DNA of 38,627 nucleotides from an uncultured Dehalococcoidales bacterium (GTDB taxonomy: Bacteria > Chloroflexota > Dehalococcoidia > Dehalococcoidales > JAUXAP01), in assembly GCA_964598825.1 (NCBI GenBank), contig CAZRDI010000001.1, forward strand, positions 1 through 38,627, written 5' to 3'. Within the stretch, counting starts at the first letter, position 1, and each line of letters begins with the position of its first letter. Of this stretch, positions 1 to 38,627 are shown piece after piece. The position numbers and the translations under genes are program-made. The notes under the pieces are model-generated. The model did not search any database and was not told the DNA's origin. It worked only from the letters and a program-made list of their open reading frames with translations.

Positions 1-1265
1 GTCTGAACCGCTTTGAACTTCTTCCCGTTAGGAATCCCGCCACCGATATCAAAAGTAACCTCTCGAAGCGTCATTCCCATGGGCACTTCAACCAGCCCGG
101 TATTGTTAACCTTGCCTACCAGAGAGAAAATCTTGGTTCCCTTGCTGCCTTCTGTGCCTATCTTTGTATACCAGTCAACGCCGTTGTTGATTATCAGGGG
201 GACGTTTGCCCAGGTTTCCACATTGTTGAGATTGGTGGGCTTGTCCCACAGACCCTTTTCGGCAGTGTGGACGTATTTTGCTCTGGGTTCGCCCACCTTG
301 CCTTCCAGAGAAGCCATTAACGCCGTTGACTCGCCGCAGACGAAGGCTCCACCGCCTCTATTTATCTTTACGGTGAAATCAAACTCGGAGCCCAGAATAT
401 TCTTGCCCAGCAGCCCGTATTCCTCTGCCTGTCTGATAGCTTCCTGGGCATGTTTAACCGCCAGGGGATATTCATCACGGACATAGATGTATCCCTGGTG
501 AGCACCGATGGCATAGGCTCCAATTACCATTCCCTCCAGGACAGAGTGAGGATTACCCTCCATCAGACTCCTGTCCATAAAGGCACCCGGGTCACCCTCA
601 TCACAGTTACATATCACGTATTTGGTGTCGCCCTCTACCTGACGGCAGGTTTCCCATTTTCTACCCGTTGGGAATCCCCCGCCGCCCCGCCCCCTCAAGC
701 CGGATTGTTTGACCTCTTCTATTATCTCTTCGGGGGACATTTTATGAAGGGCTTTACTCAGCGCGGCGTAGCCGCCTATAGCCAGATAGTCGTCAATGCT
801 GTCAGGGGCGATTCGGGCATTATTGGCTAACAGGAGCCTCTCCTGTCTGGCATAGAAGGGGACCTCATTCTCGTGGACAATCTTCTTGCCCGTTTCCGGG
901 TTCTCGTAGAGCAGCCTGTCAATTACATCACCTTTACCCGTCGCCTCGGAGACAATCTCAGCCACATCCGCCTCTTTCACCCGCTGATAAAGAATGCCTT
1001 CGGGGTGAATAACGACATGCGGTCCTCTTTCACAGAAGCCACGGCAGCCGGTTACCCTGAGGTCTACCTTTGAGTCCAGCCCCTGTTTCTGCATTTCTTG
1101 CTTGAAGGCGGAGATAACATTACCGCTTCCCAGGGCAACGCAGCCTGTGCCGCCACATATAACTATGCACGGTTTCTGAGGGTCACGGCTTCCGATTATT
1201 GACCCTCTTACTTTTTCCAGTTCCTCCGGGGAACTTAGCCTGTTCAATGTTTGTTCCTTTCTCAT
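1..1265 (-). CDS. NuoF/HydB-like NAD(H)- and FMN-binding Fe-S flavoprotein subunit; N-terminal part only, gene runs off the left edge
   Basis: Absent from the ORF track because it has no stop in the window. Hand translation of the minus strand from ATG 1265-1263 stays open to position 3. It reads [19 protein letters not shown]...[14 protein letters not shown]...[17 protein letters not shown] (thioredoxin-like 2Fe-2S N-domain). It continues [19 protein letters not shown]...[28 protein letters not shown]...[20 protein letters not shown] (NuoF/HydB FMN/NADH motifs). The + strand ORFs 13..1073 are antisense artefacts. Confidence 0.85.
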
Positions 1266-1274
1266 AGTAGTCTA

Positions 1275-1745
1275 TCAGTCGTAATTCTCTAGTAAAGGTT
1301 TGACCTTATCAGTCTTCATCTCTCCGGAGTATTCCCCGTCAACGATTACTATGGGACCCAGTGCGCAAGCGCCGACACAGTTAACGGTTTCCAGAGTGAA
1401 CTTGAGGCCTTTGTCCGTCTCACCCGTACTAATCCCGAGTTCCCGTTCAATTGTTTCCAGAACTCTAGGCGCTCCCCTGACATGGCAGGCCGTGCCCAAG
1501 CAGACATTAATCAGGTGACGTCCCCTCGGTTTCAGGCTGAAAGATTTGAAGAAGGAAGCCACGCTGTATACCCGACTCAACGGCACATCTAAACCTTCAC
1601 TCACTTCCAATAGAGCTTCTCTGGGCAGATAGTTATATTCTGACTGGGTGTCCTGCAGAATGGATACCAATAAGCTCTTGTCGCGCTTATAGCCATCTAA
1701 TATTGACCCCATTTTCCCTTTCAATTGTTTAGCCCCGGTGGTCAT
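1275..1745 (-). CDS. NuoE/HydC-like thioredoxin-fold [2Fe-2S] ferredoxin subunit
   Basis: 156 aa. Shows the NuoE/HndA pattern LPREALLEVSEGLDVP...SVASFF..F...P.GRH.I.VCLGTACHVRG...VNCVGACALGP with four Cys ligands. Its ATG overlaps the porB stop (ATGA at 1742-1745). NuoF-like gene begins 9 nt downstream. Confidence 0.85.
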   Translation of the reverse strand: MTTGAKQLKGKMGSILDGYKRDKSLLVSILQDTQSEYNYLPREALLEVSEGLDVPLSRVYSVASFFKSFSLKPRGRHLINVCLGTACHVRGAPRVLETIERELGISTGETDKGLKFTLETVNCVGACALGPIVIVDGEYSGEMKTDKVKPLLENYD

Positions 1746-2662
1746 ACTGTTTTCTCCTTAAGCTCGTAGTATTCCTTAACCACCCTATCCTGAATCTGTT
1801 TTATCAGTTCCTCGGATAGATGTCTGAACCTTCCCTGCAGCTTCAGGTAGTCCTTGACAGGCCTGAGTTTGGCAGGCTCATAGTTCAGCTTGTATTTACC
1901 GTCTTCTACCTCGTACAGGGGGAATATTCCCGTCTCCACAGCCAGTCGGCCTAACCTGACAGCTAAATCAGTAGCGCACCTCCAGCCAGTGGGGCAGACA
2001 GATAGAATATGAATATAAGCCGGGCCTTGAACGGCCGCTCCCTTTTTCACCTTGTCCATTAAATCAAAGGGATAGCTGGGACAGGCGGTAGCCAGGTAGG
2101 GTATATCATGAGCAGCAACAATAGCGGGCAGGTTCTTCTTCCAGGTATACTGCCCAGTGCTTATCTTACCCGCCGGGGAAGTGGTAGTCGATGCACCGAA
2201 TGGAGTGGCTGAAGACCTCTGAATTCCGGTATTCATGTAAGCTTCGTTATCAAAACATAGGTAGAGGAGATTGTTGCGTCTCTCCAAGGCGCCGGATAGT
2301 GCCTGCAACCCGATGTCACTGGTACCACCATCGCCTGCGATGGCCACTATGCTGGTGCCTTTGTCAGCGTGCGTCCCTTTACGTATCATTGTTTTTAGTC
2401 CGGCATCTATACCTGACGCCACGGCAGCCGTATTTTCAAACAGGGTGTGAATCCAGGGGACGTTCCAGGAGGTGTAGGGAATCTGCGAAGCGACTATCTC
2501 CATACACCCCGTGGCGTTGGCGACTATTATATTCCGTCCCAGTGCTTTACCGGCCAGCCTCATGGCTAAAGCCTCACCGCAACCTATACAAGCCCGGTGC
2601 CCGGAGGCAAAACTCTCCTTTTTAGTTACTAATCTGGGAGCAAAGACAGTATAGTTTTTCAT
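1742..2662 (-). CDS. porB: 2-oxoacid (pyruvate-type):ferredoxin oxidoreductase beta subunit, TPP-binding
   Basis: 306 aa. Has N-terminal GHRACIGCGE and the GDGG..DIG...L TPP-binding motif typical of PorB/VorB. Last gene of the four-gene gamma-delta-alpha-beta string. Substrate (pyruvate vs other 2-oxoacid) cannot be fixed from sequence by eye. Confidence 0.8.
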   Translation of the reverse strand: MKNYTVFAPRLVTKKESFASGHRACIGCGEALAMRLAGKALGRNIIVANATGCMEIVASQIPYTSWNVPWIHTLFENTAAVASGIDAGLKTMIRKGTHADKGTSIVAIAGDGGTSDIGLQALSGALERRNNLLYLCFDNEAYMNTGIQRSSATPFGASTTTSPAGKISTGQYTWKKNLPAIVAAHDIPYLATACPSYPFDLMDKVKKGAAVQGPAYIHILSVCPTGWRCATDLAVRLGRLAVETGIFPLYEVEDGKYKLNYEPAKLRPVKDYLKLQGRFRHLSEELIKQIQDRVVKEYYELKEKTV

Positions 2663-3837
2663 TATTCTCTTACCCCGAATATCTCAAACTCATTCTCGCT
2701 GCCCTTCTGCGAGATTTCTATGCCTTTTGTAATTATCTCTTCAAATCCGGCCACGGTAATGTCTCTACCGCCCAGGCCGGCGACGAAGCTGACTATCTTC
2801 GGCTTTTTGGCTTCGTTATAGAAGGCCGACTTTATCTCGGAGCAGACCGGTCCCGCGGGACCACCGAAAGAAAGGGCTCTGTCTAATACAACAAGAACCT
2901 CAGCACCCTTGACCGCCTCGCGGATTTCATCAAAGGGGAAGGGGCGCCACAGGCGGAGTTTCACCAGTCCGACTTCTTTGCCGTCACCTCTCATCTTGTC
3001 TATGGTTGTCATTGCCGTCTCACTAAAGCTGCCCATGGTTAATAGAAGTGTCTTAGCCCCTTCACATTTATAGCATTCAACGGGGGAGTAATGTCGCCCG
3101 AAGATATCGCCAAAATCCTTCCAGCATTCAATAATTATTTCTTTGGCATTCCTCAGATTAACCTCCTGAGCCCACTTTGTCTCCATATAGATAATAGGCG
3201 GTGCGAAGTCTCCCATGGCTACCGGTTTCTCCGGATCCAGGGGGAGGGGGTACTGGTTAGGGGGTAGAAATTTATTGACCTTGCTCTGCTCCGGGAACAG
3301 TATCGGTTCAATCACGTGGGAGAGATGAAATCCGTCCAGATGGACCATAACCGGAAGCAAAACCCTGCAGTCCTCACCGATTCGGAAGGCACACAGCACA
3401 TTATCGGCAACTTCCTGGCCGTTTTCGGTGAATATTTGAATCCAACCGGTATCGCGAACCGCCATAGCGTCAGAGTGGTCGCCCCAGACGCTCAACGGTG
3501 CAGATAAAGCCCGGTTAGCCACTGTCATAATAATTGGCAACCGCATTGATGAGGCGACGTAAAGTACCTCATGCATTAGCTCCAGTCCCTGACCGGCCGT
3601 AGCCGTAAAGGTACGGGCACCCACTGCCGATGACCCCAGGCAAGCGCTCATGGCTGAATGTTCTGATTCAACCGGTATAAAATCGGCATCCAGCTCGCCG
3701 TCAGCCACCAGCTGAGCAAGATGTTCAACGATGTGCGTTTGTGGAGTAATGGGATAAGCGGCAACTACGTCAACATTAGCCATCTTACAGATTTCACCTA
3801 TGGCTAATGATACTTCTATTCCCGTTCTTTTCGCCAT
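2662..3837 (-). CDS. porA: 2-oxoacid:ferredoxin oxidoreductase alpha subunit
   Basis: 391 aa. N-terminal AYPITPQT..VE, SEHSAMSAC.G and GLELM motifs of PorA/VorA. Shares one base with both neighbouring genes (3837 and 2662). Confidence 0.85.
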   Translation of the reverse strand: MAKRTGIEVSLAIGEICKMANVDVVAAYPITPQTHIVEHLAQLVADGELDADFIPVESEHSAMSACLGSSAVGARTFTATAGQGLELMHEVLYVASSMRLPIIMTVANRALSAPLSVWGDHSDAMAVRDTGWIQIFTENGQEVADNVLCAFRIGEDCRVLLPVMVHLDGFHLSHVIEPILFPEQSKVNKFLPPNQYPLPLDPEKPVAMGDFAPPIIYMETKWAQEVNLRNAKEIIIECWKDFGDIFGRHYSPVECYKCEGAKTLLLTMGSFSETAMTTIDKMRGDGKEVGLVKLRLWRPFPFDEIREAVKGAEVLVVLDRALSFGGPAGPVCSEIKSAFYNEAKKPKIVSFVAGLGGRDITVAGFEEIITKGIEISQKGSENEFEIFGVRE

Positions 3838-4133
3838 TATTCCTCTTCCTCCTCAACCATGGTCATAACCCTTGTCGGGCACTCCTTGGCGCAAATGCCG
3901 CAACCCTTACAATAGAACAGGTTTGCTTCAAAGTACCCCTCAGCGTTCTGGACAATGCACCCCTCGGGGCAGAAGATCTGGCAGAGTCCACACTTTATGC
4001 ATCTCTTATGCTCATAGGTCGGTCTTTGAGAGCGCCAGTAACCCGTCTGGTATTGACTGGCGTTTCCCGGCTCAGTTACTATCGCGCCGATTTCTAAGTC
4101 CTGCCAGGTAAGTTCACCTTCACTCTTAGTCAA
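3837..4133 (-). CDS. porD: 2-oxoacid:ferredoxin oxidoreductase delta subunit, 2x[4Fe-4S] ferredoxin
   Basis: 98 aa with CIKCGLCQIFCP and CKGCGICAKECP cluster motifs. Sits between the gamma and alpha subunits. Confidence 0.85.
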   Translation of the reverse strand: MTKSEGELTWQDLEIGAIVTEPGNASQYQTGYWRSQRPTYEHKRCIKCGLCQIFCPEGCIVQNAEGYFEANLFYCKGCGICAKECPTRVMTMVEEEEE

Positions 4134-4139
4134 CTATCA

Positions 4140-4709
4140 TCACTCCTTTATCAGGGTTTCCTCAAATGCTTTCTTCATAGCATTAATGTTTCTTTCACCC
4201 AGGCGCGCAAAGCGGTGGTTTATAGGTTCGTCCATAGATTCTAGTTTAACCACGCCGGTAGTCCGTATCAGGGCACCAAGCATGGTGGTATTAACAATAG
4301 GAACCCCCAGTAACTCACGGGCGATTTTGGTAGCATCGACTGTAGCCACTTTCCAGCCCCCCCCATACTCGGATTCAATTGATTGGATTGATTTCTTGGT
4401 GTTAACTATCAGTACCCCGCTTTTCTTAAGCCCTGAGGTAACATTTACAATGCGCAGCAGATTGGGGTCAAGCACCACTACTACATCAGGTTCAGCAATT
4501 TCAGCTCTTACCCTGACAGGTTCCTTACTGCTTATTCTGTCAAAGGCGAGGACGGGTGCTCCTCTTCTTTCTGGACCAAAACTGGGGAAAGCCTGCGCAT
4601 ATTTACCCTCGCTTATAGCTGCCTGCGCGAGTAGCTCGGCGGAAGTAACCGCGCCTTGACCGCCACGACCATGCCATCTGATTTCAATAAGATTAATTAC
4701 ATCTATCAC
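4140..4709 (-). CDS. porG: 2-oxoacid:ferredoxin oxidoreductase gamma subunit
   Basis: Shows the PorG pattern IRWHGRGGQG..T....LA.AA. The track start ATG 4760 lies inside the tRNA-Arg gene (4732..4804). An in-frame GTG at 4709 is preceded by AGGAG (4720-4716) and gives a normal-length 189-aa protein, so I moved the start there. Confidence 0.8.
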   Translation of the reverse strand: MIDVINLIEIRWHGRGGQGAVTSAELLAQAAISEGKYAQAFPSFGPERRGAPVLAFDRISSKEPVRVRAEIAEPDVVVVLDPNLLRIVNVTSGLKKSGVLIVNTKKSIQSIESEYGGGWKVATVDATKIARELLGVPIVNTTMLGALIRTTGVVKLESMDEPINHRFARLGERNINAMKKAFEETLIKE

Positions 4710-4731
4710 TCTGGTCTCCTCTGGTTTGAAA

Positions 4732-4804
4732 CGCCCCTGGGGCGACTTGAACGCCCGCACCCAGCTCCGGAGGCTGGTGCTCTATCCGTCTGAGCTACAG
4801 GGGC
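4732..4804 (-). tRNA. tRNA-Arg (anticodon CCG)
   Basis: The minus strand reads GCCCCTG TA GCTC AGACGGATA GAGC A CCAGC CTCCGGA GCTGG GTGC GGGCG TTCAAGT CGCCC CAGGGGC G. This is a full cloverleaf, 73 nt, with anticodon loop CT-CCG-GA. CCA is not encoded. Confidence 0.9.
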
Positions 4805-4824
4805 AATTAGGTACAGTTCTAAAT

Positions 4825-4853
4825 ATGATACCTGATTATGAAGAAAAAGGCAA
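4825..4853 (-). promoter_or_regulatory. sigma70-like promoter candidate for tRNA-Arg (and possibly porGDAB)
   Basis: Minus strand TTGCCT (4853-4848), 17-nt spacer, TATCAT (4830-4825). It lies about 20 nt upstream of the tRNA 5' end. Hexamer match only. Confidence 0.35.
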
Positions 4854-4869
4854 CCCGTAGTAGCTGGAT

Positions 4870-6318
4870 TTAGCCGAAGATTAGCAGTGCTCCCGTCGCG
4901 ATTGCCATTGGTACCAGCGAGGCAAGTAAACCTATCTTGAGCCAGTAGCCAAGTGTTATTAAGTGACCTGTTTTCCTCTCCAGCACACCTAGAGCCACAA
5001 TATTAGCCGTGGAGCCTATCATTGTCATGTTGCCACCATAGCAGCCGCCAAAGAGAAGCGCCCACCACGGTGCTGCAGTGCCCAGCCCTGTGGAGAGAGC
5101 CTGGGCTACCGGGATAAGCCCCGCCACCACCACTACATTATCGGCTATCGCCGAAAAGAACCCGGAAATCCACAGCATTAGCACTACAGGAATTTGGGGA
5201 TTGGTATTAGCAGAGAGGTGGAGCATAGCATCGGCAATACGGTCAGTAATGCCGATGTATTGAAGGCAGCCGGCTTCAGCGAACAGAAACATGAAGAATA
5301 CCAGTGTCCACCAGTCAACGTCTCTCTGTATATATTCCCGGGCTTCACTTCGCCGCCACAGCATTATTACCCCTGCCCCGAGGATTGGCGTGGCAAAGAG
5401 CAGTGTATTGGGTTCAAGCCCAAGCCAGAGCTCCAGCCTGTGGTCAATAGCCAGGGAAATAATAACCAGAACGAATATGGTCACACCACCGATGAAAAGC
5501 TTCTTGTCCTTAATCTTTGCCCACTCGTCAAGGAAACGCACGCCGGCATCGGCTGCCTGGTCACGGGCTCCACCGGTGGCTAATTGCAACTTAAATATCT
5601 CTCTGAGCTCGGAGAAGTCCTTTATATGCCAGATTATGACCATGCCTATAAGACAAAGTAGTGATATCACCCCCACCGGCATCGCCGATACCAGGAAGTC
5701 TTCAAAGCTCAACCCTGACCTGAATGCAATCAGAATGCCTATCGGATTGCCCAGAACAGTCCATGAACTGCCGATATTGGTGGCTAGCACAACGGATATA
5801 ATATATTTTACCGGGTTTATGCCGAGATGGTCGCAGAGTTCAAGCACCAGCGCTGAGGTAAATAGTATTGAGGTTACTTCATCTACCAGGGCTGCCATCA
5901 CACCGCCCAGGACCAGTAGGCCCACCAGTACCCAGAGAGGCTCAAATCTGGTAAGCCTTAGTCCTTTAACCAGCAGCCAGCGGAAGAAGCCGGATTGTCT
6001 CAATACGCCGACAATCACCATCATTGCTACCAGGAATAGAATGACATCAAGCTCCATGAACTCAATGGCTGTCGGCAGGTCAATAGCTCTGGTGAACAGC
6101 AGCAGGACCAGACCCAGAAAGGCAATGCCTACCCTGAATTTCCAGAACATGAGGGTGCCGAGAACGGTGGCTAGAAAAGTGACGGCGGCTAGAGTTTGTC
6201 CTACATCTCTCAGCAGGTAGAAGAGCAGGACGCCAACGGCACAGATTATCCCCCCGTAGATAATGAAATCTCTTGCTGTTCCTAACCCTGCTGTTTTAGT
6301 TTTTTCGGACCCTGGCAT
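4870..6318 (-). CDS. ArsB/NhaD-superfamily (YbiR/citrate-transporter-like) ion permease, paralogue 1
   Basis: 482 aa and polytopic. Family-typical segments MAALVDEVTS, ATNIGSSWTVLGNPIG and GGNMTMIGSTANIV. Close paralogue of the next gene. Confidence 0.7.
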   Translation of the reverse strand: MPGSEKTKTAGLGTARDFIIYGGIICAVGVLLFYLLRDVGQTLAAVTFLATVLGTLMFWKFRVGIAFLGLVLLLFTRAIDLPTAIEFMELDVILFLVAMMVIVGVLRQSGFFRWLLVKGLRLTRFEPLWVLVGLLVLGGVMAALVDEVTSILFTSALVLELCDHLGINPVKYIISVVLATNIGSSWTVLGNPIGILIAFRSGLSFEDFLVSAMPVGVISLLCLIGMVIIWHIKDFSELREIFKLQLATGGARDQAADAGVRFLDEWAKIKDKKLFIGGVTIFVLVIISLAIDHRLELWLGLEPNTLLFATPILGAGVIMLWRRSEAREYIQRDVDWWTLVFFMFLFAEAGCLQYIGITDRIADAMLHLSANTNPQIPVVLMLWISGFFSAIADNVVVVAGLIPVAQALSTGLGTAAPWWALLFGGCYGGNMTMIGSTANIVALGVLERKTGHLITLGYWLKIGLLASLVPMAIATGALLIFG

Positions 6319-6384
6319 TTGTACCAGCTTTCTATACTAGAAGTATACTCCCCTAGTGAATAGGAAAACAACAGGCAGCGGAGT

Positions 6385-7800
6385 TTAGCCGAAAATCAGT
6401 AGTGCTCCTATTCCGATTGCCATCGGTACTAATGAGGCGAACAGACCAATCTTTAGCCAGTAACCCAGGGTCATGTAATGGCCTGTCTTTCTCTCCATTT
6501 CACCCAGGGCTAGAATATTAGCTGTGGAACCGACCATGGTCAGGTTGCCGCCATAACAGCTGCCAAAGAGAAGCGCCCACCAAAGCGTTTGGGTATTTAA
6601 TTGGACAGCCAGGGTTTGAACAGTGGGAATAAATAATGCCACTACAACCACATTATCAAGGCCTGCTGAGAGAAGCCCCGAAGTGCCTAGAATTGTCATC
6701 ATCACAATGGAGGTGCCGTAACCACTGGTCATATTGAGTATGGAACCGGCAATCCTGGTGGTGAGTCCGACATACTGGAGGCAGCCGGTTTTGGCAAATA
6801 AAAGCAGGTGGAATATCAGTGTTCTCCAATCGACATCCCTCTCCAGATATTCTAAGGCGTGGCGCCATTGCCAGAGCTTTATTATTCCCGCCCCGCACAG
6901 TGCGGTGACGACAAGTATCGTGTTAGTTTCAAATCCGAGCCAGAGCTCCAACCAGTAATCGAAGATGAGAAAAACCACGACTACCAGGAATAGAGCCACA
7001 CTACCAATAAAAAGCCTTTTATCCTTGAGCCTTGCCCATTCATCTAGAAAATCAGCCATACTCCCCTCTGATTTAAATTCGATATTCTTGTTCAGCAGAC
7101 GGAGGTCACTTCTTAACCAGAACAAGATTATCGGTATGAGGCAGAAGAGTGAGAACACTCCTACCGGTAAAGCCCATTGCGCGAAGTTCTCAAAAGTCAG
7201 GCCCGAACTGAGAGCAATTTGAATCCCTATTGGGTTCCCCTGGGCAATCCATGAGCTGCCAATGTTAGTGGCTAATATAATTGATATGATATATTTCACC
7301 GGGTTTATCCCAAAGTAGTCGCAGAGGTCAAGCACCAGCGCCGTGGTAAAAAGCATTGAGGTCATTTCATCTACGAGGGCTGCCATCACACTGGCCAACA
7401 GCAAGATGATAATTATAAGTAATTGAGCTTTAAATCTACAAAATTTTAGTCCCTTAGCCACAAACCATCGGAAGAACCCGGCGTGTCTCAACTGCCCCAT
7501 AATCACCATCATCCCCACCAAGAAGAGGATGACTTCTAAGTCCATGAAGCCGATAGCTTCAGAGAGAGTCACAGTTCTGGTGAGGAGTAGTAAAACCAAA
7601 CCCAGAAAGCCAATAGCTATCCTAAATCTCCAGAACATAAGAGTGCCGATAACAGTAGCCAGGAAAATGGTAGCCGCAATAGCCTGTCTCGTATCCTGTA
7701 ACAGATAGAAGAGCAGAGCGCCGGCACAGACGATTATAGCTAGATAAATAGTGAGTTCTTTCCGTGTTACCGTTGCCTCTTCTCTTGCCAACCTTACCAT
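6385..7800 (-). CDS. ArsB/NhaD-superfamily ion permease, paralogue 2
   Basis: 471 aa, collinear with 4870..6318 along its whole length. The same motifs are present: MAALVDEMTS, ATNIGSSWIAQGNPIG, GGNLTMVGSTANIL. The C-terminus LGYWLKIGLFASLVPMAIGIGALLIFG is almost identical. Confidence 0.7.
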   Translation of the reverse strand: MVRLAREEATVTRKELTIYLAIIVCAGALLFYLLQDTRQAIAATIFLATVIGTLMFWRFRIAIGFLGLVLLLLTRTVTLSEAIGFMDLEVILFLVGMMVIMGQLRHAGFFRWFVAKGLKFCRFKAQLLIIIILLLASVMAALVDEMTSMLFTTALVLDLCDYFGINPVKYIISIILATNIGSSWIAQGNPIGIQIALSSGLTFENFAQWALPVGVFSLFCLIPIILFWLRSDLRLLNKNIEFKSEGSMADFLDEWARLKDKRLFIGSVALFLVVVVFLIFDYWLELWLGFETNTILVVTALCGAGIIKLWQWRHALEYLERDVDWRTLIFHLLLFAKTGCLQYVGLTTRIAGSILNMTSGYGTSIVMMTILGTSGLLSAGLDNVVVVALFIPTVQTLAVQLNTQTLWWALLFGSCYGGNLTMVGSTANILALGEMERKTGHYMTLGYWLKIGLFASLVPMAIGIGALLIFG

Positions 7801-7913
7801 TTAATTCGGCTCCTTGCCCTTGTTGGTGTTCTCTCCTGCGCACTACCGCTAACAAGAACAATTAAGAATAGCATAGAATCTGCAATAGTGGCAGTAGCCA
7901 CGTTGGGGATAGA

Positions 7914-8369
7914 TTATGCGAGGCCTTTGGGGGAAAATAGATACTGCGTCGTTGTTTTTAGTGGTTTTCTCAGCAGGGCTAACTGTGGCTTGTATATTGT
8001 AATCCTGTTTTGCTTTACAGTGATGGGCATATCAAGAATTTTGGAGATGACTTTCTTTTCTACCTCTCCCTGGCATATTATTGCCATTTCATTCTGCCCC
8101 GGATGCACCTCTATAAGCATAGGTAGTAATAATATCTGTTGTTCATCAGTATCTGTCATGCTGGCCAGATACTCCAGCTCTTTCCTTTTGAAGAGGTGTG
8201 CAGTACCGTCATTGCAAACTACATTAGGATATTCCTCACCCAGCAACTCTGACAGGGACTTTTGCGCACAGGGTAAGTGAGCGTTTAATACCCTGAGTTC
8301 GTCTTTCAGGTATTCTTGAAGTATTCTCTGGTAAGACAATTCATTAGGCATCTGTCTATTTCTGTTCAA
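7914..8369 (-). CDS. DUF61/UPF0216-like protein (family otherwise known from archaea), function unknown
   Basis: 151 aa. LNAHLP...KSLSELLGEEYPNVVCNDGTAHLFKRKELEYLASM....LLLPMLIEV......AIICQGEVEKKVISKILDM ... LRKPLKTTTQYLFS matches my recollection of the UPF0216 signature (IN.HLP..RK.L.ELL.E..P.V..RDG..H.F.R.ELE.LA...LPI..E...; C-terminal LPTTTQY.F). The track start TTG 8369 overlaps atpD by 14 nt. An alternative ATG at 8351 lies 4 nt after the atpD stop. Confidence 0.55.
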   Translation of the reverse strand: MNRNRQMPNELSYQRILQEYLKDELRVLNAHLPCAQKSLSELLGEEYPNVVCNDGTAHLFKRKELEYLASMTDTDEQQILLLPMLIEVHPGQNEMAIICQGEVEKKVISKILDMPITVKQNRITIYKPQLALLRKPLKTTTQYLFSPKGLA

Positions 8370-8985
8370 GCAGTACCTTTACCCGTTTCAATCGTGATTT
8401 CTCTTCCCGGTCTCTCTCCTCAAACTTCATATACAGGAACCTGATGGTCACTTGCAAACTGGGGATTATCAGGTATTCCAAGGCGTTGACTATCCTCTTC
8501 GTCCTGTTTATTTCCTTTCCCAGCAGCTCAAGACCGCTCTGTAGTTCAGCCAGTGCGATGATAGCTTTAAGGCATTTTTCGGATAGCTGTGCTGTCTGGT
8601 CCAACCATGATGAGGTATCAACCAGACTATATCCCCTCGCTGCCTCTTTGGTTTCTTTCAGCTCGAAGGAGGGAATTCTTGACCCGGCTACATTCCTTGA
8701 ACCGCTGATGATTTCTAAAGTCTTCTCGCTGGCGGTGAATTCCTTTTCCAGGGCTATGTAGCCATGATATCCGGCAGTGGTCGATAATGCCTTGTAGGCT
8801 TCGGCGAAGCCGTCCAGTAATTCTTTCCTGGCTTCCACCGTCTCTCTCGCCAGTTGCAGGAACTCCAGCATTAGTATTGACAGCCTGTCTTTCACTATCT
8901 TTTGTATCCTGGAGGCCAGAGAAAGGCGTCGCCTCAGCTTTATCAGCTCAATCTTAGTTGGTCTGACTTTTATCAGTTGTGCCAT
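8356..8985 (-). CDS. atpD: A/V-type ATPase subunit D (central stalk)
   Basis: 209 aa. N-terminal VRPTK.EL..L..RL.LA..G..LLKDK-like pattern, coiled-coil composition, and last position of the H-I-K-E-C-F-A-B-D order. Confidence 0.85.
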   Translation of the reverse strand: MAQLIKVRPTKIELIKLRRRLSLASRIQKIVKDRLSILMLEFLQLARETVEARKELLDGFAEAYKALSTTAGYHGYIALEKEFTASEKTLEIISGSRNVAGSRIPSFELKETKEAARGYSLVDTSSWLDQTAQLSEKCLKAIIALAELQSGLELLGKEINRTKRIVNALEYLIIPSLQVTIRFLYMKFEERDREEKSRLKRVKVLLEQK

Positions 8986-8994
8986 TTTCCCTTT

Positions 8995-10398
8995 TTAAGT
9001 CTTTTCTTTATACTTCGGGAGGTATTTCTTTATCAGTTCTTCACTTACTAACTTCAGGTCCTCCTCAGGCAGTGCTGAGAACAGGTTCCAGCCTGTATCC
9101 AGTGTTTCTTCTACCGTCCTCTTCTGAGTCTCACCCTGAGATATGAATTCCCTCTCGAATCTATCGGCAACCTCCAGGTATACCTTGTCTCTATCACTCA
9201 GCGCTTCAGCACCTATGATAGTTGATATTTCTCTCAGGCTGATACCTTCGGCGTAAGTAGCATACAACTGCATGAAGACGTTATTATGGTCCTCTCTGGT
9301 CTTGCCGGGGCCGATACCCTCTTTCATCATCCGTGAAAGTGACAGGAATACGTCTATCGGTGGGTATATACCCTTTCTTTCCAGGTCTCTTGAAATCACA
9401 ATCTGGCCCTCGGTTATGTAACCGGTAAGGTCGGGGATGGGGTGCGTGATGTCATCGTCGGGCATGGTCAGGATAGGCATGATGGTTACCGAGCCTTCCA
9501 CCCCGAATATCCTGCCTGCTCTCTCGTACATCGTTGCCAGGTCAGTATACATATAACCCGGATATCCTCTCCTTGAGGGTATCTCTTCACGCATTGCTGA
9601 AAGCTCACGGAGGGCTTCGCAGTAGTTGGTCATATCGGTGAGGATAACCAGCACATGCATGTGCTGGCTCCAAGCCAGGTACTCAGCGGCGGTTAAGGCT
9701 AATCTGGGCGTTGATATGCGCTCGATAACGGGGTCGGAGGCAGTATTAATGAAAGCTACCGTCCTCTCTCTGGCACCCGTCTCCTCAAGGTTCTTCATAA
9801 AGAAGGCGGCATCGTCATAGCTCACACCAACGGCACCAAAGACGATGGCAAACTTTTCCGCCTTTCCCTTCACTGTAGCCTGTCTGATTACCTGGGCTAC
9901 GATTCGGTTATGTGGCAGTCCCGAGCCGCTGAATATAGGCAGCTTCTGACCCCTGACCAGAGCATTCAGACCGTCTATAGCCGAGATGCCGGTTTCAATA
10001 AACTCGGCGGGGGGTTCACGGCTTGCCGGGTTCATAGGTTGCCCGTTTATGTCCATGTAGTCTTCAGGAACTACAGGCGGCCCCCCATCCATAGGCTCTC
10101 CCATTCCATTAAAAATCCTGCCTAAGATGTCGCCGGATACGGGCAGCCTTAGAGTCTCGCCTCTGCACCTTAACTTGCTGTCACGGAGGTCTACTTCGCT
10201 GACTCCACCGAACACCTGAATAACAGTCGCTTCTTTACTGATGTCTATTGCCTGACCGCGCTTCACCTCACCTGTTGATAGGATGACGTCAACAATCTCG
10301 TTAAACTTCACTCCCGGGATACTCTCAGCTATTAGCAGGGAGCCCTTGGCTCTTTTGATAGCCTTTGTTTCTCTTATAAAAAGTGAAGGTTCTGTCAT
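8995..10398 (-). CDS. atpB: A/V-type ATPase subunit B (non-catalytic)
   Basis: Typical B-subunit blocks: [59 protein letters not shown]. The track start 10446 gives a 16-aa extension overlapping atpA. ATG 10398-10396 overlaps the atpA TGA (TGATG), so I took it as the start (467 aa). Confidence 0.9.
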
Positions 10399-12146
10399 CA
10401 GACTCCTCCTTTGCGAGCTACTAGAGTTGATTCCATCTCTGACCACAGCTCTTTAATTCTCTGCTCAAACACATCATTGGGTATGTCCTTCATCCTGGAT
10501 ATTCTATACACCATCGGAGATGAACGGATTTCGGCAACAGTTACTCCTGACTCTAACATCTCCCTGGTTAGCTCATAAAACTTGATTATAGTCTTGAGCA
10601 TTAGCTGAGCTCTGGCGGGCAGGCAATAGGTATCAATCTCATGATAAGCGCTCTGCATGAGAAAGTCTTCACGTATCATCCTTGATACCAGAAGCAGTAA
10701 CTTGTCTCCTTCAGGCAAGGCTTCCGGACCTACGAGCCTTACAATCTCCTCTAACTCAGCCTCTTGCTGTAAGATTTTCAGAGCGACGGCTCTTGTATCC
10801 GCCCACTCAGGGTCAATCTCGGACCACCACTCTTTAACCGATTCGGCATAAAGGCTGTAGCTGGTAAGCCAGTTTATTGCCGGGAAGTGTCTCCTGTTTG
10901 CCAGCGCAACATCCAGAGAGTATAAAGCCTCCACTATCCTGATGGTGTTCTGGGTAACCGGCTCACTGAAATCGGCACCGGGGGGACTGACTGCGCCGGC
11001 TACTGTTACTGACCCTCTTCTTTCGGGCTTGCCCAGGCATTCAACCAGTCCGGCTCTCTCGTAAAATGATGACAGCCGTGAGCCCATATATGCCGGGAAA
11101 CCTTCCTCGCCCGGCATCTCTTCAAGTCTACCGCCTATCTCTCTCATGGCTTCAGCCCATCTTGAGGTTGAATCGGCAACAAGTAGAATGTCATAGCCCA
11201 TATCACGGTAGTATTCGGCCAGAGTGACGCCTACGAAGATACTGGCTTCACGCGCCACCACTGGCATATTGGAGGTATTAGCCAGAAAGACCTCCTTCTC
11301 CTGTAACAGCCTGCCTGTTGCCGGGTCCTTGAGCTCTTTGAAGCTGTAGAGCACATCAGCCATCTCGTTGCCTCTCTCCCCGCAACCGACATAGATATTG
11401 AGCTGCGTTTGGGCCCACCTGGCTAACTGCTGTAAGGTAACGGTCTTACCGGTACCGAAACCACCGGGCACGGCTGCTTTGCCGCCGAGCGCCAGAGGGA
11501 ACATATAATCCAGAATCCGCATGCCGGTAACCAGCAGCCTTGACGGGTCAAACCTGTCCTTGTAGGGCCGCGGTTTTCTGACCGGCCATTTCTGCATCAT
11601 GGTAATCTCTTTAACCTCACCATCCTGCTCTATACGCATTATAGGTTCCTCAATGGTGAAATCGCCCTTGCGTATCTCCTTTATCACACCCTCAACCCCT
11701 ATGGGCACCATTATTCTATGCTCTATAAGATGCGTCTCGGGAACAGTACCTATGATGTCTCCCCCACCAACCTTATCCCCGGCCTTGACTGTAGGCGTGA
11801 ATTGCCATTTCTTGTCCCGCGGCAGGGCAAACGACTTGGCGCCGCGCTTTAGAAAGAAACCCTCTCGCATAAGGTCGGTCAGGGATTTCTGAAGTCCGTC
11901 ATAAATAGACCCCACGATTCCCGGCCCCAGCTCCACGGTTAAAATCGCTCCTGTCTCTCTAACCTTTTCACCGACTTGTAACCCCTGGGTATCCTCGTGG
12001 ACCTGAATTATGGCTTTATCTTCCTCCAGGCCTATTACCTCTCCAATAATGCCTTCTTCCCCTATCTCAACAATCTCATAGACCTGGCTTCCTAGCATAT
12101 CCTCAGCTATAACCAAGGGGCCCGAGACCCTCCATACCTTACCCAT
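10398..12146 (-). CDS. atpA: A/V-type ATPase subunit A (catalytic)
   Basis: 582 aa. P-loop GGFGTGKTV, the non-homologous insertion typical of A subunits, and [25 protein letters not shown] lies 9 nt upstream of the ATG. Confidence 0.9.
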
Positions 12147-12171
12147 AATTTATTACCTCCGTAACACGCAC

Positions 12172-12525
12172 TTAGATTTCTATCTCAAAACCCGTAAACT
12201 TTCTGACGTAGGATTTGTAATATCCGGTGACATCCTTGTATTTCGTGCCATATTTGGATGGAACCTCTATGATTACCGGCGTTAATCTCTTATCTTCTTT
12301 GACATGTTCTATAAGGTCCAAGACATGCTGCGCATAGTCTTCCTGTATCGCTATTATGCCAATATCAGGCTCGCTTATCAGGTTGGTTAGAGCCTTTCTG
12401 ACACTTTCCTCAACATCATGCTCATCCTCTATGACATGGTATCGTGTTACACCGGCTAACCTCATCCCGTTAACCAGGTCTTCGTTTCCTATAATAGCTA
12501 CATTTAGATTGTTAATAAGACTCAT
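12172..12525 (-). CDS. atpF: A/V-type ATPase subunit F
   Basis: 117 aa. Pattern IAIIGNEDLV.G.RLAG...GII.I.E and position between C and A. ATGA overlap with the atpC stop. Confidence 0.8.
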   Translation of the reverse strand: MSLINNLNVAIIGNEDLVNGMRLAGVTRYHVIEDEHDVEESVRKALTNLISEPDIGIIAIQEDYAQHVLDLIEHVKEDKRLTPVIIEVPSKYGTKYKDVTGYYKSYVRKFTGFEIEI

Positions 12526-13562
12526 GATGCAAATACCAGATAATCCTTTATCTCTTCTATGGGTCTATTATCAAACATCGCCTTTATAATCAGTCTTAAG
12601 TTTCGTATTTCTAGCTCTTTAAGGATTAAGTACCAGGCTACCATTAGCGGAGACAATATTCTCGGTGACAGCGTCTCCTTGCTCAACCTGAACTTATGTT
12701 TTTCAATGACTTCTTCAACAACAGTGACGCTCTTGGTTCTATCGTAGCTGCTTACTACTTCTTCTACCACATTATGGTACTGAGTATGCTCCAGTCTGCC
12801 GGGTATATCACTTAATTTAAGCGATATTAAATCCTTAGCAACGGTATCGGAAATAATATATCCACCACTGAGCATATATTCAGCCGCTTCAGCACCCATG
12901 TTATTAATTATTGCTCTCAGTATAATTTGCAGGTTTATCATGTCTATCATAGTACCGAATGCTTGAGAAAGTATGGCACCATTCTTAACACCTTCTGCAA
13001 CCTTCAATAAGCTCCTGTAGTATTCCTCATCTAACTTAACTTCGGTCAGGCGTCTTGCCCGTACCCCTTCGTCTATATTGTATCCCGTCAGGATTTCGGC
13101 ATAAGTCCCCAGCTTACACTTGTTAAGTAATTCTATAATGCTGCTCGCACTCTCGGCACTGGAAAGTTCATCCAGTAATCCACTATTGTGAATATTACCT
13201 ATTGGTAGCAAACTGGCTTTCTTACCGCTTGAGATAGCCATCAAAGCCGCTTTGATGTTTAAGACATCATATTTTATTACGTATGCCTCCAGTATCTTGC
13301 GTATCTCGGATGGCACGGTCTTGAACCACTCCAGACGCTCCAGACATTCGCCCAGGTAAGTCCATAGGTATTTATCCAGGTCATCAAAGGTTTTAACAGA
13401 CATACCCTCAAGGTAACTGCCTATATCGGTCTCTCTGACAATTTCCAGCGCGTCTTGAACACTGGATGCTTTTGACATACCATCAACGTGGCTGGAGGTC
13501 ACAAACCTGGCCTCCTCACCTTTCAGGTAAGCCGATGTAAATGCATATCCCGCGTTTGGCAA
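12522..13562 (-). CDS. atpC: A/V-type ATPase subunit C (V-type d-like)
   Basis: 346 aa, helical. N-terminal Y.F..AYLKG.EAR.. pattern and position between E and F. TTG start. Confidence 0.8.
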   Translation of the reverse strand: MPNAGYAFTSAYLKGEEARFVTSSHVDGMSKASSVQDALEIVRETDIGSYLEGMSVKTFDDLDKYLWTYLGECLERLEWFKTVPSEIRKILEAYVIKYDVLNIKAALMAISSGKKASLLPIGNIHNSGLLDELSSAESASSIIELLNKCKLGTYAEILTGYNIDEGVRARRLTEVKLDEEYYRSLLKVAEGVKNGAILSQAFGTMIDMINLQIILRAIINNMGAEAAEYMLSGGYIISDTVAKDLISLKLSDIPGRLEHTQYHNVVEEVVSSYDRTKSVTVVEEVIEKHKFRLSKETLSPRILSPLMVAWYLILKELEIRNLRLIIKAMFDNRPIEEIKDYLVFAS

Positions 13563-13571
13563 GGTTAACTC

Positions 13572-14165
13572 CTATTCAGTTCCAAAAAGGTCTTTGCTTA
13601 TCTCAGGCAAAATCTGAGGCAGCAATGTCTCGAGTCTGGTATCATAGGTATTATCTATCCTGATTTTCCCATCAGCGTCCTCGATTATAACCCCTCCCGT
13701 GCAATTGAACTCTTTGACTTCCATTACCCTACCGGCCAATTCCTTATCTTCTTTGATGAGTTTTTGCATGGCGGCTACATCTTTAGGCGCAACGTAAACC
13801 CTGGCTTTATCAACCTCAAGCGTGCTGAGGGCTTCTTTAACCAGGTTCAAGGATGAGACTTTACCACCGGTGGAATCGGACAAGGCCTTTTTCACTTTAC
13901 CGATTATCTCGTCAATCATTCCGGTCTTAACGACTAACAGCTCCTGACGAGCCTTTATGGAAGCCTGAGCCATGATTCGGGCTGCCTCACCCTTGGCTTG
14001 TTCTACGAGCTTGCGTTTCTCTTCCTCAAGTCTGGCTTCCTGCTGCTTCTTAGCTTTCGCTATTCTTTCCTTTGCCTTCTCCTCGGCGTCTTTTACTATA
14101 TCCCTGGCTTCTGCTCTCACCTTGTCCAGAATAGCTTCGCTTATTTTTTCCATACCCATTTGCAA
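13572..14165 (-). CDS. atpE: A/V-type ATPase subunit E (peripheral stalk)
   Basis: 197 aa. Long charged N-terminal helix (KISEAILDKVRAEARDIVKDAEEKAKE...) plus a globular C-domain, as in AhaE/NtpE. Position follows K. Confidence 0.8.
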   Translation of the reverse strand: MQMGMEKISEAILDKVRAEARDIVKDAEEKAKERIAKAKKQQEARLEEEKRKLVEQAKGEAARIMAQASIKARQELLVVKTGMIDEIIGKVKKALSDSTGGKVSSLNLVKEALSTLEVDKARVYVAPKDVAAMQKLIKEDKELAGRVMEVKEFNCTGGVIIEDADGKIRIDNTYDTRLETLLPQILPEISKDLFGTE

Positions 14166-14172
14166 TCTGTCC

Positions 14173-14643
14173 TTACATTAGTCCTAACATTGTTAATGCC
14201 ATTATCGAGAACACCAGGCCGAGTACACCGAGAAGCTCTACGAACACGGCCAGCATAACACCGTTGGTCAGTATCTTGCCTTTTGTCTTGGGCAGGAGTG
14301 ATATGCTAGCGGCACACACATGACCCTGGTATATTGCTGAAAATAGTTCTGCAGCCGCAGTTACAACCCCGCAGCCAATTACAGCAAAACCAGCACCACC
14401 TTCAATCGGCATGTTAGGAACAACCGATGTGAGAATAAGTATAAATACTATCAGTCCGTAGAAGGTCTGGGTCATTGGCAGAGATGCAAATATAATTACA
14501 TTCCTGAACTGCCCCGGCTCTTCAGATAAGGTAGCGGCTCCCGCTGAGCCGGCGATACCTATACCTATTGAAGAACCTAATAAACCTCCTGCCAAAGCTA
14601 TGGCACCACCAAAAGTTGCTAAAGATGCTGGGTCAAATAACAT
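14173..14643 (-). CDS. atpK: A/V-type ATPase proteolipid subunit K (c), 4-TM double hairpin
   Basis: 156 aa, the same length as Enterococcus hirae NtpK. Gly-rich TM1 (GIGIAGSAGA), SLPMTQTFYGL, AIYQGHV, VFVELLGVLG. GGAGGAGG lies 5 nt upstream of the ATG. Confidence 0.85.
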   Translation of the reverse strand: MLFDPASLATFGGAIALAGGLLGSSIGIGIAGSAGAATLSEEPGQFRNVIIFASLPMTQTFYGLIVFILILTSVVPNMPIEGGAGFAVIGCGVVTAAAELFSAIYQGHVCAASISLLPKTKGKILTNGVMLAVFVELLGVLGLVFSIMALTMLGLM

Positions 14644-14655
14644 TTTTGCCTCCTC

Positions 14656-16644
14656 CTAAGATTTTGTTGCTATGGATACGGTTGCCCGTCTCCTTAATTT
14701 GAATGGACTATACTCTCTACCTCCCCCTTCATAAAACTTGAACAGGAATTCCACGAAGCATAACCTGAGGGAGTGCATAAAACCGGTAATAGCGGTAAGT
14801 ACCATGTTAATCACATGCCCGAAAACGACGATTACAACACCCATAATGCCGCCGATGATAACACCGGCTGTGCCGGGTATTATTTCACCGAATAAACCGG
14901 CCATCATATTGAAAGTAGAGGCTAAATAGAATGTAGCTAAACCAACTCCGGCTAGCCGGGCGTAGGACATGACATCACCCAGAAGCCCGGTGATATCAAA
15001 AAGCCAGAGAATGGCTCCCAGACCCCCGCTCTGCATTATGCTTGACACCGCGATTAATACGACCCCGCCAGCCATGCAATATAGCAGGATAGAGTAAATT
15101 TGCGGTGTGAATCCTGGTATATTAACACCCAGCAGAGAATGAAGAATTGTCGGTACGCCAATCTCAAGGAGAAACAGGCCGACCTTACTGAGTATCAAAG
15201 CCTTGTTCCTCTCCTTTATCCCGTTGACGAAGGCTATTATATGGCCTATGTTGACATGGATAAAGCCGATTCCAAGTGCCAGGATTATGAATGACACCGG
15301 GTCTTGCAGAAGGTCCTTAACCCCCTGGACAAGGGGAAAAGCTTCAAAGCCAAAGATTGCATAAATATCGCCCAGGTACTGCCCTGTAAGCACTCCACCA
15401 ATGAGAGCAACGCCACCACAGATATAAATTAACCTCTGGAAGAGCTTAAAGTTGTCCGATTTAGGGTCATCAACAAATTTGCCCAGGAGGAATTTAGCGA
15501 GGAGTATAATTCCCAGGGCATACACTACGTCACACACCATGATGCCAAAGAACAGGGCAAAGGAATAAGCCACTATAGGAGTAGGGTCCTTCTCCCTGTA
15601 TTTAGGGAGAGCAAACAGGTTTACTATAGCCTGAAATGGCTTGATTCCTCTGATATTACTCTGTTTAGTGGGAGGCTCCTCTTCTTTTTCTGGCTCGCGG
15701 GTGTCAATAAATACATAATCTATATTTTCTCTGACTTCCGAGAACGCGGTCTCGGCAGCACTTTCCGGAATCCACCCCTCAATTAAGGTCACATACTTAG
15801 CTTCGGTAGCCTTTTCTAAAACCGAAAGCCTTTCACTTTCCGCTGCCAACGCTTCACGCAGAAGGGCAATTCTGTTTAAGTCTTCCCTTGACTTCTCTTG
15901 AAGTTCTTCACGAAGTTTTGTTATCTCCTCTTCAAGACTGCCAATCTTGCTGCCGGTTGTTTTAAGGAAGTCCTCTAGGGTTAAATCCTCATCCGGTATC
16001 TGTAAAATTTTGCCTCCGGCATCAGTAACCAGAGATTCTATAGTCTCCTGGTCTTTAACTTTAGCCACCGCATGGATAATGGTCTCGCCTTCTATAGTGG
16101 TAACAATATTTTCAAACAGGTAGCTTTCAAGCTTATCATGAAGGGTCTCATACATCTCGCTGGAAACAACAAAGACATTAGAAAAGAGGTAATCGCCGGA
16201 AAATCTCAGGTCTCCTAGTCTAAGGTCCGCTTGTTCGGCAAGAGGTTCAAGATATCCCTTTAGTTCTGCTAACTGCTGAGCTTCCTCGTCAAGTTTGACG
16301 ATTCTCTCATATAGCTTGTTAACCTTATTGTATAATGTTCTTACTTCTCCACTAATCTCACCAAAGGGTCTGGTATAGATTACTTCAATATCTTCATCCA
16401 GAGATACCTGCTCCTTTTGTGGTATGTGAACTAACACATTATTAACGAAGGTTAATAGCTCACCGACTTCCTCTTGCTCATGTTCAATTGCTGCTCTGTC
16501 AATAGGTCTTAATTCTTTGCTTTCCTCAATATGAAGCGCCCCAATTTTATGTAAAGTTTTAAGCGTTTTCTCCGAGTCATCTTTTATTGTTACTACCCTG
16601 ACTTTGACCATAGACTCAGGATTACTGAGGAATAGGGGTATCAT
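14656..16644 (-). CDS. atpI: A/V-type ATPase subunit I (a subunit: cytoplasmic N-domain plus membrane C-domain)
   Basis: 662 aa. About 330 aa of soluble coiled-coil N-half, then a polytopic C-half containing the conserved SYARL.G.GLA and H..R....EF blocks. ATGA overlap with atpH. Confidence 0.85.
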   Translation of the reverse strand: MIPLFLSNPESMVKVRVVTIKDDSEKTLKTLHKIGALHIEESKELRPIDRAAIEHEQEEVGELLTFVNNVLVHIPQKEQVSLDEDIEVIYTRPFGEISGEVRTLYNKVNKLYERIVKLDEEAQQLAELKGYLEPLAEQADLRLGDLRFSGDYLFSNVFVVSSEMYETLHDKLESYLFENIVTTIEGETIIHAVAKVKDQETIESLVTDAGGKILQIPDEDLTLEDFLKTTGSKIGSLEEEITKLREELQEKSREDLNRIALLREALAAESERLSVLEKATEAKYVTLIEGWIPESAAETAFSEVRENIDYVFIDTREPEKEEEPPTKQSNIRGIKPFQAIVNLFALPKYREKDPTPIVAYSFALFFGIMVCDVVYALGIILLAKFLLGKFVDDPKSDNFKLFQRLIYICGGVALIGGVLTGQYLGDIYAIFGFEAFPLVQGVKDLLQDPVSFIILALGIGFIHVNIGHIIAFVNGIKERNKALILSKVGLFLLEIGVPTILHSLLGVNIPGFTPQIYSILLYCMAGGVVLIAVSSIMQSGGLGAILWLFDITGLLGDVMSYARLAGVGLATFYLASTFNMMAGLFGEIIPGTAGVIIGGIMGVVIVVFGHVINMVLTAITGFMHSLRLCFVEFLFKFYEGGGREYSPFKLRRRATVSIATKS

Positions 16645-16967
16645 TTCAGGTCCGCTCCAGTGATATCACTTACTATACGCCCTGTAATTTTCTCCGACTT
16701 CTTTTCAATATTGGTTTTTATTTTAGAAGCCTGGGTCTTGGATTCCTTAACCTTTTTATCAGCGTCTTCCCTGGCCTGCTTTATAATCTGCTCGCACTCC
16801 TTTTTAACTTCGTCCGCAGACAACTTGGCGGAGAGTATCTTGCCGGCCTCATCATTTGCTTTAAGGAGAATAGCATTAGTCTTGCTCTGAGCTTCTTTAA
16901 GTATCTTTTCGGCTTCGACCTCAATAGCTTCTACACTACTTGACATTTCTTTTGCAGACATGGTCAC
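16641..16967 (-). CDS. atpH: A-type ATPase subunit H (small peripheral-stalk coiled coil, AhaH-like)
   Basis: 108 aa, entirely charged helix. First gene of the operon, as in archaeal ahaH. Assigned by position and composition only. Confidence 0.6.
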   Translation of the reverse strand: MTMSAKEMSSSVEAIEVEAEKILKEAQSKTNAILLKANDEAGKILSAKLSADEVKKECEQIIKQAREDADKKVKESKTQASKIKTNIEKKSEKITGRIVSDITGADLK

Positions 16968-17060
16968 ACCTTTCCAAAGATTTATGAGGAGTTATATATA
17001 AAGAAGGCTTATCGCCTCTCATATACATTAGTTGATTGAAAACAACGATTTCAAAGTCAT

Positions 17061-17089
17061 ATTATAACCAGAAGTGCTCTAAAAGTCAA
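17061..17089 (-). promoter_or_regulatory. sigma70-like promoter candidate of the ATPase operon
   Basis: Minus strand TTGACT (17089-17084), 17-nt spacer, TATAAT (17066-17061). Predicts a leader of about 85-90 nt before the atpH ATG at 16967. Confidence 0.45.
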
Positions 17090-17131
17090 AGGGGATGACC
17101 TGCAATATTTTATGACTAAGCAAAGCAGTTT

Positions 17132-18220
17132 TTAGAGTTCGGTCGGTTCTGATTCTGCGATTACAAAGAGAGCATCACCCTGGCGGATTTCGTAGCGGGA
17201 CTGCGGGTTAACCATCATTGCCCGCTTCTCTTCTATCAACCTGTATACGGTATCACCGCTTAGTTGCTGCCTTAATTCTTCAGAGTAATCGGTTTCAATA
17301 GCCAGAAGTATCATACGCCGCTGTGATAGGGTTTGTACGGCTTCGGCAAACTCCTTTCCAACCAGCGTATCGGGGAGCTCTTTATCGTAGCGGTAAAGCT
17401 CACTGCCTACATTAAAGGTCAGCAATTCCGATACCACACGCGAAACACCGTGGTTCAGGGCTGAAGCAACGGCAAGGTTGCCCCCCAGCTGGTCAAGGCA
17501 AATAATTTCGTCAGTGTGGGCGCGTTCCAGGTGCATACGGTTAGCCGAGTTCATGATTTGCACACAGGTGTGGACTTCCCGGTTTAGAGATTCAACTGCC
17601 AGCGTAACCATAAGGGCTTCAGCATCAGCCTCGTTGACCCCTTTGTCAAGGTCTGTAAGTACGATAACACTGTGAGCATTCATCACCCCGGCCCGAATCA
17701 GGTTTTCATCCTGACTGGGGTCACCTTTTATGAACTCAACCCTCTCATCCTTTATCGGTCGTTCTTCACTATCGGTTAGAATCACAATTCCTTGCTGCTG
17801 CATCACATTAGCCGATAGGAGCTCTTCAATTATTCGCTCCCCCTGAAAATTCCAGCCGCAGATTATGGTGTGACCTGAAAAGCGAACTCTCTTAGCCATA
17901 CTTCCTCCTCTCCTTATGTACTCAACGAGCATGCTTGTGATTTTGGCGGTAACGATAGCCAGGAAGGTAATACTCACTAACATGCCGATTACATTGCAAA
18001 TCTGGACAGCCAGATAGGGACTCTCTATTATGCCTAATTCGCCAAGGAAGGTGGGGAATATTTCCAGGGTGGCTTCTCCGAACCCAATATCCTCGAATAC
18101 CATGATAACTACGGCAGCACCAACGTAGACTAATACTAACAGTAAGAGGATAGATAACACGGGGCGGTTCACTATCCTCCGCCAGGTAATCCAGAGCAGG
18201 TATCGGCATCTAGATAACAT
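17132..18220 (-). CDS. MthK-like 2-TM pore channel fused to RCK (TrkA-N/TrkA-C) domains, non-canonical selectivity filter
   Basis: 362 aa: TM1, pore region, TM2, then HTIICGWNFQGERIIEELL (Rossmann RCK) and a C-terminal TrkA-C-like lobe. Collinear with MthK, but TVGYGD is replaced by TFLGELG. Confidence 0.7.
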   Translation of the reverse strand: MLSRCRYLLWITWRRIVNRPVLSILLLLVLVYVGAAVVIMVFEDIGFGEATLEIFPTFLGELGIIESPYLAVQICNVIGMLVSITFLAIVTAKITSMLVEYIRRGGSMAKRVRFSGHTIICGWNFQGERIIEELLSANVMQQQGIVILTDSEERPIKDERVEFIKGDPSQDENLIRAGVMNAHSVIVLTDLDKGVNEADAEALMVTLAVESLNREVHTCVQIMNSANRMHLERAHTDEIICLDQLGGNLAVASALNHGVSRVVSELLTFNVGSELYRYDKELPDTLVGKEFAEAVQTLSQRRMILLAIETDYSEELRQQLSGDTVYRLIEEKRAMMVNPQSRYEIRQGDALFVIAESEPTEL

Positions 18221-18382
18221 GGACTCCCTCCGGTGGCTAGATGTTTAGATTCGCCCTAATAATTACTTATTTTGCCCAAGATGACGAGTGACATTAAATA
18301 AGTGAACTTGTATAATTAACTGACTGAATACTACTCCAGAGAAATGATTGAGTCAACTGTCTATGCCCAATCGCAGGGAGCG

Positions 18383-18411
18383 TTGACAATTCTCCGCAAT
18401 ACCAATAAAGT
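18383..18411 (+). promoter_or_regulatory. sigma70-like promoter candidate of the CaCA exchanger gene
   Basis: TTGACA (18383-18388), 17-nt spacer, TAAAGT (18406-18411). Confidence 0.4.
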
Positions 18412-18432
18412 AGCTTGTTAAAGGAGTTTGCC

Positions 18433-19428
18433 TTGGTCTTAATCTGGCTGAAGTTTGTTTTATGTGTCCTGATTATTTTCTTCTCGGGGAGAGCGGTAGC
18501 AAGATACGGGGACGTTATTGCCAATAAGACCGGGATTGGTGGGATGTGGGTCGGGGTTGTTCTGCTCGCCGTGGTTACATCACTGCCGGAACTTTTCACC
18601 GGGATAAGCGCTATTACCATAGTTGGCGAACCCGATTTGACCATTGGCGACCTGCTTGGTGCCAACAGCTTTAACCTTTTAAACCTGGCCCTGCTTGATA
18701 TGGCCTTCCGTAACGGCGTCATGCCAAAAGTAACCAGCCTGGGCCACCGGGTGACGGGGTGGTTTAGCCTGTGTCTGGTCCTGGTGGTTGCCGTTTCTAT
18801 CTTTGTCAGCAGTCGGTTTTCAACCATGGGCATAGGTTGGATAGGATGGTATACCCCCCTCCTCATCATCCTGTACGCCGTTTTTATGAGGGTGCTCTTC
18901 CGCTTTGAGCGGAGTCACCCCTCCCCGCAGGTGCCTGAGCCGGCTTATGGGGAGGTGTCTCTTAAGAAAGTCTATATCTATTTTGGTATAGCGGCTGCCT
19001 TTGTCATAGGCGCTGGAATCTGGCTGGCGATGATTGGTGCGGAGATAGCCGAGGTCACCAATCTGGGAAAAAGCTTCGTGGGCAGCATCTTTCTTGCTTT
19101 CACTACCAGCCTGCCTGAAATCACTGTCTCCTTCACCGCCGCGAGAATAGGTGCCATGGATATGGCCGTAGCTAATATGATAGGCAGCAACCTGTTTAAT
19201 ATGACTATTATTTCAGTAGACGACCTGTTTTACACAAAGGGCCCGGTGCTGGCTCATGTATCGGAAAGCCACCTCATTACCGCCCTCGTGGTAATACTGA
19301 TGACGGGGCTGTTTATTGTGGGGCTTCATTTCAAGCCAAGGCGATTTTTCCGGTTAAGCTGGTGGAACTGTGCCCTGATAGTCTTATTCTTCCTCGGCGC
19401 ATACTTTAGCTACAGGGGCCTGCTTTAA
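18433..19428 (+). CDS. Na+/Ca2+ exchanger family (CaCA, YrbG-like) membrane protein
   Basis: Two alpha-repeat signatures: VTSLPELFTGISA...GANSFNLL and TTSLPEITVSFTAA...GSNLFNM. The track start TTG 18415 would sit at or upstream of the predicted transcription start. An in-frame TTG at 18433 is preceded by AAGGAG (18421-18426) at 6-nt spacing, so I used it. The start remains uncertain between 18415 and 18433. Confidence 0.8.
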   Translation: MVLIWLKFVLCVLIIFFSGRAVARYGDVIANKTGIGGMWVGVVLLAVVTSLPELFTGISAITIVGEPDLTIGDLLGANSFNLLNLALLDMAFRNGVMPKVTSLGHRVTGWFSLCLVLVVAVSIFVSSRFSTMGIGWIGWYTPLLIILYAVFMRVLFRFERSHPSPQVPEPAYGEVSLKKVYIYFGIAAAFVIGAGIWLAMIGAEIAEVTNLGKSFVGSIFLAFTTSLPEITVSFTAARIGAMDMAVANMIGSNLFNMTIISVDDLFYTKGPVLAHVSESHLITALVVILMTGLFIVGLHFKPRRFFRLSWWNCALIVLFFLGAYFSYRGLL

Positions 19429-19474
19429 TTCTATCCTGTCCCGGAGAAAAAGGTGGTATAATTACCAAGGCCGT

Positions 19475-19564
19475 GGAGAGGTGTCCGAGTGGTTGATGGT
19501 GCCGCTCTCGAAAAGCGGTCTCCGCGTTTGCGGAGCGTGGGTTCGAATCCCACCCTCTCCGCCA
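19475..19564 (+). tRNA. tRNA-Ser (anticodon CGA), CCA encoded
   Basis: GGAGAGG TG ... CCGCT CTCGAAA AGCGG, a long variable arm TCTCCGCGTTTGCGGAGC, then GTGGG TTCGAAT CCCAC CCTCTCC G CCA. Confidence 0.9.
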
Positions 19565-19607
19565 TTCAGTAAAATAATAGAATATAAGCGGCCTTATCAC
19601 GTATTAC

Positions 19608-19695
<88 letters not shown>

Positions 19696-19745
19696 CTATT
19701 TTCCCCTTATGCTTCATTTCCCTTAATGGCCTTTAATTTAGCTCG

Positions 19746-19774
19746 TTGCGAAACGCTTTCACCTGAAGTATAAT
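19746..19774 (+). promoter_or_regulatory. sigma70-like promoter candidate of the nucleotidyltransferase gene
   Basis: TTGCGA (19746-19751), 17-nt spacer, TATAAT (19769-19774). Predicts a leader of about 60 nt. Confidence 0.45.
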
Positions 19775-19840
19775 CAATCCTCCGTATGTATTAATAAACG
19801 AGAGTTCACACGATATTTAGCTTCCTGAGAGAGGATTGGA

Positions 19841-20626
19841 TTGAACGCAGACAATAACAGCATACCAACACCATATCAAGACGTTAATTTGGTACTGCAG
19901 ACCTTACTTGATAACGTGCGAGTTGTCTTAGGTGATTACTTCATTGGTATGTACCTTTATGGTTCTCTCGCCAGTGGTGAGTTTGACCCTAGTCGTAGCG
20001 ATATCGACTTTCTCGTGGTCACCAGTGGTGAGTTACCCAATAATCTTATCTCAGATTTAGAGACCATGCACGCACGTATCTATGAAAGCGGTCTTGAATG
20101 GGCGACAAAGCTGGAGGGCTCATATGTACCAATAGATGCAATGCGTATGTACAGCCCAACCAGTCCAGCATGTCCTATGATTAATGAGGGTAAGTTTCAG
20201 GTTGTCCGCCATGACATTGATTGGGTAATAAACCGCTATATCCTATATAACAGTGGTGTGGTAATAGCTGGTCCATCCTTAGATACTTTAATTGATCCTG
20301 TGAAACCAGAAGAATTACGAAAAGCTGTATTATCTTTACTGCGCGATGTGTGGACTCCTTGGCTTTACAACCCCGACTTGTTCTCTGGTACGGGATACCA
20401 GCCGTTCGTAGTTCTTATGATGTGTCGCGCTTTGTATACATTGGAGCACGGAACTGTTGCGTCAAAACAACGTTCAGCGGAGTGGGTAATAGCAAGATCA
20501 GACAGGAAATGGGCTAGGCTTATCAATCAAGCCACAGCGTGGCACTATGGAGAGCCACCTGGAGACGTTCAGGAAACACAGGAATTCATGCGTTACATTC
20601 TGAAAGAAGCTGGACTACAACATTGA
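19841..20626 (+). CDS. Aminoglycoside nucleotidyltransferase-like protein (AadA/ANT family fold: NTase domain plus DUF4111-like C-domain)
   Basis: 261 aa, AadA-like in length. NTase motif GSLASGEFDPSRSDIDFLVV. The C-terminal helical domain follows the AadA pattern (W..........L.MCRALYTLEHG.V.SK..SAEWV). TTG start with GAGAGGA upstream. Substrate not inferable. Confidence 0.65.
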   Translation: MNADNNSIPTPYQDVNLVLQTLLDNVRVVLGDYFIGMYLYGSLASGEFDPSRSDIDFLVVTSGELPNNLISDLETMHARIYESGLEWATKLEGSYVPIDAMRMYSPTSPACPMINEGKFQVVRHDIDWVINRYILYNSGVVIAGPSLDTLIDPVKPEELRKAVLSLLRDVWTPWLYNPDLFSGTGYQPFVVLMMCRALYTLEHGTVASKQRSAEWVIARSDRKWARLINQATAWHYGEPPGDVQETQEFMRYILKEAGLQH

Positions 20627-20699
20627 ATTAATCAGACTACTCCCTTGATTAGGGGCAGCAAGAATTTGCCTGTATGGAGTTCCACCAACACCCTCTTAA

Positions 20700-20728
20700 T
20701 TGTCACCCGCCTGCCGCTATGTTAGAAT
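20700..20728 (+). promoter_or_regulatory. sigma70-like promoter candidate of dprA-topA, ending only about 10 nt before the dprA ATG
   Basis: TTGTCA (20700-20705), 17-nt spacer, TAGAAT (20723-20728). The dprA ATG is at 20738 with no Shine-Dalgarno between them. Confidence 0.35.
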
Positions 20729-20737
20729 TGCTTTGAT

Positions 20738-21859
20738 ATGACCAGTAAGGACATTAAATACCGGGTGGGCTTCAGCCTCATACCGGGCATCGGGCGGGTC
20801 AGGTTCAGCCAGCTTGAGAGCTTCTTTGACAGCCTTGAGGATGCCTGGCAGGCTTCCCCGTCCGACTTAAAACAGGCCGGTCTGGACAGGGGCGTGATAC
20901 GCGCCATCACTTCCTGGCGCCCCAAAATCTCCCTGGAGTACGAGATGGAGAAGCTGGAGCGCTACCGCGTGAAGGTGCTGATCTGGCACGACGCTGATTA
21001 CCCACCCCGCCTCAAGGAAATCTACGATTACCCGCCGATACTCTATGTCAGGGGTTCCCTGCTCCCCGAGGATGAGTGGTGCCTGGCGGTGGTGGGTACA
21101 CGCCGGGCCAGCGTCTACGGGAAACAGGTAACGGAGGAAATAGCTACCGACCTTGCCCGCAGTAAAATCACCATTGTCAGCGGCCTGGCTAAAGGTATTG
21201 ACTCGGTCGCCCACAATGCCGCCCTTGAAGCCGGCGGCAGGACTATCGCCATATTCGCCTGCGGGCTTGATATCGTTTACCCCGCTGAGAACGCTAATCT
21301 GGCGCGCCGCGTTATGCAGCAGGGAGCCATTATAAGTGAATACCCCCTGGGTACCAAGCCCAGAGCCGATAACTTCCCAAGGCGCAATCGCATAATGAGC
21401 GGGATGAGCCTGGGGGTGCTGGCTGTTGAAGCCGGGGAGAGCAGCGGAGCTTTGATTACCGCCCACATGGCATTAGAGCAAAACCGGGAGGTATTTGCTA
21501 TTCCGGGCAGTATTCTCTCGCCGGTCAGCAGGGGGACCAATCGTCTTATCCAGGAAGGAGCCAAGCTGGTGCGCGGTTACACCGACATTCTGGAGGAGCT
21601 GAACCTGACCGCCGTAGCCCACCAGATAGAGATGAAAGAGATTATACCGGCTTCCGACACCGAATCGCTGCTAATGAAGCAGTTGTCCGCCGAGCCGACC
21701 CATATTGACGAGGTCTGCCGCAGTAGCGGTCTGCCGATATCAGCCGTCAGCAGCACTCTGGCTATGATGGAAATTAAGGGTTTGATAAAGCAGGTGGGGG
21801 CTATGAACTACGTTCTGGCCCGGGAAGCAAGGGTGGAATACCAGGTAAAAGTGGAATAA
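20738..21859 (+). CDS. dprA: DNA-processing protein DprA (Smf)
   Basis: 373 aa. N-terminal SAM-like domain, the Rossmann core VVGTR..S.YG......LA..L......IVSGLA.GID..AH.AAL..GG.TIAV...G.D..YP..N, and a C-terminal winged-helix domain. Confidence 0.9.
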   Translation: MTSKDIKYRVGFSLIPGIGRVRFSQLESFFDSLEDAWQASPSDLKQAGLDRGVIRAITSWRPKISLEYEMEKLERYRVKVLIWHDADYPPRLKEIYDYPPILYVRGSLLPEDEWCLAVVGTRRASVYGKQVTEEIATDLARSKITIVSGLAKGIDSVAHNAALEAGGRTIAIFACGLDIVYPAENANLARRVMQQGAIISEYPLGTKPRADNFPRRNRIMSGMSLGVLAVEAGESSGALITAHMALEQNREVFAIPGSILSPVSRGTNRLIQEGAKLVRGYTDILEELNLTAVAHQIEMKEIIPASDTESLLMKQLSAEPTHIDEVCRSSGLPISAVSSTLAMMEIKGLIKQVGAMNYVLAREARVEYQVKVE

Positions 21860-23964
21860 TGGCAACGAAGAAAAAATTGGTTATAGTTGAATCGCCAGCT
21901 AAAGCCAGGACACTGGGCAGGATTCTGGGTCGTGGCTACAGCCTCAAGGCTTCGGTGGGTCATATAAGAGACCTGCCCCGGAGCCGGTTGGGAGTAGACG
22001 TAGAAAATGGCTTTGCGCCCCAGTATGTAGTGCCCAGGACTAAAAGCAAAGTCGTGCGTGAGCTTAAAAATGCCGTCAAGACTGCGTCCAGCGTATATCT
22101 TGCCACCGACCCGGACCGCGAGGGAGAAGCTATCTCCTGGCACCTGGCTGAGACAACCAAATCAGACGATACAGCCTACCACCGTGTCGTCTTCCACGAG
22201 ATAACCAGAGAAGCTATTGAGCATGCCTTTAAGCATCCCCGTTCCATAGATATGCAGCTGGTCAATGCGCAGCAGGCACGACGTATCCTTGACCGACTGG
22301 TCGGCTATAAGATTAGCCCGCTGCTATGGAGAAAGGTGAGGAGAGGGCTCTCGGCAGGCAGGGTTCAATCGGTGGCACTCAGAATTATCGTTGACCGTGA
22401 GCGGGAGATTCAAGGGTTCGTTCCGGTGGAATACTGGACTATTGACGCTGAGCTGACCAAAAAAGCTAAAAAGACAGCCTTTCGGGCAACGCTGGTAGGT
22501 CTTATTGGCAGTGGCAAGCTGGATATTCATAGCCAGCAGGAAGTGACGGAACTCACCGCTAAACTTGAGCAAGCCAGCTACGGCGTTATCAATGTTAAGA
22601 CTAAAAAGTCAAGCCGCCAGCCCGCCCCCCCGTTTATAACCAGCACTTTGCAGCAGGAGGCGTGGCGCAAGCTCCGCTTCAGCGCCAGACAGACTATGGC
22701 TGTTGCCCAGCAGCTTTACGAAGGGTTAAAGATTGGCAACGAAGGAAGCGTGGGGCTCATTACCTATATGCGAACCGACTCTACCCGTGTGGCTCACTCC
22801 GCCGTAGCTGAAACCAGGGAGTTCATCGGTAAGAAGTATGGCTCTGAATTTGTTCCGCCGCATGCCCGTGCCTTTACCAGAAAGGTCAAGGGAGCACAGG
22901 AGGCACACGAGGCTATTCGCCCTACTAAAATCCACCGGGAGCCGTCTCTGATTAAGCCCTATCTTAATAGCACCCAGTTTAGGCTCTACCGTCTCATCTG
23001 GCAGCGAATGGTGGCCAGCCAGATGGCGGCGGCACTATTTGATAACACCTCTGTCGACATTAAAGCCCGGTGCCCGGATACCAGCAACGCTTACCTGTTC
23101 AGAACCTCTACCTCTGAGCTCAGGTTTCCCGGCTTTATGACTCTCTATACCGAGGGCAGAGACGAGACTGAAAACGAGAGCCAAGGCTCCCCACTGCCCC
23201 ACCTGACGAAGGGCGATGCGCTTAAGCTACTTGGGCTTTCCCCCGAGCAGCATTTCACCCAGCCCCCACCCCGTTTCACTGAAGCTACTCTGGTTAAGAT
23301 GCTGGAGCAATGGGGCATCGGGCGTCCTAGCACCTACGCCCCTATCCTGTCCACGGTTCAGGAGCGCGAATATGTTACTAAGACTGGAGGCAAATTCCAG
23401 CCTACAGAACTCGGCTTTGTGATTAACGACCTGCTCAGCCAGTATTTCTCAGATATCGTTGATATTGAGTTCACCGCCCGTATGGAGGGTGAACTGGATG
23501 AAATAGCGCAGAAGAGCCGGGACTGGGTGGGTGTTGTTCAGGATTTCTACACACCCTTTGAGAAAAGCCTTGATAACGCCTCCCAGCTCATGGAGAAAGT
23601 AAAGCTGGCTGATGAACTGACCGATGAGGTCTGTCCTAAATGCGGCAAACCGATGGTAGTCAAGGTGGGTCGCTACGGAAAATTCCTGGCCTGCAGCGGT
23701 TACCCCGAGTGCAAATCCACCAAGCCGTTTCAGATTAAGCTCGGTGTCAAGTGTCCCGAATGTGGCAGTGAGATGGTTCAGAAAGTAAGCAGAAAGAAGC
23801 GCACCTTCTACGGCTGCAGCAATTATCCTAACTGCAAATTCGCCACCAATCTCAGACCCCTCCCCTATCCCTGCCCTAAGTGTGGCGGGCTACTCACCGT
23901 ATATCGGGGGAAACAGGCAAAATGCACCAAGTGCGCCTATAAGGGAAATGTTAAGCAGGACTAA
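21859..23964 (+). CDS. topA: DNA topoisomerase I (type IA) with three C-terminal zinc ribbons
   Basis: 701 aa. Toprim LVIVESPAKA..., DPDREGEAISWH, and active-site region YMRTDS. C-terminal CPKCG...C..YPECK, CPECG...CSNYPNCK and CPKCGG...CTKC. TAATG overlap with dprA. Confidence 0.95.
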   Translation: MATKKKLVIVESPAKARTLGRILGRGYSLKASVGHIRDLPRSRLGVDVENGFAPQYVVPRTKSKVVRELKNAVKTASSVYLATDPDREGEAISWHLAETTKSDDTAYHRVVFHEITREAIEHAFKHPRSIDMQLVNAQQARRILDRLVGYKISPLLWRKVRRGLSAGRVQSVALRIIVDREREIQGFVPVEYWTIDAELTKKAKKTAFRATLVGLIGSGKLDIHSQQEVTELTAKLEQASYGVINVKTKKSSRQPAPPFITSTLQQEAWRKLRFSARQTMAVAQQLYEGLKIGNEGSVGLITYMRTDSTRVAHSAVAETREFIGKKYGSEFVPPHARAFTRKVKGAQEAHEAIRPTKIHREPSLIKPYLNSTQFRLYRLIWQRMVASQMAAALFDNTSVDIKARCPDTSNAYLFRTSTSELRFPGFMTLYTEGRDETENESQGSPLPHLTKGDALKLLGLSPEQHFTQPPPRFTEATLVKMLEQWGIGRPSTYAPILSTVQEREYVTKTGGKFQPTELGFVINDLLSQYFSDIVDIEFTARMEGELDEIAQKSRDWVGVVQDFYTPFEKSLDNASQLMEKVKLADELTDEVCPKCGKPMVVKVGRYGKFLACSGYPECKSTKPFQIKLGVKCPECGSEMVQKVSRKKRTFYGCSNYPNCKFATNLRPLPYPCPKCGGLLTVYRGKQAKCTKCAYKGNVKQD

Positions 23965-23968
23965 TACC

Positions 23969-24892
23969 ATGCAGACAGTCTTTAATAAATACGTAAACTA
24001 CCTGGAGGCGGAGCGGAACGCTTCACCCTACACAGTGCGTAACTACACCACCGACCTGCTGGACTTCTTTAACTTCCTCAGTTCTAAAGAGATTAACTCG
24101 CTGAATGAGGTGGACAGGCACGTTCTGCGCGACTTTTTATCCCACCTCATAGAGCATGGCATCGTCAAGGCGAGTATCGCCCGTAAGCTGTCGGCTATTC
24201 GCTCTTTCTATCGCTATCTGCTGCGAGAGGAAATGGTATCCGCCAGTCCGGTAGAAGCTACCTCCTCACCCAAGCTGGACAAGCGTTTACCTTCATTTCT
24301 CTCTATAGACGAGATGAACCGGCTTCTGGAAGCCCCCGATTTGTCTACACCGCAGGGACAGCGGGACCGGGCTCTGCTGGAACTGCTTTACGCCTCCGGT
24401 CTCAGGGTAAGTGAGCTGGTAAAGCTAAACTTGGAGCAGCTTGACCTTGATAGCCGTGAAATCCGTGTCATGGGGAAGGGTTCCAAGGAGCGCATGGTCT
24501 TAATGGGTAAGCCAGCGGTCAGAGCCCTGAGTACTTACCTCAGGCAGAGCCGACCTAAGCTTTTTGGTACAAGGATAAGAATGACCAACGCCGTATTTAT
24601 TAACCGTTATGGAGAACGTTTGGCCAAACGGAGAGTGCAGAGAATACTGGGCAAATATGCCGGAATAGCCGGTATAGGGAAGAGAGTCCACCCGCACATG
24701 CTGCGCCATACCTTCGCCACCCACCTCCTTGACGGTGGGGCAGATTTGAGGGTCGTCCAGGAACTTCTGGGACACGCTAACCTGTCCTCCACCCAGATTT
24801 ATACCCACGTTAGCCAGAGCCAGGCAAGAAAAGTGTATCTATCGGCACACCCACTGGCAAAGGAAAAGGATAATGAGCCCGAAGATAACTAA
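23969..24892 (+). CDS. xerC: Tyrosine recombinase XerC/XerD family
   Basis: RKLSAIRSFYRYL, RDRALLELLYASGLRVSELV.L, and HMLRHTFATHLLDGGADLRVVQELLGHANLSSTQIYTHV (R..HxxR..Y catalytic set). The track start 23882 lies inside topA. ATG 23969, 5 nt after the topA stop, gives the usual 307 aa. Confidence 0.85.
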   Translation: MQTVFNKYVNYLEAERNASPYTVRNYTTDLLDFFNFLSSKEINSLNEVDRHVLRDFLSHLIEHGIVKASIARKLSAIRSFYRYLLREEMVSASPVEATSSPKLDKRLPSFLSIDEMNRLLEAPDLSTPQGQRDRALLELLYASGLRVSELVKLNLEQLDLDSREIRVMGKGSKERMVLMGKPAVRALSTYLRQSRPKLFGTRIRMTNAVFINRYGERLAKRRVQRILGKYAGIAGIGKRVHPHMLRHTFATHLLDGGADLRVVQELLGHANLSSTQIYTHVSQSQARKVYLSAHPLAKEKDNEPEDN

Positions 24893-25958
24893 TAGACTGC
24901 AGAGATTGCACCAGAAGCTCACCGAGAGCGGACTTGACGCTATTCTCGTCTCGCAGCCAGAGAATAGATATTACCTCTCCAGCTTTGATGGCTCGGCGGG
25001 TTATTTGTTAATCACGCCGCATGACGCAGTAATAGCCACCGATTTCCGCTACATAGAGCAGGTCAAAGTCCAGTCCCCCGACTATAGAATTTTTCAGATA
25101 ACCGGTGATGCCGCCAGGTGGTTTCCCGACCTGGTATCCGGGTTAAAGTCAAAAAGGCTGGGATTTGAAGCCGGCGATATTACCTTTACCATGTACCGAC
25201 GGTTCTCTGGTATACTAAAGGAAGCCCGGTTGCAGCTTGAGTTTGTCCCCACGGACGGGCTGGTAGAAACCCTGCGCTCTATAAAAGAGCCCGAGGAAAT
25301 TGAGCTTATTACCAGAGCCGCAGAAATAACCGACAGCACCTGCGACGATATTGAGAACTGGATTCGCGCCGGAATGACTGAGAAGGAAGCCGCCTGGGAG
25401 ATAGAGAAATCCCTGCGCGAGGGGGGCAGCCAGGGCATAGCCTTTGATGTTATTATTGCCTCCGGGCCCAATACGGCTTTACCCCATGCACAGCCCTCGG
25501 CACACCAGATTAACTCCGGGGAGCCGATATTAATCGATATTGGTGCCAGGGTTGAGGGCTACTGCGCCGACCTGAGCCGTACAATCTGTCTCGGCGCCCG
25601 TGACGATACCTTCAACAAGGTATATGACACTGTCCTCGGGGCGCAGCTGGCGGCAATAGCTATGATTAATGAGAACATGACCGGCGAGGAGGCCGACGGT
25701 ATAGCCAGGGAGGTAATAGAGCAGGGGGGCTACGGTGAAGCTTTCGGGCACAGTCTGGGTCACGGTGTCGGGCTGGCTCCTCACGAGCAGCCGCGGCTTG
25801 GGCCAGGGTCACCGGACCGTCTTGTCAACGGCATGGTGTTTACTATTGAACCGGGCATTTACCTACCCGGGTGGGGGGGAGTGAGAATCGAGGACTTAGC
25901 CGTAATGGAGGGCGGTAAAGTTAAATTACTTTCAGAAGCGAGGAAAATTTTAACATGA
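24873..25958 (+). CDS. pepP: M24-family Xaa-Pro aminopeptidase/dipeptidase
   Basis: 361 aa. Creatinase-like N-domain plus pita-bread metal ligands (D...D in IDIGARVEGYCADLSRT, HSLGHGVGL, E in FTIEPG, E in VRIED). pepP-efp adjacency is common in bacteria. Confidence 0.85.
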   Translation: MSPKITNRLQRLHQKLTESGLDAILVSQPENRYYLSSFDGSAGYLLITPHDAVIATDFRYIEQVKVQSPDYRIFQITGDAARWFPDLVSGLKSKRLGFEAGDITFTMYRRFSGILKEARLQLEFVPTDGLVETLRSIKEPEEIELITRAAEITDSTCDDIENWIRAGMTEKEAAWEIEKSLREGGSQGIAFDVIIASGPNTALPHAQPSAHQINSGEPILIDIGARVEGYCADLSRTICLGARDDTFNKVYDTVLGAQLAAIAMINENMTGEEADGIAREVIEQGGYGEAFGHSLGHGVGLAPHEQPRLGPGSPDRLVNGMVFTIEPGIYLPGWGGVRIEDLAVMEGGKVKLLSEARKILT

Positions 25959-26512
25959 TAAGCGGTAGCGAACTAAGAAAAGGCGTTATTATTGACCTGG
26001 AGGATAAGCTGTACCAGGTTATTGAGTACCAGCACGTAAAGATGAAGAGAACCGCTCTAGCAAAAGTGAAGCTTCGTGATATTCAGGGCGGTCACACTAT
26101 CGAGAGAACCTTCCAGTCGGGTGACAGGTTTACCCGTGCCCGCCTTGACTACCGCACCGTGCAATACCTCTATAATGATGGCAACCTGTATTATTTCATG
26201 GACGAGGAAACCTACGAGCAGACGCTTCTTAATGTTGAACAGCTCGATAATGCCACCGACTATCTAAAGGAAGGCATATCACTGGGGCTGACAAGCTACA
26301 AGGGTGAGCTGATGGGTGTGGAGCTGCCCATTACCGTAGAGCTTGAGGTAGTTGATACCGGCCCTGATTTTAAGGGTGACACGGCTACAGCCGGCACCAA
26401 GCCAGCCAAGCTGGAGACCGGCATCACCATACAGGTGCCCATGTTCATCACCAATGGAGATGTCGTCAAGATTGATACCCGTGATGGCCATTACTTAGAA
26501 AGGGTTAGTTGA
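25955..26512 (+). CDS. efp: Elongation factor P (atypical beta3-beta4 loop)
   Basis: 185 aa, three-domain bacterial EF-P: ...YQHVK....KVKLRD..G...E.TF......A....R..QYLY.DG....FMD.E.YEQ..., then GDTA..GTKPA.LETG..I.VP.F...GD...IDTR.G.Y..R. ATGA overlap with pepP. Confidence 0.95.
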   Translation: MISGSELRKGVIIDLEDKLYQVIEYQHVKMKRTALAKVKLRDIQGGHTIERTFQSGDRFTRARLDYRTVQYLYNDGNLYYFMDEETYEQTLLNVEQLDNATDYLKEGISLGLTSYKGELMGVELPITVELEVVDTGPDFKGDTATAGTKPAKLETGITIQVPMFITNGDVVKIDTRDGHYLERVS

Positions 26513-26523
26513 GATAAGGCGGA

Positions 26524-27171
26524 GTGCTAAAAGCTGACCTGCATATTCATACTAAATACTCAATGGACTCCAGGAGCTCCCTTGAGGATATAATTAAACG
26601 CTGCCTGGAGATAGGGATAAACTGTATCGCCATCGCTGACCATGGTACTGTGGAGGGGGCATTAAAGATGCAGAGTCTGGCTCCGTTCCCGGTGATTGTG
26701 GCTGAGGAGATTCTAACCCCCCGTGGCGAGATTATGGGCATGTTTCTTAAAGAAGGGATACCCAGCGGTCTGTCTGTAGAGCAAACCATATCACAAATCA
26801 GGTCCCAGGATGCCCTGGTATGCATTCCGCACCCCTTTGATGCCTTCAGGGGGTCAGCCCTGGGGGCTGAGGTGGTGGAGGAGATCGTTGACCAGATTGA
26901 TGTTATAGAGATATTTAACGCCAGGGCTATCCGCTCCCGGGACTCCGCCAGGGCGAAGGCCTTTGCCCAAAAGCACGGTATTTGTGGTAGCGCCGGTAGC
27001 GATGCTCATACTCTAGGCGAAATAGGTAACGCCTACGTTGAGATGCCCGAGTTTAAAGGCAGGGATGATTTCCTACAGGCTCTGGAGAAGGGGAAGGTCC
27101 GGGGACACAGGACAACCCCCCTCATTCACTTTAACGGCCTTGCCCGCAGCATAAAAAAGCTTTTTAAGTAA
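26524..27171 (+). CDS. PHP-domain metal-dependent phosphoesterase
   Basis: 215 aa. ADLHIHTKYSMDS, AIADHGT, and later HP/DAH motifs of the PHP fold. GTG start. Confidence 0.7.
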   Translation: MLKADLHIHTKYSMDSRSSLEDIIKRCLEIGINCIAIADHGTVEGALKMQSLAPFPVIVAEEILTPRGEIMGMFLKEGIPSGLSVEQTISQIRSQDALVCIPHPFDAFRGSALGAEVVEEIVDQIDVIEIFNARAIRSRDSARAKAFAQKHGICGSAGSDAHTLGEIGNAYVEMPEFKGRDDFLQALEKGKVRGHRTTPLIHFNGLARSIKKLFK

Positions 27172-27178
27172 AGGCGGT

Positions 27179-28012
27179 GTGACCATGTATCAGTTCGGCT
27201 GGTTTTCCACAGGCAATAGGAGAGTTAATATTGACCTACTACAGACTGCGCAAACAAACATCAGGCAGGGAGAAATTGCTGCTGAAATAACCTTCGTCTT
27301 CTGTAATCGCGAACGTGGTGATTCAAAACATACTGACCTATTCCTTGACTATGTAGAGGCTCAAAATATACCTTTGATCTGTTTCTCCTATCCAAAATAC
27401 AAAGCAACTAGAGGATTGTCAAATCCCGACCCAGAAAAGACGTTGCCTGATTGGCGAATTGACTACGACAGAGAAGTGATGAAACGGCTGCAGGACTTTA
27501 ACCCCGACCTGTGCGTCCTCGCCGGCTACATGATGATTACGGGGCCGGAGCTATGCCAAAAATATGATATGATTAACCTGCACCCGGCCGCCCCGGGCGG
27601 CCCCGTTGGAACCTGGCAGCAGGTAATCTGGCAGCTGATTGACACTGACGCTCGGAATACAGGCGTATTGATGAACCTGGTAACCCCTGAGTTGGACAAG
27701 GGGCCGGTTGTGACTTACTGTACCTTTTCAATCAGAGGCGAACCTTTCGATAATTACTGGCGAGATATAGAGGGGCATTCAGTCAAGGAAATCAGGGAAA
27801 CGGAAGGCAAGGATAACCACCTTTTCAAGCTTATAAGGGAGTACGGTGTAGCTAGAGAGTTACCACTAATAGTATTGACCCTGAAGGCGTTCAGTCAGGG
27901 CAAGGTTAAGATAGTAGATGGCACGGTTATTGATTCCGAGGAGAAACAACTCAAGGGGTATAATCTGACTGACGAGATAAATGAACTGATGAAAGGGGTG
28001 CATAAAGATTGA
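27179..28012 (+). CDS. Formyltransferase-fold protein (PurN/GART-like N/H/D triad retained, atypical loop), function unknown
   Basis: 277 aa. INLHPAAPGGPVGTW stands in place of PurN INIHPSLLP, and VTPELDKGPVV in place of V.EELDGGPI, so Asn/His/Asp candidates are present. About 70 extra C-terminal residues. The start is GTG 27179 or ATG 27185. Confidence 0.5.
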   Translation: MTMYQFGWFSTGNRRVNIDLLQTAQTNIRQGEIAAEITFVFCNRERGDSKHTDLFLDYVEAQNIPLICFSYPKYKATRGLSNPDPEKTLPDWRIDYDREVMKRLQDFNPDLCVLAGYMMITGPELCQKYDMINLHPAAPGGPVGTWQQVIWQLIDTDARNTGVLMNLVTPELDKGPVVTYCTFSIRGEPFDNYWRDIEGHSVKEIRETEGKDNHLFKLIREYGVARELPLIVLTLKAFSQGKVKIVDGTVIDSEEKQLKGYNLTDEINELMKGVHKD

Positions 28013-29007
28013 ACTTCATTGCCTTTGACCTTGAAGGACCGTTATCACCTCAGGACAACGCCTATGAGCTGATGAAGCTCTTCCCCGATGGGGGTAAAAT
28101 TTTTGAGGTTATCAGCCGCTATGATGACCTGCTGGCACTGGAGGGAAGAGAGGACTATGAGCCAGGAGACACGCTGGCACTTATAGTACCCTTCCTCGTT
28201 CTCCATGGTATTTCAGAGGATAATATTACCGCACTGGCTATCGAAGCCAGTATAACCAGCGGTGCCAGCGAGCTTATCTTCCAGCTTCAGGCCCAGAGCT
28301 GGAAGATATTTTGCATCAGTACCAGCTACGAGCAGTATGCCACGCGCATTACCCAAAAGCTGGGCATTTACGCTCATAATGTTGCCTGCACATCCTTCCC
28401 CTTGAACAAGTTCCATCAGACGTTGAGCCAGGACGAGACGGTGCTGTTGCAACAGATAGAGAAAGATATCCTGACTATGAACCCTGATACCGATGATGAC
28501 CGGATTAAGCAAAGTTTAGACCAATTCTTCTGGGAAAAACTACCGGCTACCAACCTGGGCGAGGCAATAAAGGAGGTAAAGCCTGTAGGCGGGCATCGAA
28601 AGGTAGCTGCTTTAAACCGGTTCTCTGATAAATACGACCAGCCGTTATCAAAGTGGGTAGTAATAGGCGATAGCATTACCGATTCCAGAATGCTACAGGC
28701 AGTAGAAGAAGCAGGAGGGCTGTCTATTGCTTTTAACTCCAATAAATATGCCCTTCCCCACGCCACCATGAGCCTGGCTTCTACATCCATCGGCGACCTT
28801 GAAGAAGTTTTACAGGCATGGCAGAAAGGTCAGAGAAAAGCGGCAGAGAAACTGGTAAATGAGAAGGAGCGAGAGGGGGGCGCGGGTGACAGAGGTCATT
28901 TCCACTGGCTGGCCAGTGGAAAAAACATAGATAAGGTCGTTGAGGTAAATAAGATACATAAGAGAATAAGACGATTAGTAAGGGAGGAAGCCGGTAAGCT
29001 AGGTTGA
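28009..29007 (+). CDS. HAD-superfamily-like protein with atypical motif I (DLEGP); resembles archaeal EhaR-type proteins as far as I recall
   Basis: 332 aa. IAFDLEGPL (motif I with Glu replacing the second Asp), FCISTSY (motif II), GGHRK (motif III Lys) and VVIGDSITDSRML (motif IV). TTG start overlaps the upstream stop (TTGA). Confidence 0.45.
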   Translation: MNFIAFDLEGPLSPQDNAYELMKLFPDGGKIFEVISRYDDLLALEGREDYEPGDTLALIVPFLVLHGISEDNITALAIEASITSGASELIFQLQAQSWKIFCISTSYEQYATRITQKLGIYAHNVACTSFPLNKFHQTLSQDETVLLQQIEKDILTMNPDTDDDRIKQSLDQFFWEKLPATNLGEAIKEVKPVGGHRKVAALNRFSDKYDQPLSKWVVIGDSITDSRMLQAVEEAGGLSIAFNSNKYALPHATMSLASTSIGDLEEVLQAWQKGQRKAAEKLVNEKEREGGAGDRGHFHWLASGKNIDKVVEVNKIHKRIRRLVREEAGKLG

Positions 29008-29978
29008 CTATGAGCGGTAAGATTGAAGTAGTCGGGCTTGGAGCGCTGAATGTAGACCGACTTTACCAGGCGGAGCGGGTTCTCGTCGGCGGTGAGACGG
29101 CGGTAGACGAGCTGCCAGTTGTTCCCGGCGGCTCGGCGGCCAACACCATTTACGGTCTGGCCAAACTCGGAGTGAGCACCGGCTTCATCGGGGTCGTCGG
29201 CGACGATGCCGAGGGTAATATGCTGGTGCAGGACTTTCAAAAAGTCGGCACGGACACCAGCCAGATAAGAGTAAAGCACGAAGCAAAAACGGGTTCGGCA
29301 TTGTGCTTCATTGACAGGCTCGGCGAACGTTCCCTCTACGTTTCACCGGGGGTCAATAACCTGCTGAGCATAGATGACCTGGATTTAACCTACATAGACC
29401 GGGCAAAAATGCTTCACCTTTCTTCCTTTGCCGATGACAGACAGTTTAAAATGTCGGTGGAGCTGGCAGAGCGGCTGGATTTATCGGCTAAGCTCAGTTT
29501 TACCCCCGGCGCGCTCTATGTCGCCAAGGGGCTCAAGGCTTTAACCCCCATACTGGCCAAGACCTATGTTCTTTTTATAAACCAGAGTGAGATACAGGAG
29601 TTGACCGGTAAGGATTTTAAGGCGGGGGCTAAAATCTGTCTTGAGCAGGGCTGCCACATAGTTGTGGTCACCTTGGGCAAAGGAGTCAGCTATAAAACTA
29701 CCACGGCTACCAGCTACATCAGAGACGCGGAAAACGAATACACGGTTGAGTCAGATAACGAAAGCGTAACGCCTGCCCTGGATACAACCGGCGCCGGCGA
29801 TGCCTTCGCCAGCGGGTTTCTCTACGGTCTGCTTAAAGGGAAGGGTCTTGAAGAATGTGGCCGTCTCGGCGACATTGCAGCCCAGTTCTGCATTGCGAAG
29901 CTCGGGGCAAGAGCAGGACTGCCCAACCTCAACGAGCTGTCCCAACGCTACCAGGAACTCTATAACAAAAAGTTGTAA
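29004..29978 (+). CDS. PfkB/ribokinase-family carbohydrate or nucleoside kinase
   Basis: 324 aa. N-terminal GG.AAN motif (PGGSAANTIYGLAKLG) and C-terminal DTTGAGDAFASGFLYGLL anion-hole motif. The start is TTG 29004 (overlaps the upstream TGA) or ATG 29010. Confidence 0.8.
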   Translation: MTMSGKIEVVGLGALNVDRLYQAERVLVGGETAVDELPVVPGGSAANTIYGLAKLGVSTGFIGVVGDDAEGNMLVQDFQKVGTDTSQIRVKHEAKTGSALCFIDRLGERSLYVSPGVNNLLSIDDLDLTYIDRAKMLHLSSFADDRQFKMSVELAERLDLSAKLSFTPGALYVAKGLKALTPILAKTYVLFINQSEIQELTGKDFKAGAKICLEQGCHIVVVTLGKGVSYKTTTATSYIRDAENEYTVESDNESVTPALDTTGAGDAFASGFLYGLLKGKGLEECGRLGDIAAQFCIAKLGARAGLPNLNELSQRYQELYNKKL

Positions 29979-30584
29979 CTACTTCTTTTCGGGTTTAGTC
30001 AGGATCTCATCCACAAGCCCGTATTCTACTGCCTGCTCAGGGTTAAGGTAGAAATCACGGTCGATATCATGGGTTATCTTATCCAGAGGTTGCCCCGTGT
30101 GCTTGGATAGAATACCCTGGATTATTTCCTGCATCCGCATAATCTCACGAGCAGCAATAGCCACATCAGCCGCCTGCCCCTGGGCGCCACCGAACGCCTG
30201 ATGCAGGTGGATGGTAGCATTAGGTAAAGCATAGCGTTTGCCCTTAACTCCGGCACAAAGCAGCACCGTCGCCATACTTGCCGCCAGCCCAACGCAGATG
30301 GTAGATACCGGAGCGCGGATTAGCTGCATGGTGTCGTAAATAGCCAGACCGGCATTAATAACACCACCCGGACTCTGAATATACATGCTGATGTCTTTAT
30401 CCGGGTTCTCACGGTCCAGATAGAGAAGCTGAGCAATAATCACGTTAGCCACCTGGTCATTAATCGGTGTGAACAACATAACTATGCGTTCTCTTAATAG
30501 CAGGGAGTATATATCCCAAAATCTTTCACCCCTCGGCCCACTCTCAACCACACCAGGAATAACATTCATTGGTAGATCATTCAT
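29979..30584 (-). CDS. clpP: ATP-dependent Clp protease proteolytic subunit
   Basis: RGERFWDIYS.LLRERI, the GLAASMA Ser-nucleophile block, and IHQ. The track start TTG 30617 adds 11 aa. ATG 30584 is preceded by GGAGGAAGG, so I used it (201 aa). Confidence 0.9.
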   Translation of the reverse strand: MNDLPMNVIPGVVESGPRGERFWDIYSLLLRERIVMLFTPINDQVANVIIAQLLYLDRENPDKDISMYIQSPGGVINAGLAIYDTMQLIRAPVSTICVGLAASMATVLLCAGVKGKRYALPNATIHLHQAFGGAQGQAADVAIAAREIMRMQEIIQGILSKHTGQPLDKITHDIDRDFYLNPEQAVEYGLVDEILTKPEKK

Positions 30585-30605
30585 TTTTCCTTCCTCCGTT
30601 CCACT

Positions 30606-30635
30606 ATTATAAAACAAGGGCCTACTGTTTCACAA
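30606..30635 (-). promoter_or_regulatory. possible internal promoter in the tig-clpP spacer
   Basis: Minus strand TTGTGA (30635-30630), 18-nt spacer, TATAAT (30611-30606). The leader would be very short, so this is a weak call. Confidence 0.25.
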
Positions 30636-30661
30636 CAGCCTGAGTATTACTTTCTCTAGCC

Positions 30662-31954
30662 CTACGCATCTGCGGAGCCTTTAGCTATCTCCACCAGTTT
30701 CTGTAAAGTTTTTCGTGTAGTTAGCATTCCTTTTATTGACTGACGGGCCTGCGGATTATCTAAATATTCCTGCAGTCTACTCTCATTATCAGCGTTACCA
30801 CCTTTTGTCATGTTTTCAATCTCGCCATCTATCTCAGCATCACTGACTTCAATCTTTTCCTCCTCAGTAACCTTGCCCAGCACCAGCGCCTGGGTGGCCC
30901 GCTTTGTAGCCAATGGACGCAGTTCCTCCCGCAATTCCTCTTCCGTCTTGTTAATCCTTTTAAGATACTCCTCCAGACCTCTGTTCTCCGCCTGCCAGTA
31001 CTGTAACTGCTGGTTGATGAGCCTGTCGGTTTCCACCTCTACCAGAATGGGCGGGAACTCCACCTTCGAAAGGACGATAACGGCTTCAACTACCCGCTCC
31101 TCAAAATCTATTCTGGCTCTTTCATCAGCCCTGGACTTCAGGTCAGTGGAGATACGTTCCCGAAGTGAGTCCACGGTTTCAAATTCAGGGCTAATCTCCT
31201 TGGCAAATTCATCATTTAGTTCAGGGAGCCGCTCTTCTTTAATTTCGGTAACCGTTACTTTGAATGAAGCCTCTTTATCCGCTAAATCGGCGTTGGCGAA
31301 ATCCGGGGGGAACTTGAGCTTAAACTCCTTCTCTACATCCCGTCCCATCCCGGCTAGCTGCTCGGCGAATCCCGGCACGGGAAAGGCCAGGTCTTTTAGA
31401 ACCTGATATTGAGCTCCCTTCTGGTTTATGAAAGGTTTATCCTCAATAGTGCTCTCAATATCCAGAAACACCATGTCAGTAAAGTTTACCGGGCGCTCTA
31501 CCGGCTCCCAGGTAGCGTGCTGGTGGCGCAATTGCTCTATGGTAGCGTTAATATCATCCTCTTTTACTTCTACGGGTTCCGGGGTGACCCGAATACCGGA
31601 ATAGTCTCCAAGTTCAACCACAGGCGGTAACGGAACGGTTGCCTTAAATATCAGCGGGTCGGTCTGGGTTACTTCAATGTTTGGATAGGCGAAAGCATCA
31701 ATTTCCTGCTCCTTAATGGCTTCCCCATAAGCCTGAGGAAGCAGCTCGTTGATGGCATCCTCAAGAAGTTTTTCCTTGCCTATGTGGCGTTCCAGCACAG
31801 CCCGCGTTGCTTTACCCTTACGGAAACCGGGAATATTCGTTTTCTTAACCAGGCGTTTATAAGACTTATCTAGGGACTCATCTACCTCGGCAGGCTCCAT
31901 CTCAATGGTCAGGAACACCTGATTATTTTCCGTCTTGTCTCTGGTTACCTGCAT
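30662..31954 (-). CDS. tig: Trigger factor
   Basis: 430 aa. N-terminal ribosome-binding motif GFRKGKA, a central FKBP-like region, and a helical acidic C-domain. Confidence 0.9.
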   Translation of the reverse strand: MQVTRDKTENNQVFLTIEMEPAEVDESLDKSYKRLVKKTNIPGFRKGKATRAVLERHIGKEKLLEDAINELLPQAYGEAIKEQEIDAFAYPNIEVTQTDPLIFKATVPLPPVVELGDYSGIRVTPEPVEVKEDDINATIEQLRHQHATWEPVERPVNFTDMVFLDIESTIEDKPFINQKGAQYQVLKDLAFPVPGFAEQLAGMGRDVEKEFKLKFPPDFANADLADKEASFKVTVTEIKEERLPELNDEFAKEISPEFETVDSLRERISTDLKSRADERARIDFEERVVEAVIVLSKVEFPPILVEVETDRLINQQLQYWQAENRGLEEYLKRINKTEEELREELRPLATKRATQALVLGKVTEEEKIEVSDAEIDGEIENMTKGGNADNESRLQEYLDNPQARQSIKGMLTTRKTLQKLVEIAKGSADA

Positions 31955-31965
31955 CTCTAACTCCC

Positions 31966-32892
31966 CTATCCAGCCAAATACCGTTGACGGTAATATCCGA
32001 TATGACCGGCAACAATCAAAGGTAAATGGTCATTACTTATGTATTCATACAAAGGCGGATTCCTCTTAAGCGGTTCTAACTCGGCACGGGTGTGGGCTGT
32101 CAGCTTTTCAATCGCATCCTCAAAAGTACCCTTCTCTATTGTTTCCATCACTATGTCGTGCCAGACCTGTATCTTATCCAGATTTGATTGTAAATCTTCC
32201 TGAACCTTACTACTTACGCCAAAATGCGAGTAGTAGATTGCTTTAGCCTTTAGTTCCATCAGTTTTTTAATCGTGTCGCTGTTTTGCTCAAAATCAAAGT
32301 TTGGTGGAGGGTGGAAGGGTAAGAAGACCTCGCCCCCGGCTAAGGATACCGCTACTGCGTCCCCGGTAAACAGCCCCTGGTTACGACTCTCATATATGCA
32401 TAGCTCATGCGGGGCATGTCCCGGGGCATCAATAAAGCTTAGAACCTGCTTATCACTCAGCCTGATTGTATCGCCATCCTCTACTGCCAGCACCCTTTCC
32501 GACTCCACCGGTATTACCTCACCGCTTCTAGCCATAGCCCCCTCCCCCTGCGCCCGGATAACGCTTTTTACCAGTCTTTCCGGACTTACCAGATGCCTGG
32601 CACCCCTGTGGTGAACCACCACCTGTGCGTTAGGCATATCTCTAAGGAGAGCTCCCGCACCCCCGGCGTGGTCTAAATGAATGTGGGTAACAATAATATA
32701 GGCGATATCCTCAGGCTTGATGCCACTGCTTCTAATGCCCTCAAGAACAACCCCGGCTGAGGTCGTCGGTCCGGTTTCAACCAGTGCCTTCTTTTCTTCA
32801 TTAAGGATATAGACCGAACCCCACTCCTGGAGTGAATATAGCTGATTATCAAACATGTATATATTTTCAGCTACCTCATTTATGTCAACCAC
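31966..32892 (-). CDS. Metallo-beta-lactamase-fold hydrolase
   Basis: 308 aa. THIHLDHAGG (HxHxDH), later GH and D...H ligands. GTG start 3 nt after the aspS stop. Ends 11 nt before the tig ATG. Confidence 0.75.
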   Translation of the reverse strand: MVDINEVAENIYMFDNQLYSLQEWGSVYILNEEKKALVETGPTTSAGVVLEGIRSSGIKPEDIAYIIVTHIHLDHAGGAGALLRDMPNAQVVVHHRGARHLVSPERLVKSVIRAQGEGAMARSGEVIPVESERVLAVEDGDTIRLSDKQVLSFIDAPGHAPHELCIYESRNQGLFTGDAVAVSLAGGEVFLPFHPPPNFDFEQNSDTIKKLMELKAKAIYYSHFGVSSKVQEDLQSNLDKIQVWHDIVMETIEKGTFEDAIEKLTAHTRAELEPLKRNPPLYEYISNDHLPLIVAGHIGYYRQRYLAG

Positions 32893-32895
32893 ACC

Positions 32896-34689
32896 CTACT
32901 CCTCTCGCAGACGAATATGCAGTTCAGCCAGTTGCTCATCGGTAGCTGACACAGGAGCACCAAAAAGTAAATCGGTGGCGCTCTGGCTCTTGGGAAAAGC
33001 CATTACATCCCTGATGTTTTCTTCCCCTGTCAGTAGCATCACGGTGCGGTCAATACCGGAGGCTATGCCGCCATGAGGCGGTGCACCGTATTCAAAAGCC
33101 TCAAGCAGATGCCCGAAGCGCTCTTCAATCTCTTCATCCCTATAACCCAGCAGCCTGAACACCTTCCTCTGGAGCTCTGCTTTGTGAATCCTAATGCTGC
33201 CGCCGCCAAGCTCAAACCCGTTACATATCATGTCATAGTGCCTGCCCTGCACTTTCTCCGGAGCAGTATCCAGCAGAGACATATCCTCGTCTCTGGGCGA
33301 AGTAAACGGATGATGCATCGGCTCCCATTGCCCGGTCTCTTCATTTCTATCAAACAGCGGGAAATCAACAACGAAAGCGAAAGCGAGCCGATTGGGCTCA
33401 GCCAACTTAAGCCGATGCCCCATCTCCTGACGCAGCTTGTCCAGTGCCATGTTAACCAGCCTGGGTTTACCGGCAATAATAAGCAGGAGATCTCCTATGC
33501 TGGCACTCAGGCGCTCCGCCATCTGCTTAACCCGGTCAATGGTGAGAAACTTGGCTGCCACCGATTTCACCATCTCAATAGTCAAACCATCCAGGCTACC
33601 GGCAGAGGTACCCAGAGACATTGTTATCACGCCCTCGGCACCAACACCCTGGACCAGTTTATTAAGCTCGTTAAACTGACTGCGGCTATAATCGGCACAA
33701 CCGGGGGCACATATCGCCTTCACCTTACCTCCGTCAGCAATAGCCGAACGGAAAATGGAGAAATCGGATTCGGCAACAATGTCCGACAGGTCTTTTAGCT
33801 CCAGTCCAAAACGCAAATCCGGCTTATCCGAGCCGTAACGCTCCATTGCCTCCGCATAGCTGAGACGTGGGAAGGGTTTCGTCAGCTGCATTTCGGGCTT
33901 GAGTGTCTCTACCATAGAAGTGTGAAGTTCCTCCATCAGATTGAGGATATCCTCCTCTTCAGCAAAACTCATTTCCAGGTCAAGCTGGGTGAACTCCGGC
34001 TGACGGTCAGCCCGCGTGTCTTCATCACGAAAGCACTTGGCAATCTGGTAATACTTTTCCACCCCGGCTACCATCAACAACTGTTTGAGCTGCTGTGGAG
34101 ACTGAGGTAGAGCATAAAATTTACCGGGGTGAACACGGCTGGGCACCAGATAATCGCGAGCCCCTTCAGGAGTGCTCTTAATCAGAATCGGCGTTTCCAC
34201 CTCTGTGAATCCTCTGGCATCCAGAAAATCACGGATGTGCTTCACTATCCGGGAACGAAGTCTCAGGTTTTCCCTCATCCGGGTCCGGCGCAGGTCAAGA
34301 TAGCGGTACTTAAGTCGGAGGCTCTCCTCAACTTCAATTTCCTCGTTGATATAGAAAGGTGGTGTCTTTGACTGGTTGAGTATAGTTGCGTCACTGGCGA
34401 TAACCTCAATCTCACCGGTGGGCAGGTTAGGATTTTCAGTCCCCGGTGGACGGAGGGCGACTTCACCGCTAACTCTAGCCACATATTCACTTCGTATCTC
34501 GCTGGCTGTTTCATGGCTTGGTTTTGACAGTTCCGGATTGAATACCACCTGGACTACGCCCGCCACATCCCGCAGGTCAATAAATATCAGCCCGCCGTGG
34601 TCACGGCGGCGGTCTACCCAACCAGCCAGGGTTACCCTGGTACCGGCGTGCTTCTTTCTCAGCTCGCCACAGCTATGACTCTTAAGCAA
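32896..34689 (-). CDS. aspS: Aspartyl-tRNA synthetase, bacterial long type
   Basis: 597 aa. OB-fold N-domain (GWV.RRRDHGGLIFIDLRD), class II motifs (FRDED.RADRQPEFTQLD; GGGSIRIH; GAPPHGG.A.G.DR) and the bacterial insertion domain. TTG start 5 nt after AGGAGG. Confidence 0.95.
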   Translation of the reverse strand: MLKSHSCGELRKKHAGTRVTLAGWVDRRRDHGGLIFIDLRDVAGVVQVVFNPELSKPSHETASEIRSEYVARVSGEVALRPPGTENPNLPTGEIEVIASDATILNQSKTPPFYINEEIEVEESLRLKYRYLDLRRTRMRENLRLRSRIVKHIRDFLDARGFTEVETPILIKSTPEGARDYLVPSRVHPGKFYALPQSPQQLKQLLMVAGVEKYYQIAKCFRDEDTRADRQPEFTQLDLEMSFAEEEDILNLMEELHTSMVETLKPEMQLTKPFPRLSYAEAMERYGSDKPDLRFGLELKDLSDIVAESDFSIFRSAIADGGKVKAICAPGCADYSRSQFNELNKLVQGVGAEGVITMSLGTSAGSLDGLTIEMVKSVAAKFLTIDRVKQMAERLSASIGDLLLIIAGKPRLVNMALDKLRQEMGHRLKLAEPNRLAFAFVVDFPLFDRNEETGQWEPMHHPFTSPRDEDMSLLDTAPEKVQGRHYDMICNGFELGGGSIRIHKAELQRKVFRLLGYRDEEIEERFGHLLEAFEYGAPPHGGIASGIDRTVMLLTGEENIRDVMAFPKSQSATDLLFGAPVSATDEQLAELHIRLREE

Positions 34690-34723
34690 AAACGCCTCCT
34701 ATTTTTGAGAAACACTAAGGCTG

Positions 34724-34752
34724 ATTATAGCTTATAAGCGTTTGCTCTTCAA
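34724..34752 (-). promoter_or_regulatory. sigma70-like promoter candidate of aspS
   Basis: Minus strand TTGAAG (34752-34747), 17-nt spacer, TATAAT (34729-34724). Leaves only about 30 nt of leader. Confidence 0.45.
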
Positions 34753-34773
34753 CTTGAGAGCTACAAAAGCAAA

Positions 34774-34802
34774 TTGACAAGCAAGGGCTTTAATACTATC
34801 AT
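34774..34802 (+). promoter_or_regulatory. sigma70-like promoter candidate of the Cys-rich gene / sulfur cluster
   Basis: TTGACA (34774-34779), 17-nt spacer, TATCAT (34797-34802). Divergent from the aspS promoter. Confidence 0.4.
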
Positions 34803-34852
34803 CATAATGAGGTAATTACGAAGCAGGTAATAACTTAAGAGGAGTAAGCATA

Positions 34853-35125
34853 ATGCCAGGAGCATGTGGTATAGCTTGTGAGGTCTGTGCACTTCATGAA
34901 AAGGAGATATGCCCAGGATGCGTTGCCGGAACCGATGCCAAGGCCCCAAAGTTTGTGGAGGCGCTCAAGGAATGGGAGATAACCTGTTCAGTGCTTGAGT
35001 GTGCCATGAAGAATAAGGTGGATTATTGCTTTAAGTGCGGGAAATTCCCCTGTGATGCCCATTATCAGGCGGGCCCCTATACCAAGGGGCTTCTGGATAC
35101 TTGGAAGAAGTTTTTGAAGAAGTAA
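34853..35125 (+). CDS. Small Cys-rich protein, DUF3795-like
   Basis: 90 aa with 10 Cys: CGIACEVC, CPGC, C....C, CFKCGKFPC. This spacing resembles the DUF3795 pattern as I recall it. GAGGAG lies 9 nt upstream of the ATG. Confidence 0.5.
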   Translation: MPGACGIACEVCALHEKEICPGCVAGTDAKAPKFVEALKEWEITCSVLECAMKNKVDYCFKCGKFPCDAHYQAGPYTKGLLDTWKKFLKK

Positions 35126-35256
35126 GCTGGTCCTATTCATCTGGAGATTGTAAGAAAAGAGTTTCCTTATCGTAAAAAGCTCTTAATGCTCTTAAAGGGT
35201 TTAAAGAAAAGAAATAATCAGGGCTAGCACTTCGTAACTGCCTCAAGGTTAAAGAT

Positions 35257-36465
35257 ATGGCAAAAACGATTGAAGAAATAAACGAGAAGATAAAGCAGGG
35301 CAAAGCGGTAGTGGTTACCGCCGAAGAGGTCATTGGCCTGGCTAAAAAGCAGGGCGTAAAAAAGGCGGCGCAGGAGATAGACGTGGTAACCACCGGCACC
35401 TTTGCACCTATGTGCTCATCGGGTGCCTATTTCAACATCGGGCACTCTAAACCGAGAATAAAGCTGGGCGGTGGCAGGGTCTATCTTAACGATGTCCCGG
35501 CTTACGCCGCATTTGCCGTCGCGGATTTGTTCATAGGGGCTAACGCCCTTCCTGATGATGACCCCAGAAACAGAATCCACCCCGGCGAATTCAACTATGG
35601 CGGCGGGCATGTAATTGAGGAGCTTGTCGCCGGTAAGGATATCAGGTTGTCGGCAACCGCCTACGGTACCGATTGCTATCCAAGGAAGAAACTTGAGACA
35701 TGGATTAATATAAAAGACCTCAATGAGGCGGTGCTGTTCAATATCAGGAATGCTTACCAGAACTATAACGTGGCGGTTAATCTGTCCGATAAAACGATTT
35801 ATACCTATATGGGGGTATTAAAATCGGATTCAGGCAATGCCAACTACAGCAGTGCCGGGCAGCTATCGCCGTTGCTGAATGACCCCTACTACAAGACTAT
35901 CGGCATAGGCACCAGAATATTTCTGGGTGGCGGGACAGGTTTCGTTAGCTGGCAGGGCACCCAGCATAATCCTGATGTGCCCCGAACTGACAAAGGAGTA
36001 CCCACCAGAGGTGCCGGGGCACTGTCAGTGATAGGCGACTTGAAGCAGATGAGCCCGCGGTGGCTGGTAGGCATAAGCATGCTGGGCTATGGCTGCACTC
36101 TGGCGGTGGGTGTCGGCATTCCTATTCCCGTGCTCTCCGAAGAAATCCTGCAATATACCACCGTATCCGATGAAGATATTCTGGCTCCGGTTGTGGACTA
36201 TTCAAAGGCTTATCCACAATTGAAATCGGATATCCTGGGTGAAGTCAGCTATGCCCAATTGAAAAGCGGCAGTATAAAAGTTCGGGGTAAGGAGATAGCC
36301 ACGGCCTCCCTGTCAAGCTATCCACGTGCGGTAGAGATTGCCAGCACCCTGAAGGAATGGATACAGAGCGGGAAGTTCCTGCTCACCGAACCGGTGGCGC
36401 CTTTACCCGGAGTAGAATCCGGTATAACCTTAAAATCACTTAAGGAACGCCCGATAAAGGAGTAA
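35257..36465 (+). CDS. COG1900/DUF39-type protein (homocysteine biosynthesis, L-aspartate-semialdehyde sulfurtransferase family; no CBS domains)
   Basis: 402 aa. KTIEEINEKIKQGKAVVVTAEE, VDVVTTGTF.PMCSSGA.FN, GGGHVIE.L..GK and GTRIFLGGG.G.V.W.GTQH blocks match the MA1821/MJ0100 family as I recall it. Followed by the characteristic NIL-ferredoxin partner. Confidence 0.75.
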   Translation: MAKTIEEINEKIKQGKAVVVTAEEVIGLAKKQGVKKAAQEIDVVTTGTFAPMCSSGAYFNIGHSKPRIKLGGGRVYLNDVPAYAAFAVADLFIGANALPDDDPRNRIHPGEFNYGGGHVIEELVAGKDIRLSATAYGTDCYPRKKLETWINIKDLNEAVLFNIRNAYQNYNVAVNLSDKTIYTYMGVLKSDSGNANYSSAGQLSPLLNDPYYKTIGIGTRIFLGGGTGFVSWQGTQHNPDVPRTDKGVPTRGAGALSVIGDLKQMSPRWLVGISMLGYGCTLAVGVGIPIPVLSEEILQYTTVSDEDILAPVVDYSKAYPQLKSDILGEVSYAQLKSGSIKVRGKEIATASLSSYPRAVEIASTLKEWIQSGKFLLTEPVAPLPGVESGITLKSLKERPIKE

Positions 36466-36490
36466 AAACCCTGTTCTGGAGAAGAAGCAA

Positions 36491-36901
36491 ATGGCTGTTT
36501 TCAAGAGAATAGTGCTACGTTTCCCCAGGCGCATGGTAGACCGACCTATAGTGAGCCGGTTAGTCAGGGATTATAACCTTGACTTTAACATTCTAAAGGC
36601 TTCAGTCACCCCTGAGGAGGAGGGACTGCTGGTGGTGGAATTGAGCGGTGAACAGAGTGACTATGATAAGGGTATCAGGTACCTCGCCGAAACCGGGGTG
36701 AGAATTCAATCACTCAGCCAAGATGTCACCCGCAATGAAGAAAGGTGCACTCACTGCGGTGCCTGTGTAACTATTTGCCCCACGGGGGCTTTTGAGGTTG
36801 ACCCTATAACCAGGTTGGTAAACTTTTACGACGAAAAATGCCTGGCGTGTGAACTGTGCATCAAGGCTTGTCCTCCCAGGGCCATGGAGCTGCATTTTTA
36901 G
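36491..36901 (+). CDS. NIL-domain plus 2x[4Fe-4S] ferredoxin protein (partner of COG1900)
   Basis: 136 aa. N-terminal NIL-like beta-alpha-beta domain (RIVLRFP...PIVSRLVRDYNLDFNILKASV...G.LVVELSG). C-terminal CTHCGACVTICP and CLACELCIKACP. Confidence 0.75.
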   Translation: MAVFKRIVLRFPRRMVDRPIVSRLVRDYNLDFNILKASVTPEEEGLLVVELSGEQSDYDKGIRYLAETGVRIQSLSQDVTRNEERCTHCGACVTICPTGAFEVDPITRLVNFYDEKCLACELCIKACPPRAMELHF

Positions 36902-36904
36902 TCA

Positions 36905-37630
36905 ATGTATGAGCCGAAAACCTACCGTCACCGGGTTAGGGGCCAAGACTTAATCTCTTTTAACATAGCAGTAAAAGAAACGGACCTGTATATCCGTGCT
37001 TCAACTAACCTCAAAAGAAAAGCCCTTAAGCTGGTATTAAAGTACCGTAGTATACTGGAAAAGTACATTGAGCGGCACCCTGACTTCCTGACCTCCCTTG
37101 AGCCTTTCCCTGCTGGTAATGATGCCCCGCACATTGTAAAGGCAATGGCAGAATCGGCAGCAAGGGTTGGAATTGGCCCCATGGCTTCAGTGGCGGGAGC
37201 CATAGCCGAGTTTGTCGGCAACGAGCTACTAGATTTCTCACCGGAGGTAATAGTAGAAAACGGGGGTGATATCTACCTGAAAAGCTCAAAGGAAAGAGTG
37301 GTGGCAATTTACGCTGGCGAATCATCTCTGAGTGGCAAGATTGGTCTGGAAATCAGCGGAAAAGATACACCCCTGGGCATTTGCACCTCCTCAGGAACCG
37401 TGGGGCATTCCCTGAGCTATGGGAAGGCCGACGCCGTGGTGGTGCTTTCTAAATCAGCCGCGCTGGCTGATGCTGCCGCCACCGCTATAGGCAACCTGAT
37501 TACCCGGTCCGATGACATCCCGACCGGGATTGAGTTTGCACAGAGCATCAATGAACTGAAAGGTGGGATAATTATTAAGGGTGATAGTATGGGGCTCTGG
37601 GGTGAGGTAAAAATTTGCCAGATAAGCTAA
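36905..37630 (+). CDS. UPF0280/COG2122 ApbE-like protein
   Basis: 241 aa. YR......F.I.VKETDLYI, GIGPMASVAGAIAEFVG, VIVENGGDIYL, GICTSSGTVGHSLSYGKADAVVV and ALADAAATAIGN match the UPF0280 family pattern as I recall it. Confidence 0.65.
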   Translation: MYEPKTYRHRVRGQDLISFNIAVKETDLYIRASTNLKRKALKLVLKYRSILEKYIERHPDFLTSLEPFPAGNDAPHIVKAMAESAARVGIGPMASVAGAIAEFVGNELLDFSPEVIVENGGDIYLKSSKERVVAIYAGESSLSGKIGLEISGKDTPLGICTSSGTVGHSLSYGKADAVVVLSKSAALADAAATAIGNLITRSDDIPTGIEFAQSINELKGGIIIKGDSMGLWGEVKICQIS

Positions 37631-37670
37631 AAATCGCGTGAAGAAGGAGAGAAAGGGGGGACTGGAAAAC

Positions 37671-38426
37671 ATGCTTAGCCAGAACGAGCGGAAAAGGTAT
37701 GACAGGCAAATAATGATGAGGGGGTTTGGTGAGGATGGGCAGGAGAAGCTGAAGCAGGCAAAGGTCGTTATTGCCGGGAGCGGAGGGCTTGGCTCAGCGG
37801 CGTCTATATATCTGGCAGCGGCCGGAGTGGGAACGATACGAATAATTGACCACGATAAAGTAGAGCTCAGTAACCTGAACAGGCAGGTTTTGTACTGGGA
37901 TAATGATATAGGCAGTAATAAGGTTATTGCTGCTTCCGAGAAGCTCAGCAAGCTAAATCCGGAAGTGAAGATAGAGGCAATAAAGGAGAGAATAACCGAA
38001 ACCAATGTTTCTCAGCTTGTATCCGGCTTTGATCTGATAGTTGATGCCATGGATAATTTGCCAACGAGATTTTTGCTGAACAGAGTGGCTCTGGACAAAA
38101 ACATGCCCTTCTTTCATGGTGCGGTACAGGGATTTGAGGGAATGGTAACGACGATAATACCCGGCAAGACAGCTTGCCTGAGATGCGTATACCGGAGGAC
38201 TATTCCTCAGCAAGAAAACCCGGTTGTTGGAGTAACTCCGGCAGTCATCGCCTGTATCCAGGCAACCGAGGTAATCAAGTATATCGTCGGGGTTGGCAAG
38301 CTGCTGACCAACAGATTTTTGGTGTATAATGGACTGGACATGCAATTCACCGAGCTCAGGGTCAAAAAGGATCCCGCCTGTGAACATTGTGGCAATTCGG
38401 GAGGCAAGAAGACCAGTGAGCGTTAA
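37671..38426 (+). CDS. ThiF/MoeB/HesA-family E1-like adenylyltransferase
   Basis: RYDRQI, the VVIAGSGGLGSAASIYLAAAGVG nucleotide loop, D.D.V..SNLNRQ, and two Cys pairs (CLRC, CEHC). No rhodanese domain. The track start GTG 37638 adds 11 Lys/Glu-rich residues that overlap the purine-rich RBS, so ATG 37671 is preferred. Confidence 0.85.
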   Translation: MLSQNERKRYDRQIMMRGFGEDGQEKLKQAKVVIAGSGGLGSAASIYLAAAGVGTIRIIDHDKVELSNLNRQVLYWDNDIGSNKVIAASEKLSKLNPEVKIEAIKERITETNVSQLVSGFDLIVDAMDNLPTRFLLNRVALDKNMPFFHGAVQGFEGMVTTIIPGKTACLRCVYRRTIPQQENPVVGVTPAVIACIQATEVIKYIVGVGKLLTNRFLVYNGLDMQFTELRVKKDPACEHCGNSGGKKTSER

Positions 38427-38627
38427 GGTAAACATTCACCCCTTCTTTTATCATGCTACTGATAACCAGAGCGTGGTTGAGGTTGAGGGGGAAACCGTTG
38501 GCCAGTGCCTTGAGCAACTGGCTGTCCACTACCCGGAGCTCAAGAACTGGCTGTTTGAGAAAAATGGCAGATTGAACCGGCTGGTCGAAGTCTATGTTAA
38601 TGGACAGACCTCTTACCCGGAGGAGCT
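38416..38627 (+). CDS. MoaD/ThiS-family ubiquitin-like sulfur-carrier candidate; 5' part only, cut by the window edge
   Basis: Not in the track. A GTG at 38416 overlaps the E1 gene by 11 nt, with GGGAGG upstream. Hand translation gives VSVKVNIHPFFYHATDNQSVVEVEGETVGQCLEQLAVHYPELKNWLFEKNGRLNRLVEVYVNGQTSYPEEL. This is the typical MoaD/SAMP-like layout, open to the end of the window. The C-terminal GG cannot be seen. Confidence 0.6.
   Translation, partial: MSVKVNIHPFFYHATDNQSVVEVEGETVGQCLEQLAVHYPELKNWLFEKNGRLNRLVEVYVNGQTSYPEE

Follow-up and report, generated by a model that had tools for sequence, protein, structure and literature searches.

A DUF61 (UPF0216) gene behind atpD in the archaeal-type ATP synthase operon of a Dehalococcoidales bacterium: genomic context and possible role

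Introduction

The locus studied here raises the question of why a small gene of the DUF61/UPF0216 family directly follows the gene for the central-stalk subunit D in an archaeal-type A1AO ATP synthase operon of a bacterium, and whether its product is functionally tied to that enzyme. The locus lies on a stretch of 38,627 nucleotides (the window) of contig CAZRDI010000001.1, which belongs to the metagenome-assembled genome (MAG) GCA_964598825.1 of an uncultured Dehalococcoidales bacterium. DUF61/UPF0216 is an old family, widespread in archaea, for which a structure but no function is known. A first-pass annotation of the window, made from the letters alone, had recognised the gene by its motifs, described its family as archaeal and of unknown function, taken it for the tenth cistron of the ATPase operon, and suggested that it was transferred together with the ATPase. 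The occurrence of an archaeal-type ATP synthase in Dehalococcoidia-related Chloroflexi was reported earlier, with DUF61 unmentioned there (Hug et al., 2013, PMC3971608). The searchable literature contains neither a paper describing a link between D and DUF61 nor a function for the DUF61/UPF0216 family, so the second half of the family description holds. The first half is too strict, as NCBI records already name bacterial members 'DUF61 family protein'.

Results and discussion

Organization of the operon

The features of the locus, all on the minus strand, are as follows.

7914..8351 (-), DUF61/UPF0216 gene, 145 aa from ATG 8351, alternative in-frame TTG 8369; last cistron of the ATPase operon
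8349..8358 (-), atpD/DUF61 junction: TAG 8358..8356, 4 nt (acag), ATG 8351..8349
8356..8985 (-), atpD, central-stalk subunit D; PF01813, E 2.2e-46
8995..10446 (-), atpB (longest-ORF coordinates); ATP-synt_ab, ATP-synt_VA_C
10398..12146 (-), atpA, catalytic subunit; ATP-synt_ab, ATP-synt_ab_Xtn, ATP-synt_VA_C
12172..12525 (-), atpF; PF01990, E 1.5e-19
12522..13562 (-), atpC, subunit C/d; PF01992, E 4.8e-42
13572..14165 (-), atpE; PF01991, E 5e-27
14173..14643 (-), atpK, 156-aa proteolipid; PF00137, E 3e-20
14656..16644 (-), atpI, subunit I/a; PF01496, E 4.3e-24
16641..16967 (-), atpH, H/G-like peripheral-stalk subunit; V-ATPase_G_2, E 5e-4, below cut-off
17061..17089 (-), best promoter-like site, upstream of atpH; TTGACT-17-TATAAT, 11/12, consensus scan only

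The genes follow one another in the order H-I-K-E-C-F-A-B-D, with DUF61 as the tenth cistron, and subunits I, K(c), E, C(d), F, A, B, and D match V/A-ATPase Pfam models above the cut-off. The DUF61 reading frame ends with a stop at 7914 and has two in-frame starts, TTG 8369 (151 aa), which would overlap atpD by 14 nt, and ATG 8351 (145 aa), which lies 4 nt past the atpD stop. In all these particulars the sequence agrees with the first-pass annotation. ATG 8351 is the likely start codon, because homologues from all clades begin at a conserved 'MP/M-x' that corresponds to it. There is no room for a promoter or terminator between atpD and DUF61, and the consensus scan of the same strand gave no site before DUF61 comparable to the strong one upstream of atpH, which bears out the proposed tenth cistron lacking a promoter-like gap. 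It is to be expected from this arrangement that DUF61 would be co-transcribed and translated with the ATPase operon.

The bacterial character of the surrounding genes, which had also been asserted from the sequence, is clear from those for trigger factor, EF-P, DprA, topoisomerase I (TopA), an XerC-like recombinase, ClpP, and a GAD-domain (bacterial-type) AspRS on the same contig. The nearest genomes to the window are Dehalococcoidia/Dehalococcoidales MAGs. A six-frame search of the whole genome (1.33 Mb, 89% complete) found one DUF61 copy, and no rotary ATPase other than the A-type enzyme was detected in this MAG.

A genuine DUF61 protein

The reading frame matches the Pfam model PF01886 (DUF61) with an E-value of 9.9e-34 and 116.6 bits (cut-off 27) over profile positions 3-127 of 127, and the NCBIfam equivalog model NF003153 with 133 bits (cut-off 114); chance would not give scores of this size. 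The motifs by which the family had been recognised (LNAHLP, DG..H.F, LLLP..IE, TTTQY.F) are conserved columns of the DUF61 family alignment. The window protein carries the conserved blocks LN-x-HLP, DG-x-x-H-x-F, E-L, LPI-x-IE, and R-x-x-L-x-TTTQY-x-F in a single domain of the family size (~130-150 aa). Among 38 aligned sequences, archaeal ones included, residues N23, P27, L33, D48, G49, E58, L59, P77, R128, L131, and T135 are invariant. A search for DUF61 fusion proteins gave one candidate, a 792-aa open frame in locus L077; it contains no domain besides the C-terminal DUF61, and since that genome is high-GC the frame is treated as a spurious extension.

The AlphaFold2 model of the window protein, built on the 38-sequence alignment, reached a pLDDT of 88.4 and a pTM of 0.78. 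Its top and sole significant Foldseek neighbour is PDB entry 5VFK (E 2.6e-8, TM 0.69, 128 columns), entitled 'Solution structure of an archaeal DUF61 family protein SSO0941' (Saccharolobus solfataricus). A broad 75-sequence DUF61 profile also reaches 5vfk_A by sequence (E 4.7e-8), while the single window protein and a narrow DUF61 profile found no match among PDB sequences. Family and fold are thus common to SSO0941 and the window protein, although the two are only 17% identical and SSO0941 is without several motifs kept in the window's clade (N-x-HLP, DG, TTTQY). The searchable literature reports no function for SSO0941 and mentions 5VFK solely as an example on which a simulation method was tested. 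The SSO0941 gene presumably does not adjoin the Sulfolobus atp genes. Foldseek also returned sub-significant matches of ~77 residues between the C-terminal half of the model and the aIF1/SUI1/YciH fold (probability 0.57-0.82, E ~0.1), which are too weak to serve as a basis for function. By every sequence and fold criterion tested, the window ORF is a full-length DUF61/UPF0216 protein.

Among bacterial orthologues the dN/dS of DUF61 is ~0.15, compared with 0.13 for atpD, 0.07 for atpA, and 0.16-0.25 for E, C, and F; the atpB value was unusable, probably through A/B cross-hits. The dN of DUF61 tracks that of atpD (rho 0.93). Judged by these ratios, bacterial DUF61 is under purifying selection, like atpD. 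A frame open by chance, or the remnant of a decaying gene, has practically no probability in view of the full-length match to two curated models, the confident fold prediction, the lack of internal stops in any of >30 orthologues, and the strong purifying selection. Nothing was found in favour of such a mis-called ORF, and we regard it as refuted.

Recurrence next to atpD in bacteria

The atpD and DUF61 genes are directly adjacent on the same strand in 16 of 16 related Dehalococcoidia loci with upstream flank. The junction was surveyed in the window and 16 related bacterial loci; the spacing is +4 nt in the window and eight related loci, and 0, -4, -8, -11, or +7 nt in the other eight. Spacings in this range (-11 to +7 nt) are, as far as sequence can tell, a signature of translational coupling. 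Of the 41 genomes surveyed in the order, five have DUF61, and these five are also the only ones with atpD. In the class (301 genomes), DUF61 is present in 16, in all of which atpD lies on the same contig and strand, and direct adjacency to atpD is seen in 15. The exception, G264, has ~1.1 kb between the two genes plus an atpD C-terminal fragment beside DUF61. Four further genomes of the class have atpD without DUF61, and these contain a different V-type lineage with different gene orders: their AtpA is 39-51% identical to that of the window (one of the four contigs being too short to measure), as against 77-88% in the DUF61-linked lineage. DUF61 is also absent from the bacterial V-type control genomes. 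The usual features downstream of DUF61 in Dehalococcoidia are a tRNA and porG.

A sister DUF61 subclade consists of proteins named by NCBI as from Deltaproteobacteria and Syntrophales MAGs. The Syntrophales-type layout is I-K-E-C-F-A-B-D-DUF61, with an 11-nt overlap, followed by an ORF of 102-103 aa. This ORF is homologous over its full length to the window atpH (BLASTP E 2e-8), and its best Pfam/NCBIfam matches are V-ATPase G/H, both below their cut-offs; by this homology it is the missing subunit H, so DUF61 sits there between two structural genes, D and H. The ORF that follows DUF61 in archaeal loci is likewise homologous to the window atpH (E 3e-6). The D-DUF61 pair is kept in three operon permutations, namely H-I-K-E-C-F-A-B-D-DUF61 in Dehalococcoidia, I-K-E-C-F-A-B-D-DUF61-H in the Syntrophales-type loci, and D-DUF61-H-I-K-E-C-F-A-B in the archaeal metagenome contigs L115 and L116, and two of the three keep H after DUF61. 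The survival of the pair through these permutations is hard to explain by a neutral neighbourhood, and we take it as the strongest argument for a functional tie of DUF61 to the ATPase, and specifically to D. Much of the bacterial recurrence could nevertheless be the inheritance of one ancestral block.

These layouts might also suggest that DUF61 is a stoichiometric extra subunit, i.e., a permanent structural part of this ATPase lineage such as a collar or stalk component, which we consider quite improbable. It would fit the embedding of DUF61 between D and H in two operon layouts, its evolutionary rate between those of D and E/C/F, and its tight translational coupling to D. However, hhalign comparison of the DUF61 profile with the window subunits F, E, H, D, C, and K gave a probability of <1% for each, so there is no similarity to a known subunit, and a diverged or duplicated ATPase subunit is ruled out; if DUF61 is an ATPase partner, it is, on this profile evidence, a new one. 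Moreover, closely related A-ATPases work without DUF61, many archaea lack the gene, and other genes separate it from the operon in one archaeal phylum, that of the Methanobacteriaceae MAG described below. No such subunit is known from A/V-ATPases that have been purified or whose structures have been solved; as far as is known, the archaeal A1AO complexes purified to date consist of nine subunits, none of which is a DUF61 protein, and a permanent tenth subunit is for that reason unlikely.

Linkage in archaea

Archaeal UPF0216/DUF61 proteins, such as TGAM_0339 of Thermococcus gammatolerans and those of Methanobacteriaceae and Archaeoglobus sulfaticallidus, are single-domain proteins of ~130-150 aa from the same Pfam/NCBIfam family and are 30-43% identical to the window protein. 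The window gene differs from them in its bacterial host and in being joined into the operon directly behind atpD. Three archaeal phyla were surveyed, each labelled here by the MAG that led to it.

The phylum of the Methanobacteriaceae MAG has DUF61 in 95 of 201 genomes and atpD in 199. Ninety-two genomes carry both genes on one contig, and in 91 of these DUF61 shares the strand of atpD and lies 0.5-5.2 kb downstream of it (within 3 kb in 88). Direct adjacency was never seen in these 92 genomes, which distinguishes them from the window; typically, atpD is followed by DUF22, then by up to two further genes (in some cases on the opposite strand), DUF61, and a small ORF with one transmembrane segment (1-TM ORF). 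In most genomes of this phylum, then, other genes, some of them on the opposite strand, intervene between atpD and DUF61, an observation that speaks against an accessory role. In the phylum of the Hydrothermarchaeales MAG, DUF61 occurs in 25 of 38 genomes. Ten of its 21 loci show A-B-D-DUF61 in direct adjacency, three more have DUF61 0.6-2.1 kb downstream, and eight show no ATPase nearby, some of the contigs being short; the DUF61 gene of one Hydrothermarchaeales MAG follows the L11-L1-L10-L12 ribosomal cluster. The third phylum, that of MAG GCA_963640855.1, has DUF61 in 56 of 301 genomes and atpD in 294. In none of 53 DUF61 loci from this phylum did tblastn find an ATPase gene within 10 kb; as a positive control, the same queries picked up A, B, and D in the Methanobacteriaceae MAG. 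Where contigs are complete, 145-360 kb separate DUF61 from atpD. At the single loci inspected in Thermococcus gammatolerans, where DUF61 stands beside glnA, and in Archaeoglobus sulfaticallidus, the gene is not linked to the ATPase, unlike that of the window. For P0136 and P0147 the contigs were too short to be informative about gene context.

The first-pass annotation had made recurrent linkage to A/V-ATPase genes a test of its proposal. DUF61 does stand beside atpD in other bacteria that have an operon of this type, and also in several lineages of archaea, but the linkage fails in the phylum of GCA_963640855.1, in Thermococcus, and in Archaeoglobus. The D-DUF61 linkage is a property of some DUF61 lineages and not of the whole family. 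Furthermore, DUF61 is absent from 81% of the GCA_963640855.1 phylum and from about half of the Methanobacteriaceae MAG's phylum, nearly all of these genomes having atpD, and it is absent from the Haloferax and Methanosarcina acetivorans control genomes. DUF61 is not a general requirement of A/V-ATPases, because many ATPase-bearing archaea and the bacterial V-type controls are without it. The small 1-TM ORF often pairs with archaeal DUF61 whether or not the ATPase is near. The bacterial loci differ in this respect, since a conserved small ORF of this kind after DUF61 was looked for in Dehalococcoidia and none exists.

With contexts as varied as these, DUF61 could instead be a passenger. It would then have a general cellular role unrelated to the ATPase, would have stood behind atpD in the ancestral gene order of some archaea, and would have been carried into bacteria with the block, where it profits from the expression of the operon. 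We regard this as possible, though rather unlikely. Its attraction lies in the archaeal neighbourhoods (the L11-L1-L10-L12 cluster, glnA, no linkage in Archaeoglobus and in 53 of 53 loci of the GCA_963640855.1 phylum), in the many ATPase-bearing archaea without DUF61, in the frequent pairing with the small 1-TM ORF instead, and in the weak resemblance of the C-terminal half to the aIF1/SUI1/YciH fold, although the SUI1 match is below significance. With pI values between 5.1 and 10.3, DUF61 members do not share a consistent nucleic-acid-binding character. A gene without a partner should also decay after transfer, yet DUF61 is intact in every bacterial operon of the lineage examined, with its dN/dS of 0.15, and a neutral neighbour of D would not be expected to outlive three operon permutations.

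Probable transfer with the operon

The bacterial DUF61 proteins form one clade (98/91 support; a 29-row grouping in a second tree). The nearest archaeal subclade (P0153/P0312/P0313-type, with the L115/L116 proteins) joins it with 95/92 support, long branches being involved. This subclade is D-linked, and among the archaeal ATPases sampled its enzyme is the one most similar to that of the window: L115 and L116 are 67-69% identical to the window in AtpB and 41-42% in AtpD, compared with 59-61% and 34-36% in the other two linked phyla. Deep branching in the DUF61 tree is unresolved and long branches meet, so we leave the donor lineage unnamed. The suggestion that DUF61 entered Dehalococcoidia together with the ATPase operon is supported by these phylogenetic data, because the bacterial proteins form a single clade, DUF61 and the ATPase share the same nearest archaeal neighbourhood, and the two co-occur perfectly in Dehalococcoidia.

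Proposed role of DUF61

We lean slightly towards the reading that DUF61, transferred along with the operon, is an accessory factor outside the enzyme core that works together with subunit D, either in assembly or in regulation. On this reading the protein, which is genuine and selectively maintained, would be made from the last, translationally coupled cistron of the archaeal-type A1AO ATP synthase operon and would have come into Dehalococcoidia with that operon. An archaeal-family protein that is kept intact and constrained in two bacterial phyla only inside the ATPase operon most plausibly has a partner that is encoded in the operon and travelled along with it. DUF61 could escort D or assemble it into the A3B3 head; alternatively, it could bind the stalk and thereby regulate the enzyme. 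Physical contact of DUF61 with the ATPase, and any choice between assembly and regulation, we infer from the genomic context. More tentatively, DUF61 may attach to the central stalk (D) of A-type ATP synthases as a lineage-specific partner, either as a dedicated D chaperone or as a brake on ATP hydrolysis, and be sufficiently portable to function after the operon had moved into bacteria; in this specific form we hold the idea to be unlikely. As a brake, DUF61 would be functionally comparable to epsilon, IF1, or zeta of the F-type enzymes.

An additional gene after the D gene is known from the ahaHIKECFABDG operon of Methanosarcina mazei, in which the tenth gene, ahaG, follows ahaD and the role of its product in the complex is unresolved (PMC4350412, PMC3750248). 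Like the DUF61 gene of the window, ahaG stands immediately behind the D gene as an additional cistron of an A1AO operon, and many archaea are without it. AhaG is a partly hydrophobic peptide of 6.3 kDa, and DUF61 is a soluble protein of 16 kDa with an alpha/beta fold. Homology between the two is not expected, and DUF61 is, as mentioned, missing from the Methanosarcina acetivorans control genome. The operons of F-type enzymes also include a non-subunit member, AtpI/UncI, which assists in c-ring assembly. AtpI/UncI is encoded in the operon, helps a rotary ATPase without being a stoichiometric part of it, and can be dispensed with in many lineages; by analogy, this is the type of role that we propose for DUF61. 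The likeness would be functional only. AtpI/UncI, whose gene stands at the 5' end of F-type operons, is a membrane protein with neither sequence nor fold in common with DUF61.

Conclusion

What is new here is a functional lead, derived from genomic context, for a known family; its weight is reduced by other archaea that have DUF61 but clearly lack the link. The recurrent, rearrangement-proof pairing with D, together with the retention of DUF61 when the operon moved into two bacterial phyla, provides the first testable functional lead for DUF61. The small gene is, from its context, probably an unrecognised helper of the archaeal-type ATP synthase, and its pairing with D directs attention to an accessory factor, so far unstudied, of a machine central to bioenergetics. 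Such a helper would bear on the energy metabolism of the abundant subsurface Dehalococcoidia, because no rotary ATPase besides the A-type one was detected in the MAG.

Gene order around DUF61

In the window, DUF61 is separated from the tRNA-porG unit by two tandem permease genes of the CitMHS family. Several related MAGs have the tRNA and porG immediately behind DUF61, which makes the two permease genes look inserted in the lineage of the window.

4870-7800 of the window: two CitMHS-family permease genes

In another Dehalococcoidia operon of the same lineage (L094), extra sequence of 0.5-1.7 kb separates atpA, atpB, atpD, and DUF61, and a C-terminal fragment of atpD immediately adjoins DUF61. 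Together, the extra sequence and the fragment suggest insertions or a local duplication.

G264:C16:30000-42000 (L094): Dehalococcoidia operon with extra sequence

On the Syntrophales-type contigs L019 and L021 the operon has the order I-K-E-C-F-A-B-D-DUF61-H; the gene for subunit H lies at the 3' end, after DUF61, and no H gene is present upstream of I. The archaeal metagenome contigs L115 and L116 carry a permuted A-ATPase operon, D-DUF61-H-I-K-E-C-F-A-B, in which the C-like and F-like genes had no Pfam match. The AtpA of L115 contains an intein with a LAGLIDADG domain.

L019:9361-10772: operon with H after DUF61, Syntrophales-type contig
L021:9364-10780: operon with H after DUF61, Syntrophales-type contig
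L115:1730-11775: permuted A-ATPase operon, archaeal metagenome contig
L116:2131-11110: permuted A-ATPase operon, archaeal metagenome contig

Neighboring genes in archaea

Directly 3' of DUF61, archaeal loci encode a single-TM ORF of 49-65 aa with the motif KDP[DE]xR[AE]K, which is present in the phylum of the Methanobacteriaceae MAG and in some genomes of the phylum of the Hydrothermarchaeales MAG. It also follows DUF61 at loci away from the ATPase, and it may be related to the small hydrophobic AhaG. In Thermococcus the same place is occupied by a 97-aa ORF with three TM segments. In the phylum of the Methanobacteriaceae MAG, the atpD stop lies within a few nt of the start of a DUF22 (PF01629) gene; this family, likewise uncharacterised, is a further one coupled to the operon's end. 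At loci from the phylum of the Hydrothermarchaeales MAG that have D and DUF61 side by side, the gene behind the pair encodes a DUF749 (PF05370) protein of ~93 aa. DUF61 of L071, a locus in a high-GC archaeon from the third of the surveyed phyla, has behind it a gene for a 500-aa AAA+ protein (Mg-chelatase/Lon-like ATPase); in L023 a Lon protease gene is likewise present, 2 kb downstream of DUF61.

L023:8410-8559: single-TM ORF after DUF61
L026:8414-8563: single-TM ORF after DUF61
L085, L087, L088, L089, L101, L106: single-TM ORF after DUF61
L023:5257-5640: DUF22 gene behind atpD; likewise in L084-L088
L098:10160-10441: DUF749 gene after D-DUF61; likewise in L104 and L105
L071:8143-10250: DUF61, then the AAA+ gene

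Rotary ATPases of the MAG

A whole-genome tblastn search of the window's own MAG with its AtpA and AtpB as queries found no further alpha/beta-type ATPase gene. The MAG, which is 89% complete, shows no sign of an F-type ATP synthase, so the A-type enzyme may be its only rotary ATPase.

What the first reader, a model, noticed from the sequence alone, without database searches (positions are those of the whole stretch)
34853..38627. COG1900 / NIL-ferredoxin / COG2122 homocysteine trio strung together with a ThiF-type E1 and a MoaD/ThiS-type carrier: possible thiocarboxylate-fed homocysteine pathway
Seen: six co-directional genes are separated by 131, 25, 3 and 40 nt and then an 11-nt overlap. 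They are a 10-Cys small protein, a COG1900/DUF39 protein, a NIL plus 2x[4Fe-4S] protein, a UPF0280/COG2122 ApbE-like protein, a ThiF/MoeB-type E1 (GSGGLGS, CLRC...CEHC, no rhodanese) and a MoaD/ThiS-like ORF that overlaps the E1 stop. Established: in methanogens the COG1900 protein and its NIL-ferredoxin partner (M. acetivorans MA1821/MA1822, M. jannaschii MJ0100) make homocysteine from aspartate semialdehyde and reduced sulfur. COG2122 (MA1715) is genetically linked to sulfide assimilation. The in vivo sulfur donor chemistry is not settled. Separately, E1 plus beta-grasp carriers make protein thiocarboxylates for thiamin, molybdopterin and the HcyS/HcyF methionine route of Wolinella. Inference: physical fusion of both sets into one apparent operon suggests the carrier thiocarboxylate delivers sulfur to the COG1900 enzyme. 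That would be a hybrid route I do not know to be described. The flanking aspS is unrelated housekeeping.
Basis: partly seen in the sequence, partly recalled or inferred. Interest (0 to 1): 0.8.

Follow-up and report, generated by a model that had tools for sequence, protein, structure and literature searches.

The report
Homocysteine genes joined to sulfur-carrier genes
A Dehalococcoidales bacterium has placed its known homocysteine-making genes in one apparent operon with an ordinary sulfur-carrier activation pair; this hints at, but does not show, a new way of feeding sulfur into methionine synthesis.

Summary
Six co-directional genes lie at the stated coordinates with the stated spacings. 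All have the predicted families: DUF3795, COG1900/HcyBio (508 bits), NIL plus 2x[4Fe-4S], COG2122, a MoeB/ThiF E1 without rhodanese, and a truncated ThiS/MoaD-type carrier. A 92%-identical relative completes the carrier (90 aa, ending Gly-Gly). Its next gene is FabK/NMO-like, not moaE or thiG.

In 80 species-representative COG1900 loci, an E1 lies within 10 kb in 8 and a carrier in 7. These fall in at least seven unrelated lineages, which is far above chance. However, cysteine synthase, Rrf2, NifS and Thi4 are much commoner neighbours.

Sampled from the E1 side, the same E1-carrier orthologues (at least 70% identical) sit beside Mo/W-cofactor genes (FdhD, MOSC, XdhC, AFOR, MoeA) in 6 of 7 contexts. 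They sit beside COG1900 in 2 of 7. Sister genomes with the same synteny lack the pair.

Most likely this is a general-purpose thiocarboxylate system co-transcribed with the homocysteine module inside a sulfur-metabolism cluster. Direct thiocarboxylate feeding of the COG1900 enzyme remains possible (about 0.3) and is testable. I found no paper that proposes it.

The parts
34774..34802 (+). Promoter-like site (TTGACA, 17 nt, TATCAT) upstream of the first gene
   Evidence: 11 of 12 consensus matches. This is a consensus match only, not proof of function.
34853..35125 (+). DUF3795 small protein with 10 Cys. It is a lineage-specific addition and not a conserved member of the cluster.
   Evidence: PF12675, 30.4 bits. 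It is absent from L001, L022 and all other related loci.
35257..36465 (+). [quoted passage not shown] It has no CBS domain.
   Evidence: PF01837, 508 bits, full length. Cys53 (in PMCSSG) and Cys140 are invariant in alignment A2. By my reading they correspond to MA1821 Cys54 and Cys131, as described in PMC12068725.
36491..36901 (+). NIL domain plus 2x[4Fe-4S] ferredoxin subunit (MA1822-type)
   Evidence: NIL 63 bits, Fer4_7 53.7 bits. It is adjacent to HcyBio in 66 of 80 related loci.
36905..37630 (+). COG2122/UPF0280 ApbE-like protein (MA1715-type sulfide-trafficking factor)
   Evidence: PRK04334.1-3, 314 bits, above the cut-off; matches PDB 2o34 at 2e-46. It is present in 34 of 80 related loci, mostly Chloroflexota.
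37671..38426 (+). MoeB/ThiF-type E1 adenylyltransferase, 251 aa, no rhodanese domain
   Evidence: PF00899, 264 bits; the best solved relative is E. coli MoeB 1jw9 (3e-49), followed by ThiF. Orthologues at least 70% identical occur across phyla.
38416..38627 (+). CysO/SAMP1/MoaD-type beta-grasp sulfur carrier. It is cut by the contig end after 70 codons, and its start overlaps the E1 stop by 11 nt.
   Evidence: The full-length orthologue in L001 (80% identical over the fragment) is 90 aa and ends in Gly-Gly. The best solved relatives are CysO proteins 4n6e_B (7.7e-9) and 3dwg_C (1e-7).

Best explanation
The string of genes is a sulfur-metabolism operon made of two modules that most likely work in parallel.

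**Module 1 (35257-37630)** is the known L-ASST route to homocysteine.
- The COG1900 subunit adds reduced sulfur to aspartate semialdehyde. In MA1821 the equivalent of Cys53 carries a persulfide.
- The NIL/2x[4Fe-4S] subunit supplies the two electrons.
- COG2122 helps to capture sulfide.

**Module 2 (37671 to the contig end)** is a general-purpose thiocarboxylate generator.
- A MoeB-type E1 adenylates the C-terminal Gly-Gly of a CysO/SAMP1/MoaD-type carrier.
- Sulfide or a persulfide then converts the adenylate to a thiocarboxylate.
- The main clients of this carrier, judged from where its orthologues sit, are molybdenum/tungsten-pterin cofactor synthesis or sulfuration and other thiolations.

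The two modules were joined in one Dehalococcoidales subclade. This fits the general habit of L-ASST genes to lie in sulfur-trafficking clusters.

Shown here: gene identities, the operon-like layout and the comparative distribution. Inferred: co-transcription, the clients of the carrier, and the absence of direct transfer to L-ASST.
For: **Gene identities:**

**E1-side sample.** This gave seven distinct contexts of the clade at least 70% identical:
- L007: HcyBio-NIL/Fd-FdhD-CutA1-E1-carrier, with two moeA genes nearby.
- L008: FdhD-CutA1-E1-carrier.
- L009: AFOR-x-E1-carrier.
- L013: MOSC/FdhD-CutA1-E1-carrier, next to XdhC.
- L101: Mo-oxidoreductase, FdhD-CutA1-E1-carrier, XdhC.
- L105: AFOR-Fd-E1-carrier.
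- L104: the window-type arrangement.

Six of the seven contexts hold Mo/W-pterin genes and two of the seven hold HcyBio. Short metagenome contigs add NifS-NifU, CysK and CutA1 as further partners.

**Carrier similarity.** The window-lineage carrier (L001, 80% identical to the window fragment) is 66-68% identical to carriers in FdhD/CutA1 contexts. It is only 49% identical to the carrier of L022, which has the window's arrangement.

**L-ASST-side census of 80 species representatives:**
- NIL/Fd: 66
- Rrf2: 36
- CysK: 35
- COG2122: 34
- NifS: 19
- Thi4: 18
- E1: 8
- carrier: 7

**Sister genomes.** L015 and L024 keep the aspS/trio/.../tgt synteny but have no E1-carrier there.

**Literature.** Genetics in Desulfovibrio found only DUF39, NIL/Fd and COG2122 as the homocysteine genes. 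The same paper treats the thiocarboxylate route as a separate pathway (PMC5764234).
Against: - The layout is tight. The gap from COG2122 to the E1 is 40 nt with a Shine-Dalgarno-like stretch and no predicted terminator. The junction is kept in L001, L022 and L027.
- No MoaE was seen in the window or in any annotated E1-clade locus. The molybdopterin-synthase role is therefore itself only inferred.
- COG1900 lies beside an E1 or carrier in at least seven unrelated lineages. In some of these no other sulfur acceptor is nearby: in L057 the trio is followed by three tandem carriers, as are the window-type loci. Pure co-regulation does not explain this fully.
- E1 density near COG1900 is 9 genes in 1.14 Mb. 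By my own estimate this is roughly ten times a typical genome-wide density of ThiF-family genes.
Confidence: 0.55

Rival explanations
1. This is the hybrid route proposed by the first reader.
- The E1 adenylates the carrier.
- Sulfide, possibly handed over by COG2122 because the E1 has no rhodanese domain, forms the carrier thiocarboxylate.
- The thiocarboxylate attacks the aldehyde of aspartate semialdehyde on the COG1900 subunit.
- An S-to-O acyl shift followed by elimination gives a thioaldehyde, which the NIL/ferredoxin subunit reduces to homocysteine.

ATP would then pay for sulfide capture when sulfide is scarce.
For: **Operon layout**
- The layout is operon-like with no terminator.
- It is conserved in a subclade: window, L001/L002, L022, L027 and L104.

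**Independent juxtapositions**
- L076: HcyBio-NIL/Fd-E1-carrier-CysK.
- L053: HcyBio-NIL/Fd-E1-Thi4.
- L043: Thi4-HcyBio-SufCBD-Fd-E1-carrier.
- L057: trio followed by three carriers.
- L007: HcyBio-NIL/Fd-FdhD-CutA1-E1-carrier.
- L031 and L036: larger sulfur clusters.

**Other points**
- Eight of the nine E1 genes near HcyBio are on the same strand as HcyBio.
- The carrier's nearest solved relatives are CysO proteins, which feed amino-acid or thiosugar synthesis.
- The chemistry parallels known thiocarboxylate additions to carbonyls in ThiG and BexX. This is established knowledge applied by inference.
Against: - About 90% of L-ASST loci have no E1 or carrier within 10 kb.
- The same carrier orthologues sit mostly with Mo/W-cofactor genes.
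- In many juxtapositions, other plausible acceptors (CysK, Thi4) are also adjacent.
- Sister genomes L015 and L024 lack the pair at this site.
- Published work points to sulfide and a Cys persulfide on the COG1900 subunit. Genetic screens found no E1 or carrier requirement (PMC5764234; PMC12068725).
Confidence: 0.3
2. The E1-carrier pair is a CysO-type system for cysteine synthesis, as in M. tuberculosis CysO/CysM/MoeZ. Its cysteine synthase is encoded elsewhere in this genome. The pair sits next to the homocysteine genes only because both belong to sulfur amino-acid metabolism.
For: - The carrier's best solved relatives are CysO proteins 4n6e_B and 3dwg_C.
- CysK/CysM-family genes are the commonest non-core neighbour of HcyBio, in 35 of 80 loci.
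- L076 has E1-carrier-CysK-CysE.
- The D. mccartyi locus L031 has E1, a carrier ending GGNK, TusA, a JAMM protease, Thi4 and CysK directly upstream of HcyBio.
- L095 has an E1 of the window's clade followed by CysK.
Against: - No cysteine synthase is present anywhere in the 38.6-kb window.
- There is no JAMM protease, and the carrier ends in a free Gly-Gly.
- The E1 lacks the rhodanese domain of MoeZ.
- E1-clade contexts are mostly Mo/W-related.
Confidence: 0.1
3. The adjacency is accidental. The E1-carrier pair is transcribed on its own and has no regulatory or functional tie to the trio.
For: - In L104 about 1.2 kb separates COG2122 from the E1, and in L027 about 200 nt does.
- The E1-carrier(-NMO) block is present or absent between the trio and the ACAD/tgt genes in close relatives, which looks like an insertion or deletion.
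Against: - The gap is 40-52 nt in the window, L001 and L022, with no promoter-like or terminator-like site in it.
- Recurrence in unrelated lineages is far above chance.
Confidence: 0.05

Closest known systems
L-aspartate semialdehyde sulfurtransferase pathway (M. acetivorans MA1821/MA1822 with MA1715; D. vulgaris DvMF_1464/0262/0044; D. mccartyi DET0921-0919)
   Same: - It has the same three families in the same order as in Dehalococcoides.
- The full-length HcyBio domain is present with both conserved cysteines.
- The NIL plus 2x[4Fe-4S] partner and COG2122 are both present.
- The window's HcyBio protein is 77% identical to that of a D. mccartyi genome (L031).
   Different: - There is no CBS domain, as in other bacterial members.
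- An E1 and a carrier are appended in the same apparent operon. This is seen in only a small minority of loci.
MoeB/MoaD (archaeal-type MoaD, SAMP1/UbaA-like) thiocarboxylate systems
   Same: - The E1 is most similar to E. coli MoeB.
- The carrier scores best against the SAMP1 and archaeal MoaD models.
- Orthologues lie beside FdhD, MOSC, XdhC, AFOR and MoeA.
   Different: - The carrier scores are below both curated cut-offs: 50.5 against 60, and 45.3 against 49.5.
- No MoaE is seen near any orthologue.
- Here the pair follows homocysteine genes.
CysO/CysM/Mec/MoeZ cysteine pathway (M. tuberculosis) and CysO-BexX (Amycolatopsis)
   Same: - The carrier's best solved relatives are these CysO proteins, aligned over the full length.
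- In those systems one E1 serves several carriers and acceptors. This is established knowledge; see also PMC3227635 in the listing.
   Different: - There is no CysM or JAMM protease in the window.
- The E1 has no rhodanese domain.
- The carrier needs no processing, because it ends in a free Gly-Gly.
Thiocarboxylate-dependent homocysteine routes: Wolinella HcyS/HcyF/HcyD/MetY and Streptomyces MetO/Mec/MoeZ/MetM
   Same: An E1 and a beta-grasp carrier are encoded together with homocysteine-forming genes.
   Different: - The acceptor enzymes in those routes are PLP enzymes acting on activated homoserine: MetY, and the threonine-synthase-like MetM.
- None of these is present here. The only homocysteine enzyme in the operon is the non-PLP COG1900 protein.
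- Literature: PMC5764234 and bioRxiv 10.1101/2024.10.14.618325.
Sulfur-relay gene clusters around prokaryotic Thi4 (Oliveira-Filho et al., bioRxiv 10.1101/2025.09.23.678117)
   Same: - That survey lists ThiF, ThiS, CysK, NifS, FdhD, MOSC and HcyBio as recurrent neighbours of Thi4.
- The same gene set recurs around HcyBio here.
   Different: - The window has no Thi4, CysK or NifS.
- The preprint does not propose that ThiS feeds L-ASST.

Membership tests
L-ASST catalytic subunit (COG1900a / PF01837) | Full-length HcyBio domain above the curated cut-off | tested here: met
   508 bits against a cut-off of 26.2; residues 17-376 cover profile positions 1-349 of 349.
L-ASST catalytic subunit (COG1900a / PF01837) | Conserved cysteines equivalent to MA1821 Cys54 (essential) and Cys131 | tested here: met
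   - Cys53 (in PMCSSG) and Cys140 are invariant in alignment A2 of COG1900a representatives.
- The PMCSSG cysteine is absent from the more distant paralogues P0249, P0252, P0264 and P0270.
- The roles of these residues are taken from PMC12068725. The equivalence of residue numbers is my inference from position and motif.
L-ASST catalytic subunit (COG1900a / PF01837) | Adjacent NIL plus 2x[4Fe-4S] partner (MA1822 type) | tested here: met
   the partner lies 25 nt downstream. The same pairing occurs in 66 of 80 related loci.
L-ASST catalytic subunit (COG1900a / PF01837) | Forms homocysteine from aspartate semialdehyde and reduced sulfur | not testable with these tools
   This needs enzymology or genetics.
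COG2122 / UPF0280 (MA1715 type) | Match to the family model above the cut-off | tested here: met
   NF003323, 314 bits against a cut-off of 271; matches PDB 2o34 at 2e-46.
ThiF/MoeB E1 adenylyltransferases | ThiF domain, Gly-rich nucleotide loop and CxxC...CxxC zinc site | tested here: met
   264 bits. GSGGLGS, CLRC and CEHC are visible in the sequence.
MoeZ/Uba4-type E1 (adenylyltransferase plus sulfurtransferase) | C-terminal rhodanese domain | tested here: not met
   The protein is 251 aa and contains only the ThiF domain.
ThiS/MoaD/CysO beta-grasp sulfur carriers | Family model match | tested here: inconclusive
   - The window fragment scores 21.9 bits on PF02597 against a cut-off of 22.5.
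- The full orthologue L001 scores 50.5 bits on SAMP1 (cut-off 60) and 45.3 bits on moaD_arch (cut-off 49.5).
- Pfam ThiS is listed for the L001 protein.
- CysO structures match at 7.7e-9 and 1e-7.
ThiS/MoaD/CysO beta-grasp sulfur carriers | C-terminal Gly-Gly | tested here: inconclusive
   - The C terminus is not visible in the window because the contig ends at codon 70.
- It is present in the orthologues L001 (...IFGG), L008, L009, L013, L022 and L076.
Molybdopterin synthase system (MoeB-MoaD-MoaE) | MoaE partner or moaA/moaC in the neighbourhood | tested here: not met
   - None is present in the window.
- None is present in the annotated E1-clade loci.
- Other Mo/W-cofactor genes (FdhD, MOSC, XdhC, AFOR, MoeA) are present in 6 of the 7 contexts.
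Wolinella HcyS/HcyF/HcyD/MetY pathway | PLP sulfhydrylase MetY, JAMM protease, and a carrier with a C-terminal extension | tested here: not met
   - No such genes are present in the window or in L001.
- The orthologous carrier ends in a free Gly-Gly.
CysO/CysM/Mec pathway | CysM-type cysteine synthase and JAMM protease in the cluster | tested here: not met
   - Both are absent from the window.
- They are present in other HcyBio loci such as L031 and L076.

The most novel reading that the evidence does not exclude
In this lineage, and perhaps in L007, L057 and L076, homocysteine sulfur would arrive as a protein thiocarboxylate rather than as free sulfide.
- A rhodanese-less MoeB-type E1 and a CysO-like carrier would capture sulfide at the cost of ATP.
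- COG2122 would possibly act as the sulfide-loading factor.
- The carrier would then hand the sulfur to the non-PLP COG1900 enzyme acting on aspartate semialdehyde.

This would be a third kind of thiocarboxylate-dependent homocysteine synthesis, and the first with a non-PLP acceptor.
Probability: 0.28. Interest if true: 0.75.

Novelty: new member of a known kind. Interest (0 to 1): 0.45.

Why it matters
The physiological sulfur donor of the COG1900 homocysteine enzyme, and the role of COG2122, are still unsettled.

A recurrent link to an E1 and carrier gives a concrete hypothesis: ATP-driven sulfide capture through a thiocarboxylate. It can be tested with cultivable Dehalococcoides or by reconstitution.

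If the link reflects only shared regulation, the result is still useful. It shows that L-ASST genes are embedded in sulfur-trafficking clusters (Rrf2, CysK, NifS, Thi4, Suf, E1/carrier). It also shows that one widespread E1-carrier orthologous group has very varied neighbours, which warns against reading function from a single adjacency.

Tried and rejected
- **Exact look-ups.** Look-ups of the window's E1 (two start codons) and its COG1900 protein found no record. The window is the whole 38,627-bp contig (P0001), so it cannot be extended. I used relatives instead.
- **Riboswitch or leader RNA.** Rfam at gathering thresholds over the whole window found only three tRNAs. A permissive scan of 34680-35270 found nothing credible.
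- **Solved structure of the COG1900 protein.** None was found.
- **Rauch and Perona papers.** The 2014 and 2016 papers could not be read. I cannot exclude that they mention E1 or carrier neighbours.
- **DUF3795 as part of the system.** Rejected, because it is absent from all relatives.
- **An ordinary Moco or thiamin operon that merely abuts the trio, with moaE or thiG next.** Rejected for the immediate neighbours. The next genes are NMO/FabK-like and acyl-CoA dehydrogenase.
- **Docking of carrier and L-ASST by structure prediction.** Not possible, because the predictor accepts only single native sequences.

Full report
**Observation.** Profile searches confirm every assignment:
- DUF3795: 30.4 bits.
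- HcyBio/COG1900: 508 bits, full length.
- NIL (63 bits) plus two 4Fe-4S motifs.
- COG2122/UPF0280: NCBIfam PRK04334.1-3, 314 bits, above the cut-off.
- ThiF-family E1: 264 bits, 251 aa, no rhodanese domain.
- A 70-codon fragment of a ThiS/MoaD-type carrier: 21.9 bits, just under the cut-off because it is truncated.

A strong promoter-like site lies at 34774-34802. No + strand terminator-like site lies in any intergenic gap. No riboswitch or other known RNA lies upstream. The divergent upstream gene is aspS. The rest of the contig is housekeeping: 2-oxoacid:ferredoxin oxidoreductase, two CitMHS transporters, a V/A-type ATPase operon, TrkA, DprA, TopA, XerC, EF-P, ClpP and trigger factor. The window contains no Mo-cofactor, thiamin or cysteine synthase genes.

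**Origin, and completing the carrier.** The window is an entire 38,627-bp NCBI contig of a Dehalococcoidales genome, so it cannot be extended. A syntenic relative, L001, has a COG1900 protein 92% identical to the window's. It has the same aspS/trio/E1/carrier order. Its carrier is 90 aa and ends ...IFGG. The next gene is a nitronate-monooxygenase/FabK-like flavoprotein. L022 has trio-E1-carrier-NMO-acyl-CoA dehydrogenase, followed by tgt on the opposite strand. The condition 'followed by moaE or thiG' is therefore not met. The carrier needs no protease. DUF3795 is missing from every relative and is not part of the system.

**Census from the COG1900 side.** I scanned one genome per species with an alignment of COG1900a proteins. 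The scan kept the 80 closest loci, 68-85% identical to the window protein. They come from Chloroflexota, Omnitrophota, Thermodesulfobacteriota, Spirochaetota, Elusimicrobia, Aerophobetes and others. I then searched them with tblastn and a carrier HMM. The number of loci with each neighbour was:
- NIL/ferredoxin: 66
- Rrf2 regulator: 36
- cysteine synthase (CysK/CysM family): 35
- COG2122: 34
- NifS: 19
- Thi4: 18
- SufC: 15
- a PP-loop ATPase: 13
- CysE: 12
- E1: 8
- carrier: 7
- CutA1: 5
- FdhD: 3

Nine E1 genes in 1.14 Mb is, by my own estimate, about ten times a usual genome-wide density. Eight of the nine lie on the same strand as COG1900. Only 3 of 28 trio loci with enough downstream sequence have an E1 or carrier right after COG2122.

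On a COG1900 tree, window+L001 and L022+L027 form one small Dehalococcoidales subclade. Its sisters, L015 and L024, keep the synteny but carry a NIL-only 80-aa gene instead of E1-carrier.

Independent juxtapositions elsewhere:
- L076: NifS-HcyBio-NIL/Fd-E1-carrier-CysK-CysE.
- L053: CysK-HcyBio-NIL/Fd-E1-Thi4.
- L043: Thi4-HcyBio-SufC-SufBD-Fd-E1-carrier.
- L057: the trio followed by three tandem carriers.
- L007: HcyBio-NIL/Fd-FdhD-CutA1-E1-carrier.
- L036 and the D. mccartyi locus L031, which have larger clusters. L031 reads NifS-Rrf2-E1-carrier(GGNK)-TusA-JAMM-Thi4-x-CysK-HcyBio-NIL/Fd-x-COG2122.

**Census from the E1 side.** The window E1 has thousands of relatives at 70% identity or more, across phyla.
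- FdhD-CutA1-E1-carrier (L008).
- MOSC/FdhD-CutA1-E1-carrier beside XdhC (L013).
- A Mo-oxidoreductase, FdhD-CutA1-E1-carrier and XdhC (L101).
- AFOR-x-E1-carrier (L009).
- AFOR-Fd-E1-carrier (L105).
- HcyBio-NIL/Fd-FdhD-CutA1-E1-carrier with two moeA genes nearby (L007).
- The window-type arrangement (L104).

Six of the seven hold Mo/W-pterin genes and two of the seven hold COG1900. Short metagenome contigs add NifS-NifU, CysK and CutA1. The FdhD in L008 passes the curated FdhD cut-off. No MoaE appears in any of these loci. The window-lineage carrier (L001) is 66-68% identical to carriers in FdhD/CutA1 contexts. It is 49% identical to the L022 carrier, which shares the window's arrangement. 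The carrier is therefore not a homocysteine-specialised clade.

**Family placement.** The E1's best solved relative is E. coli MoeB, followed by ThiF. The carrier's best solved relatives are CysO from Amycolatopsis (4n6e_B, 7.7e-9) and from M. tuberculosis (3dwg_C, 1e-7). A Thermus MoaD-related protein and SAMP1 come next. The carrier scores just below the curated SAMP1 and archaeal-MoaD cut-offs. COG2122 matches the unannotated structure 2o34. No COG1900 structure is deposited.

**Literature.**
- The trio is the known L-ASST route. DUF39, NIL/ferredoxin and COG2122 are required in Desulfovibrio, and the route is predicted for Dehalococcoides DET0921-0919 (PMC5764234; PMC4045070).
- MA1821 Cys54 is essential, and MA1715 is described as a sulfur-trafficking factor (PMC12068725).
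- Known thiocarboxylate routes to homocysteine use PLP enzymes. These are the Wolinella route (cited) and Streptomyces MetO/MetM (bioRxiv 10.1101/2024.10.14.618325).
- A 2025-26 preprint on Thi4 neighbourhoods lists ThiF, ThiS, CysK, NifS, FdhD, MOSC and HcyBio as recurrent co-neighbours. These mixed sulfur-relay clusters have therefore been seen before. Transfer from the carrier to L-ASST is not proposed there.
- I found no paper that proposes it. I could not read the original Rauch and Perona papers.

**Mechanism and verdict.** The best-supported reading is two modules in one sulfur-metabolism operon (confidence 0.55).
- L-ASST with COG2122 makes homocysteine from aspartate semialdehyde and sulfide.
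- A general-purpose MoeB-type E1 and a CysO/SAMP1/MoaD-type carrier make thiocarboxylate. This serves mainly Mo/W-cofactor chemistry and other thiolations.

The hybrid route remains open (confidence about 0.3). The juxtaposition recurs in unrelated lineages, and in some of them no other acceptor is nearby. A thiocarboxylate attack on an aldehyde is chemically reasonable. An ATP-driven sulfide trap would also make sense for organisms living at low sulfide. Two less likely readings are a CysO-type cysteine role with the synthase encoded elsewhere (0.1) and plain accident (0.05).

The components are ordinary members of known families. The arrangement is a minority, lineage-specific one. The interest lies in the testable hypothesis about the sulfur donor.

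Noticed in passing
L057:12767-13611: In a Chloroflexi genome the COG1900/NIL-Fd/COG2122 trio is followed directly by three tandem carrier paralogues of 92, 94 and 91 aa. The middle one ends ...CFPRS instead of Gly-Gly. No E1 lies within 10 kb. A 72-aa NifU-like gene sits between COG1900 and NIL/Fd.
   Followed up: partly
L031:3318-12977: A Dehalococcoides mccartyi genome carries one long co-directional sulfur cluster: NifS, Rrf2, E1, a carrier ending GGNK, a 112-aa ORF, TusA-like, a JAMM protease, Thi4, a 280-aa protein (probably DUF6775), CysK, then COG1900, NIL/Fd, a 139-aa ORF and COG2122. It resembles the mycobacterial CysO/Mec/CysM set fused to the homocysteine genes.
   Followed up: partly
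L008:7653-7985; L013:7653-7991; L101:7657-7998; L007:7662-7985; L003:12664-12987: The small CutA1 protein recurs immediately upstream of the E1 in FdhD-CutA1-E1-carrier modules. Separately, it recurs just after or before the COG1900 trio (5 of 80 loci). Its role in sulfur or cofactor handling is unexplained.
   Followed up: partly
L015:12373-12612; L024:15365-15607: Sister genomes that lack E1-carrier after the trio encode a free-standing NIL-domain protein of about 80 aa at that position.
   Followed up: no
window 7914-16644 (- strand): A complete V/A-type ATPase operon is present (DUF61, then subunits D, B, A, C/AC39, E, K and I) in a Dehalococcoidales contig.
   Followed up: no
window 4870-7800 (- strand): Two tandem CitMHS-family transporters lie next to a 2-oxoacid:ferredoxin oxidoreductase and a thioredoxin-like 2Fe-2S ferredoxin (1275-3837).
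   Followed up: no
window 34853-35125: The 10-Cys DUF3795 gene is inserted between aspS and COG1900 only in this contig. The 92%-identical relative L001 has about 85 nt there instead.
   Followed up: yes
L007:8748-8930 and 9255-9956: The carrier after the E1 is truncated to 61 aa, directly beside a Y1 (IS200-like) transposase gene.
   Followed up: no
L001:13477-14298; L022:13459-15623: An NMO/FabK-like flavoprotein (274 bits on the FabK model, below its cut-off of 453) follows the carrier in the window's lineage. In L022 an acyl-CoA dehydrogenase comes next. No link to sulfur chemistry is evident.
   Followed up: partly
L009:6773-7900: A 375-aa protein with no Pfam or NCBIfam match sits between the tungsten-type aldehyde:ferredoxin oxidoreductase and the E1-carrier pair. 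DUF6125 genes flank the pair.
   Followed up: no
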